Positions 1-64,000 are shown, numbered from the stretch's first letter. The stretch is DNA of 64,000 nucleotides from Isurus oxyrinchus (GCA_026770705.1 JANJGN010000004.1:190712001-190776000); one strand, 5' to 3'. Notes: generated by a model from the sequence alone, not told the origin. Numbers and translations: made by a program.

Positions 1-919
1 AAGCACAGGTGCTGCATGTATGGCATCCCATCAATGAAAGACTTTCATGTGCTTTCCATAATTGATATTCATAATAGAGCAAAGGGCATCCAGTCAGGAA
101 TCATGAGCAACTTATTGTCAATGAGTATCCCAGATCTGAGATTGGAGCTAGGTCAGGTCACGCATGTCATTCAAATCTTCTACTTCTGTGGGAATCAGAT
201 GTAATGTCACAGGATGGCACCTCGATCACCTTGATGAGTATGTGAGTGCCTCAGATAGAAGGCTGCATCACCAACAAAGATAGTAGGGCAGAAACTACTA
301 CAGACCATTACAATCATTTTTTATTCAAGATTGTAAGCTTCACTGTTTTAAAACATTATGCATTAATCTATTCAATCTATCATTTCAGAGAGAAGAACAA
401 AACAGTTCTGGATCCAGGGCTCAACGCTGCTCTTTTGGAGGGTTCTTATACGTTGGAGGAGGAGAAGGGACAGGCAATGCTGAGTGCAGCTTCAGGAGGA
501 GGCCCTGTCTGAGGTCCAGATTGCAGGGGAGCCACAGCAAGAACATGAGGATCAGGAGGATAGGCCCAGACCAAGGAAGTGACTCAATAAACCAAGAAGA
601 CTATCATATTTGCAAATAGGTGAAAGACAATGGTGTGCATGTCTGCGCTTGTCACGAGCTCTGGTGGATCGCATCAGCCACATTCTTCAGGAGGACTTAA
701 TGTCCTGTGGAGTTGGAGGCTATCCCCTGCCAGTAGATCATTCCAGGGATCCACAGGGGACCTGCAGCATCTCGCAGTCTATGCCACACACAGATGCATC
801 AAGGTGGTCACAGGTGCCCTCTACAGCAAGGCACATCACTATGTGAGGTTTACGTTTGATGAAGATAATGACCGAGAGATTCAATCAATCAGTTTGCAGC
901 TATCTCAGGCTTCCCAAGA

Positions 920-1522
920 GTGCAGGGTGCAATCAACTGTACCCATGTGGCTTTAAGGGCTCCATGGCAGCAGCCGTTAATGTTTATCAACCATAAAGGC
1001 TTTCGTTCCATTAATGTGCAACTGGTTTGCAATTACCGGAAGTACATAATGCATGTCTGTACCAGGTACCCTGGGAGTTGCCATGACTCATACATCCTCA
1101 ATCACTCCCAGGTGCCTCAGACATTCAAAGGATCTGAGCATCTACATGGATGGCTGCTCGAGGATAAGGGGTACCCACTGAAATGCTGGTTCATGACTCC
1201 AGTATATCAACCTCAGAGTGCTTCAGAGGAGAGGTACAATGTAGCTCACAGCTCCACACAGTCCTTAATTGAGCAGACCATTTGGCATTCTGAAGATACA
1301 CTTCTGATGTTTGGGCCGCTCAGGTGGGGCACTACAGCATGCTCCAGACAGGGTTCATCAATGTGTTGCACCCTTTACAGCCTGGTGCTGCAAAGGGATG
1401 ATCCCTTGCCTGAGGGAGAACTGGAGGAGGCTGAGAGCTCCTCGGAGGATGAAGAGCAGGAGGGCCAGGAGCCTGAACAGGGTGATGAGGGTCAGCTTCC
1501 ATGGGATGACATCATCGAGTAA
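920..1522 (+). pseudogene. Harbinger (HARBI1-like) DDE transposase remnant
   Basis: Harbinger motifs present. First catalytic Asp changed to Asn; frameshifts on both sides. Confidence 0.88.
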
Positions 1523-4215
1523 GCCCAACATGGAAGATATGCCCGTGCCACTTAAATTGCTGCCAGATTCCAGGAGGAGTAAAGTGAAGGCAATGGGAGA
1601 TGTCCGCATTTCTCCTGCCCCTTAATACAATTCCACTGCATTGAAAGGCATGTCCAGTCTGTATAGCAAATATAGCATTCAGACTTGCACTTTTCAGCCT
1701 CATGATTGGCCAGACCATGATCTTTCAGGAGGTCAGCGGGGCACCCCATAACGTGCTCACTCTGCTAAGTGAGAGTTGACTCAACAGCGAGATTGCTGAG
1801 GTAGCTTTCTTGATGCAGTTCATCATGACATTAATGAGGAACTATAGCGGCCAGTGAGACATGGTTGGGGATATCATCCTCCCATCCAGGTCTGGTCCTT
1901 TGGCACTACCACTGAGGAGGCAACTGCTGCTAAACCCTCAAGGCTGCTCAGCTGCCCTCACACAATGATGTGTTGCGAGGAAAAAGGGTTACAAATGCAT
2001 TGAGCACACACTTCTCTATGACATCACACAAGGGTGCAGAAACTATCTTCAGTGAGATTGACATCACATGATTGTGAACCTGTTGGATTCTGCACCCTGG
2101 TTTGTTGGGACTTAAGGATCTGGATTACATCCTTGTTTCGCAGTGGACAAGTTGGTACCAGAGACAGAAGATCAGCAGATTGTTCTTAGAAGAATCACAT
2201 TCTGTTTATTTACGTGAGGAACTCAGCAGCTACACTTGTGTGTTTACAACTCAAAACTGCCTTTACAGACTCAGACTCTACAGATGTAGTCTGCACTACT
2301 CTGCTTTTGGATACCAAGATCATGTGATCTCCCATTACAACATTTGTCTTAAAGGTATATTACACATCAGATTACTACAGAATCTCACAGATAGACACTA
2401 TGACTGAGTGGGTTGATGGCTAAACCTCGAAATAAGAGGATTCCTATGTACATAACCGCAACACCTTCAGTTGCCCAAGCCATTCACAAAAACATTAAAT
2501 GTATGAGCAAAAGTGCAATATTTTTACAGTGGTTGCACACCCATGACCTAAAAATGATTTCAATATCTCTTAATTTTCCTAACTCTATCACTATACCTGG
2601 GTGCAGCCCTGACATCCGCAGCAGAGGTGGAGGCAGCCTGATGATTGTGACATCCTGATGTCTATGATGCCCTTGGTGGATGTCCTGCGGTGGACTGAGA
2701 TCTGGAGGGTCCCGACCTGATAAGGATCTTCTGCTCCGAGGAAGATGCACCCTTAGCTGCTTGAGCAGCTAGAGTGGATGGGGTCACAGGCAGAGGGGAT
2801 TCAGAGTGGCTGAACACCATTGGAGTATCCAGGGTGCCCAGCTGATGCCCATCCTCCCTGTGGGTGCCCAAGGGCCCCACGCTGACTGCTTGAGGAGAAA
2901 GGGCACCTGGTGGGAGGTCAAAGTGCCTCCCCCCCTCTCACCTGGACATTGATGGTGCCACCAGTGTGTGGGGCCATGGAGTCCAGGGTCTAGTGCAAAT
3001 CCAGCAAGACCTGCTGAACCAAGGTCTTCATGGTGGTTGCCAACCTTCCCATGGTGACCTCAAGGCATGTCGGAGCCACGGCATCAGAAAGAATGGGGAC
3101 AGGTTCCTCCATCTTTCGCTTGAGTCTGCTGAGTGACCATCGCATCTCTGCCTAATGTCCCACTGCCTGTTGTTGCATCTTCAGCATTGTGTTGGTGGCC
3201 ATCCACAGAGGCCAAGTCATCTGATTTGGACTGAGTGGATGGCTGGTCTCCAGCAGACCTGCCGAGTGCCGGAGATCTGGGCTGTCCCTGCCTCCAACTG
3301 CTGTGGGGACGTGTCAGTGAGGTGTTCTCCTCTAGGTGAGCCCGAGCCGAATGTAGAGCTATGCCCCACTGAGGTGTGTGTCTCTGCGCGGGTAGAGGGT
3401 GCGGGTGTGCACAGTGACTGTCACTCATTTTGAATGCCAGGATGTGATGAATTCAAGGAGGTGTCAACCTTAATAGGTTGCTGGGAGTGGTCGATCTCCC
3501 CTTCCCCACAGGAGCAATCCCTGTCTTCCCAGTCATCTTGGCAGCATCCTCCTCGAACTGGGCGAGGGAAACAATATCAGCTGTTGTCCCCCCCACCCAC
3601 GCACCCCCCCCCCCCCCCCACCCCCCCACCAACCCCACCGTCTGGGATCTTTCCTGTCTGTTGTGGGCCAGCTTGCCCTGGATGAAGACAAAAGAAAGAA
3701 GGGGTGGAGCTGAGGTTGAGGAAACATGCTTGGCCCCCTGTGTGTAGTGAGCCCTCCCCAGAAGGGGGCTGAGGATGGAACATGAGCTGCATGGCAGGCG
3801 AAATGGTGGTGATGTGAAAGTTTCCATGAACAGATCAGCGTTGATATGTGTCCCCCGTTAATGGTTGTGTGTAATCCCTGAAGAGAGTAGCCAATGAGTG
3901 CATGATGCCAGGGTGAGAGTTTAATATTGGAGGGAGTTGAAGGATGACTTACCCTGGCGGAGCGAATGAGATCATTCATTCTCTTTCTGCACTGGATGGC
4001 GCTGCGGGTGTAATCACCAGCCACCGCTGACCTCCTCTGCTAAGGCTTCCCAGGCCAGACGGGGTGGAGCTGGTGTGCTTTCTGGAGCAGACCCTTGGGT
4101 ACACTTTTGCTGCCACGCTCTTCGAATCAAGGCCTTCTGGACGTCGGGGTAGAAGTGGGGATGCAGCTGCCTCCTTGTGGCTTGCTGCCTTCTTCCTCTG
4201 GTTTCCAGACATCTT

Positions 4216-4218
<3 letters not shown>

Positions 4219-4250
<32 letters not shown>
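4219..4250. repeat. (TG)n microsatellite
   Basis: About 16 TG units just upstream of the Myb gene ATG on the - strand. Confidence 0.95.
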
Positions 4251-4251
<1 letters not shown>

Positions 4252-4955
4252 ATGGAGCTGTGCTGGAGAGAGTGCAGGCAAAGAACTGGCATGGCAGAGT
4301 GCCCGCTAGCATTGCCCTCCTGCCTGGCATGCCCAGCAGGTGTTGAGGCCACCACTCCCGCCAAGCAGATGATCTTCCACTTTCTCGTTGACAAATCCCC
4401 GAGGCTCCTCCCCAACTCCTGGCGACCATCACAGAGCGGCCCGGGCTCTTTGAAATGGCCCCTCTGGGTCGCCATTGCCCCTGGTGCCCACCATACCCCC
4501 GCCCCCGTCAGCAGTGCTGAGCCAATGTCTGGGCGCATTTCACGCTGGTCGGCACTTAACAGGGGCAGGCAGCACGAGATCGCGTCCGAGCTGCGGGCAT
4601 GGGTAACACGTTCGTTTCCAGGCCTGCTGACTCTACGCTCATGACGGGCGTAAAATCCAGGCCAAAGGTGGGGCGGCTGCCTGTGTGTGCGGCTTGTGCA
4701 CCAACCGCAAAATCGCACAGGCAGATGGAAAACTTCAATAAATTGCCTTTTTAATGGGCTTAATTATCCATTTAATTGTCAGGGGGAGTGTGTCTGACAC
4801 CCACACGTGCCCGCTGATCATAATATGGCACAACAGCGTCGGGACACACACCCAACATTACCCGGCGTGATTTCACGAGGTTGGGTTGGCTTGGACGCTT
4901 GATCCTGCAACGTAAAGTCCTGGCCATGGAACTGAGCAGACAGTATGCATTCTAC

Positions 4956-6830
4956 GGGCGGAATTTTCCCAGAATTGCACCAAGCGCAGTAGCGGGTGGG
5001 TGAAATGGAGCCCTATTCGCCGATGAAAATGGCGAGTTTTCACGCCGTAGCTCCCCGAACCCGCCTCATTATGTATTCACTCCCGGAAACATGACGTTTC
5101 AATGGCTGGCGGGCTCTCGTTCGCCCGCTCGCCATCACCCCGCTTGCTGCATCAAGCCGGCCGCCATCTTTAAAAGGCAAGCCGCCGGCAAAGCGCTCGC
5201 CACCACCAGCTCACCACCGCTGCCCGGGAGACATGGCCAGCGAAGGCAAGAAGACTGCAGCGCGCCCCCCCCCCCCCCCTCCGCTTCACGGACGGGTCCT
5301 TTGAGCGACAGCTGGATGCTGTGGAGGCCCGCCGGGATGTGGTGTAACCCCACTCGGGCCGCAGGATAGGCAGCAAAGTCACCAGCCCGGCTAGGGAGGC
5401 GGTGGTTGGTGCAAAAGCCCTGCAGAGGAGGGCAGCCACCCGGTGCCGCTAAAGGGTGAATGATCTCCTCCGTTCCGCCAGGGTAAGTCACTCTTCTCAT
5501 CACTCAACTCTCACACTCACAAACCCATCACACACCCACAGGGCCCTCACTCACTGTCAATGCCAGGGACGTCGCCATTCACTCTCTCACACTCACCGTC
5601 ATTGTCTTCATCCCGGCCATGGGACCACTCACCATCCACACAGGCCAGGTATACTTACCATCTGGCCCAGCCGGAGTCCTGATACACTCTCCCCATCTCT
5701 ATCCATGCAGGACAAACTGGCTCACAGCTGGAGGGAAAGGTCGCAGACACGTGGAGAGAGGCCGGAATTCAAAGTGCTGACTGAATTCAAAAACAGAGCC
5801 ATCCAATTGGCTGATGACTGAGACCGGTCCTGTGCTGACGGTGAGGTCAATGCTGCTCTACCAAGTGAGGATCCAGTAGTGCTTCATCCATCAGACAACC
5901 ATGCTGTGAGTGATGTGTCCTCTTTCACAGGCCACTTCCGCAGGCACATCTGGGAAACAACTGACAGAATCCATAACCCAGGGCCTCCAATCAGGCCCGA
6001 AGAAACCTCTGGAGAGTAATCTGAAGGCACCCCTTGTGAAGTCCCATCACAGTGCTCACCCACACCCTCCACCAGCACAGAGACACACAGCTCAGTGGGA
6101 CCTAGCTTTAGGGTAGCCTCAGGTTCACAATCTGGTGAGCGCATCGCACTTTCTGATCACTGCAGGCAGAGGCAGGGACTACCCAGGTCCCCGGCACTCG
6201 GAGGATTGCTGGAGATCAGAACGTTGCTAAGTCCAAGTCAGATGATGAGCCTCTGGACTCAGTCATGTCACAGTTTCTGGAGCTGCAAAGGCAAGCTCGG
6301 GAACATGAGGAAAGAGTGTCATCTGCAGTCCCCAGACTGCAAGGCACGATGGAGGAGTCCGTCCGTCTTCAGGCTGAGGTGATAGCGCCGGCATTGCAAT
6401 GCACTGAGGTCAACACTGGCAGGATGGCGGCTGCTATGGAGACCTTGGTCCAGGACGTCACTCCTGCACTGCTGCATGGGCTAAACTTCACTGTTGATTC
6501 TATAGTTGGCTTCCAACAGTCTATATGCGAGAGGGGTGTGGGGCAGCTTGATCTCGCTCCAGCTACCCTTTCCATTCACAGAGTCAGCTAGGGGCCCTCG
6601 GGCACCTATAGGGAGGAGGATCAGCAGGTGCACGCTGCGGGACCATCCACCCAGGTGACTCTGGGAGCTACCGACCCCCCTCTTCCTGTGACCTCCACAG
6701 ATCCAGCTTCACAGGCCGAGCAGGACCCCGAAAGCAGGCCGGGGCCCTCCAAGTCTCGACCTTCCGGAGGACACCCGCCAAAGTCATCACAGACAGGGTG
6801 TCACAGTCAGCTTCCACCTCCACTGTGCAT
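4956..6830 (+). mobile_element. Harbinger left end with degenerate spliced Myb/SANT gene (ATG 5233, donor 5483, acceptor 5710)
   Basis: TIR-like GGGCGGAATTTT at 4956. MASEGKKTAA...VNDLLRSAR|gtaag...cag|DKLAHSWRERSQT, with internal stops. Confidence 0.8.
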
Positions 6831-6919
6831 GTTCGACGAGCACCAGACCTGCTGAGTTTTTCCAGCTGTTTTTGTTTTTGCTTCAGATTTCCAGCCTCCG
6901 CAGTATTTTGCTTTTAACC

Positions 6920-9900
6920 AAGATGTAGTGCCAGGGTTAGGACAGTTAACTCTTTCGGAGTCAACCGATTAAACTAACTGAACAAAATCAGGGACAAAAT
7001 AAACACAGCCCCTAAGTTAGGGTAACTGTAAAACAAAAGGCAAGTTTTAAAGGAAACTTACAAATATCAAACCAAAATGTGATTAAGGGGGCCGATAGTG
7101 CACCCCAGCACCCGTGGTGCCCACTGGGCATGGAAGGCCTCGATGATGCCAGCAGACACCGCGTGATCCCTCTCCAGGGACAACCGGCCATGAACATAGC
7201 CGCAGAAGAGGGGCAGACAGTCAGGTTGGACGACACCCTTGATCGCCCGCTGCCTGGACCTGTTAATGACTAACTTGGCCAAGCCCAGGAACAGGTTCAC
7301 GAGGTGGTCCTCCTCCTTCCCGGACCCCCCTCCGCACTGGGTGCCCGTAGATCAGGAGCGTGGGGCTGGAAGTGTAAACAAACCATCAATAACAGGTTTT
7401 TTAAATAACTGAAGAGGAAATGCAGCCTACAACATGGTAAACATGGTCCACACGGACTCCACAAGACTGCAGAAGAAGCGGGTATCTTGGGAGTCGGTGA
7501 ACTGACAAAACCTATGGTTGTATGGGACCACTGCATGCAACACCCTCCACCCCAGGTCCCCAATGGAAAGCAGGAGGACACCTCCGTAGAGGGCCCCCCC
7601 CAACGGGGACCTCTGCTGCCGGACGGCAACAAGGCAGCCAGGGCGTGTCCGGGCGGTGGGCGAGGGCCAGGAAGTGAAGGGTGTGTAGCAGCAGCTGTCC
7701 GTGCAGGAAATCCCTCCATGCCGTGCTAAATGACACGGAGTGCATTTCTCCGAGGCGGCTCATACTGTGGGGCACCGGCTCCCGATGGAGGCTTGGGGCC
7801 AGTGTGGAATTCCGTCCGAGCAGGGGGACGCTCAGACAGAAGACCATCGTGCACCTGCACCACCTCAAGGCCCAGAACAATGTTGGGGCCGAACACGACC
7901 TTCCTAAGGTCTTGAATGGCATTGGCCGGGAGCTGGATGTCCACGGACGCGCGATGCACCAACTCCTTCGGAAGCATCCTGCCCACTCCTCCGCCACCCG
8001 GCACGGTGTTGTCCTCCCGCTTTCCATCGCGGGCCTGGGCTGGAGGGTGTTGCACGCAGTGGTCCCATACAACCACAGAATGTGTCAGTTCACAGACTCC
8101 CAAGAGACCTGCCACTTTTGCAGTCTTGTGGAGTCCGTGGACCACGCATAGACATGGGTGTCGTAGGCTGCTCACCTCGGCAGCCACAGCCCTCCTCTCC
8201 ACCAGCCACAGAAACGGACGGAGGGGCGGACTCTCTGACGACAGCCACTACTCCTGAAAGGGGAGAGCTGCGTCGCGAGGCGACCGTGTTCCAGACATCC
8301 ACCAAGTCGAAGGGCCCGACCAGGTCCCGCAACTTACTCACACCTAGCGTGCGGTCCCGGGCCTCAAGGGTGCAGTTCAAATACCCCCCAAAGACAATGC
8401 ACTCGCCCACATCGATGGAGCCCAGATGAGTGGACACTTCCTCAAAGAAGGTCGCTTGCTGCTGTGCACCCAGGGGGAGTGTACACCTTCACAAAGTGAA
8501 GCACCGCGCCCTCTAGCTGCATAGTAAGGTACAGCAACCGGCCTGGCGCCGGCTCCTTGACCCCCAAGATCTCCAGCTGAAAATGTGGGGCCAACAAGAT
8601 AGTCACCCCGCCAGAATTGGAGGCTAGGTGGCTCATGTAGAAACCACCCACCCCCCCGCCTTTGCCACTCCAGGAGCCACATAGCTTTGTCTCCCGGAAC
8701 GATATGGGATTCCTGCAGGAAGCACACTACATACTTCCCGTCCCAGAGGACCGAGAAGTTCCGGAACCTGCGCTGTGTGTCCCTGCTGCCGTGGGTGTTG
8801 AGGCTGGTTATGTTGGTCTTCATTGTCAGGTACGTGCTACCTTCACCTGAATAAAAGGAGGGGATTTTTATTTATTAAAGCCTTCCTCTCCTTCAGGAGT
8901 CCAATGGGAAACGTGTGGACCCTCCGCCGGGCGTTCCTGTCCAGATCAGGGGCCTTGAGTCTCGCGAGTGGACCAGAACACTAGCGGAACAGAATACCAC
9001 TGGTCCATGGCCAACTACTCGGCGACCGCGATTGCTTGCTAAAAAATCCTCAAGTTCCTGCGGGGGGGATGAGGGGAGAGTCTGCGGGGGGCACCAGGGG
9101 ATCTGCCACCTCACCCGACAATGACTCTGAGTCGTCTCCGGTGCTCACCACCGAAACTCTGTCCTCCTCCAGGTCGTGGCCTCCAGCTTCCAACCCCTCC
9201 CCCGCATTGAGTACGGGGGCTGATCCGGAGCTGCTGGTCGGCTCCCCCTCCACCTCAATCCCACCCCCCAGGGTCAAGGCCAGAGGGGTCCTCTCTGGTC
9301 TCCGTATTGGGTTCTGGGTCACAGGGTGGCGGCACCTCAGAGCCTCACACCCCCGCAGGCACCAGGTCGTCCGGGGAGTCCAGAAAAAGCTCCAGACCCA
9401 GAACAGTGACGCCCGGCACTAAAGACTGGGAGGGAGCAGGGAGGCCATCTTCACCACCACCACCAGTTATTGGGTCTAACAATGGGGTGCTGCAGTCCCC
9501 TAGCGGGCCAGAGGATATCTCAGGGGCGGTATGAGGTGGGTCTGGGTGGGGTACCTCCACAAGGGAGGTAGCCTCAGGGACCCCGAGGGGCCCTGCTCAG
9601 GGGACTGCAGCAATGGAACGGGGGTAATAGGAGTGACAGGAAAGACAGGGGTTTGGAGCTCCCCCCAGAGGGCAGAGCGAGGACTTGCAGGGTGGAGACG
9701 CCACCACCTCATCACCAAGGGAGGACGACACATCCAACCTCTTCAGTTGGAATGTCCCCCTCCTCCTCCTCCTCCGAGGGGGTGACGTCTCTTCTGGAGT
9801 AGGCTGCAGATTGGGGAGGCCCTTTCCACCTCCGCTTTGTCCGTCCGTCCCGGACACTCCCCCCCCACCCCTCCCCCCCCACTGGGGTTTGGGCAGGTCC

Positions 9901-10900
9901 ACCCTATTTAAAAGGACCACTGGCTCGGGGTCGCACAACTCACCCCCGCTGGGCCCCGGGAACCCGCTCGGGGATGACGCCGGGGTCCAGCAGGTGGCGC
10001 CAAGGTGCACACGGGCCCCGGGAACCCGCTCGGGGACGACGCCGGGACCCAGCAGGTGGCGCCAAGGTGCACACGGGCCCCGGGAACCCGCACGGGGACG
10101 ACACCGAGTCCGGATGTTTGTACTTCCCCCGAGTCGGTATCTTCAGGGGTTTGGTGGTCCTGGGTGTTTTGGGGGGTTCTGGGGTGTCTCCCCCGGGTTG
10201 CGAGTCTTCCTCCACACCTTCTCACGGAGCAGGGGCTCTCCCTGCCCCCCCCACACCTCACCGGCAGCCGGGATGGCGGTGGCTGCCGGAGGCGCCTCCC
10301 CTTGGTGGGGAGGGAGATGGAGTGGTGGCGGGGGGAGGAGGGGGCGGTGTCAGCTGCGGCTGCTTGGATGGTGCTTGTGGCCTTGGCGGGGGGTGGGGAG
10401 GGGTGCAGTTCTTCCGCACATGCCCCACCTCCTTTACTGGCCATGGCACCGCACACCCTCGGTGGTCCAGAACGCTCTGTAGGCGGCCCCCTCCAGGCAC
10501 TCCTCCCGGGCCAGGTGGGTGAAAACCTGGCGCCGGAAGGAGTAGCCGTGTCGGAGGGACGCGTCCCTGATGCCCAGCGGGATCGGTGCTATCCCCGGAC
10601 CTGACCTCCCCCCCAGTTGTTGGAGGCGGGGGAGGAGGAGCTCACCGGGGACAAAGGGAAGGACGTTGGAAATGGTGAGCCTCTGGGCGGTGACCTCAAG
10701 GGGGTCCACGCCCAGGATGATGCCGCCCACAGTGAGCCCCTTTTCCAGGGCCAGGAGCACCTCCCGCTCGGACCTCAGAAAAAGGATGGCTTTGCCGCAC
10801 ATTTTAGAGGCTGAGCGGCAGATGAACCCAGTCATAGCCCTAACGCACACCTCGATGGTCATCTCAGGGTGAGGGTAGCTCTTCACCCCCAAGGCCTTGG
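6920..10900 (-). mobile_element. Tx1-like non-LTR retrotransposon, rearranged (ORF1 ~10892-8900; ORF2 APE from 8823; RT core missing; C-terminal zf-RVT region)
   Basis: GVKSYPHPEMTIEVCVRAM..LEKGLTVGG; frameshifted zinc knuckle (VRCHG..KEVGHVRKNC); ITSLNTHGSRD..FLQESH endonuclease start; WRVLHAVVPYN..CSLVESV; LFLGLAKLVINRSR. Confidence 0.82.
9951..10105. repeat. 62-bp tandem repeat (~2.5 copies) inside Tx1 ORF1
   Basis: GGGCCCCGGGAACCCGC recurs at 9951, 10013 and 10075. Confidence 0.9.
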
Positions 10901-10904
10901 TGAC

Positions 10905-11800
10905 GAGGACGGCTGGTTAACAGTGAGGTTGAGTGTCTTGGGCTATAGGAAGATATAGACGGGATGGTCAAATGGGCAGATAAGTGGCAGATGGAATTTA
11001 ACCCTGAAAAGTGAGAGGTGATACACTTTGGAAGGAGTAATTTGACAAGGAAGTATTCAATGAACGGCATGACACTAGGAAGTTCTGAGGAACAAAGGGA
11101 CCTTGGTGTGTGTGTCCATAGATCTCTGAAGGCGGAGGGGCATGTTAGTGGGGTGGTGCAAAAGGCATATAGGACACTTGCCTTTATCAATCGAGGCATA
11201 GATTACAAAAGTAGGGAGGTCATGTTGGAATTGTATAGAACCTTGGTGAGACCACAGCTGGAGTACTGTGTGCAGTTCTGGTCGCCACATTATAGGAAGG
11301 ATGTGATTGCATTGGAGGGGGTGCAGAGGAGATTCATCAGGATGTTGCCTGGGATGAAACATTTAAGTTATGAAGGGAGGTCGGATAGACTTGGGTTATT
11401 TTTGTTGGAGCAGAGAAGACTGAGAGGTGACCTGATCGAGGTGTACAAGGTATGAGGGGCATGGACAGGGTGGATAGGGAGCAGCTGTTCCCCTTAGTTG
11501 AAGGGTCAGTCACAAGGGGACATAAGTTCAAGGTGAGGGGCAGGAGGTTCAGAGGGAATGTGAGGAAAAACTTTTTTACCCAGAGGGTAGTGAGTGTCTG
11601 GAATGCACTGCCTGGGGGGCTGGTGGAGGTGGGTTGCACTTTCAAAAGTGCCTGGATGAGCACTTGACATGTCATAACATTCAAGGTTATGGGCCAAGTG
11701 CTGGTAAATAGGGTTAGGTAGGTAGGTCAGGTGTTTCTCATGTGTTGGTGCAGACTCGATGGGCCGAAGGGCCTCTTCTGCACTGTGTGATTCTGTGTGT
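10905..11800 (+). mobile_element. 5'-truncated CR1 LINE
   Basis: WQMEFNPEK..LYRTLVRPQLEYCVQFWSPHYRKD..RLRGDLIEVYK..FFTQRVV, then the typical 3' tail GGGCCGAAGGGCCT. Confidence 0.92.
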
Positions 11801-13914
11801 CAGTCCAGGGCCTCTTCCCTGTGCTCTGTGCAACCTTCAGACCACAGTGATGGTCCAGCCTCACTCCCTGGAAACATTACTGATGCCTGCACCTCGATGG
11901 TGCTTGTCATTGCTGCCAGAATGTTGTGGGCAGGTGCCACAGAGTTCTCTCATACTCTTCTGTGCTCTTTAAGGTGTGCTGGCCCACATCACACCAGCAT
12001 CTGCGACCAGTGATGCTGTACACCAGCTCCTGAAGGGCTGAGGTGCTGAAGACAGACACAGCAGCAGATGCGTCTAAAGTTTCATAGCTGCGTCTCTGAG
12101 ATGGCCCTGATCATGGAGCAAGCGAGCTGCCCTCAGCCAGACAGGAGTCAGACATTCTCAGAGGAGATGGGAAGATCTATGGAGTGTCCTCACCGCATGT
12201 TGTCATCATCTTCCTGCGACTGAGTGACTATTGGGGCCTCCCCTGCATCTCCATGACAGGAGTGTTCTCACAGAGGGTATAGGTGCTGCTGTAAGACAGG
12301 CTGGAGTCAAATGTTCACAAATGTAACGTGAGGATCTATGGGGACACCTCACTCCATGTCATCATCATCCTCCACAAATCTGGCAGCTTTGAGGACCTCC
12401 TGAGTGCGCCTGCCTCATCTGGTCAGTGTGAGAGCCTCATCTCCATTGTCATCACCACCGAGGATCCCCTCACCCTCATCCCCATCGTCATCACCACCGA
12501 GGATCCCCTCACCCTCATCCCCATCGTCATCACCATCGAGGATTCCCTCACCCTCATCCCCATCGTCACCACCGAGGATCCCCTCACCCTCATCCCCATC
12601 GTCACCACCGAGGATCCCCTCACCCTCATCGTCACCACCGAGGATCCCCTCACCCTCATCCCCATCGTCATCACCACCGAGGATCCCCTCACCCTTATCG
12701 TTATCACCGAGGATCCCCTCACCCTCATCGTCACCACCGAGAAGCCCCTCACCCTCATCGTCACCACCGAGGATCCCCTCACCCTCACCCTCACCGTCAC
12801 CACTGAGGATCCCCTCACCCTTACCACCGAGAATCCCCTCACCCTCATCCCCATCGGCGTCCTCATCAGAGGAGACCTCCAGCTCCTCCATCTCCTCCTC
12901 AGCCAGCTCCTCACCCCATTGCAGCGCCAGGTTGTAAAGGGGCAACAGACGACGATGATGTGTGACACCCTCTGTGGACTGTATTGCTGGGATCCACCAG
13001 ACCGGTCCAGGCACCGGAACCACATCTTCAGCATCGCGATGGTCTGTTCCACCAAGTTGCGAGCTGCTGCATGAGCCTCATTACAGCGTCGCTCTGCTGC
13101 AGTCTGAGGCTGCTGCACGGGTGTCATCAACCACGGCCTCTGTGGGTAGCCCTTGCCCCTAAGGAGCCAACCCTGTAGCCTCTGTGGGCCCTGGAAGACT
13201 GCAGGGATCTGTGAGTGACTCAGGATGTAGGCACCATGCACCCTCCCTGGAAACCGTGCACATATCTGCAGGATGTGTTCCTGGTGGTCGCACACCAGCT
13301 GCATGTTCAGTGAGTGGAAGCCCTTGTGGTTGATGAAGTCCACTGAGTGTAGCGATGGAGACCTGAGCACCACATGAGTGCCGTGAATCACACCCTGTAC
13401 CTGTGGGAATCCCGAGATCAGGGCAAATCCAATGGTCCCTGCACCCTGGCTGTCCCAGTCCCGGGCGAAATGCACAAAAATGTGTTCCATGGAGAAGGTG
13501 GCATCTGTGACCTCATGGATATGTTTGTGGGTGGCAGATTGTGAAATCCCACAGAGTCACCTGTGGAGCCCTGAAAGGAGCCACTGGCATAGAAACTGAG
13601 CACCGCAGTCACCTTCACAGCCACTGGCAGTGGATGCCCTCCATGTCCTCTTGGGGCCAGATGTGATTCTTGATGAAAAATGTAAAGGCCCGCCTGGCTG
13701 ATTCGCCCGTCCGCCTACCATAAGGGTGGACGGACCACAAAAAAAAAATCGCAGACAATTGCACCACCAGTGGGCTTAATATCCCTCTTAACTGTCGGCG
13801 GGCTGCTTCTGAGTCTTGCACGCGTCCACTGAGCGACATCGGGATGCTCGCCCGACGTCTTCTTGCGCGATTTTATGCTCGATCAGGTTGGGCGCGGGAC
13901 GTAAAATTCAGCTC
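11800..13914 (-). mobile_element. Harbinger transposase remnant plus terminal region
   Basis: GFPQVQGVIHGTHV..FINHKGFHSLNMQLVCD..RFPGRVHGAYIL..GWLLRGKGYP..VEQTIAMLKMWFRCLDRSGG. TIR-like AAAATTCAGCTC at 13903-13914. Confidence 0.87.
12450..12880. repeat. Minisatellite (ATCGTCACCACCGAGGATCCCCTCACCCTC variants) in the transposase acidic tail
   Basis: About 12 units. Encodes (D)DEGEGILGGD repeats on the - strand. Confidence 0.92.
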
Positions 13915-13922
13915 CTTGGTTG

Positions 13923-14069
13923 TCTTGAACAGACTTCCTGTTGGCCAGTTATTTCAGGCCGATTTCTCAACGTTTGGGCTGCTTCACAGGAAGAGAAGAA
14001 ACACTTCTTTATTTCGGTGTCAAGACACAAGAAGCAGTGAGGGAAAGACGAAACACTGAAGAGTTGGCG
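13923..14069 (+). promoter_or_regulatory. Proximal promoter/5'UTR with ETS-type motifs (ACTTCCTG 13933-13940, ACAGGAAG 13987-13994)
   Basis: Block is highly conserved with 44353-44506 in the paralog. GGAA cores present, no obvious TATA box. Confidence 0.45.
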
Positions 14070-14130
14070 ATGAGTTCTCTCCACATTTGGCTTTCCATCG
14101 TCCTGCTGTTAGTCCCGGTGCGGGGTTACA
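14070..14130 (+). CDS. Exon 1: signal peptide [20 protein letters not shown]
   Basis: ATG in GGCGATGA context, hydrophobic leader, phase-1 donor A|GTAGGT at 14131. Nearly identical in the paralog at 44507-44567. Confidence 0.85.
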
Positions 14131-17100
14131 GTAGGTGCTTTCGAATTATATCTGTTCAAATTCGTTGTGTTTCGTAAATTGTCCTTTCTATCATTTCACT
14201 GCAGGGTTGGGAGTGGGTGAATGTTCAGTGCAGGGTCAGAGCAACAGGGTGGGGTAGAAAGATTGTCAGGTTTCTAGCAAGATACAAAGAACGTGAAACA
14301 GGAGTAGGCCATTCAGCCCCTCGAGCCTCTGCCCAGATTCAGTAAGATCATAAAAACAAAGAAAACTGCGGATGCTGGAAATCCAAAACAAAAACAGAAT
14401 TACCTGGAAAAGCTCAGCAGGTCTGGCAGCATCGGCGGAGAAGAATCGAACTCCAGTTCTGTCGAAGGGTCATGAGGACTCGAAACGTCAACTCTTTTCT
14501 TCTCCGCCGATGCTGCCAGACCTGCTGAGTTTTTCCAGGTAATTCTGTTTTTGTTTCAGTAAGATCATGGCTGACCAATATCCTAATTCCATCCACCTGC
14601 CTTGGTTCCATATCTCTCAGTATCCTCACAAAACAGAAACCAATCAATCTCAATCCAGATATTTTTAATTGACCCCCACCATCAATAGATCCCCATTTTC
14701 ACTGAGGTTCCTGACTTCAGTCCTGAACAGCTCAGCTCTAATTTTAAGGTTATGGCCCTCATCAGAAGAAATCCATTGATCATTTTCAGGGTCACAAGCA
14801 GACCCTCTGTTGTTACAGATGTAAACGAGATGACCAGTATTAAGTCCTGAAGTGTTCAGAGAGTATTGTGTCTGAAGAGCAAGTTCCCACTGTCACTGCA
14901 TCCAGGATTGGATCCTCAAACCCTATAACGAGAAACCACCGGGATCACTTGATTGGAATCCAGCCTGTAACTCACTCCATAGTGTCCAATGTCAGTCTGC
15001 AAACTATCCCGAACCTGACTGTGAGATATCCATTTTCACGATTAACAGACTTGGTATATCAGTCTCGTAGTTTGTTTTCAGAATGTTTGATGTCTGTCCA
15101 TGCGCTGTTTTCATATTCTCTCTCTCTCACTCTCAATCCCCCTACAGAGACTTCGGTTCGTGATTGGACAATGATGGTCGCGGATGATGTGCGGGTTCGG
15201 GAAGGGGGATCCGCTATCCTGCCCTGTCGTTTCACCCACCCACACACTCACCGCAGGGTCAACGGCTCCGTGATGTGGTACAAACTTCCCGCAGACCTTC
15301 ATGATCCTGTTTTTAAATGTACATATCCTGGTACAGACCATTCACAGGGTGAACTGTGTGAGAATGTGAGACAGCGGGACAGTGGGAATCGATTCAGATT
15401 CGTGGGGAACCTCAGCAGCAACGATCTCTCAATAATGATGGAGCGGCTGAGCCGGGAGGATACCGGTCAATATCGGTGTCGTGTGGAGCTCAATGTGGGC
15501 AAATTGGAAGCACCAAGAGGAACGAATCTGACAGTGGAAGGTGAGGATCAATGTTCAGGGGTTGTAGCTGCCCTGAGAGTTCAATGCCTGCTCTGGGAGC
15601 TGAATTTCACCCCAAACGGTTCCTGAATGGGACAATTTCCATTGCTCTGGTTAGCAGAAGTTACCTGAGAAAAGGGAACAATGAGAGAGACACAGAGTGG
15701 GAGAAGGGGAGAGGGAGAGAAGGGGAGAGGGGGGTGAGGAGAGGGGGAAGGGGAGGGGAGAGGGGGAAGGGGAGAGGGGAAAGGGTGGGGAGAGAGGGGA
15801 GGGGAGAAGGGGAAGGGGAGGAAGGGGAGAGGGGGAAGGGTGGGGAGAGAGGGGAGGGGAGAGGGGGAAGGGGAGGAAGGGGAGAGGGGGAAGGGGCGGA
15901 AGGGGGTGGAGGAAGGGGAGAGGGGGAAGGGGAGGGTGGGAAGGGGAGGAAAGAGGTGGAGATAGGGGAGAAGGGGAGGAAGGGGAGGGGAGGAAGGTGA
16001 GAGGGGCAAGAGGAGAAAGGGGAGAGGTGGAAGGGGAGGGTGGGGAAAGGGAGGGGGAAGGGGAGAGGGGGAAGGAGAGGGGGAGGGGACGGGAGAGGAA
16101 GGAGAGAGGGGGAGGGGGAGGGGGAGGAAGGGGAGGGGGGAAGGGGAGAGGGGCAAGGGAAGAGGGGGAAGGAGAGGGGGAGGGGACGGGAGAGGAAGGA
16201 GAGAGGGGGAGGGGGAGGGGGAGGAAGGGGAGGGGGAAGGGGAGAGGGGCAAGGGAAGAGGGGGAAGGGGAGGAAGGGGAGAGGGGGAAGGGGAGGGTAG
16301 AAAGGGGAGATGGGGAAGGGGGGAGGGGAGGAAGGGGAGAGGGGGGAAGGGGAGAGGAGAAAGAGGAGAGGGGGAAGGGGGTGGAGGTAGGTTAGAGGGG
16401 GAAGGGGAGGGTGGGAAGGGGAGGAAGGGGGTGGAGGTAGGGGAGAGAAGGGGAGGGGAGGAAGGTGAGAGGGGGAAGGGGAGGAGGGAAGGGGGAGGGG
16501 GAGGGGGATGGGGAGAGGGGGGAGGAGGGGAGGGGAGGAAGGGGAGAGAGGGGAGGGGAGGGTAGAAAGGGGAGATGGGGAAGGGGGGAGGGGAGGAAGG
16601 GGGAAGGGGAGAGGGGGAAGGGGAGTGGAGGAAGTGAAGGGGGGAGGGGAGGAAGGGGAGAGGGAGGAAGGGAAGAGGGGGAAGGGGAGGAAGGGGAGAG
16701 GGGGAAGGGGAGGGTAGAAAGGGGAGATGGGGAAGGGGGGAGGGGAGGAAGGGGAGAGGGGGGAAGGGAGAGAGAAAGGGGGAGGGGAGGGGAGGGGAGA
16801 GGGGGAAGGGGAGAGGGGGAAGGGGAGGGGAGAAAGGGGAGGGGGGAAGGGGGAAGGAGAAAGAGGAGAGGGGGAAGGGGTGGAGGTAGGTTAGAGGGGG
16901 AAGGGGAGGGTGGGAAGGGGAGGAAGGGGGTGGAGGTAGGGGAGAGGAGGGAAGGGGAGGGGAGGAAGGTGAGAGTGGGGAGGAGGGAAGGGGAGAGGGG
17001 GAGGAGGGAAGGGGGAGGGGGAAGGGGAGAGGGGGGGGAGGGGAGGGGAGGAAGGGGAGGGGAGAGGCGGTGGGGAGGAAGGGGAAAGGGGGAAGGAAGG

Positions 17101-20100
17101 GGAGGGGGAGGGGAGAGGGGGAAAGGGTGGGGAGGAAGGGGAGAGGGGGAAGGGGAGAGGGGGAAGGGAGGGGAGGGGGTGGAGGTAGGGGAGAGGGGAG
17201 GAAGGGGGTGGAGGTAGGGGAGGGGGAGGGGAGGTAGGGGAGGGGGGGGAGAGGAGAGGAGGAAGTGGAGAGGGGGAAGGTGAGAGGGGCAAGAGGAGAA
17301 AGGGGAGAGGTGGAGGGGGGGTGGGGAAAGGGAGGGGGAAGGGGAGAGGGGGAAAGGGAGGGGGAAGGGGAGGAAGGGGAGAGGGGGAAGGGGCAGAAGG
17401 GGAGTAAGGGGAGGGGGGAAGGGGAGTGGAGGAAGTGAAGGGGGGAAGGGGAGGGGGAGGGGACGGGAGAGGAAGGAGAGGGGGAGGAAGGGGAGGGGAG
17501 GAAGGGGTGAGGGGGGAAGGGGCGAGGGGTAAGGGGAAGAAGGGGAGAGGCTGAAGGGGAGAGGGGTAAGGGGAGAGGGGGAAGGGGAGAGGGGGAAGGA
17601 GAGGGGAGGAAGGTGAGAGGGGCAAGAGGAGAAAGGGGAGAGGTGGAAGGGGAGGGTGGGGAAAGGGAGGGGGAAGGGGAGAGGGGGAAAGGGAGGTGGA
17701 AGGGGAGAGGGGGAAAGGGAGGGGGGAAGGGGAGGAAGGGGAGGGGGGGAAGGGGCAGAAGGGGAGTGGAGGAAGTGAAGAGGGGGAAGGGACGAGAGAG
17801 GAAGGAGAGGGGGAGGAAGGGGAGGGGGGAAGGGGAGGGGGGAAGGGGGGAAGGGGAGGGGGAGGGGACGGGAGAGGAAGGAGAGGGGGAGGAAGGGGAG
17901 GGGAGAAGGGGAGAGGCTGAAAGGGAGAGGGGTAAGGGGAGAGGGGGAAGGGGAGGGGAGGAAGGGGAAAGGGGGAAGGGGAGAGGGGGAAGGGGAGGGG
18001 GAAAGGGAGGGGGGGAAGCGGGAGAGGGGGAACGGGAGAGTGGGGGGAATGGGAGAGGAGGGAAGAGAGCGGGTAGAGAGACGGAGCGGGAGAGGGGGGA
18101 GCTACAGAGGGGGACAGATGGAGAGGGCGAGACTCAGGGAACGGAGAGACGAGGAGGGGAGGTCGGAGGAGGGAGGGAGGAGGAGAGGGGGTGAGACAGA
18201 GGGGGGAGGGGGTAGCCGGGATGAGACGGAGCGAGAGAGGGGAGGGGGAGAGATGGAGGTGTTGAGGGGCGGGGGAGCAGGAGGGGGTAGTCAGAGCGGG
18301 ATGGGGAGGTGGGAAATCAGGGGGAGAGACAGGGAGGCGGGAGGGGGGGAGATGGGGAGGGGGAGAAACAGGGAAGGGGGGGAGATGGGGAGGGGGGGAG
18401 ATAGGGAGGGGGGAAGATGGGGAGGGGGGAGATGGGGAGGGGGAGAGATTGGGGGAGAGAGATGGGGAGGAGGAGAGATGGGGAGGGGAAGAGACGGGGT
18501 TGGGGTTCGACAGGGGAAGGGGAGAGATAGGGAGACAGAGAGGGGGAGAGACGGGGGGGGAGATGGAGCGGGAGAGAAGGAGAGGGAGAGGGGGTAGAGG
18601 TGAGACAGAGCTGGGCAGTGGGAGTGGGGGGGTGAGACGGAGGGGGGAGAGATGGAGGGCGAGGGACAGAGCAGCGGAGGGTGGAGAGGGCGTGGGACAG
18701 AGCGGGGGACGGGAAGAGGGACAGAGTGGGAGGGCAAGGGACAGAGCGGGGGAGGGGTGTGGGACAGAGCTGGGGAGGGGTGTGGGACAGAGCGGGGGAG
18801 AGGGACAGAGTGCGGGAGGCGGAGGGGGAGAAAGCGGGGGAGGGTGGAGACGGTGAGGTTCAGAGCGGGGGAGGGGGAGGGGAGAGGGACAGAGCGAGGT
18901 AGGGGGTGAGTGCGAGGGATAGAGCGGGATGGGGGACAGAGCAGGGGAGGGGGAGAGTGCGAGAGACAGAGCGGGGGGAGGGGGAAAGGACGTGGGACAG
19001 AGCAGGGGAGGGGGAGAGGGACAGAGCGGGGGAGGGGGAGAGGGCGAGGAACAGACCGGGGTAGGGGGAGAGGGTGAGGGAGAGAGAGCAGGAGGGGGAG
19101 AGGTCAAGGGACAGAACGGGGAAGGGGGAGAGGGCGAGGGAGAGAGCGGGAGGGGGAGAGGTCAAGGAACAGAGCTGGGAGGGGGTGAGGGACAGAGCGG
19201 GGGATGGGGAGAGGGTGAGGGACAGAGCAGGGGAGGGGGAGATGGCGAGGGAGAGAGCGGGAGGGGGAGAGGAACAGAATGGGGGATGGGGAGAGGGTGA
19301 GGGACAGAGCGGGGGAGGGGGAGAGGGTGAGTGACAGAGCGGGGGAGGGGGAGAGGACGAGGGAGAGAACGGGAGGGGGAGAGGTCGAGGGACAGAGCGG
19401 GGGAGAGGGACAGAGCGAGTGAGAGAGGGGGAGGGGGAGAGGGTGAGGGACAGAGCCGGGGACAGGGCGAGGGACAGAGCGGGAGCGGGAGGAGGAGAGG
19501 GACAGAGCGGGGGAGGGGGTGAGTTACAGAGTGCAGGAGGGTGGCGAGGTCGAGAGACAGAACGAGAGGGGGAGGGACAAAATGGGGGAGGGGGACAGAG
19601 TGGGGAAGGGGGAGAGGGCAAGTGACAGGGAGAGGGAGGAGGCGAGGGACAGATCGCGAGAGCCGGGAGGGCAACAGAGTGGGGCAGGGGGAGACAAGGG
19701 GAGGCGGAGAGGGAAAGAGGGAGATGGAGAGATAGAGCAGGAATGGGAGAAACAGGAAGACGGTGGGGGTACAAGCATGAGCACGAGACGAAGGGGTGAG
19801 GGGGCGAGTATGAAAGTGAGATGGGGAGAGGGGGTAAGCATGAGGGTGACACAGGGGAAGATTTGACGAACATGAGCACGAGACAGAGGAGGAAATGGGA
19901 TGAAATAATGGATGCGTTGGTGGTTATGTTTCAAAATACCATATATTCCAGAGAGGTTACTGCAGACTGGAGCATTAAGCAGCTTTTAAAAAGATTTTAT
20001 ATGTAGTTATATTTTAAACTTGACGAAGAAATTGATTATTGTGCACCAATGCAACTAGTGAAATTTCCTGAAGCTTTTAAGGGAGGTTTTCAGTTAATTA

Positions 20101-23100
20101 AAATCGAATTACTCAGGTCATGGGCAAAGCACAGAATCAAAGCACTTATTCTAATACTGTGTTTTGTAGCATTATTAAGAAAGCTGTGCCACGTTCTTAC
20201 TCAAATATAATCAAGGAATATTTTTAATGCAAAACCTTTTATAAAATAATAAACTTAAAATGCTGTTCAATCCCCCTCTGAGTTTGGGCAGATAACTGAA
20301 CAAAAATTCTGAAAACTAGTGAAATTTTGAGTGTAATTTTCACTTAGATCTTCGATTGCACCCAAAGCATAAACTTAAGCAGTGAGTGGAGCGTACTTGA
20401 AAGAAACAGGTGACTTTGGTCCTATGGTTTCCACAACTCTCCACCACTGGGGCCTTTCCTCATTTCCTGTTGTAGACTAATGAATTGAGATTAATCATGA
20501 TTAATCAACCATCCCCTTATCGTTTTATCTTATGATTATGAATCTTGGTCAGAAACTTTATCCTTTCAATCATTTCCTTCAGCTTTTGAACATCTTCCCA
20601 AGTAGTGACAACTGACTCCCTTGCAGGTAATTGAGAACAGATCACATGGTTGAATGCACAAACCTTGTGACTGTGTCCCAGGATTTTATGACTGCCCGTT
20701 TCTCCGTCTCCGTTGCTCTGATGATGCTACCTTCCACTTCTAGTTGTATTTCTTTATTCTAAATAGAAGACTTCCCTCCACGGTGATTGATGGGGCTCTC
20801 GATCATGCTCATCCCATTTCTCATACTTCTACCCTCATCTCTTCCCACACCTCCCCCCCCCCTCCTCTCCCTCCCTCCCTAAACCATGATAGGGCTCCAC
20901 CTTTGACCTTATCTTGTGTGATCCGTGCACAATATCACTTTGATCCTTTTCTCCACATGTAACAGATCACCCTCCATCAAGACTGCCACTTCCATGAAAC
21001 CATCGCCAAACACATCTTCTCCTCCACTTCCAGAATTTTGAAGGGACCATACTGTCCACTGTACATTGCTCCACTATGAAGTGCCATTAGCTGCACTTTA
21101 ACCTTCCTCCAATGTTGCCACTGAGAGCGAATGAATCTTCTGGACATTCCACCTCAGCAAGTAGGAACAACACAGAATAAACTGAGCAGCACGCACTACA
21201 CAGGGAACAATACTGAAAGTGCCTGAGGGAGGAAAAAATATCCAGGTGATATCATGTACAGATCACTCAAGATTCACAACCAATGCATAGATGACAAAGC
21301 AAACAGGATATTGGGTTGTATTAATACAACCTTTCAATTTAAGTTAAACCACTTTCCATTTTTAGCTAGAGTGTGAAATGTCCCTTGCGTCCTACCTGCC
21401 AATTCCTGTTTTGTAGCCATCTTCCAATCTGTTCTGTACCTGACCCCTCAGTCCCTGGGATATTTACTGGCTGAGACTACATTGGGAAATGCCTCTACCT
21501 ACTAGTCCTCAGGGAGAGCTGTAAACAGAAATACATTGCTGTTCTCATTGTTACAAATATCTAGTTCATGGTTGATGTTAATATTTTAGAGGTAATATTT
21601 GGTTCTGGGAAGATTATTGTTGAGAAGGTAAGGTAATTAAAATGCTGGGCTTCTGTGATTGCCAGAACACCTAAAAATAGCAGTTCAAAAGGTTACTCAT
21701 GTTTATTGTTTAGTGCAGTTCAAATAGAAGAGATAGAGTTACAAAACAGCAGGTGGGTTTACTCAGCTGGAGATATTGTAAGTGAGGGATAATTAGCTTT
21801 AAGGTCAGTTTGAAGATAGCCCTAGAGCAGGCTACATCATCATGGAGCTGGGTGGAACTTAGGAAGAATCCCTGGTTTCAATTTAGCTGGGTATTTGCTG
21901 GGAGAAGTCTTTTAGTTGCAGTTTGGACCTTGTGTGGTTTGCACCGCATTGAGAGAAGTTGGGAAAAATAAATGGCAGATATATCGGCATCGAGAGCAGA
22001 GTGAAACACTAAAATCATCAATGACTGCGGGTGAAGTTTCATCTCAGTTTGAATCTTGAGGAACAGAAGCCAGAAGATTGCTTAGTTTGAAGCTAGTGGG
22101 AGAATCTACTATAAGCCTCACAGTGACTTATTGCAAAAGAAATTAACCAGCAGATTAGCTTGGAAGTCATGGAAAAGTAACTAGAACAAGGAACTGAAGT
22201 CTCCACAGTCAAGAGAGGGCAAATGAAAGTATTACCACTGAGAATAGCTGGAGCTGAGAAGAATTCTCCAGAGGACTGTGGCATACTTACGGGTGGCTCA
22301 TAAAGAATTAAATAATGTTAAGGTTGATGTGACTTATAACAGAATTCTTGGGGGAAGTAGGATGTAAATTTGGGTGCATAACGTACATAGCCGTCTGTCA
22401 TATTAAGGCAGAGGTAGATAGGTTCCTAACTAACAAGGGAGTCAAAGGTTATTGAGGGTAAGCAGGGATGTGGAGGTGATCCATGGTCATATTGAAGAGT
22501 GGAGCAGGCTCAAAGGGCCAAATGGTCTACTTCTCCTAATTTATATGTTCGAATAGTTATAAACCATATTGTTAAATTAATAGTGCTTGTTTTATTCTAT
22601 TATATAACACAGTGAATTCTTGTGGCGTAGTTTTATTAGTTTAAACAAGGATTTGGGATTTCTTTCTAAATGTTAATGTCCCCTAACCAACTGTAACATC
22701 ATCCAGACAATGATCATTCTGATATTTGTTCTTTCCTCAGCTGCTGGTAGAAATGACTCAGTGGTGAGCGGGACAGAGGGAGATTCGGTTACATTGCCCT
22801 GTATGTTCACACCCAATAACTCTTTCACCCTGACCACTGTTACATGGATAAGGAAGGATCCCGACCAAAACGTAGTCACATTTCAAGCCCAATTAAATGG
22901 ATCATGGATAGTTGTAAATGCTGGAAATCGGTACAAGCTTGTCGGGAACCCACAGAAGGGAGACGTGTCAATCATGATAAACCAACTGAACATGACGGAC
23001 AATTGCACTTACCTCTGTGTGGTGGAGTACACAGGACCATCTGATTATCAATATCTGATCCAGAATGAAAAATGGCTGCAGGTCATACATGGTGAGTAAT

Positions 23101-26100
23101 CACTCCCAGGGTATAGAGTGTAACAGTGATGGAAAGGAGTCAGTCACTGTGGCTCAATTGGGAGCTCTCTCATCTCTGAATCAGGAGGTCATAGGTTCAA
23201 TTCAACTCCAGAGATCTGAGCATAAAGTCTAGGCTGACATTCCAGTGTAGTACTGAGAGACTGCTCTACTTTTGGAATTGCTGCCTTTCAAAACAGTAAT
23301 TAAGCTTAGGCCCTGCCTGTCCTCTCAACTTCATGTAGAAGATCCCACATCACTATTTTAAAGAAGAGTGTGGGAGTAATTCCTGGCATTGTGTTCAATA
23401 CTTATTTCTGAAAGAACATCACTAAAACATATTGTCTGGTCACTATCTCATCACTGCTTATGGGACCCTGCCGTTTGCAAAATAGCTGTGGTACATGCTG
23501 CATTAAAACAATGTCTACACTTCAAAGAAAAATTCCACCATTCAGTTAGATCATGGCTGACCCGCATCCTAAATCTATTTACCTGCCCCTCTTCCACAAT
23601 TCTTAATATCCTACTCTAACAAAAATCTATTAACCTCAGTGTTGAAATGTTCCACTGAGCCTCAGCCTCGACAGGATTTTAATGGGGAGGGTTCCAGATT
23701 TTCAATTTGTGTGAAGAAGTGCTTCCTGACACCAGCCATGAATGGTCAAGCTCCAAATTTGCCATTATGTCCCCTTGATCTACCCTCACCGGAGGAAACA
23801 GTTTCTCTCAACACTCCATTTAATGATCTTAAACATTTCAATCAGTTCACCACTTAATCTTGTATACTCAGAGTATATAAATGTTTTCTCTGTAACCTTT
23901 CCTCATAATTTAATAATTTTAAAAAGTTCATTTCTGGGATGTGGGTGTCACCGACTAGGCCAGCAATTATTGCCCATCCCTAATTGCCCTTGAGAAGGTG
24001 GTGGTGAGCTGCCTTCTTCAACTGCTGCAGTCCCAGCGGTGTAGGTATACCCACAATGCTGTTAGGGAGGGAGTTCCAGGACTTTGACCCAGCGACAGTG
24101 ATGGAATAGCCAATATTTTTCCAAGTCAGGATGGTGAGTGGCTTGGAGGGAGCTACCAGGTGGCTGTGTTCCCATGTGGCTGCTGTCCTTGTCCTTCTAG
24201 ATGGTAGCGGTTGTGGGTTTGGAAGGTGCTGTCTAAGGAGCCTTGGTGAATTCCTGCAATGCACCTTGTAGATGGTACACACTGCTGCTACTGTGTGTCG
24301 GTGGTGGAGGAAGTTAATGTTCGTGGATGTGGTGCCAATCAAGCAGACAGCTTTTTCCAGGATGATGTCAAGCTTCTTGAGTGTTGTAGGAGCTGCACTT
24401 ATCTAGGCGAATGGGGGGTATTCCATCACATTCCTGACTTGTGCCTTGTGGATGGTGGACAGGCTTTGGGAAGTCAGGGGATGAATTTCTCGTCTCAGGG
24501 TTCCTAGCCTCTGACCTGCTCATGTAGCCACAGTATTGATATGGCTAGTCCAGTTCAGTTTCTGGTCAATGGTAACCCCCTGGATGTTGATAGTGGGGGA
24601 TTCAGTGATGGCGATGCCATTGAGCATCAAGGGGCAATGTTTAGATTCTCTCTTGTTGCAGATGGTCATTGCCTGGCACTTGTGTGACTTGAATGTTATT
24701 TGCCACTTGTCAGCCCAAGCCTGGATATTGCCCAGGTCTTGTTGGATTTGGACATGCCATCTTCAGTATCTGAGGAGTCGCGAATGGTGCTGAACATTGT
24801 GTAATCATCAGCAAACATCCCACTTCTGCCCTTATGATGGAAGGAAGGTCATTGATGAAGCAGCTGAAGATGGTTGGGCCAAGGACACTACCCTGAAGAG
24901 CTCCCTCCTGCAGAAATGTCCTGGAGCTGAGATGACTTGACTTCCAACAACCACAACTATCTTCCTTTGTGTTAGGTATGATTGTGATTTGTAGAGAGTT
25001 TTCCCTATGATTCCCATTGACTCCAGTTTTGCTAGAGCTCCTTGACGCCACACTCTGTTAAATCCAACTTTGATGTCAAGGGCAGTCACTCTCATTTCAC
25101 CTCGGGAGTTTAGGTCTTTTGACCATGTTTGGACCAAGGCTGTAATGAGGTCAGGAGCTGAGTGGCCCTGATGGAACCCAAATTGGGCGTCAGTGAGCAG
25201 GTTATTGCTAAGCAAGTGTCGCTTGATGACACTGCTGATGACCCCTTCCATTACTTCACTGATAATCGAGAGTAATTGACTGGGTTGGATTTGTCCTGCT
25301 TTTTGTGTACAGTACATACCTGGGCAATTTTCCATATAGCCGGGTAGATGTCAGTGTTGTGGCTGTACTGCAACAGCTTAGCCAGGGGTGCGGCAAGTTC
25401 TGGAGCACAAGTCTTCGGTGCTATTGTTGGAATATTGTCAGGGCCCATAGCCTTTGGGTTATCCAGTGCCTTCAGCTGTTTCTTGATTTCACATGGAGTG
25501 AATCGAATTGGCTGAAGACTGGCATCTGTGATACTGGGGACCTCCAGAGGAGGCCAAGATGAAACAATCACTCGGCACTTCTGGCTGAACATTGTCGCAG
25601 ATGCTTCAGCCTTATCTTTTGCACTGATGTGCTGGGCTCCTCCATCATTGAGAATGGGAATATCTGTGGAGCTTCCTCCTCCAGTGAGTTGTTCAATTGT
25701 CCACCACCATTCATGACTGGATATGGCAGGACTGTAGAGCTTAGATTTGATCTGTTGGTTGTGGGATCGCTTAGCTCTGTTTATCACTTGTTGCTTATGT
25801 TGTTTAGCATGCAAGTAGTCCTGTGTTATAGCTTCACCAGGCTGACATCTCATTCTTTAGTATGCCTGTTGCTGCTCCTGGCATGCCCTCCTGCACTCTT
25901 CATTGAATCAGAGTTAAACCCATGACTTGATGGTAATGGTAGACAGGGGGACATGCTGGGCCATGAGGTTACAGATTGTGTTTGAGTACAATTCTACTGC
26001 TGCTGATGGCCCACAGGCGCCTCATGGGTGACCAGTCTTGAGTTGCTAGATCTGTTCGAAATCTATCCCATTTAGCAAGATGGTAGTGCCACACAACATG

Positions 26101-29100
26101 CTGGAGTGTATCCTCAAAGTGACTTTGTCTCTACAATGACTGTGTGGTGGACACTCCTCCTGGTGGTCACTCCTGTGAAAGACCAACATAAAACAAGTGA
26201 CAGATGGACCTTTGTTGGGGGGTGGGGGGTGGTGGTGGCAGTGTGGGAGAATGGGAGGGAGGGAGCCGTGGTTGGCGAGAAAGGATAAAATAGAGGATGG
26301 AAAGGGAGATAAATGGTTAAAGTGAATTAATAAAAATGAAAATAAGTAAATAAAAAATAAAAATAAACTTTTAAAAAGGAGTGAAGACTCCCTTCTTTTA
26401 AAATTTATTTTTAATATTTATTTACAATTAAAAAGGAATGAAGAATCACTTTTTTGAATTTATTTTTTATTTACTTATTTTCATTTTTATTCATTCATTC
26501 ATTGTATTATCCCCCTTTTTTATCCATTATCCCCAACCACCACTGACCCCCACCCCCTCCACCCAAAGGGCCATCTGTCACTTGTCTATGTTGTTCTTTC
26601 ATAAAGTGCTGACTGCTGACCCTTTGTTATGGCACAGCCGATGGTAAATGCTGGTGAACTTGAAACAACTGCCACAACTTGTTTTGCAATTTGTGTAAAT
26701 TTCGAGATGCATGCCTTGAATTCAGTAGTAATAAGATCACCAAGTCTAATTGATTTCTTACCAAACTAAGTTAAATATTTATTAATAGAAGAAATGATTT
26801 TAATTACATACATAGATCTACAAATTACTACTATGATAACTTCTAAATCCCCTAATTAATCTAACTCCCAGTTAAACTTTCATTAAGACACATAGATTTT
26901 AAAAGACCCAGGCAAAGAAACATAATATCCTGAAACAGTAGAATTCAAAGTGAGCTTTCTTAACTTCAGGTCTCTGTAGACAGCAGTTTGAGGTGTAGAT
27001 GCCGAAGGCTTTTCACACATGTTAGATCTTAAACTGCCTTCCCTTACACACAGACTTTGCTCCTTTATACATATTTTCCCCTTTGAATGCAAATTCCTAT
27101 TGTTTCACTATGTCTTTGGACTTTTCCTTTCTGATAATAAAATCCTCTCATATCGCTAATTTTACCAGTAATCTTTGGGAAAAATAAACACACTGTTTCT
27201 AAACTTCACCTGGCTAGGTGATACATTTCACCCCTCCTTTGAAAACAATCTAATCTGGTTTATTTTAAAATTCAGAAGTCCTTTTATACCTTACATTCTA
27301 AACTTCCCCCATGTTTACATAAAAACCTTCAGACCAGCTGCCTTTAATCCAATTAAGTCACACACACACCACTATTTTACAATAAATTTCAATAATATTA
27401 TTATATCTTCCTGACACCTTGTTCTGCAATTAACACATTCTACTTTCTTACCTTTATGCCATTATCGGCACCATTTTTAGTCCACTACCATTCACACTCC
27501 CTTTATATTGTGTCAATCTCTCCTTAGTTCCCACCTATCATTGACCTTCTATCCTGCTTTACCTGCTCCACCCCCTTAAACAGTATAATTTCCATCACAC
27601 TTCTACTTCTCTTTAGCTCTGAAGAAGAGCTGCACGGACTAGAAACGTTAACTTTGTTTCTCTCTCCACAGATGCTGTCAGACCTGCTGAATTTTCCCAG
27701 CATTTTCTGTTTCTATTTCATATTTCCAGCATCCACAGTATTTTGCTTTTATCATATTATTGGTACGATCCATTTGTTGTTTTTTATCCACAGTACATAC
27801 TCTTTGCCTAGTTCAGCTACATTACCACAATATTTTTGCTCTGCAATTGAGTTCCAAACTTGTCTACAGACTTTAATTATTGTTTCCACATTGCTGGGCT
27901 CTCATCTTTTCTTGTCTCTGATTTGATCTCTCTTCCTGTTCAGTTGCAAAGACTTTACCCATTGTGACATTGTGCATTCCGCTTGGAGTGAAACTCCTTT
28001 CCCTTCTCGTGATGTGGATCATTTTATACAGGGACAAAACCAGGTATGGAATATTGCTGGGAGGCTTTTGCCTTTAAATGCCTAGAGTTCAATTTATGGA
28101 TGAACTTTGGTCAGTGTGTGTTGGCAGGTGATTGAGACAATGACCACACAGTACACGTCCAGCAGATGTCACTGGATACCAGCAGGAACAGGAACCCTGG
28201 GCAACGTTTCTTCTCCCTATCCCAATAGCACTTAGACCAATTGGAGGGACCCAAATGCAGCCCAGCGGGGATTGGCTAACTCAGCCCAGATAGGGAATCG
28301 AAACCAGCCCTTCCTAGTCTGTACAATTCAGTTCCTCACAGCATGAACTTGCTGAACTTTGGGGGCCTGGTTAAAACTTCTTGACCACCTCCATTCACTA
28401 GAATCTAGTGGAATCTTAAGTTTAGTTTCTAGTTTAGAATCTAAGGGGAGGCGATGGCATAGTGGTATAATCACCTAACTAGTAATTCAGAGACCCAGGG
28501 TAATGCTCTGCGGACCCAGGTTTCAATCCTGCCACGGTCGATGGTGAAATCTTAATCCAATAAAAATCTGGAATTAAAAATCTGATGACGACCATGAAAC
28601 CATTTTTGATTGTTGTAAAAACCCGTCTGGTTCACTAACGTCCTTTAGGGAAGGAAATCTGCCATCCTTACCTGGTCTGGTCAACATGTGACCCCAGAAT
28701 CACAGCAATGAGGTTGACTCTTAAAAGCCCTCTAAACTAGGGTAACTAGGGATGGGTAATAATTGCTGGCCTGGCCAGTGACACTCACATCCCATGAGCT
28801 AATAAAAAAAAGTGTTATTTGTACAGTGCTGTTAGGAAGGGAGTTTCCATTTTTGATCCAGGATGATGTGTGGCTTGGAGTTGCAAGTAACTCAACTCCT
28901 GATTCCCCAAAGCCTGTCCACTATCTACAAGGCACTAGTGAGGAACATGATGGAATACTCTTCACTTGCCTGGATGAGTGCAGCTCCAACAACACTCAAG
29001 ATGCTCAACCATCCAGGACAAAGCAGCCCACTTGATTGGCTCCCCATCCACCACCTCCAATGTCCATTCCCTTCACAACCGAAGTACATTGGCAGCAGTG

Positions 29101-30111
29101 TGTACCACTTTCAAGAGGCACTGCAGCAATTCACCAAGGCTCCTTAAACAGCACCTTCCAAACCTGCAACCACTACAACCAAGATGGGAACACCAGCACC
29201 TGCAGGTTCCCCTTCAATTTGCACACAATCCTGACTTGGAAATATATCGCCGTTCCGTTACTATCCCTGGGTGAAAATCCTGGAAATCCCTCCCTAACAG
29301 CACCATGGGTATACCTACAGTACATGGACTGGAGCGGTTCAAGAAGGTGACTCACCACCACCTTCTCAAGGCAATTAGGGATGGGCAATAAAACTGCTGT
29401 CCTAGCCATTGATGTCACGCCCCATGAAAGAACAACAAAGAATTCCTAGCATCTGATCTGCTCTTGTAACTACAGTATTTGTAGGGCTGGTCATGTTCAG
29501 TTTTTGGTCAATGACCATATTTTAATCTCTTTTGACTAGAATTTACATTGTGTGTGAATGATGCCTACTAGAGAGACAGTAATAATATTCTGATTTAATT
29601 TGACAAGTTTCCTTTGTTTTGTTCATAATTTAGTGGGTTTTGTTTATGTCCCTTTAAAAAGATTAATCCACTTTCATTAGATTGATGTTGTTTTGTTTAA
29701 TACTGCGGGTGTCATCCTGAGAGGCCAAAGAAAGAGTAGAAAGTAGAGACAGAAAACATGATTTAACTTGTTAATTATCCTTCAGTTTTGGTCACCTGAG
29801 CTAATATCTCCTTTTGTAGCTCAGACCTTCCACAGATTACACTGATGTGAAGCAGTTTGGGGTTCTTTGCTAATATTAAAGGTGGTATGTAAATGCAAGT
29901 TGTTCTCAGAAACAGGATCAGAAACAGGAACAGCAATCAGCCACATTGTTTCAGTATTCACGCTGATTCTGATCTGTTATTAAATGTGTTGGGTATTCTA
30001 TTTAAACAGCTGCTGGTCGTGTGTGGCGGTGCTGAAAATTCTCTTATCTTACTGTTAATATGCCTCATTGTAATTGATCTCCTTTTTGTTCCCAGAAAGG
30101 AGCAGGACTGA
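14070..30111 (+). CDS. Siglec-15-like Ig-superfamily type I membrane receptor (leader-IgV-IgV-TM(Lys)-short tail), 306 aa; join(14070..14130,15148..15540,22741..23091,27944..28043,30096..30111)
   Basis: Five exons with GT..AG introns in compatible phases (1,1,1,2). Exon lengths 61+393+351+100+16 = 921 nt, open to TGA at 30109-30111. Domain motifs match the Siglec-15 V-set and the Siglec-15 TM lysine. Confidence 0.88.
14352..14556. mobile_element. Short Penelope-like terminal-repeat insertion with inverted arms and ~12-14 bp TSD
   Basis: TTCAGTAAGATCAT at 14338-14351 and 14555-14568. Arms 14387-14445 and 14497-14556 are reverse complements. Confidence 0.8.
14455..14493 (+). ncRNA. Minimal type I hammerhead ribozyme-like motif
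   Basis: AGTT-CTGTCGA-A-GGGTC/ATGAG/GACTC-GAAAC-GTC-AACT: stem I AGTT/AACT, stem II hairpin, GAAA core, palindromic ACGT helix III. Confidence 0.65.
15148..15540 (+). CDS. Exon 2: Siglec-15-like IgV domain 1
   Basis: Pyrimidine tract with CCTACAG acceptor, donor G|GTGAGG. Translation [71 protein letters not shown] mirrors Siglec-15 (LPCTFTHPH, VFRC..ELC, RFRLLGN..NDLS..ERL..D..YFCRVE). Confidence 0.93.
15680..19880 (+). repeat. ~4.2 kb polypurine G/A low-complexity array, grading into GGGACAGAGCGGGGGAGGGGGAGA-like units
   Basis: Almost only G and A on the + strand. Source of the spurious G/E/R- and P/S-rich ORFs. Confidence 0.95.
20640..21130 (+). mobile_element. Ancient Penelope-like element coding fragment (homolog at 52660-52745 and 54523-54900)
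   Basis: [34 protein letters not shown] resembles the linker region of fish Penelope-like ORFs (recognition from memory). Confidence 0.55.
22741..23091 (+). CDS. Exon 3: second IgV domain
   Basis: Acceptor CTTTCCTCAG, donor G|GTGAGT, phase 1/1, 117 codons. V-set motifs [24 protein letters not shown]...D..TYLCVVE. Confidence 0.9.
23140..23530 (+). mobile_element. tRNA-derived DeuSINE (SacSINE1/AmnSINE1-like)
   Basis: Box A (TGGCTCAATTGG) and box B (GGTTCAATTC) head. Deu-domain-like GATCCCACATCACTATTTTAAAGAAGAG..ACATCACTAAAACA..CTACACTTCAAA. Confidence 0.7.
23925..26170 (-). mobile_element. LINE (CR1/L2-group) RT fragment with 3' tail
   Basis: [64 protein letters not shown]. Confidence 0.88.
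26625..27416. mobile_element. Solo LTR (Gypsy-like), 792 bp
   Basis: TGTTAT...TGACA termini flanked by the 4-bp TSD CCTT (26621-26624, 27417-27420). Confidence 0.72.
27615..27653 (+). ncRNA. Degenerate minimal hammerhead motif (canonical CTGAAGA core)
   Basis: AGCT-CTGAAGA-AGAGCTGCACGGACTA-GAAAC-GTT-AACT inside a Penelope-like terminal repeat. Confidence 0.55.
27944..28043 (+). CDS. Exon 4: transmembrane segment with intramembrane Lys ([33 protein letters not shown])
   Basis: Long pyrimidine tract with TTCAG acceptor, donor AG|GTATGG. Hydrophobic stretch followed by a basic stop-transfer. Not in the ORF track; translated manually. Confidence 0.87.
28445..28811 (+). mobile_element. tRNA-derived SINE with LINE-derived 3' tail
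   Basis: TGGCATAGTGG box A, GGTTTCAATCC box B. Tail GGGATGGGTAATAATTGCTGGCC..CACATCCC followed by an A-run, shared with neighbouring LINE fragments. Confidence 0.8.
28870..29440 (+). mobile_element. LINE 3' fragment (same family as 23925-26170)
   Basis: [40 protein letters not shown]. Confidence 0.85.
30096..30111 (+). CDS. Exon 5: short cytoplasmic end (R)KEQD*
   Basis: CTTTTTGTTCCCAG acceptor, phase 2 matching the exon 4 donor. A homologous exon with the stop in the same place is at 61828-61843. Confidence 0.75.
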
Positions 30112-30391
30112 TCCATCACAGGAGATTGAGAAACCTAATGTACAAACTGCAATTTAAACCTGTTCCACTCGTCCTGCACTCAATCTCAGCCAGCAATTTA
30201 AGATGGACTTGCTTAAGTGATTATTCACTCTGCGATCCTGGGTCCTGAGTGCAAAATTCTTCTGGTTAATCAGCTATTTGGCATGGTTCTGCATCACGCT
30301 GTGGTGATCATTTAGTCTTGGTGGGAGAGTGCAACACGGGTGAAAGTGAATCAACAGCCTGATTAAAATCTCTGTCATTGGTTGGAATGGA

Positions 30392-30397
30392 AATAAA
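30392..30397 (+). promoter_or_regulatory. Candidate polyadenylation signal AATAAA (alternative at 30753-30758)
   Basis: First AATAAA about 280 nt after the stop codon. Confidence 0.4.
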
Positions 30398-31174
30398 AAT
30401 GGGGAAGGATGTAAAACTGGATGCTGATTGGCTGTTTTACACTAATGCACCAAGTCTAAATGATCCCAATACTCCAAATGGAATTTGAATATAAGCATGC
30501 TCAGTATAACTATAATGTAAATAGTGGGAGAGCTCATGTGGCAGAGCTGACTGTGAGTAGGACAAGTTTGAACTGCCAATTATTACAGGTGCTTTGCTCA
30601 GGGAACTGGCTGCTGCTTCCAAGTCCTTGGCTGTGATGGGAGATTCTGTGGAGGTCAGCCTGCTTTCAATAAGTGATCTCAGAGCGAATCTGTGCTTTTA
30701 CTGTCAGTCTAGCAACGTTACAAGATGGAGCTGCAATGATTGTGAAAAGTGCAATAAATGAACAATTGCATGTGTGTGTACCTTGACCCCTCTTTAGTAC
30801 TAAGTTGCACTACATTTCATGGAACCATGGGGCACAGAAGCAGGCCATTCAGCCCATCATGCTATCCAACAAGTCCCGCTTCCCTGTTCTCTCCTCATAA
30901 CCCTGAAAACGTTTCTCTATCCAATTTCCAATTGAAAATACTATTGAATATGTTTCCATCTTCTTTTCAGGCAGCACATTCCATATCAAATCTTTGTAAA
31001 AAACGTTTCTTTAAGCTGCTTCTAGTTATTTTGCTAGTTACCTTAAATCTGTATCCTCTGGTTACCCAATACTGACCTGTACTGAACACTTAAAAAAAAA
31101 ACAATCTCAGGATGTGGGTGTCCCTGATAAGACGGGTATTTATTGCAGAGGGAGTCTTACTCTGCATCGAACCT

Positions 31175-31814
31175 ATCTGGGTGGGCAGGGAGCCGATCCC
31201 CGCCGGAGAAATGGGCCCCGCCGCCATTTTAAGTGGGCGGGCCATAACGGCTATGCGCTCCCTGTGTGGGCGGGTGAGGGGGGGATTCCCCAAAAGCGAG
31301 AGTGCGCTCTTACACGCATGCGCACGAAAGAGCGCACATCTCCCTGAGGCTAAGTGCTGCCTCAGGGAGATCGCTGAAAGTTTCTCAAGCTTTAAAAATA
31401 GAAAAATAAATAAATCATTAACATGTCTCCCTCATCTGACAATGTCACACAAGATGGGACATGTTAATACATTTCACAAAAACTTTAATAAGCTTTTTTA
31501 AACCCTACATGAAACCTCTTCCGCCAGTGGATGAGGTTTCATGTATTATCAGAAGCCCGCTGGGGCTCCTGGCCTGCCCACCAGCCTTAAGGTTGGACAG
31601 GCAGGTCCTTTAATTGTTTTAACGACCCTGTCGGTGGCCTCAATCAGCCATTGACAGGTCGGCGGGTGGAGAGCTGATTTTGCTGTGCCCCCGCCTTCCT
31701 GAAGGTTTAAATGGGGCGGGATGACCTCGGGGGTTCCTCCCAACGTCACCCCGTGTCATTTTACCCTCGGCGAGTGGGCCCCACCTCCAGTTCACTGACT
31801 GAAAAATTCAGCCC
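31175..31814. mobile_element. Non-autonomous Harbinger-type (MITE-like) insertion, specific to copy 1
   Basis: Absent from the homologous 63110-63140 region. Ends in AAAATTCAGCCC, the same terminus as the other Harbingers. Confidence 0.7.
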
Positions 31815-31959
31815 CTGCTCTGGGAGTGTTTGATGGGGACAGTGTAAAAGGAATTTTACTCTGTATCTCACCCATGCTGTACCTGGCTTGGGAATGTTTG
31901 ATAGGACAGTGTGTGGAGGGTTTTATTCTGTATCTAACCTGGGCTATACCTGTCCTTGC

Positions 31960-32258
31960 AGCATGGTGGGTCTGTCAGCTGCTATTCTGACAGCTGTCGA
32001 TGTTCTTTCAGTCTGTGACACTTTTCTGTTTCCCCTAAATTCCAATCAGCCTTCCAAGTTAACAGCTGTCTATTAGGAGATCAGGATTATTCACTCCTTA
32101 CATGGCTCATGAGTCCGATTTGGAACCCGCATATTATTGAACAGCAGGAGTGTAATGACAGCCAGGATATCACTGCAGACATTAACCATCAGAAAATCAC
32201 CATTTTGAAACAATGCCTTCATTGCTGGGACTGTTCTTGTGGAGTCCTGCACTTCACT
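31960..32258 (+). mobile_element. Very old Harbinger transposase fragment (pre-duplication)
   Basis: LGDQDYSLLTWLM motif; homologous to 63230-63530. Confidence 0.6.
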
Positions 32259-32259
32259 T

Positions 32260-34660
32260 GTTAGGAACTAGAGATAGTTTAAGAAAGTTATATTTGTATT
32301 TGTGGATATTAGAAATTAGTTTTAGCTTTAAGTTTAAGTTTATTTTGTGTTTTGACATTGGTGTGTTAAGAAAGGGGGGAACTTGAGTTTTAGTTTCATG
32401 TTAAGAGTTGCCTGCAAGTCTGTGGGTTTGTTGGTACGCCTGCATTTTTAATGAGGTTTTTTGACTCGAAAAACTGGGCTGTTGCCTAGCAACATGTGGC
32501 CCACAGATACAAAGAAAGCAGTTCGAGTTCAGTTGGTCATTATGCTCGAAGGTGAAGAGAGCCAATTAAGTCTCTCTCTAACAGGACATACTAGCAGATT
32601 GTTGAGAAATATAAGTCTAAGAATCTTGGATGAGTTGCTCTAAAAGTTAAGGTAACAGTGAATACTGAGTGGGTTCTGGATCTCAGTGGAGATACCAAGT
32701 TGTCAGCAGTATACGGGGGGAGGGAGCTGCAGGGAGCAGGTCCTAAAGGAAAAGGAGAAAGGTCCAGAGAAGACCTTTAAGTTAAGTCAACCAACATGGA
32801 AGGCCCCAACCAATCAGGACACTGGCAAAACTGGCATCATAAATTCAGCAGGTATAGGACTGATACAGGGTTAGCACAGAAGCCTGATAAATAGCAAGTT
32901 AGTACACACCTCTATTCCATTGGCACCAGGGCAGAGAACATTTTAGTAAGATAGGGTGTTAACGAGGACACAGGAACCTAAGAAGAGGTTATTAAAGCCT
33001 TTGATTCGTCTTTCAGTTTTGGAGGAACATCAATATAGACCGGACGAGGTTTAACAGGTGCACTCAGGAATTCAGAGGAAGTACTCACTTTTTCAAAAAT
33101 GACCTGAATCACTTGGATGTTGGTTGCGAATATGGGGCCCTAAAGGGGGAAACTCATCCAAGACTGCATTGTGGTAGGCGTGTTTGACAAAGCCCTCTGT
33201 GATTATTTTGTAGTCCAGAGAAGAACTAAAATATCCAAAGCAGTTCAATTAGCCGGAGAGGCTGAACAACATAAGCAGAATTGAGTTTTAAGCCAGGGTG
33301 ATAGAGACCATTGATTCAGTCCAGTTCATGAGCAATAGTGCACCCACTAAAAGGCAGTCCCAGAAAAAAGAGGGGCTGGTTGCCATCATTGTCCAATGCT
33401 CACAAGGGGTCTGGGGGCACTCCACTGAAGATGCAAGAGCAGATGACTGTACCACTTCGGTGTAATGGCAGAGAACTTACTGACAAACTCTATGTTATTC
33501 GTAAGCAAGATTGCTCTTCATTAACTATCAAGTTACCACTGATGAGTGTGACTAGAACCTTACTGATAAATTTGACCAGAATGCTCATCCATCTGACTAT
33601 TCTGGTAAGGACTCTGATGACATGGAACAACCTGGTGCAGGCAGTGACCTTCACAAAGTGAAACCTGGAACAGAAATTCCTAAAATAGCCTGTGGGACAA
33701 TTGTAGAACACAAAGCTGACTCCCCAAACCCTGATCTCAAGGAGGAAGAGGAAATGACTGAAACTCCTAATGTACTAGCTATTGGTCTCACACCCACTTC
33801 AGATGTACAAAGACTGTGACTTCTCCAAATCTAGTAGAAACAGCAGAACAACCTAATACAGTAAAATACTATATAGTAACACAGCCTGAGGTGACAGATG
33901 TTGCCTTGATTGCTGAAGCTCTTGACAAGCCAATACCTAGTGAACAGCAAACTCACAATGACGTGAAAGCAGAGTGTGTGCATGCTGAACAACCACAAAC
34001 AGAAAGACAGTATTAACAAAAGTATCATTAACTCCACTTGAGAATAATCTTCATTCCCCTGTCTGGCAATCCGATTCATCCCTGAAGGTGACATTGGGAT
34101 TGCACAGCGCTTCAGTTCCTGGCACAGGAATCACTGAATATAGTTAAGCATTGCCAGACAATGAAATTGCTGGATCAGAAGGTTGCAGACCCACTGCAGC
34201 TATATAAACCTTAACAGGAGCTGATAAAGTCTCAGTCCTTTGAGAAAGAGCCACCAGCTGTAGAACTTATAAAAGGGATACAAAAAGGAAGATAAAGAAC
34301 ACATTTGTTCATCACCTTTATTATGTACACCAGAAACAGGAATCTCTGTCTTCTGATTTAAGTGTGTGTCTGGTAGAATATGGAGAACATATGTCTTCCA
34401 AGAAAGCCAAGAACACAGTCAGAGATTAATGCAACCACCACAAGAGATTGAGTGGGGGATGGAAGTAGGATGTCTAAATATTTAGTGAGCAGAATGAAAG
34501 ACTTGGAAGAGACGTAGTATAAAAGGGCTAATAGCTATTATGCTAATAACTCATATACATCATTAGTAATGTCAGGTCACAAGTCATTGGAACTCAGACA
34601 AAGATGCTTATGGAAGGAGCCTCGTGCTCATCTATCCCTCAACACAGTTGTCTTATCGTT
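32260..34660 (+). mobile_element. Degenerate Gypsy-like LTR retrotransposon remnant
   Basis: Starts TGTTAGGA at the point where homology with copy 2 stops. Gag-like YGALKG(E)LIQDCIVVG near 33130-33180. Right boundary uncertain. Confidence 0.5.
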
Positions 34661-35264
34661 GATAAATGTTTGGACATTCCTGGATGCCTTGTTTCCAGTA
34701 GTCTCTGTTAAACACAGCCTGGGGCTGTTTATGATGATATTTCATCCACAACATATAAAGGCTTTTCTTTATGTCAGAGTTGATTCTTTTGCCAATGATT
34801 TTAAATTGTTGTGCTCTGGTTCATGACCTTGCTGCTAATGCTGCCTATCTACTCTGTTCAGGTCCCTCGTGATTTTGGATTGCTAGAACATAAGACAATA
34901 AGAAGAAGGAGCAGCAGTAGGTCATTCAGCCTCTTGAGCCTGCTTTGCTGCTCAGTAAGATCATGGCAGATCTGATTGTGGCTTTAACTCAACTTTCCTG
35001 TCTGCCCCCCAGAATTCTTGACTCCCTTATTGATCAAAATTCTGTCTCACTCAGCCTGCGCTATATTGAATTACCCAGCCTCCACTGATCTCTGAGAAAG
35101 AGAATTCCAAGGAGTAAGGACCCTCAGAGAACAAATTTCTCCTCATCTCAGTCTTAAACAGGAGACTTTTATTTTAAACTCTGCTCCCAGTTCTAGATTC
35201 CATCATGAGGAAAAAGATCCTCTCAGCATCTACCCTATCAAGCCCCCTCAGAACCTTATATGTA

Positions 35265-36012
35265 ATATTTGTGCCACACAAGTGCCAAGCAATGACCATC
35301 TCCAGTAAGGGAGAATGTAACCATTGTCCCTTGACATTCAATGGCATTGTCATAAGCTGTATCCCCCACTTTCAACATCCTGGGGGTTACCATGGACCAG
35401 AAACTGAACTGGACCAGCCATGTAAATACTGTGGCTACAAGAGCAGGATAAAGGCTAGTAATCCTGTAGTGAGTAACTCACCTCCTGACTCCCCAAAGCC
35501 TGTCCACCATCTACAAGGCACTGGTCAGGAGTTTGATGGAATACTCTCCACTTGCCTGGATGAGTGCAGCTCCAACAACTCAAGAAACTCAAAACAAAAA
35601 CAGAATTACCTGGAAAAACTCAGCAGGTCTGGCAGCATCGGCGGAGAAGAAAAGTGTTGACGTTTCGAGTCCTCATGACCCTTCGACAGAACTGTTCTGT
35701 TTTGTTTTGGATTTCCAGCATCCGCAGTTTTTCTGTTTTTATCAAGAAACTTAACACCACCCAGGACAAAGCAGCCCGCTTGATTCGCACCACATCCACA
35801 AACATTCACTTCCTCCATGACCGACGCACAGTGGCAGCAGTGTGTACCATCTTCAACTTGCACTGCAGGACCTCACCAAGGCTCCTAAGGCAGCACCTTC
35901 CAAACCCACGACCCCTACCATCTAGAAGGACAAGGGCAACAGACACATGGGAACACCACCACCTGGAAGTTCCCCTCTAAGCAACTCACCAACTTGACGT
36001 GGAAATATATTG
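35265..36012 (+). mobile_element. LINE 3' fragment
   Basis: [41 protein letters not shown]. Confidence 0.85.
35590..35741 (-). mobile_element. Second young Penelope-like short insertion with hammerhead motif (35656-35693, -) and 10-bp TSD
   Basis: TCAAGAAACT at 35580-35589 and 35742-35751. Near-identical to 14352-14556. Inserted into a LINE fragment. Confidence 0.8.
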
Positions 36013-36019
36013 CAAGGTT

Positions 36020-39000
36020 ATGCCTTGTGCTGCCACTTGTGAAGGAGACAGCAGTTGGGCAAGGCGGGGTCAGCCCTGGTTTCTTTGAGTGAGTGTGTGG
36101 CAGCTGTGGGATGACGAAGAACTGGAGTCCTGCAATGTCCCACTCTGGCTGGGTTGGCAGGGATGCGATGGGAATCCAGATACAGGCTGAATTAATTAAT
36201 GCTCTTCTCTCCTTTTAAGGAGAAGACTGCATACAATGCCGCCGAGCAGATACAGACTGGCCATATGGAGGCCAGGCCCAGTTGGCCATCTTGACTCCTT
36301 TTGAATGGCAGGCCATGAGTCTGGAGAGGTGCCATGCGCCCAGGTCCATCGGTGGCGGTGAGGCTGGGGTGCCACAGGGACCTATGTTTGCTGAGCACTG
36401 AGGTCACCATGTGTGTCCCAGCAGCCATGGCACTGCTGAATGCTGAGTGATTGAAGTTTGCAACATGGGTTGACCATTGATTATGGAAGGATTAGCGCAT
36501 ATCCGGGGGACAGACACGCACATTGACATTGTCTCCACTTTAACTGGTCAAATGTCCTTGTTCTTCTTTTCAGCATCACTGGAACAGGACCGGCAGGAGG
36601 AGGCAGAGGGGCCACCTCTCACACCTGAGGGCCCAGAACATATCGACTCACCAGCGTCACACCATCTCTGCCAGGCAGGCACCAACACAGATACTAGCAC
36701 CTCGGTGGGAATTAGATATTTGGCTAGTGTCCCAGGGCAAAGCGGTGAGAGCACTTCACACTCGCTTGAGGTGCTGACAGAGACAGAGAGTGCCCAGGGC
36801 ACCGCCAGTCAGAAGACTGCTGGAGACCAGGCACAAACTCAGTCTGTGGCTGATGATGGGCCTCTGGAGTCGTCCGTGAGGCAATAAATGCTGGAAGTGC
36901 AGCAGGGTATGCGGGAGGATCTGGCAGAGATACATGAGGATATGCGTGGCATGGTGCCCATGCTGGAGGAGTCCATGTGGAACCTCACCGATGCAATGAG
37001 CCTCATGGCTGAGCGCCATGCTCCCTCCATGGAGAGAATGGTGATTCTCGTATAGAAGCTCCTTCAGGGGACCAATCAGGGCCTCCTGGGATTGCGCTCG
37101 GAGCTGCAAGCCCTCACAGAGACATTGACTTCAGCTGGTCAGTGCCAGTGTTGAAGATGGTTTGGGCACCAAGTATCCCAGCTCGGTGCCGAGCCATCCA
37201 CGGTGAGCAGGGAGGTCCGAAGCAACCTTACGTCGTGCAGCAGCTGCCTGTCGTCTCTGCAGGCTCCTCTCAGGGCGCTCCGGATGAGGACAGCAGCTCC
37301 TACACCCCTTTCCCAGTGGCATCCGATGAGTCTGCGGCGACTGGGGAGATGCCAGGCGTGGAACTGGCCGCTCCCTCCCAGGCAGGGCCAGGGGCTAGGG
37401 GACGGCCGCCAAGGTCATCGAGGCCAACAGGGCAGCGCAGTAAGCAGGCTATCTCAGATGCCAGTGCCAGTGAGGGGACAGCTAGGGAGGCGTAGCACCC
37501 AGAAGCATAAATTTAAGGCACCTTAGGCACACCACGGGTTTTCACTGGTGCTTTTAGGCTGCCCCACTTTTAGTTCATTAAGACCTGGTGTGATGTGCAA
37601 CACCTTTTTATTTGGTTTCTGGTTCATTTTGTTGTATCATTAAATTTTGATATGTAAGCATGGTTCAGGGTGATTCCTTATTTCTGCAGGTAGACGGGAC
37701 CCCATGATGTTATGTGTGAGTTGTTTGATATTGAGCTTTATTGTCAGGGACCTTAGTTAAAGTTCCTATCCAGGCAGATTTAGCACTCAGGTATTGAGTG
37801 TGGAGCCTGCAGCCCTGGTCTGTGTTGAAGGTCTGTCTGTGGTGGGCTAGCTGAAGGTTCTTTAGATTAAAGCTTCCCAGGTGTCCCTGCCTCCCTGGAG
37901 TATGTCCGGGTCAGCGTCTACCTCCTCAGCATTTCCCTGTGTGTGCTCATCCTCAGACTCACTGCTCGACTCATCGTGGAGCAACTGCATCTACATCTTC
38001 TTTGTCCACTGCGTCACCCCTTTCACAATCCTTGTGGAGGCTCCTATTGTACCACTGCTCAGCCTCTGTTTTTGGATGGTGGAGAGGGGTCATGAGCCAC
38101 CTTCTGAGGGGATAGCCCTTGTCACCCAGCAGCCATCCATCCAGCCGGGCTGGAGCACTGAAGAGCCCCGGCACCTGGGAGTATCTGAGGATGCAGGCGT
38201 CGTGGGAGCTGCCTGGGTACCTTGCACAGACTTGTAGAATCTGCATCTTGACACACTATCTGCACGTTCAAGGATTGGAATCCCTTCCTGTTGATGAAGG
38301 CACCGGGCTCACCCGCTGGCACCTTGATGGCCAGATATGTGCAGTCGATTGCACCCTGGATGCGGGAGAAGCCAGCAATGGCCGCAAAGCCTCTGACTTG
38401 CTCTGTCTGGCTGGCCTCGTCCCAGCGGTGGTGAATGAAAGTCAATGCAAGACTGGACAGAGCATCTGTCACCTGCTTGACACAAGTGTGGACAGCTGAC
38501 TGGGAGACTCCGTAAAAATCACCCACTGACCCCTGGAAAGAGCCAAAGGCATAGAAGTTGAGGGCAGCTGTGACCTTAGCGCCACTACCTTGGGGTGTCC
38601 ACCCACATTGTTGGCGGACATCTCAGGGCCTATTACCTGACAAATGGAGGCAACTGTCTCCCTTGAGAGACGGAGCTTCCTTCGGCACTGCACCTCAGAC
38701 ATATTATGGTAGCTCCTTCGCCGCCTCTATACCCTGGCAGCAGGATAGTGGTGTCTTCTGCCGTCCCTTCCGCCTTGGACTACCTGTTGGACCTCCGCCC
38801 CTTGTTCCTGTGCCTCCCTCCGCCCCGGAGGCTGAATGTAAACTCCTGGCCTCCTCCCCCTTCTGGCCCTCCCTTCCTCCTCAGAGGAGGTGCCTCCAGT
38901 GGACAGCACAATTCCAATTCCCAGGCCAAGGGAAGGCTTCCTGAAAACTGTAGGCCCCAAAAATGATCTTTAGTGTGGAGTCCTGACCTGAAGGCTGTCC

Positions 39001-39300
39001 AAGCAGCTGGTATGAGTTTTGAAGTATTCCTGCTAAACATAGGCAGGTAGCAGTAACTTCACCATTAAATATCTAACAGATACCACTCGCGACCCCACTC
39101 ACCCCTCTTATCCTGCCCGTGGATGAGGTTTATACAAATGTCTCCTACCCGCCTGCCCGTTGCACCCGTGTGATGTCCTAATGATCGTCTGGGCCCCGAA
39201 AAATTGGAGACTCAAGGGCCTTAAATACCTGACCAATTAATGGCGGGTGCACACCCGAGAACATCGCCTGTCCCTGCACTCCAACGAGGAAATTCTGGCC
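36020..39300. mobile_element. Degenerate Harbinger transposon C: Myb-gene downstream exons on +, transposase on - (~38960-37850)
   Basis: [69 protein letters not shown]-like GAAATTCTGGCC ending at 39300. Confidence 0.87.
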
Positions 39301-39304
39301 ATTA

Positions 39305-42300
39305 ATATAGATTGTAAATAGTCGAAGCCGCAGCACTGAACCCTGTGGCGCTCCAATAATTATAGATTGTCAACTTGAAAATGTCCCTATTATCCTGACT
39401 CTCTGTTTATTATGCAATCCTCTAATCATGCTAAAATATCACGCTCAACACCAGGAGCTCTTTCACATGTCACCTTATCTAATGCCTTTTAGGCATTCGG
39501 CTGCACTGCGTCTACTAGTTCCCCTTTAACCATCCTGCTTCTTACATCCTGAAAGAGTTCTAATAAATCTGTCAAACGCCATTTCCCCTTCAAAAAACCA
39601 TATACTCTGCCTGATTGTGTTATAATTTTTTTCACATCCTGTTATTATCTCCTTAATATTGGATTCTAGCATTTTTCCAATGACAGATGGTTTCCAGCTT
39701 TCTGTATCCTCCTGTCTTGAATACAGATGTTGCATTTGCATTTTTTCAACCCACTGGGACCTTTCCAGAATCTAAGGGAATTTTGCAAGATTAGAAACCT
39801 TAGAACCATAGAAAAATTATAGTGCAGAAAGAGGCCATTCAGCCCATTGCAACCAAAGCATCCATTATCGTCACAACCACTTCTTTTAAGGCATTAGTTT
39901 GCAGGCCGTCAGTTTCAGGAGACTTATCAGCCTTTAGATCCATTAGTTGCCCCAGTACTTTTTCCTCTCCTGTTTGTGGTTGCTTTAAGTTCCTCCCTCC
40001 CTTTTATCTCTTGATTTTCCAGCATTCTTGGGGTTTTTTGGTGTCTTCTACAGTAAAGTCAGATATAAAATACATGTTCAAAGTTTCTTCCATTTCCTTG
40101 TTCCCCATTATTAATTGCCCAGTTTCAACCTCTAAGGTTCCAATGTTACTTTAACTATGACTTTCCTTTTTATATACTAGTAGAAGCTTTTACTGACTTT
40201 TTTATATTTCTTGCTAGTTTTCTCGAATACATTAATTTACCCCTCTTTATGTTTTGACATTCTTTTCTGGTTTCCAAAACATTCCCAATCCCCTAGCCTA
40301 CCTCTAAGGTTTGCAGTATTGTATGCCTTTTCTTTTAATTTGATACTTATCCTTAACTTCCTTAGTTAGCCACGGAGAGTGCTTTCATCTCAGAGAGTCT
40401 TTCTTCCTCAATGGAATATATCTTTGTTGAGAGTTATGAAATATCTCCTTAAATGTCTACATTGCTTCTCTTGTATCTTACCTTTTAACTTATTTCTCAG
40501 TCCACCTTAGCCAACGCTTTCTTCATACTCATATAATTGCCTTTATTTAAGTTGAAGACACATTTTCAACATCAAACTGAATGTGAAACTCTATTATGTT
40601 ATGATCAGCCTTGCCTAGAGGCTCCTTTACTTTGAACTCATTAATTAATTTTTTTTTTGCACATTACCAAGTCTAATATAGTCTATTCCTGGATTGGCTC
40701 TGAAACATACTGTTCTAAGAAACCATCCTGAATCCACTCTATGAACTCATCCTCCAGGCTATCTTTGTCTATTTGATTCCTCCAATTTATACAAAGATAA
40801 AAATCGCCCATGATTATTGCTGTATCATTCTTGCAGGTGCATATTATTTCTTGATTTATAACCTGTCCTACAGTGTAGCTATTGTTAGGGTGCCAATAAA
40901 CTACCCTCACCTTTGAATTGCTTCCTTTGCTATTTCTTACCTCCACCCAAACTGATTCGATATTTTGATTGTCCGAACCAAGATCATTTCTCACTACTGT
41001 ACTGATATCATCCTTTATTAACGGAGCTATCCTAGCTCCTATTCCTTTCTCCCTGTCTTCCTGAACTGAATATTAATGTACCAGCCTTGCTCACCTTGTA
41101 ACTACATCTCTCAGATGGCTATCATATGATACTTATTTCAATTTGTTATAAAAGCTGCTACCATTGATATGAAGAGTTTTTAATTCTGACTTTTTATCAT
41201 TTTTCCCTATTGCAGCCTTATTTTCTTGTGCACTCTTAAGTTTGCATCATCTGTCCCTTCCTGTCACACTCTGGTTACCAGTACCCAGACTGTTAGCCTG
41301 CATTAGTGTCTTGTTTTTTCACTTTAACATTCCAAATCTCCCCCCGTGTGAACCCTCCCCACTCCTCTGCATCAACAATTTAATTTAAAGCCCTCTCTAC
41401 AGCCCTGGTTACATGATTTGCCAAGATACTGGTCCCAGCGGGGTTCAGTTGAAGACCATCCCAAATTTACAACTTCCTCTTTTCTTAGTACTGGTGCTCT
41501 GTGAATTGAAACCCACTTCTCCCACAGCAATATGTGAGCCACACATTCAACTCCCTGATCATATTCATCCTATGCCAATTTGTCTGTGGTTCAGGTAGTA
41601 ATCCAGAGATTATTATCTTTGTATTTCAGCCTTTTAATTTAGCTCCTAGCTATAGCAACTCATAAAGCAAATCCTCTTATGTTATTGATACCCACGTGGA
41701 CCATAACAACTGGATCCTCCCATTCCCTCTCCAGCCCTGAGGAGATGTCCTGAACTCTGGCATCAAACAGGCAACACAGCCTTCGGGACTCACGTTCTCA
41801 GCAGCAGAGACCAGTATCTAACCCCCTAATTATAATATTCCCTACTACAACTATATTCCTTTCTAGTCCCCCCCACATCCTCCTGTACCACAATGGTGTG
41901 GTCAGTTTGCTCATCCATCCTGCAGTCCCTGCTCTTGTCCATACAAGCTGCACGGACATCACACTTGTTGGACATGTACAAGGGCTGTGGCTCCTTTATT
42001 GCTACCTTCTGAATCCCCATGGCTCACTCACCCTCCTGCCCCGACCATGGACCAAATCTGAAATCCCTAGCCCAACGGGTGTGACAGCCTCCTGGAACAA
42101 GGTCACTCCACCCCCTCCCCCACCTTGGTGTATCACAGTGTCAAAGCTCAGGCTCCAGCTCATTGACTCTGAGCCGCAGCTCCTCGTGCTGCAGACACTT
42201 ACTGCAGATGTTGTTGTGGATCAGACAGCTGTCCAGTAGATCCCACATGCTACAACTGCAACACATCACCTGCCCTTAACAAACTAGTTTTCAAGTTTAG

Positions 42301-42720
42301 AAATATCACAACAATTATTGTAGTTATATCAAGTAGTTAATCTAGTTACACTATAAATTTCATACAATACTTATAACTCCCTAGTACCAGTTTAAACTAC
42401 TGCTCCAGTAAATTAATGCTTCGAGGACAGCTCTGTGTTTATACTTTGATTAGTTTGCTTCCTGTTATAGTTAACTGATTGAAATCTTTAATTTCTCAAC
42501 TCGGAGTTTAGAGAGAAGAGAAAAAGTACTCACCAACCAATCACTTATCTGCTCCTCTCTGACATCACAATAAGATTTCTTTTGAACATGATCAGTGGGC
42601 TCTGAACCTACACTCCTCCTATCTCTTTTATTTCCCGTTGGTCTCACTCTGTTCTCACTCTCACTGCTGCTGTTGCTGCTCTTTTATCTCCTCACTCTCT
42701 CACTCTGCTCTATGTTAAGC
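39305..42720 (-). mobile_element. Degenerate CR1 LINE (5'UTR, ORF1, APE, partial RT)
   Basis: IESVWVEVRNSKG..IIMGDF..FLEQYVSEP, with ORF1 coiled-coil/esterase remnants. Confidence 0.8.
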
Positions 42721-42924
42721 TGCTCTGATGCTCTGGAAGCCTATTTCACCAGTGACACCCAGAGGCACAATAGCAGCAGACTGAATCTCCACCGCAGCAG
42801 TAAGTGCTGGGCTGGAAGTGCAGATTGGTCATCAGATGCTCCAACATGCTGGCTTCCATAGCTATTGATCAAGGTAAACACCTATCTCATGTTGGAAAGG
42901 TTGGGAAGATCCAAGTTGGATGTT

Positions 42925-43466
42925 GAACAAAGAACAAAGAAAAGTACAGCACAGGAACAGGCCCTTCGGCCCTCCAAGCCTGCGCCAATCATATTGCCCA
43001 TCAACTAAAACATTTTGCACTTCCGGGGTCCGTATCCCTCTATTCCCATCCTATTCATGTATTTGTCAAGCTGTCTCTTAAACACCACTATCGTACCTGC
43101 TTCCACCACCTCCTCTGGCAGCGAATACTTGACACTCACTACCCTCTGCGTAAAAAACTTGCCCTGCACATCTCCTCTATAGTTTTCTCCTCTCACCTTA
43201 AATCTATGTTCCCTAGTAATTGACTCTTTCACCCTGGGAAAAAGCTTCTGACTATCTACTCTGTCCATGCCACTCATAATTTTGTAAACTTCTATCAAGT
43301 CGCCCCTCAATCTCCATTGCTCTAGTGAGAACAATCTGAGATTCTCCAACCTCTCCTCATAGCTAATAACCTCCAGACCAGGCAGCATCCTGGTAAACTT
43401 CCTCTGCACCCTCTCCAATGCATCCGTATCCTTCTGGTAATGTGGTGACCAGAATTGCACGCAATT
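42925..43466 (-). mobile_element. CR1 LINE 3' end
   Basis: CVQFWSPHYQKD..RLRGDLIEVYKIM..FFTQRVV with an (AAGAACA)n tail. Same subfamily as 52745-54522. Confidence 0.9.
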
Positions 43467-44252
43467 GATGCTTTCATGTTCACTGACATTGTGCACAGAC
43501 CTTCTGACAGGCTTCTCAGTGCACCAGCCACTTTGTTGTGCGCACGCATCAGCCTTATTCAGTAGCCTGGCACACCAAATCCTTGTTGAGTGTCATGCAG
43601 CAGCACTAGTCTGCGACACTGTCTTCTGTTGAGCTAACACCTGTGGTGTCCTTTGACCCAGCCCTCCCCCAAGCTCCTTCACCCCTCTATCTCCTGTTGT
43701 CCCTCCTCCCCTCCATCATCAGTTACAAGACCTCCAATGCAGCACCGGGAACCTTGGTGCCTACTCTCTCCCAGGCTCAGACATTTGTGTGCTGCATTTC
43801 TCAGTTCCTCACACTATAATAGAAGTTCCAACCCACCTCCACTTTCAGGCCTCCTGGCTGCATTCCAATAATGTTGTTTATTTCCAGTTTCAAAGCCCCC
43901 TTCCTGATACCTGCAGCTAATCAACAACTTGGGTAACACTGGCTGTACACAGCAAATATGGAACCGAGGAGACAGCATGAATTCTACTTGTTGTGTGCAG
44001 CACAATCTATGTGTTTGAGTTAACGATGCATCGCAAACCCCACATCCATTCTCCACACTAAGCAATTTAGCACCCACTGAGTCTGATGGACATTCTGACA
44101 ACAATACTGGAAGCTAATGCAAACATCTTTCATTCTCACTTGATGCTGTGCTTTGTCCCTCTTATTACCAGCAGTTATACAAATATACCCGGTCTGTTAG
44201 TCTATACCACTTTTATTCTCCTTTTCTGCTCAACATAAACAGACTTCCTGTT

Positions 44253-44357
44253 TCCCAAACACTTCCAAAGAAGAGGCATATTGGACTCGAAACATTAACT
44301 CTGTTTCTCTCTCCACAGATGCTGCTAGAGTTTTTACAGCTCTTTTTGTTTTTCTTG
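44253..44357 (+). mobile_element. Penelope-like terminal fragment with 15-bp flanking direct repeat
   Basis: AACAGACTTCCTGTT at 44238-44252 and 44358-44372. Degenerate GACTCGAAAC..CACAGATGCTG motif between them. Confidence 0.65.
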
Positions 44358-45924
44358 AACAGACTTCCTGTTAGCCAGTTATTTCAGGGCCATTTCTCAA
44401 TGTTTGGGCTGTTTCACTAGAAGAGAAGAAACACTTCAACTGACTTTATTTCGGTGTCAAGACACAAGAAGCAGTGAGAGAAAGACAAAACACTGAAGAG
44501 TTGGCGATGAGTTCTCTCCACATTTGGCTTTCCATCGTCCTGCTGTTAGTCCCAGTGTGGGGTTACAGTAGGTGCTTTTGAATATCTGTTCAAATTCGTT
44601 GTGTTTCGTAAATTGTCCTTTCTATCATTTCACTGCAGGGTTGGGAGTGGGTGAATGTTCAGTGCAGGGTCAGAGCAACAGGGTGGGGTAGAAAGATTGT
44701 CAGGTTTCTAGCAAGATACAAAGAACGTGAAACAGCTGTTTCATTCAGCCCCTCGAGCCTCTTCCCAGATTCTTTGAGATTCCAGTATTTTCTGTTTTTG
44801 TTTCAGATTTTCAGCATCCGCAGTATTTTGCCTTTTATTTCGATTAGATCATGGCAGATTGGTATCCTAATTCCATCCTTGGTTCTGTATCTCTCAATAT
44901 CCTCATCAAACAGAAACCAATCAATCTCAGTCTAGATACCTTAAATTGACCCCCACCATCAACAGCTTTTTGGGGTGAGAGTTCCCCTTTTCACCTAGTT
45001 TTCAATGAAGAAGTACTTCCTGACATCAGCCCTGAACAGCCTAGGTATAATTATAAGGTTCTGCCCCCTTGTTCTCAACTCTTCCATCAGAAGAAATCTA
45101 TTGATTATCTTAAGGGCCGCAATTGGATCCTCTGCTGTTACGGAGGCAAACCAGATGACCGGTATTAAATCCTGAAGCGATCAGAGCACTGTGGGTAGAG
45201 AGTAAGTTCCCATTATCACTGCATCCCAGTCTGACTGATATACCCAGTTTCACACTCAGTACACGAAGTCTCGTAGTTTGTTTTCGGAAGACAGATGCCT
45301 GTCCCCTTGCTGTTTTCATATTCTCGCTTCCCCAACAGCATATTCTGGAAATAATTGGGCAACAACACTTGCGCATATTGTGAGTGCTGGGAAGGGTGTT
45401 CCGCTGTCCTGTGTGTAGTTTCACCCACACAGACGCTGCTCATAGTCACCGGCTCCGCGATGTGGTACAACCGTGACTCCCATCGCAATGTTACGTTTAA
45501 GGGTGCATATTCTGTCCGGGGTCAGGGTGACCCGTATGAAAGTGGGAATCGATTCAGGTCCGTGGGGAACCTCAGCAACGACGATGCCTCAAGAATGATG
45601 AAGCGGCTGAGCCGGGAGGATACCGGTGAAAATATGTATCGTGTGGAGCTCAATATTGGAAGATTTCAAACACTGAATTCTGGGAATGGGAGATGAGGAT
45701 CAGTGCTCAGGATTGTAGCTGCCCTTATAGTTCAATGGGTAAAGGCTCCACCTAGTCTGGGAGGTGAATTTTCCACCAAGCGGTCTGAATGGGACAATTT
45801 CCATTGCCCTGGTTAATTGGCCCTTCAGTGCACTGATTGGCCATTCGGGCACAACACTCTGATTGGCTAATCAGGGACCCCAGGGAGGCGCTTTGGTGTG
45901 TGTACAATGTAATAAGAGGTTACA

Positions 45925-46409
45925 GTGGGGAAGGGGGAGAGTGAGAGAGACAGGGTGGGAAGGGGGAGAGTGAGAGAGACAGGGTGGGGAAGGGGGGAGA
46001 GTGAGAGAGACAGGGTGGGGGAGGGGGAGAGTGAGAGAGACAGGGTGGGGGAGGGGGAGAGTGAGAGAGACAGGGTGGGGGAGGGGGAGAGTGAGAGAGA
46101 CAGGGTGGGGGAGGGGGAGAGTGAGAGAGGCAGGGTGGGGGAGGGGGAGAGTGAGAGAGGCAGGGTGGGGGAGGGGGAGAGTGAGAGAGGCAGGGTGGGG
46201 GAGGGGGGAGAGTGAGAGAGGCAGGGTGGGGGAGGGGGAGAGTGAGAGAGACAGGGTGGGGGAGGGGGAGAGTGAGAGAGACAGGGTGGGGGAGGGGGAG
46301 AGTGAGAGAGACAGGGTGGGGGAGGGGGAGAGTGAGAGAGACAGGGTGGGGGAGGGGGAGAGTGAGAGAGACAGGGTGGGGGAGGGGGAGAGTGAGAGAG
46401 ACAGGGTGA
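45925..46409 (+). repeat. 30-bp G-rich minisatellite (GAGGGGGAGAGTGAGAGAGACAGGGTGGGG), ~16 copies
   Basis: Near-perfect 30-nt periodicity visible directly. Confidence 0.95.
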
Positions 46410-47074
46410 GGTTAATTTAAACAGCACTAATTTCTCCTCTCACCAGCTGTCCGTAAACAGAAAGGTGTTTTTGACTTGCTTCCCCTTTGTATAAGCGGTG
46501 ATGTATTTCCCAACCTTTCAGTTTTGAGTCGATCTAATTTCTACGAATAACCCACAGTATGCTTGAGATAGGATGAACCCAAAAGGTTAGTTTATTTGTA
46601 CACACTCAAAACGTGGGAGGGTCATGACCTTGTCTCCTTTGCATTCATACAGTAAAAGAGGGATAGAGAAAAGATTTACACTGCAGATACCACAGAGAAA
46701 AGAAATAGTACTTCTTGTGGGTTCCAGCATCCAGAATCAGAGTCCAATGAGGTGTTCCTTCAAGGATGTTGTCAGGCTGAAAATCTATGCTGTAAAATTC
46801 ACTTGTCCAGTTGTATTGACTCCACTGATAGGCATAGTGAGAATTGAAGTCAGAATTGTAGGCAGTTCCATAGGCTTTCCAGTAGAAGCCATGTAGATGG
46901 GCCAGATGTCCAACCTGGGCCAGAGCTCCTTATCTGTGAAGCTGCTTGTAGGATGGTAAAAAAACAGACTGACTTTGCAGTACAGCAAGGCAACATTAAT
47001 AGTTAGTTGGTAGTACAGAACTTGAATATTGCTGAAAAAAGAGACGTGTCTAAGCTTTTCGGCTTCCACTCACA

Positions 47075-49710
47075 GTGCTACAATGAGGAATGATATAGGC
47101 ACTGGAGAGCAAGACGTAGAGTCAGTCTGGCTAGGAATAAGAAATAGCAAAGGAAAGAAGTCCCTGGTGGAAGCAATCTATAGGTCCCCAAACAGTAGAT
47201 CAGCAGTAGGGCACAGTATAAACCAGGAAATACTGGGAGCATGTAAGAAAGGCATGGCAATAATCATGGGTAATCTTAATATGCATATAGACTGGACTAA
47301 TCAAATTAGTAAAGGTATACTCGAGGGAGCGTTCATAGAGTGTATTAGAGATTGTTTCTTGGAGCAATATGTTGTGGAACCAACCAGGGAGCAAGCTATT
47401 CTGGATTTGGTTTTGTGTGATGAGATGGGATTAAGTAATGATCTCATAGTAAAGGATCCTCTAGGGAAGAGTGATCATAACGTGCTAGAATTTCAAGTTC
47501 AGTTTGAGAGTGAGAAACTTGAGTCCCACACTAGTGTTCTGGAGTTAAACAAAGATAACTACATAGGCATGAGGGCAGATTTGGCCCTAGTGGACTGGGC
47601 AGGAAGACTACAAGGTAGGACAGTTGATGAACAATGGCAGATATTTAAAGAGAGATTCAATTCCTCCCAAGTAAAATATATTCCAAATAGGAAGAAAGAT
47701 GGTGAGAGGGGGAAAAGCATCCATGGCTAAGCAAGGAAGTTAAAGATAACCTAAAGGCAAAAACGAAGGCATGTCAAATTGCAAAGATCAGTGGCAGGCT
47801 GGAAAACTTTTAAAGATCAACAAAGGGTTACTAAAAAAATAATAAAAAGAGCAAAAGTAAATTATGAAAGAAAACTAGCGCAAAATGCAAAAACTGATAG
47901 CAAAAGCTTCTACAAGTATATAAAAGGACAGAGAGCAGCTAAAGTGAATGTTGGTCCCTTGGAGATGAGACTGGGGAATTAATAATGGGGAACGCAAAAA
48001 TGGCAGAGACGCTTAATCAATATTTTGCCTCAGTTTTCACGATGGAGGACACTAGTACCACCCCAATAGTAACAGGTAGTGCAGAGGGTATAGAGAAGGA
48101 AGAACTTAGAACAATCACCATCACTAGAGAAAAAGTACTGAGCAAACTATTGGGATTAAAGGATGACAAGTCCCCAGGACCTGATAGCCTACATTGCAGG
48201 GTCTTAAAGGAAGTGGTAGCGGAGATAGTGGATGCATTGGTTATAATATTTCAAAATTCCCTGGATCTGGAAAGGTTCCAATGGATTGGAAAAATGTTAA
48301 TATAACACTCTTATTCAAAAAGGTGGGGAGGCAGAAAGTAGGAAACTATAGATCAGTTAGTTTAACGTCTGTCATTGGGAAATTGTTGGAACCCATTATT
48401 AAGGACGTAGTAATGGGGCATTTGGAAAGTCAAAGTGCAATCCATCAGAGTCAGCATGGTTTTATGGAGAGTAAATCGTGTTTGACTAATTTGCTAGAGT
48501 TCTTTGAAGATGTGACAAGCAAAGTGGATAATGTAGATGTAGTATATCTAGACTTCCAGAAGGCTTTTGATAGGATGTCGCACAAAAGATTAATACACAA
48601 GATCACACGTAGTTAGGGATAATGTATTAGCTTGGATAGAGGATTGGCTAACCACTGAAAGCAGAGAGTTGGGATAAATGGGTCTTTTTCTGGATGGCAA
48701 CCTGTAATTAGTGGGGTGCCACAGGGTTCAGTCCTTGGGCCCCAACTATTTACAATCTATATTAATGACTTGGATTCAAAGATAGAATAGCTAAATTTGC
48801 AGGTGACACCAAAATAGGTGGGAAAGTAAGTTTCAACGAAGAAATAAGAAATTTACAAATGGATATGGACAGGGTGGGTGAATGGGCCAAAATTTGGCAG
48901 ATGGAGTTTAACGTGGATAAGTGTGAGGTTATCCATTTTGGTTGGAAAATAAAAAGACAACTTATTATTTAAATGGAGAGAAACTTCAGAATGCTTCAGT
49001 GCAGAGGGATCTGGGTGTCCTCATGCATGAATCGCTGAAAGCTAGTATGCAGATACAGCAGGTAGTAAGGAAGGCAAATAGAATTTTGGCATTTATTGCT
49101 AAATGAATACAGTATAAAAATAGGGAAGTGTTCAAAGCATTGGTGAGACCGCACCTGGAGTACTGTGCACAGTTTTGGTCTCCTTACTTGAGGAAGGATG
49201 TAGTTGCATTGGAGGCGGTTCAGAGGAGGTTCACTAGATTGATTCCAGAGATGTGGGGCTTGTCTTATGAGGAGAGATTGAGCAGTTTAGGCCTATACTC
49301 GCTAGAGTTTAGAAGGATGAGAGGAGATCTAATTGAGGTATATAAGATGCTAAAGGGGATAGACAAAGTAGACGTGGAGCAGATGTTTCCCCTTGTGGGG
49401 CATTGTAGAATGAGACGCCATAGTTTTAGGCTAAGGGGTGGTAGATTTAAATCAGAGATGAGGAGGAATTACTTTTCTCAAAGGGTCGTGAATCTGTGGA
49501 ATTCATACCTCAGAGTGCGGTGGATGTCGGGACGCTGAATAAATTTAAGGAGATAGACAGATTGTTAATTAGTAATGGGTTGAAAGATTAAGGGGAGAGG
49601 GTGGGAAATTGGAGCTGAGGCCGAAATGAGATCAGCCATGATCGTAATGAATGGCGGGGCAGGCTCGAGAGGCTGAATTGCCTACTCCTGCTCCTAGTTC
49701 TTCTGTTCTT
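47075..49710 (+). mobile_element. CR1 LINE ORF2 (APE-RT), degenerate
   Basis: ESVWLGIRNSKGK..LGKSDHN..KSPGPD..QHGF..SCLTNLLEFFE..YLDFQKAFD..LEYCAQFWSPYLRKD. Confidence 0.93.
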
Positions 49711-50189
49711 ATCAGGACACTCGCAATAACACCAATAAAAAGGGAAGACAAAAATTTCTACTGTGTGAGGAAAGTGCTGATTGGTTGACAAGTGGCATTG
49801 CCAGAGAGAGTGCATCGCTGATGTTGACTGACAATTAAGTGCTAAGCATTGTTTAAAATTTAGACCAGGCAGCTTGATCCTGATTGGTCAAGGCATTTCC
49901 CTGAGGAATGAGTCAGTCAATGGCTGTCACTTATTTTGTTTAGCTGAAAAGGGCGCAGTGTGTGTACATGTTCTTTCTGTCTGCAAAGAACAGGGCCTTG
50001 TGTATTAACATATATTGCTTCCAGTACACACAAATATACCACACTGCAAGCCCAGCTGATAATCTTAAATTGGTTGTCAGTGTTGAGGATTATTCAGCAA
50101 ATGCTGTCCAATTGCAGAATCACTTCTAATGTTGGATACTGTTTTGAGTTTTGCAAGCACAGGCTGGTTGGGTATGGACCGTATTATAT

Positions 50190-51610
50190 ATTAAGAATAT
50201 CTGAAGGAGGTGCAGGAACAGAGGGACCTCAGTGTATACATACATAGGCCATTGATGATGGCAGGGCATGTTGAGTTAATAAAGCCTATAGTATCTTAGG
50301 TTTTATTAATAGGGGCATTGAGTACAAGCATAAGGAGGTCATGTTGAACTTGTATAAGACATTAGTTAGATCTCACCTGGAGTACTGCATCCAGTTCTGG
50401 GCACCATACTTGAGGAAGAATGTGAAGGCTTTGATGAGAGTACAGAGGAGATTTCTTTTAAATTATTCATTCAGGAGATGTGGGCTTTGCTGGCTAGGCC
50501 AGCATTTATTGCCCATCCCTAGTTGCCCTTAAGAAGGTGGTGGTGAGCTGCCTTCTTGAACCGCTGCAGTTCATGTGGTCTAGGTACACCCATCATGCTG
50601 TTGGGAAGGGATTTCCAGGATTTTGATCCAGTGGCAGTGAAGGAATGGTGATACATTTCCATGTCAGGATGGTGAGTGACTTGGAGGGGAACTTCCAGGT
50701 GGTGGTGTTCCCATTCATCTGCTGCCCTTGTCCTTCTAGATGGTAGTGGTCATGGGTTTGGAAAATGATGTCTAAGGAGCCTTGGTGAATTCCTGCAGTG
50801 CATCTTGTAGACGGTACACACTGCTGCTACTGTATATCATTGGTGGTGGGAGTGAATGCTTGTGGATCTGGTGCCAATCAAGCGGGCTGCTTTATCCTGG
50901 ACAGTGTCAAGCTTCTTGTGTTGTGGGAGCTGCACTCATCCAGGCAAGTGGGGAGTATTCCATCACACTCCTGACTTCTGCCTTGTAGGTGGTGGACAGG
51001 CTTAGAGAGTCAGGATGGGAGTTACGCATCACAGGATGCATAGCCTCTGACCTGCTCATGTAGCCACAGTATTTTATATGGCTAATCCAGTTAGTTTCTG
51101 GTCAATGGTAATTCCCAGGATGTTGATCATGGGGATTTCAGTGATGGTAATGCCATTGAACATCAAGGAGCAATAATTAAATTCTCCCTTGTTGGAGATG
51201 GTCATTGCCTGGCCCTTGTTACTTTCCACTTCTCAGCCCAAGTCCGGATACTGTCCAGGTCTTGCTGCATTTGGACATGGAGGGTAAATAGTGAGAAACT
51301 GTTCCCACTCAAGAGAACATCAAGAACTAGAGGGCAGAGTTTCAAAATAATTTAGAAAAGGAGTAAACATGATATGAGTAAAATTTATTTCACCCAAAGG
51401 GTGGTGGAGTCTGGAACAAACTTCCTGAAGGGGTGATGGAGGCAGGTTCGATCGAGGTATTCAAAAGGGAATTGGATTGCTACCTGAAAAGAGAGAATGT
51501 GCAAGGTTACAGAGATAAGGCAAGGGAGTGGGACTAGGTGGAATGGTCTTTCAAAGAGCCAGTGCAGACTTGATGGGCTCAATGGTCTCCTTCTGCACTG
51601 TAAAGATACC
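50190..51610. mobile_element. CR1 3' fragment (+) interrupted by an opposite-strand LINE fragment (~50455-51280)
   Basis: LYKTLVRSHLEYCIQFWAPYLRK up to 50455, resuming with the CR1 tail at 51280. Confidence 0.8.
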
Positions 51611-51619
51611 CTGATACTG

Positions 51620-52260
51620 TGAAGATGGTGATGCCTGAGGAGGCAGTCTTCAGAGAAGATGAGGCGAGATGGACATGTGAGGCTATGTGTGTGAGAATGG
51701 GTGGTGATGTCCCTTGAGCTGGCAGTGAGTGAGATGCCAGTGAATGTGTGATGGGCTTGAGTGTGTGAGTTGAGAGTGCTGAGATGGTTGTCTTACCCTG
51801 GCTGCATGGATGAGATCATTCATCCTCTAAATGCATTGGATGGCCAACCTCTTCTGTGCAGCATTGTTACACTGATCACCAATACAGCTTGGCAGGCAGT
51901 GGCAGTGGTGATATAGCTACCCCTCCTGCAGCCAGAGCAGGGGTAGAGGATATCACAACGGACCGCCACTGTGTCCAAAGGGTGCTCAAGGGCTGCTGTC
52001 TTCTTGCCTTTCAGGGCCATGTCTTTGCTGCAGTCCTGGGCAGGAAGCACTGAGCGCGGCTGCGCTTTAAATGTGGTGTCTGGCATGATGAAGTGGCGAG
52101 GTCACAGCGTGGCAGGCGAATCGGAGTCCACCCGTCATGGAAACAGCATGTTTCCCGGGAATGCAGGTTTGGAACGATATGGCATGAAAACCTGCTATTG
52201 TGGCCGGCAAGTAACATCGTTTTACCCACCCACTTTGTGCAACTCTGGGACGGTTCCACC
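51620..52260 (-). mobile_element. Harbinger Myb/SANT gene exon 1 fragment (52020-51797)
   Basis: MALKGKKTAA..MNDLIHAAR|GTAAG, with the same intron position as in the other Harbingers. Confidence 0.75.
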
Positions 52261-52744
52261 CTCTGTGACTCTGTTCAGTAGCCAACCTTCCATGTTTCTA
52301 AACAAAAAATAAAAGTTAGGATCTATCACACCAGGTTCTACCCAGATCTGACTTGTCCAGTAGTAACATCAGCTGGGATCGTAACAGGAGCATACTTGAA
52401 AGAAGCTGGTGACTTTGATGCTATGGTTTCCACAGCTCTCCACACTGGGGCCTTTCCTTGTTTCCTGTCTGGATCTGTTGTAGACTAATAGATTAAGATT
52501 AATTGTTATGATTAATCAACAATTCCATTATCGTTGTATTATTGTGATTTTGAATCTTGGTCCAGAAACTTTATCCTTTGAATCATTTCCTTCAGCTTTT
52601 GAACATCTTCCCTAGTAGTAATAACTGACTCTCTCGCAGGTAATTGAGAACAGATCACATGGTTGAATGTACAGACCTTGTGACTGTATCCCAGGATCTC
52701 TTCTGACTGCCAGTTTCTCCATCTCTATTGCTCTGACGATACTA

Positions 52745-54522
52745 CAAAGAACAAAGTACAGCACGGGAACAGGCCCTTCAGCCCTCCAAGCCTGCGCCGT
52801 TCATATTGCCTGTCAACTAAAACATTTTGCACTGCTGGGGTCCGTATCCCTCTATTCCCATCCTATTCATGTATTTGTCAAGCTGCCTCTTAAACACCAC
52901 TATCGTACCTGCTTCCACCACCTCCTCTGGCAGCGAATTCCAGACACTCACTACCCTCTGCGTAAAAAACTTGCCCTGCACATCTCCTCAATAGTTTTCT
53001 CCTCTCACCTTAAATCTATGTCCCCTAGTAATTGACTCTTCCACTCTGGGAAAAAGCTTCTGACTATCTACTCTGTCCATGCCACTCATAATTTTGTAAA
53101 CTTCTATCAAGTCGCCCCTCAATCACCGTCGCTCTAGTGAGAACAATCTGAGTTTCTCCAACTTCTCCTCATAGCTAATAACCTGCAGACCAGGCAGCAT
53201 CCTGGTAAACCTCCTCTGCACTCTCTCCAATGCCTCCATAACCTTCTTGTAATGTGGTGACCAGAATTGCACGCAATATTCCAAGTATGGCCTAACCAAG
53301 GTTCTATACAGCTGCAGCATGACTTCCCAGCTTTTATACTCAATACCCTTGCCAATGAAGGCAAGCATAACATATGCCTTCCTCACTACCTTATCCACCT
53401 GTGTTGCCACTTTCAGTGACCTGTGGACCTGTACACCCAGATCCCTCTGCCCGTCAATGCACTTAAGGGTTCTGCCCTTTACATTATTATTCCTGTCTGT
53501 ATTAGACCTTCCAAAATGCATTACCTCGCATTTGTCCGGATTAAACTCCATCTGCCATTTCTCAACCCAAGTCTCCAACCGATCTATATCCCGTTGTATC
53601 CTTTGACAATCCTCTTCACTATCTGCAATTCCTCCAACTTACTAATTAGCCCAGATACATTTTCCTCCAAATCATTTATACTACAAACAGCAAAGGTCCC
53701 AGCACTGATCCCTGTGGAACTTTAGTCACAGCTCTCCATTCAGAAAAGTACCCTTACACTGCTACCCTCTGTCTTTTATCACAAAGCCAATTCTGTATCC
53801 ATCTTGCCAGCTCACCTCTGATCCCGTGTGACTTTACCTTCTGTACCAGTCTGCCATGAGGGACCTTGTCAAAGGCCTTACTGAAATCCATGTAGATAAC
53901 ATCCACTGCCCTTCCATCATCGATCATCTTTGTCACTTCTTTGAAAAACTCGATCAAGTTAGTGAGACACAACCTCCTCTACACAAAACCATGCTGCCTC
54001 TCACTAATACACCCATTTGCTTCCAAATGGGAGTAAATCCTATCACGAAGAATCTTCTCCAATAATTTCCCTACCACTGACGTAAGGCTCACCTCCTGTA
54101 ATTTCCTGGATTATCCCTGCTTAAACAATGGAATAACATTGGCCATTCTCCAGTCCTCTGGGACCTCACCTGTAGCCAGTGAGGATACAAAAATTTCTGT
54201 CAAGGCCCCAGCAATCTCCTCCCTTGCCTCCCTCAGTACTCTGGGGTAGATCCCATCTGGCCCTGGGGACTTATCTACCTTAATATTCTTCAAGACGCCT
54301 AACACCTCCTCTTTTTTGATCTCAACATGATCCAGGCTATCTACACACTCTTCCCTAGACAAATCGACCGCTAAGTCCTTCTCTTTGGTGAATACTGATG
54401 AGAAGTATTCATTTAGTATCTCTCCCATTTCTTCTGACTCCACACACAGATTCCCACCTCTGTCCCTGAGTGGGCCTACTCTTTCCCTGGCTACCCTCTT
54501 GCTTTTTACATATGTATAAAAA
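52745..54522 (-). mobile_element. 5'-truncated CR1 LINE inserted after the duplication
   Basis: RT motifs (KSPGPDGIYPR, MDFSKAFDKVPH, WQMEFNPDKC). Splits a block that is contiguous in copy 1 at ~20730. Confidence 0.92.
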
Positions 54523-55709
54523 CATTCTACTTCCAGTTGTATTTCTTTATTCTAAACAGAAGACTTCCCTCCATAATGGTTGATGGGGCTCTCGATCATG
54601 CTCATCACATTTCTCATACTTCCACGCTCACCTCTTCCCCTCCCTCCCAAAACCATGATAGGGCTCCACCTTTGACCTCATCTTGTGTAATCCACGCACA
54701 ATATCACTTTGATTTTTTTCTTCACATGCAACAGATCACCCTCCAGCATAACTGCAACTTCCTTGAAACCATCAGCAAACACATCTTCTCCTCCACTTCC
54801 AGAATTTTGAAGGGACCATACTGTCCTCTATACATTGTTCCACTATGAAGTGCCATTAGCTGCACCTTGACCTTCCTCCAATATTGTCCCTGAGAGTGAG
54901 TGAATCTTCTGGGTGTTCCCAAGAACAATAACAAATGAGATTTAACCTAAACAAATGCAGTGTGCTGTGGGTAGGTATGGTAAACACAGGATACACTGAG
55001 CTGCTACAGTGAACAAAACTGAAAGGGAGGAAAATATCAAGGTGACATTGTGCACAGATCACTCAAGATTCAAAACCAATGCACAAAAGTCAAAGCAAAC
55101 AGGATATTGGGTTGTACTAATACAACGATTCAATATAAGTTAAACCACTTCCCAGTTTTTGCTAGTTTGAAAAATTCTCCTTACCTCTTACCTGCTGCTT
55201 CCTGTTTTATAGCCATCTTTCAATCTGTTCTGTACCTGACCCCCTAAACCCTGGGATATTTAATGGCTGAGCCGACACTGGGAAATGCCTCTACCTACTA
55301 GACCACAGGGAGAGTTCTAAACAGAAATACATAAATGTTCTCATTGTTGCAAATATCTAGTTCATGGCTGATGTTAATATTTTAGAGGTAATATCTGGTT
55401 CTGGGAAGATTACTGTTGTGAAGGTGAAATACTTAAAATGCTGGGCCTCAGTGATTGCGAGAACACCCAAAATAGGGGCAGGTCAACAGGTTACCCGTGT
55501 TTGTTTAATAAGAGCCCAAACAGAAGCTATAAAACAGCAGGTGGGCTGGATTTAGCTAGAAAAATAGTAAATGAGGGATAATTAGCTTCAAGATCAGTTT
55601 GAAGATAGGTCAGACTAGGCTACGTCATCATGGAGATTGGTGGAGCTTTGGAAGGCCTTCTGGTTTCAATTTTTCTGGGTCATTTTTGGGAGCCATTTTT
55701 GAGTGGCAG

Positions 55710-58700
55710 TGGGCCCAGAGGCTTAAAAGAGCGCAACAGGGGGGGGCAAGACTTCCAGTAGACCCAGAGGCTTAAAAGAGCACAAGGGCGGGGGTGAGAC
55801 TTCCAGTGGACCCAGAGACTTAATGAGCGCATGAGAGGGCAAGACTTCCATCAGGCCTGGAGGCTTAAAAGAGCAAGTGAGGAGGCAAATCAGAGAGCAG
55901 ACCTGGGGCTGCTGCTGGTGGGGTTTAGCCTGTGGACTGTTCACATTCGGAGAAAATCAAGTCAGACGTCACAGAGTAAGAGATTGGTGAGGTTTTTCCT
56001 CATTTTGATCATTTATCTTTCAATAGCTGGTACAAATTATTGGTAACTATAAGATTTTATTAATAGTAAAATTTTGTAGAAGCAATAGTAAAGCTTATCG
56101 GGGGTAGCAGGGTTTATTAATTAAAATGAATTAATGAAAACGGTGATAAATGAATAAACACAAAGATGGCAGGGTAGGTGATGTGTTGTGACTGCCGAAT
56201 GTGGGTATTGTAGACACCAGTGTGATCCTGGGCAAACGCGTCTGCAGTAAGTGCATGTGGCTTGAGGAGCTCCAGCTCAGAGTTACTGAACTGGAGGCTG
56301 AGCTGCAGACACTACGATGCATCAAGGAGGGGGAAAGTTACCTGGACACTTTGTACCAGAAGGCGTTTAACACCCCTTAGGATAGGCGGATCTTTAGAGT
56401 TGTTCCAGGTCAGGGACAGGAGGGTGTGACAGTGAGTCTGGCAGGTAAGTGATCCAGCAGGTAGTGATGGAGGAGCCTCAACCCATGACTTTGTCCAATA
56501 GGTACGAGTTGCTTGCTATCTGTGTGGATAAGGAGAAGGACTGCAAGATGGATGAGCAATCTGGCCATGTACCATGGTGAAGGATGCCATTCAAGTAGGG
56601 GGTGGTGGGAGCAAAGTGTAATGTGGTAATGATAGGGAACAGTATAGTCAGAAGAATAGATACTGTTCTCCGCAGCTGCAACTGGGAGCTCTGAAGGGTG
56701 TGTTGCCTGCCCAGTGCCATGGTTAAGGAGAACTCCTCGTGGTGGAGAGAAGCTAACTTTGAGTAGGAGGGGGAGAATCCAGCTGCCGTGGTCCATATGG
56801 GAACCAGTGACATAGCTAGAACCAGGACTGATGATCTGCTAAAAGAATTTGAGGAGTTAGGTTCCAAATTAAAATGCAGAACATCAATGGTAATAATTTC
56901 TGCATTGTTACCTGAGCCACACGCCAAGTGGCATTGGGTCAAGCAGATTAGAGAAATAAATGCGTGGCACAAAGAGTGGAGTGGGAACAATGAGTTTCGA
57001 TTCATAGGGCACTGGCATCAGTATTCAGGGAAGGATGAACTATTCTGTTGGGATGGGCTACAGTTGAACCAGGCTAGGACCAGTGTCCTGGTCAAGCGTA
57101 TAATTAGCACTATAGAGCACTGTGCTTTAATCTAACATGTTTCAGGGGGTGCAGTGGGTTGGTTGGGGGGGTTTGGTGATTGAATGAAGAGAGATTTAGA
57201 AATTCAAAGAGAAAGGTTTGAGGCATTGGAGGAGTATAGCAATGTGGGTAAAGTCAAGCAGAATGGGGCAGGAAGGGACAAAGAGTTTAACAAAAAATGT
57301 ACATCACTGAATAAGGTTAGTGCAGGGAACAGAAGTAAAAAATGAAGTTGAAAGTTCTCTTTCTGAAGGCATGAAACATCTGCAAAATATGGATGAACCT
57401 GTGGCACAAATCAGGGTAAATGATTTAGATTTATTGCCATTATTAAGATATGGTTACAAGATGATCAAGGTTGGGAAATAAATATTCAAGGGTACACAAC
57501 AATTCAGAAAGACAGACAAAACGGCAGAGGAGGAGGGGTACCTCTGATACTAAAGAATGACATAAGGACTTTAGAGAGAAGGGATCTGGCCTGAGAAAAT
57601 CATGAAGTAGAATCAGTATAGGTAGTAATTAGAAATAGCAAGAGTCAGCAAACACTGGTGGGAGTAGTTTATAGGCTTCCTAACAGTAGTTATACCATTG
57701 GACAGAGCACTAAACAAGAAATCATTAGAGCTTGTAACAAAGACAATGTAATAATTGTGAGCAATTTAATCTTTATATAGACTGGAATAATCAAATTGGC
57801 AAGAGTGGTCTTGAGGATGAGTTTGTGGAATGTTTTCGTGACAGTTTCTGTGACCAATACATTTTGGAACCAACTAACGATGAAGCAATCTTAGATCCAG
57901 TATTGTGTAATGAAGCAGAGTTAATCAGTAGAGTCACAGTAAAAGATCCAGTGGGAAATAGTGATCATAATACCATTGAATTCCAGGATAAATTTGAAAG
58001 TGACATTCTCCAATCATAAACAAGAATCTTGAACTTAAACAAAGCTAATTACATAGGTATGAGGGGAGAACTGGCTAAGGTAAATTGGGTAAAGGTATGG
58101 CTGTAAATAAACAGTGGGAAACAATCGAAGAAACAATTCAAAATGACCAAGAAAAATACGTTCTATTGAAAAATAAAAACTCAGCAAGAAAGACCCATCC
58201 ATGGCTCACTCAGAAAGTTAGGGTTAGTAATATATTGAAAGGGGAGGCTTATTGCAAAAGGCCTGGTAAAAATCTGGAAAAAATTCAGGCTTGGGCTGAT
58301 AAGTGGAAAGTAACATTTGTGCCACACAAGTGCCAGGCAATGATTATCTCCAACAAGAGAGAATCCAACCATCTCCCCATGACATTCAATGGCTTTACCA
58401 TCGCTGAATCCCCCATTACCTGGACCTGGAATCATGTCGCTGTTCCTTCATTTTCACTGGTCAAATCTTGGAACTCACTCCCAAACAGCACTGTGGGTGT
58501 ACCTAAACCACATGGGCTGCAGCGGTTGAAGAAGGCAGCTCACCATCACTTTCTCAAGGAATAAATGGGACTTTTGCAAGTTGGCAGGTAGCGAATGGTG
58601 GAATACTATAAGAGTAGTGCTGAGGCCTCAGTTATTTACAATCTACATTAATGTCTAAGATGAAGAGACAGAGTGTAGTGTATCTAAGTATGCTGATGAT

Positions 58701-59200
58701 ACAAAGCTAGGTGAAAAGGTAAGCTTGTGAGGAGGAGATAGAGGCTGCAAAGATATAGACAGGTAAAGTGAGATGGCAGATGGATTATAATCACCACATG
58801 GATTGCAGCAATTGAAGAAGGCGGCTCACCATCACTTTCTCAAGGGCTATTAGGGATGGGTTAGTTAGTGTGAAGTTATTCACCTTCATCAAAAGAACAG
58901 AAAGATGAGAAACTTGTAAGTGTTGATGTTAAGAGACTTGAATGGGCTTTTCAAGGAAAATTTAACATACAGGTAGAGCAAGCAATTAGGAAGACAAATT
59001 TCATGTTGGTCTTTATTACAAGGAGCACAGGAATAAAGGAGTATTGCTAGAGTTGTACAGGATTTTGGTGTAATGACATCTGGAGTAGAGTGTGCAGTTT
59101 TGGTCTCCAGATTTAAGAAAGGATATACTTGCATTGGAGGTACGACAGTGAAGGTTCACAAAGTTAATCCCTGGGATAAGGGCATTGTCCTCTGACTGGA
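55710..59200 (+). mobile_element. CR1 LINE with 5' tandem monomers, ORF1 (Zn-finger, coiled coil, SGNH esterase) and degenerate ORF2
   Basis: VMCCDCRMW..VCSKCMWLEELQLRVTELEAEL; VMIGNSIVRRID; VHMGTSD; DGLQLN; APE remnants. Confidence 0.85.
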
Positions 59201-61700
59201 AGAGAGCTACATTTTTCTTTTCTAATCTTTTTCTCTTCACATATTTATAGAAGCTTTTACAGTCAGATTTTATGTTCCTTCCTTACTTTCATACCCCATT
59301 TTCCCCTTCTTGATCAATCTTTTCATCTACTTTTGCTGAATTCTAAACCGCTCCCAATCCTCAGGCTTGCTGCTTTTTCTGGCAATTTTATATGTCTCCT
59401 CTCTGGATCTAATGCTATCCCTAATTTCTTTCGTAAGCCATGGTTGAGCCACCTTTCCTGTCTTACTTTTGCGCCAGACAGGAATGAATAATTGTTATAG
59501 TTCAATACGTTCCTTAAATATTAGCCATTGCCAATCCACTGTCAACCCTTTTTAGTAAGGTTCCCCAATCCATCATTGCCAACTCACACCTCATACCCTC
59601 GTAGTTCCCTTTATTTAGATTCAGACTTCTTCACTCTCCATCTTAATGAACAATTCTATCCTTTTATGGTTACTCTTCCACAAGGGACCCCACACAACAA
59701 GATTGTTAATTAATCCTTTCTCGTTGCACAATGCCCAGTCTAGGATAGCCTGCTCTTTAGTTGGTTCCTCAACATATTGGTCTAAAAAACCATCACGTAC
59801 ACACTCCAGGAAATCCTCCTCCACAGTATTATCGTTGGTTTGGTTTGTCCAAACTATATGTAGATTAAAATCACCCATGATTACAGTTGTACCCTTATTA
59901 CACGTGTCTCTAATTTCCTGCTAAATGTCTTCCCTTACATCTCAATTACTGTTTGGGGGCCTATAGACAACCCCCACAAACATTTTCTGTCCCTTGGTGT
60001 TTCTTATCTGCATCCAAACAGATTCCACATCATGATTTTCTGAGCCAATATCCTTCCTCACTACTGCATTGATTTCCTCCTTTACTAACAATGCTACCCC
60101 ACCTCCTTTCCCTATGTGTCTGTCCTTCCCAAATACTGAATACCCCTGGATGTTCAGTTCCCATCCTTGGTCACCCAGCAGCCTTGTCTCTGCAATTACA
60201 ACTATATCATAACCGTTTATACCTATTTGCGCTGTTAATTCATCTACATTATTGTGAATGCTCCGCGCATTAAGATACAATGTCTTTTTAACCTTGTTAG
60301 TCATCTTAGCTTTATTTTGCACTATGACCCCATTTGTTTTTTGCCCTTGTTTTTTCTGCCTTCCGCTTTTGCTTCTTACTTTTTTTGTTTCTATCCTTGT
60401 TTCCCTGTCCTCTGTCTCCCTGCTCAGGTTCCCATTCCCATGCTGTTCTAGTTTAACCCTCCGTGACTGCACGAGCAAACACCCCCCCGAGGACATTTGT
60501 CCCGGTCCTGCCCAGATGAACCCCTCCTGTTGTGCTGGTCCCATCCCAGAACCGGTCCCAATGTCCCAGGAATCTGAATCCCTCCCCCTGCACCATTTCT
60601 TCAACCACGTATTCATATTATATATCCTGTTTTTCCTACTCCCGCTACTTTTTAATTTATGTCCTAATTCCCTATATTCAACTTGTAGGACGGCTTCTCT
60701 TTTTTTTAACCTATGTACCAACTGGCTGTTCAGCTTCCCCCTTCAGAATGCTTTGCAGCCTCTCCGAGGCATCCTTGACCCTGGCATCAGGGAGGCAACA
60801 CACCATCCTGGAGTCTCTTTTGCGACCGCAGAAACACCTGTCTTTTCCCCTTACTATAGCCCTGTCACTCTTCTTCGTCCCTGCTTGTACAGCAGAGCCA
60901 CCCGTGGTGCCATGAACTTGGCTCCTGATGCTTCCCCTTGAGAAGTCGTCTCCCTCAACAGTATCTAAAATGGTATAGCTGTTAGAGAAGGGGAGGGCTA
61001 CAGGGAAATCCTGTAGTAGCTGCCTTCCTCTACTCTGCCTGGTGGTCACCTATCCCCTTCTGCCTGTTCAGTCTTTACCTGCAGTGTGACCACCTCACTG
61101 AACGTGTTGACCATGATAACCTCGGCATCGCGGATGCTTCACAGTGAATTTACCTGCAGCTCTAGCTCCGAAATGCGGTTAGCCAGTAGCTGCAGCTGAA
61201 TACACTTCCTGCGTACATGGTCGCCAGGGACACTGGAAGTGTCCATGATTTCCCACATAGCGCAGGAGGAGCATATCACGGGTGTGAGCTCTGTTGCCAT
61301 GACTTCCCTTTAGATTAAGCTCATTAGTTACTCCCTTTAAAGAATATTAATTACGCTAGGGGCCTTATTCCACTACAATCCAAAGTCCTTGCCTTATTTT
61401 GTTTAAGCTAATGGACTGCAGCAGTTTAATTAGTGGAAAAAGTAAAAGTGCTCACCTGGCCCGACTTACCAATCAGCTGCCTCCCCTGCGTTGCGTCACT
61501 TTTTGTATTGTGATGTCCTCGCACTGCTTTCAGCCCCGAATCCAGCTCCCGCTGTTTTTAAATCTCCACTCTGACTCTCAGCTCCCACTCTATTAAATCT
61601 CTGCTCTTTCAGCTCCTGCTCTTTTTAAATCTTCGCTCTGACTCAGCTCCCATTCCTTTTAAATCTTACCAAGGCCACCGCTCCTCTTGCACTGCCACTA
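59200..61700 (-). mobile_element. CR1 LINE 5' half (UTR monomers, ORF1, APE)
   Basis: LYLNARSIHN..IAETRL..GGGVALLVKE..VGVVYRPPN..MGDFNLH; RMVCCLPDARVKD. Confidence 0.88.
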
Positions 61701-62129
61701 AAAATCGCTTTTCAAATTTGTGGGGAATCGTATTTAAACAGCTGCTGGTTGTATACAGGGGTACTGTAAGTGCTTTTATTTTATTCTTAATATGGCTCAT
61801 TTTAATTAATCTTATTTTTGTCTCCAGAAAGCAGCAAGGCTGATCCATCACAGGAAGCTGAGAAACATTATTTACAAACTGCAATAGAAACCTGTTCCAT
61901 TCGTCCCGCCCTGAATCTCAGCCAGCAATTGAGCCGGACTTGCTTTAGTGATCATTCACTGTGTGACCCTGGGACCTGAGTGCAAAATTCATCCTGTTAA
62001 TCAGCTATTTGACAAGGTTCTGCATCATCCCGTGGTGATGATTTAGTTCTGGTGGGACAGTGTAATATGGGTAATAGTGAACCAATAGCCTGATTTAAAT
62101 CTCTGCCATTGGCTGGAATGGCACTCAAG

Positions 62130-62342
62130 GCTGAAAGTGGCGCCAGTCAAAAAGTGACACGGCTCAGGAGAGGTAGCTGATTGGTAAGTCGGGCCAGGTG
62201 AGTATGTTTACTTTTTCTACTACTTAAACTGCTGTAGTCCATTAGCTTAAACAAAATAAGGTGAGGACTTTGGACTGTAGTGGGAGTGTTTGGAGTGGAA
62301 TAAGGCCCCTAGTGTAGTTAATATTCTTTAAAGAGAGTAACT
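62130..62342 (+). mobile_element. Inverted copy of the CR1 5'UTR segment 61325-61500
   Basis: Reverse-complement match, e.g. GCTGATTGGTAAGTCGGGCCAGGTGAG and CCATTAGCTTAAACAAAATAAGG. Confidence 0.85.
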
Positions 62343-63229
62343 GGCTGTTGATTGGCTATTTTACACTAACGCACCAAGACCAAGTGATCCCAATACTCCG
62401 AATGGAATGTGAATTTGAGCATTCTCAGTCTAAGTCTGTACAAACACCCAGGCTTTATCTATGATGTAAATAGTGGGAGAGCTCATGGGGCAGAGGTGAC
62501 CGTGAGTAGGACAGGTTTGATCTACTAATTATTTGCTCAGGGAACTGGCTGCTGCCTCCAACTCCTCGGCTGCAATGGGAGGTTCTGCTGGAGGTCAGCC
62601 AGCTTTCAATAAGTGATCTCAGAGTGAATCTGTGTTTTTACTGTCAGTCTAGCAAAGTTACATGATGGAGCTGCAATGGTAGTGAACAGTGCAATAAATT
62701 AACAACGGTTTGTGTGTGTACCTTGACCCCTCCATAGCATCAGCTTGCGCCTCACTTCATAAAATCATACAGCACAGAATGATGCCATTTGGCCCATCAT
62801 ATCTGTATCAGTTCTATGAAAGAGTATTCTATTTGCCCCACTCCCCTGTTCTCTCCTCATCTCCCTGAAAAATCCTCCCTTTCAAGAATTTATCCAATTT
62901 CCAGTTGAAAATTAGTATTGAGTATGCTCCCATCGTCCATTCAGGCAGCGCATTCCAGATCATAACTCTATATAAAAAAAATTTCCTCAAGCTGCTTCTG
63001 GTTCTTTTGCCAATTACCTTAAATCTGTGTTCCTACCCAATCCTTCTGGTGCTGAACATTTATCTCAGGACGTGGGTGTCCCTGATAAAACAGGTATTTA
63101 TTGCAGAGAGAGTTTTACTTTCTATCTAATCCGTGCTGTACCTGGCCTGGGAATGTTTGATCAGCTAGTGTTGAGAGGGTTTTACTCTGTATCTAACTTG
63201 TGCTGTCCCTGTCCTTGCAGCACAGGCAG

Positions 63230-63780
63230 CACACCCTGTGGGTCTGTCATCTGCTATTCTGACAGCAGTCATGATTCCTTCAGCGGGTTACACTGCTCTG
63301 TGCCCCCTGAATTCCAATCAGTCTTCCAAGTTAACAGCAGTCTACATGGGGATCAGGATTATTCACACCTTACATGGCTTATGAGCCTGATTTGGAACCT
63401 GCACATTATTGAACAACAGGAATGTAATGAGGTCCAGGCTACCACACTGGACATTAACCAACAGAAAGTCGCCATTTTGAAACACCTTCATTGCTGGGAC
63501 TGCACAGGTGGAGTCCTACAGTTCACTGTTGAGCAGGTATCCAGATTTGTGTGATAGTTTGCTACAGGCTCCATAATCTTAGCACCTTGAGGGAAAAGCC
63601 CTTACCACCAGCTACCAGGGAAAAAAATGAAGAGGAGTAGGAACACAAATGAAGACGGGGGATGAGGTAGAAGAAGAGGCAGAGGAAATGGAGGAAGAGG
63701 AGGAGGATGAGAAGCTGCAATCTTGGCAACCCCTTACTGTCAGGGCTCTAAGAAACAATTCCATTGAACTTAACTGTAGC
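63230..63780 (+). mobile_element. Ancient Harbinger transposase C-terminal fragment
   Basis: SSHDSF..GDQDYSHLTWLM..ILKHLHCWDCTGGVLQFTVEQVSRF..LHNL plus acidic tail. Confidence 0.7.
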
Positions 63781-64000
63781 TCTCCATTCATCATCACCGA
63801 CACCCTCCTTACAGTTCTTATATAGTTCACAGGATATGGGCATCACTGGTCGGCCAGCATTTATTGCCCATCCCCAATTTCCCTTGAGAAGGTGGTAGTG
63901 AGCAAGCTTCTTCACCCAGAAACAGAGAAGGAACAACAATATAGTTCCAAGTCAGGATGGTATGTGGTTTGGAGGAGAAGGTGGTCTTCCCATGCATCTA

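Follow-up and report, generated by a model that had tools for sequence, protein, structure and literature searches.

A locus in the genome of Isurus oxyrinchus appears to encode a Siglec-15-like receptor in which a second V-set domain takes the place of the usual C2-set domain. This raises the question of whether the locus is a working gene, what form of receptor it would produce, and whether its architecture is peculiar to one lineage. An earlier note had read it as a lineage-specific, purely activating lectin receptor, probably from a multigene family of cartilaginous fish. Analysis of the surrounding DNA (a stretch of 64,000 nt, hereafter the window) leads to a somewhat different answer: with a probability of roughly 0.7, the locus holds an intact gene whose product is the adaptor-coupled, activating form of a paired receptor family found across elasmobranchs and, to judge from its sequence, of Siglec-15 descent.

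Gene structure and locus

The window contains five exons on the plus strand, joined in compatible phases by eight splice sites, all canonical, whose 306-aa product comprises a leader, two immunoglobulin domains (V1 and V2), a lysine-bearing membrane span, and a short tail. Exon 1 (14070–14130) carries the start ATG and signal peptide (20 residues plus one base) and ends at donor ACA/GTAGGT in phase 1. V1 is encoded by exon 2 (15148–15540; acceptor AG 15146–7, donor AAG/GTGAGG, phase 1) and V2 by exon 3 (22741–23091; acceptor AG 22739–40, donor ATG/GTGAGT, phase 1). Exon 4 (27944–28043; acceptor AG 27942–3, donor CAG/GTATGG, phase 2) supplies the stalk, an 18-residue membrane span with a central lysine, and the start of the tail, YRDKT. 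In the frame used after this membrane exon, exon 5 (30096–30111; acceptor AG 30094–5) adds R-KEQD and the stop TGA (30109–30111); a second frame (30096–30157), read on membrane-exon skipping or from an AG at 30098–9, encodes 20 residues and a stop. The exon lengths (61 + 393 + 351 + 100 + 16) sum to 921 nt, which equals 306 codons and a stop, and those 306 codons contain zero stops and zero frame shifts. The five-exon model of the earlier note thus stands, and the motifs that it quoted are each in place: LPCRFTHPH (15219–15245), VFKC (15309–15320), and YRCRVE (15471–15488) in V1, a ten-residue motif in the membrane exon (27979–28008), and RKEQD in the tail (30094–30108). A pattern scan finds a candidate polyadenylation signal AATAAA 281 nt past the stop (30392–30397) and another at 30753–30758, both on the plus strand and both consensus matches only.

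A weaker exon 1 donor at 14125, which would give 304 aa, was dropped in favor of that at 14131, because the latter is closer to consensus and yields a junction (...RGY-K-TSVRDW) in line with that of Carcharodon (...QSY-K-ISVNNW). The leader itself is 86% identical to that of Cetorhinus LOC144692089. When shark proteins are compared with the exons by tblastn, V1 is matched at 1e-80, V2 at 2e-56, the membrane exon at 6e-11, and the last exon at 1e-6; as sequence similarities, these are far beyond chance.

In a partial duplicate 30 kb downstream the V1 exon has decayed, having acquired a stop and frame shifts and lost cysteines, and a near-identical copy of the leader lies at 44507. Aside from family members, the ORFs of the window are transposon ORFs only, and the introns of the gene are rich in transposon fragments and include a 3.9-kb purine tract. 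The persistence of an intact gene beside a decayed duplicate suggests constraint on the intact copy, in which every family-invariant residue that was checked is kept.

V1 and its relationship to Siglec-15

V1 matches the Pfam V-set profile (1.4e-13), and among PDB sequences human Siglec-15 (7ZOZ) is found first (9e-17), with CD33 as the next family (6.5e-7); both CD33 and Siglec-8 are much more distant from V1 than Siglec-15 is. An AlphaFold model (pLDDT 83) likewise has 7ZOZ as its top fold match (TM 0.81–0.84, 36% identity), followed by CD33, sialoadhesin, and Siglec-7, -8, -10, and -5. The protein collection searched was without this Isurus protein, and identities are to other species: V1 is 89–90% identical to Carcharodon LOC121276821, and outside chondrichthyans its nearest single-domain matches in a set of 1.84 billion representatives are proteins named Siglec-15 from mammals, birds, frog, and carp.

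Human Siglec-15 binds sialic acid through a salt bridge formed by R143 (PMC10264397), and roles are described for this arginine, for two disulfides (C64–C142, B–F; C95–C104, C'–C''), and for a membrane lysine (PMC10264397, PMC7226832). In the alignment of V1 with 7ZOZ, the N-terminal Trp, three cysteines, and the C-R pair are in register. All four Siglec-15 cysteines have counterparts at aligned positions (LPC, VFKC, ELC, YRC), from which the B–F and C'–C'' disulfides may be inferred, the C'–C'' loop being of low confidence in the model. The F-strand arginine aligns as well (YRC-R-VE with human YFC-R-VE). Of the 45 V1/Siglec-15 domains aligned, 37 have it; some family members carry H, S, G, C, or N there instead. 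The human sialic-acid contacts kept are the Arg and Trp only: the Y87 position is not conserved, and at the Y154 position, where 36/45 homologs have F or Y, Isurus has Leu. This Leu, like an extra cysteine in V2, is unique to the Isurus copy. The G-strand loop is shorter than in canonical Siglec-15 by three or four residues, as it is in carp Siglec-15.

Sequence, predicted fold, the arginine, and the four cysteines all support the classification of V1 as a Siglec-15-type V domain, as the earlier note proposed. The tree places Isurus V1 and V2 within V1-type and V2-type clades, respectively. In it, V domains with long branches (CD22, sialoadhesin, and CD33-like) adjoin the shark V1 clade, and V1 does not group with Siglec-15 alone; a single Siglec-15-like clade is neither rejected by an AU test (p = 0.25) nor proven by it. 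V1 is presumed to be the ligand-binding domain, and sialic acid would be its likely ligand given the retained arginine.

V2 in place of a C2-set domain

In canonical Siglec-15 the membrane-proximal domain is C2-set; here it is a V-set domain, each domain in both cases being encoded by one exon in phase 1. V2 matches the Pfam V-set profile at 3.2e-17 over model positions 3–108 of 109, its predicted structure (pLDDT 90) has nine strands including C' and C'', and its fold neighbors are all V domains, the highest (TM 0.82) being the Siglec-15 V domain. Domain profile and structure prediction therefore agree on V-set for both Ig domains, and V2 is, on this evidence, a true V-set domain. A genomic search of the introns and flanks with 249 family proteins, C2-bearing ones included, found no C2-like exon.

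V2 is 77–82% identical to the V2 of Cetorhinus and Carcharodon. It lacks the F-strand arginine (YLCVVE), and the residue after the F-strand cysteine is L, V, or Q in 32/32 homologs; it also carries five N-glycosylation sequons. It appears to be an old and diverged V-set domain, and the arginine is absent from it in every homolog. Since it occupies the place of the C2 domain of canonical Siglec-15, it most likely serves as a spacer or as a second, non-sialic-acid surface.

Membrane span, tail, and last exon

The membrane exon is 71–74% identical to those of Heterodontus, Rhincodon, and Scyliorhinus. The span includes a lysine-bearing stretch of 14 residues, and its PLGVKLL aligns with the PLGxK of bird, frog, and lungfish Siglec-15, within a wider (P)LGxKxLxLLV motif shared with that protein. 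A profile built from shark and ray membrane exons recovers the bird, frog, and lungfish spans in register at the lysine (E 0.003–0.7, 249 sequences); inhibitory shark spans score far lower on it (E 2.7 or worse) and show no lysine register. The tail, YRDKTRKEQD, is free of tyrosine signaling motifs and, like that of Siglec-15, has neither ITIM nor ITAM, although it is only 10 residues long as against about 45–65 in tetrapods. The shared membrane lysine and the absence of a tyrosine motif, both proposed earlier, are thus borne out. Because the tail itself is without a signaling motif, the most likely partner of the lysine, which Siglec-15 of tetrapods and lungfish also has, is the aspartate of an ITAM adaptor of the DAP12 or DAP10 type; a literature search for shark DAP12 returned nothing.

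Both reading frames of exon 5 are open and conserved. The end of Rhincodon protein P0024 is identical to the Isurus membrane-form terminus over 17 residues, and the 20-aa peptide of the second frame matches the C-termini of the membrane-less proteins P0023 (Pristiophorus) and P0039 (Heptranchias), and also Heterodontus P0008. Skipping of the membrane exon would yield a secreted form ending in this conserved peptide, and in Isurus a membrane-less isoform that uses this last exon is probable.

A paired receptor family of sharks and rays

More than 30 annotated shark and ray proteins, from at least 16 genera, have the leader–V1–V2 layout, and domain scoring of 239 proteins gives the same domain order and types across both groups. 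These proteins, 58–82% identical to the Isurus gene in V2 and 60–90% in V1, are already present in RefSeq automatic annotation, several under the name Siglec-15, and NCBI calls some family members "pIgR-like". V1-type domains have four cysteines and CRVE, V2-type domains two cysteines and YLC(L/V/Q)VE, and the Isurus gene fits both. Activating members have a membrane exon of the form CIP(L/I)G(V/L), ten further residues, and (Y/L)RDK, followed by a two-frame last exon that gives RKEQD or second-frame tails; the Isurus gene has these features, and the RKEQD tail itself ends some annotated shark and ray proteins. Complete models of leader, V1, V2, and lysine-bearing span are annotated in Heterodontus (where "Siglec-15 isoform X1" has the same plan as the Isurus gene), Scyliorhinus, and Rhincodon. 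The proposal of a multigene family in cartilaginous fish is well founded; that of a lineage-specific V-V layout is not, this being a standard module of sharks and rays, with multi-V Siglec-15-like proteins found in lungfish too.

Nor does "purely activating" describe the family, as it overlooks both the probable membrane-less isoform and the ITIM-bearing paralogs. The latter have ectodomains 81–91% identical within a species, with uncharged membrane spans and ITIM-like tails, and would be the inhibitory counterpart of the activating form. The nearest relatives of the Isurus gene, in Carcharodon and Cetorhinus, differ from it in having an inhibitory-type tail and no lysine membrane exon.

Paired immunoglobulin receptors include the CD33-related Siglec-14/5 and Siglec-16/11, KIR, LILR, and teleost NITR. 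The present family resembles them in placing near-identical ectodomains on either a charged span with a stub tail or an uncharged span with an ITIM-like tail, and in its tandem clusters with decayed copies; it differs in an ectodomain of two V-set domains of Siglec-15 descent. Canonical Siglec-15, unlike this expanded family, is a single conserved gene. CD33-related Siglecs combine a V-set with one or more C2-set domains and usually have ITIM or ITIM-like tails, whereas the Isurus gene lacks both C2 and a tail tyrosine motif. The skate MDIR, as Cannon et al. reportedly described them in 2006, are likewise a multigene elasmobranch family whose Ig receptors include activating and inhibitory types, with distant pIgR/CD300 likeness; their domains are reported to be I- or C2-set rather than V-set.

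A pair of V-set domains, related in type to V1 and V2, also stands at the N-terminus of Callorhinchus LOC103174418 (P0058), Heptranchias "Siglec-12 isoform X3" (P0059), and Protopterus "Siglec-15 isoform X2" (P0051), and the Callorhinchus and Protopterus proteins share the membrane lysine. These V-V-C2-TM proteins have a third, C2-type domain (Ig_3/I-set), absent from the Isurus gene, and are colinear with bird and frog Siglec-15 over V-C2-TM. Judged by sequence architecture, the V-V-C2 proteins of chimaera and sixgill-type shark are closer to canonical Siglec-15 than the Isurus gene is.

Alternative explanations

It is conceivable, at perhaps a one-in-four level of credence, that the gene is a real activating receptor whose V1 has ceased to act as a lectin for sialic acid. 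The fold and arginine would then persist by descent, the ligand would be a protein or other molecule, and V1 and V2 together would form a rapidly evolving recognition surface, as in paired receptors that track pathogens or self markers. The reduced contact set, the Leu at the Y154 position, the replacement of the arginine in some members, and a conserved V2 with many predicted glycans and no arginine are all consistent with this, as is the poor binding of tested glycans by zebrafish Siglec-15 (PMC7226832). However, the arginine has been kept in most of the aligned domains over about 400 million years, and in Isurus itself, where CRVEL and the two disulfide pairs are also intact, and the fold neighbors beyond Siglec-15 are all sialic-acid-binding Siglecs.

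It is less probable that the main product is something other than the five-exon membrane protein: a secreted V1-V2, a V1-only form, or a V2-first form from an in-frame ATG at 22710. Membrane-less second-frame isoforms are annotated in Pristiophorus and Heptranchias, V1-TM forms without V2 in other sharks (P0040, P0025), and the Ig exons are all phase 1-1, so exon skipping keeps the frame. Against this stand the full models from three other shark genera. The short hydrophobic run that opens the ORF at 22710 results, moreover, simply from translating the polypyrimidine tract that belongs to a good acceptor site, and no leader-like exon was found between V1 and V2. Least probable of all is a copy that is silent or on its way out within a cluster evolving by birth and death, be it a recent pseudogene or a gene whose expression departs from the model. 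The decayed duplicate nearby, the transposon-filled introns with their purine tract, and the two unique residues would fit such a fate, but the open codons, canonical splice sites, retained invariant residues, two conserved last-exon frames, and close identity of V1 to an annotated Carcharodon gene argue otherwise.

The preferred reading remains the intact activating member of a paired family, for which we infer expression, sialic-acid binding, adaptor pairing, and a soluble isoform in Isurus. Because the V-V layout is common to sharks and rays and already present in automatic annotation, the Isurus gene is best regarded not as a one-off but as a solid addition to a receptor family that has gone unstudied.

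Gene structure and surrounding sequence

The gene at 14070–30111 on the forward strand is an intact, sound member of a family known from the automatic annotation of sharks and rays. Direct reading places its five exons at 14070–14130 (leader; ATG at 14070, donor ACA/GTAGGT), 15148–15540 (the first Ig domain, V1), 22741–23091 (the second, V2), 27944–28043 (a 100-nt membrane exon encoding the lysine-bearing span) and 30096–30111 (last exon, ending in TGA). Borders are AG/GT, and a pyrimidine tract precedes the acceptors. The reading frame is unbroken because the exon phases run 1, 1, 1 and 2, and the coding length of 921 nt comprises 306 codons and a stop. The earlier note's model of five phase-compatible exons giving 306 aa is thus borne out, and every motif it quoted was found where it had been placed. 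A donor at 14125 for exon 1 was rejected as weaker than that at 14131, which fits the consensus better; the latter yields ...RGY-K-TSVRDW, in agreement with the Carcharodon protein (...QSY-K-ISVNNW). All words of the V2 exon are present in four small sequencing runs of unknown kind from one sample.

Much of intron 2 is occupied by a purine-only, GA-rich tract of ~3.9 kb (15695–19561) with degenerate 6-, 14-, 30- and 58-nt periods and a GC skew of up to +0.98. The introns of the gene also carry LINE and Harbinger fragments, and ORFs derived from transposons are found both inside and around it. LINE reverse-transcriptase/endonuclease fragments lie in intron 3 (24835–25350, reverse strand) and in the region of a downstream paralogue (47026–47727, forward; 59945–60742, reverse), and fragments of a Harbinger-type DDE_Tnp_4 transposase lie upstream of the gene (872–1519, forward; 12426–13556, reverse). 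The 10 kb upstream (4000–14000) have a GC content of 0.56–0.61, against ~0.40–0.46 in the rest of the window, and include proline/serine-rich repeat ORFs at 12.3–13.1 kb.

The downstream paralogue is a partial tandem duplicate (44350–45700 and 61806–61930). Its 5' flank and leader are 92.8% identical to those of the gene over 432 bp, with a leader peptide identical for 17 residues; its V1-like exon (45391–45672) is ~77% identical, carries a stop and frame shifts, and has lost both canonical cysteines. The last exon recurs at 61.8 kb, and no V2 or membrane exon copy belonging to the duplicate was detected in the window. Weak Ig V-like tblastn matches (E 0.004–0.02) at 38932–39069 (reverse), 9572–9697 (forward) and 56872–57075 (forward) may be remnants of additional, decayed family exons. 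A further similarity (E 5e-10), at 61061–61321 on the reverse strand, is to the C-terminal 80 residues of two Narcine bancroftii proteins among the collected relatives (P0045 and P0234), and may represent either a transposon piece captured in the Narcine gene models or an unrelated exon.

Identity of the two V domains

All similarity searches were run exon by exon. The V1 exon is a V-set domain by Pfam (1.4e-13), and a sequence search against all solved structures places it closest to human Siglec-15 (7ZOZ; 9e-17), with CD33, the next family, trailing it by ten orders of magnitude. The alignment to 7ZOZ matches the N-terminal Trp and the motifs LPC-FTHPH, VF(K/R)C, ELC and Y-C-R-VE. The human crystal structure has the cysteines C64–C142 and C95–C104 and the F-strand arginine R143 (PMC10264397), all of which have counterparts in V1. 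An AlphaFold model of V1 built from 45 homologues (pLDDT 83) likewise has 7ZOZ as its top fold match (TM 0.81–0.84, rmsd 2.2 Å, 36% identity), followed by CD33, sialoadhesin and Siglec-7, -8, -10 and -5.

The second domain had been described as V-set rather than C2, and this is confirmed by Pfam (3.2e-17, covering model positions 3–108 of 109) and by a model (pLDDT 90) of nine strands, C' and C'' among them. The structural neighbors of V2 are all V domains (VSIG4, nectin-1, sodium-channel beta-2), the top TM-score of 0.82 being to the V domain of Siglec-15. That same domain is the best single-domain solved relative of V2 by sequence (2.8e-9), and V1 and V2 match each other at ~6e-10. The simplest reading of V2 is therefore that it arose long ago as a duplicate of a V domain of this kind and has since diverged. 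The residue following its F-strand cysteine is L, V or Q in all 32 homologues, and Arg in none.

A tblastn search with 249 proteins (26328–26381 masked), a query set that contained family members bearing a C2-type domain, recovered within the gene only its five exons. The introns gave no Ig-like matches in this search, and no C2-like exon was found in the window; inhibitory-type tail exons were also considered, and none was found within it.

Human Siglec-15 contacts sialic acid through R143, W44, Y87, Y154 and backbone groups (PMC10264397). V1 retains the Arg and Trp contacts; Y87 is not conserved, and at the position of Y154, where 36 of 45 homologues have F or Y, this gene has Leu (15504–15506, VGKLEAP). 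V2 has an extra, unpaired Cys inside an N-C-T sequon (23004–23006, DNCTY). Neither this Cys nor the V1 Leu is shared by any other aligned homologue. Judged from sequence, binding of sialic acid by V1 is plausible.

Distribution of the V1–V2 layout

A word-indexed search confined to V1 matched 34 shark proteins, the nearest being Carcharodon LOC121276821 (V1 identity 90%); full-length relatives were sought with the stop-free frame 14868–15623, the search again being limited to V1 residues. The C-terminal end of Rhincodon LOC125482802 is identical to the tail of this gene. HMMER, run exhaustively over 1.84 billion representatives, returned 371 matches, and a named sample of these, on which the taxonomic statements rest, places the family in the sharks Mustelus and Heptranchias, in the rays and skates Narcine, Leucoraja, Rhinoraja, Mobula and Amblyraja, and in one chimaera. 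Beyond cartilaginous fish, the closest single-domain matches in this sample are Siglec-15 of mammals, birds, frog and carp.

When each protein was scored separately with V1 and V2, the usual module of sharks and rays proved to be a V1-type domain followed by a V2-type domain, with some relatives arranged V1-V2-V1 or V1-V2-V1-V2. This arrangement is thus an old one held in common, and the suggestion that it is lineage-specific does not hold: it is a common module, not a peculiarity of this gene. The companion suggestion of an undescribed multigene family fared better in part, as the family is multigene and our literature search found no paper describing an elasmobranch V1–V2 family, but its members are present in the automatic annotation of sharks and rays. 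Literature searches on shark or elasmobranch Siglec-15 and on MDIR returned nothing usable.

Two Siglec-15-like proteins of the lungfish Protopterus bear several V domains: P0035 (P. annectens, 1128 aa) has seven in tandem, and P0051 ('Siglec-15 isoform X2') has two. All of these keep the four cysteines and the CRV Arg, and are followed by a C2-type domain; P0051 also has a membrane span with Lys. Multiplication of the V domain is therefore not limited to cartilaginous fish.

Membrane exon, tail, and dual-frame last exon

In activating members of the family the membrane exon is strongly conserved, with a motif in which CIP(L/I)G(V/L) is followed ten residues later by (Y/L)RDK. A profile of ten shark and ray membrane exons retrieves the Siglec-15 spans of bird (FVPLGIKVLILLV), frog (ALGAKTLILLL) and lungfish (ALGIKLLL), aligned in register at the Lys, with scores that are modest, as expected from 20 hydrophobic residues. 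Far lower scores, without the Lys register, are obtained for the uncharged spans of the inhibitory paralogues in sharks. The membrane exon and V1 are together two separate exons linking the gene to Siglec-15. Association of Siglec-15 with DAP12/DAP10 requires its membrane lysine (PMC7226832), and by analogy the membrane Lys of this gene would serve the same association; we found no paper on a DAP12-type adaptor in cartilaginous fish.

The tail contains no YxxL/I/V motif, as the earlier note had claimed in calling the receptor purely activating. That description stands for the membrane form of this gene but not for the family, many members of which combine the V1–V2 ectodomain with an uncharged span and tail motifs such as ILYAEI, VTYAAV and VIYAAV. 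Activating and inhibitory ectodomains within a species are 91% identical in Heterodontus, 81% in S. torazame and 85% in S. canicula, and the two nearest relatives of this gene (Carcharodon, Cetorhinus) are of the inhibitory type.

Entered from the membrane exon, the last exon reads R-KEQD-stop, whereas a second frame (30096–30157, open 30098–30157, forward strand) remains open past this stop and translates as (E) plus 19 residues before a stop of its own. Skipping of the 100-nt membrane exon would bring the phase-1 end of V2 into this second frame as E-RSRTDPSQ.... Annotated isoforms without a membrane span have the second-frame peptide directly after V2 in Pristiophorus (...LQLVH-ERSRTDPPQEAEKPNVQTAV) and Heptranchias (...LQVFQ-RRSRNDSSQEAEKPNVQTAI). 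Heterodontus isoform X1 enters the second frame after its membrane exon, a route that in the window would correspond to a second AG four bases downstream (30098–9). Four shark orders have kept this peptide, which suggests that the receptor system includes a secreted form; in Isurus oxyrinchus it is predicted only.

Relation to canonical Siglec-15

By sequence, the gene appears to resemble Siglec-15 in part, with a lectin-type V domain bearing the Arg, a Lys anchor and a stub tail, but the defining C2 domain is absent. The chondrichthyan proteins to which Siglec-15 of bird and frog can be aligned colinearly, from V through C2 to TM, belong to a different group, namely the V-V-C2-TM proteins found in Callorhinchus and Heptranchias. 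With the V1-V2-TM proteins, their similarity is confined to single domains. In a maximum-likelihood tree built from 60 V domains, V1 domains of sharks and rays form one clade and V2 domains another, with both domains of this gene adjoining their Carcharodon counterparts. The deep branching order is not resolved in this tree, with the long branches of CD22, sialoadhesin and CD33-like domains joining beside the V1 clade. A single clade of V1 and all Siglec-15-like V domains is not rejected by the AU test (p = 0.25), which is not proof of one. Given the missing C2, the tree and the AU test, we therefore assign the gene to the elasmobranch Siglec-15-like V1–V2 family, leaving SIGLEC15 orthology open.

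Implications for Siglec evolution

In the usual account, Siglec-15 belongs to a small number of Siglecs that vertebrates have conserved as a single gene, with a V-C2 layout. A more far-reaching interpretation of the present family would be that the elasmobranch V1–V2 genes are expanded descendants of Siglec-15 forming a fast-evolving paired system, a counterpart of the CD33-related cluster; we hold this reading tentatively, at a probability of roughly 0.4. Under such a scenario, a single, conserved Siglec-15 gene would have been the starting point, and its lectin domain and Lys membrane exon would have given rise to activating, ITIM-inhibitory and secreted forms, independently of the mammalian CD33-related Siglec cluster. 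The second V-set domain would stand in for C2, and the dual-frame last exon would toggle between membrane-bound and soluble products.

The locus is a well-supported example of a Siglec-15-type lectin domain and Lys anchor within a multigene V–V paired family of sharks and rays. What is gained from the single gene is modest, since the automatic annotation of related species already records the architecture, and the significance lies more with the family than with this one member. If binding is sialic-acid dependent, the family would represent an old, independent instance of activating/inhibitory Siglec pairing, and a natural experiment on the contribution of the membrane-proximal domain.
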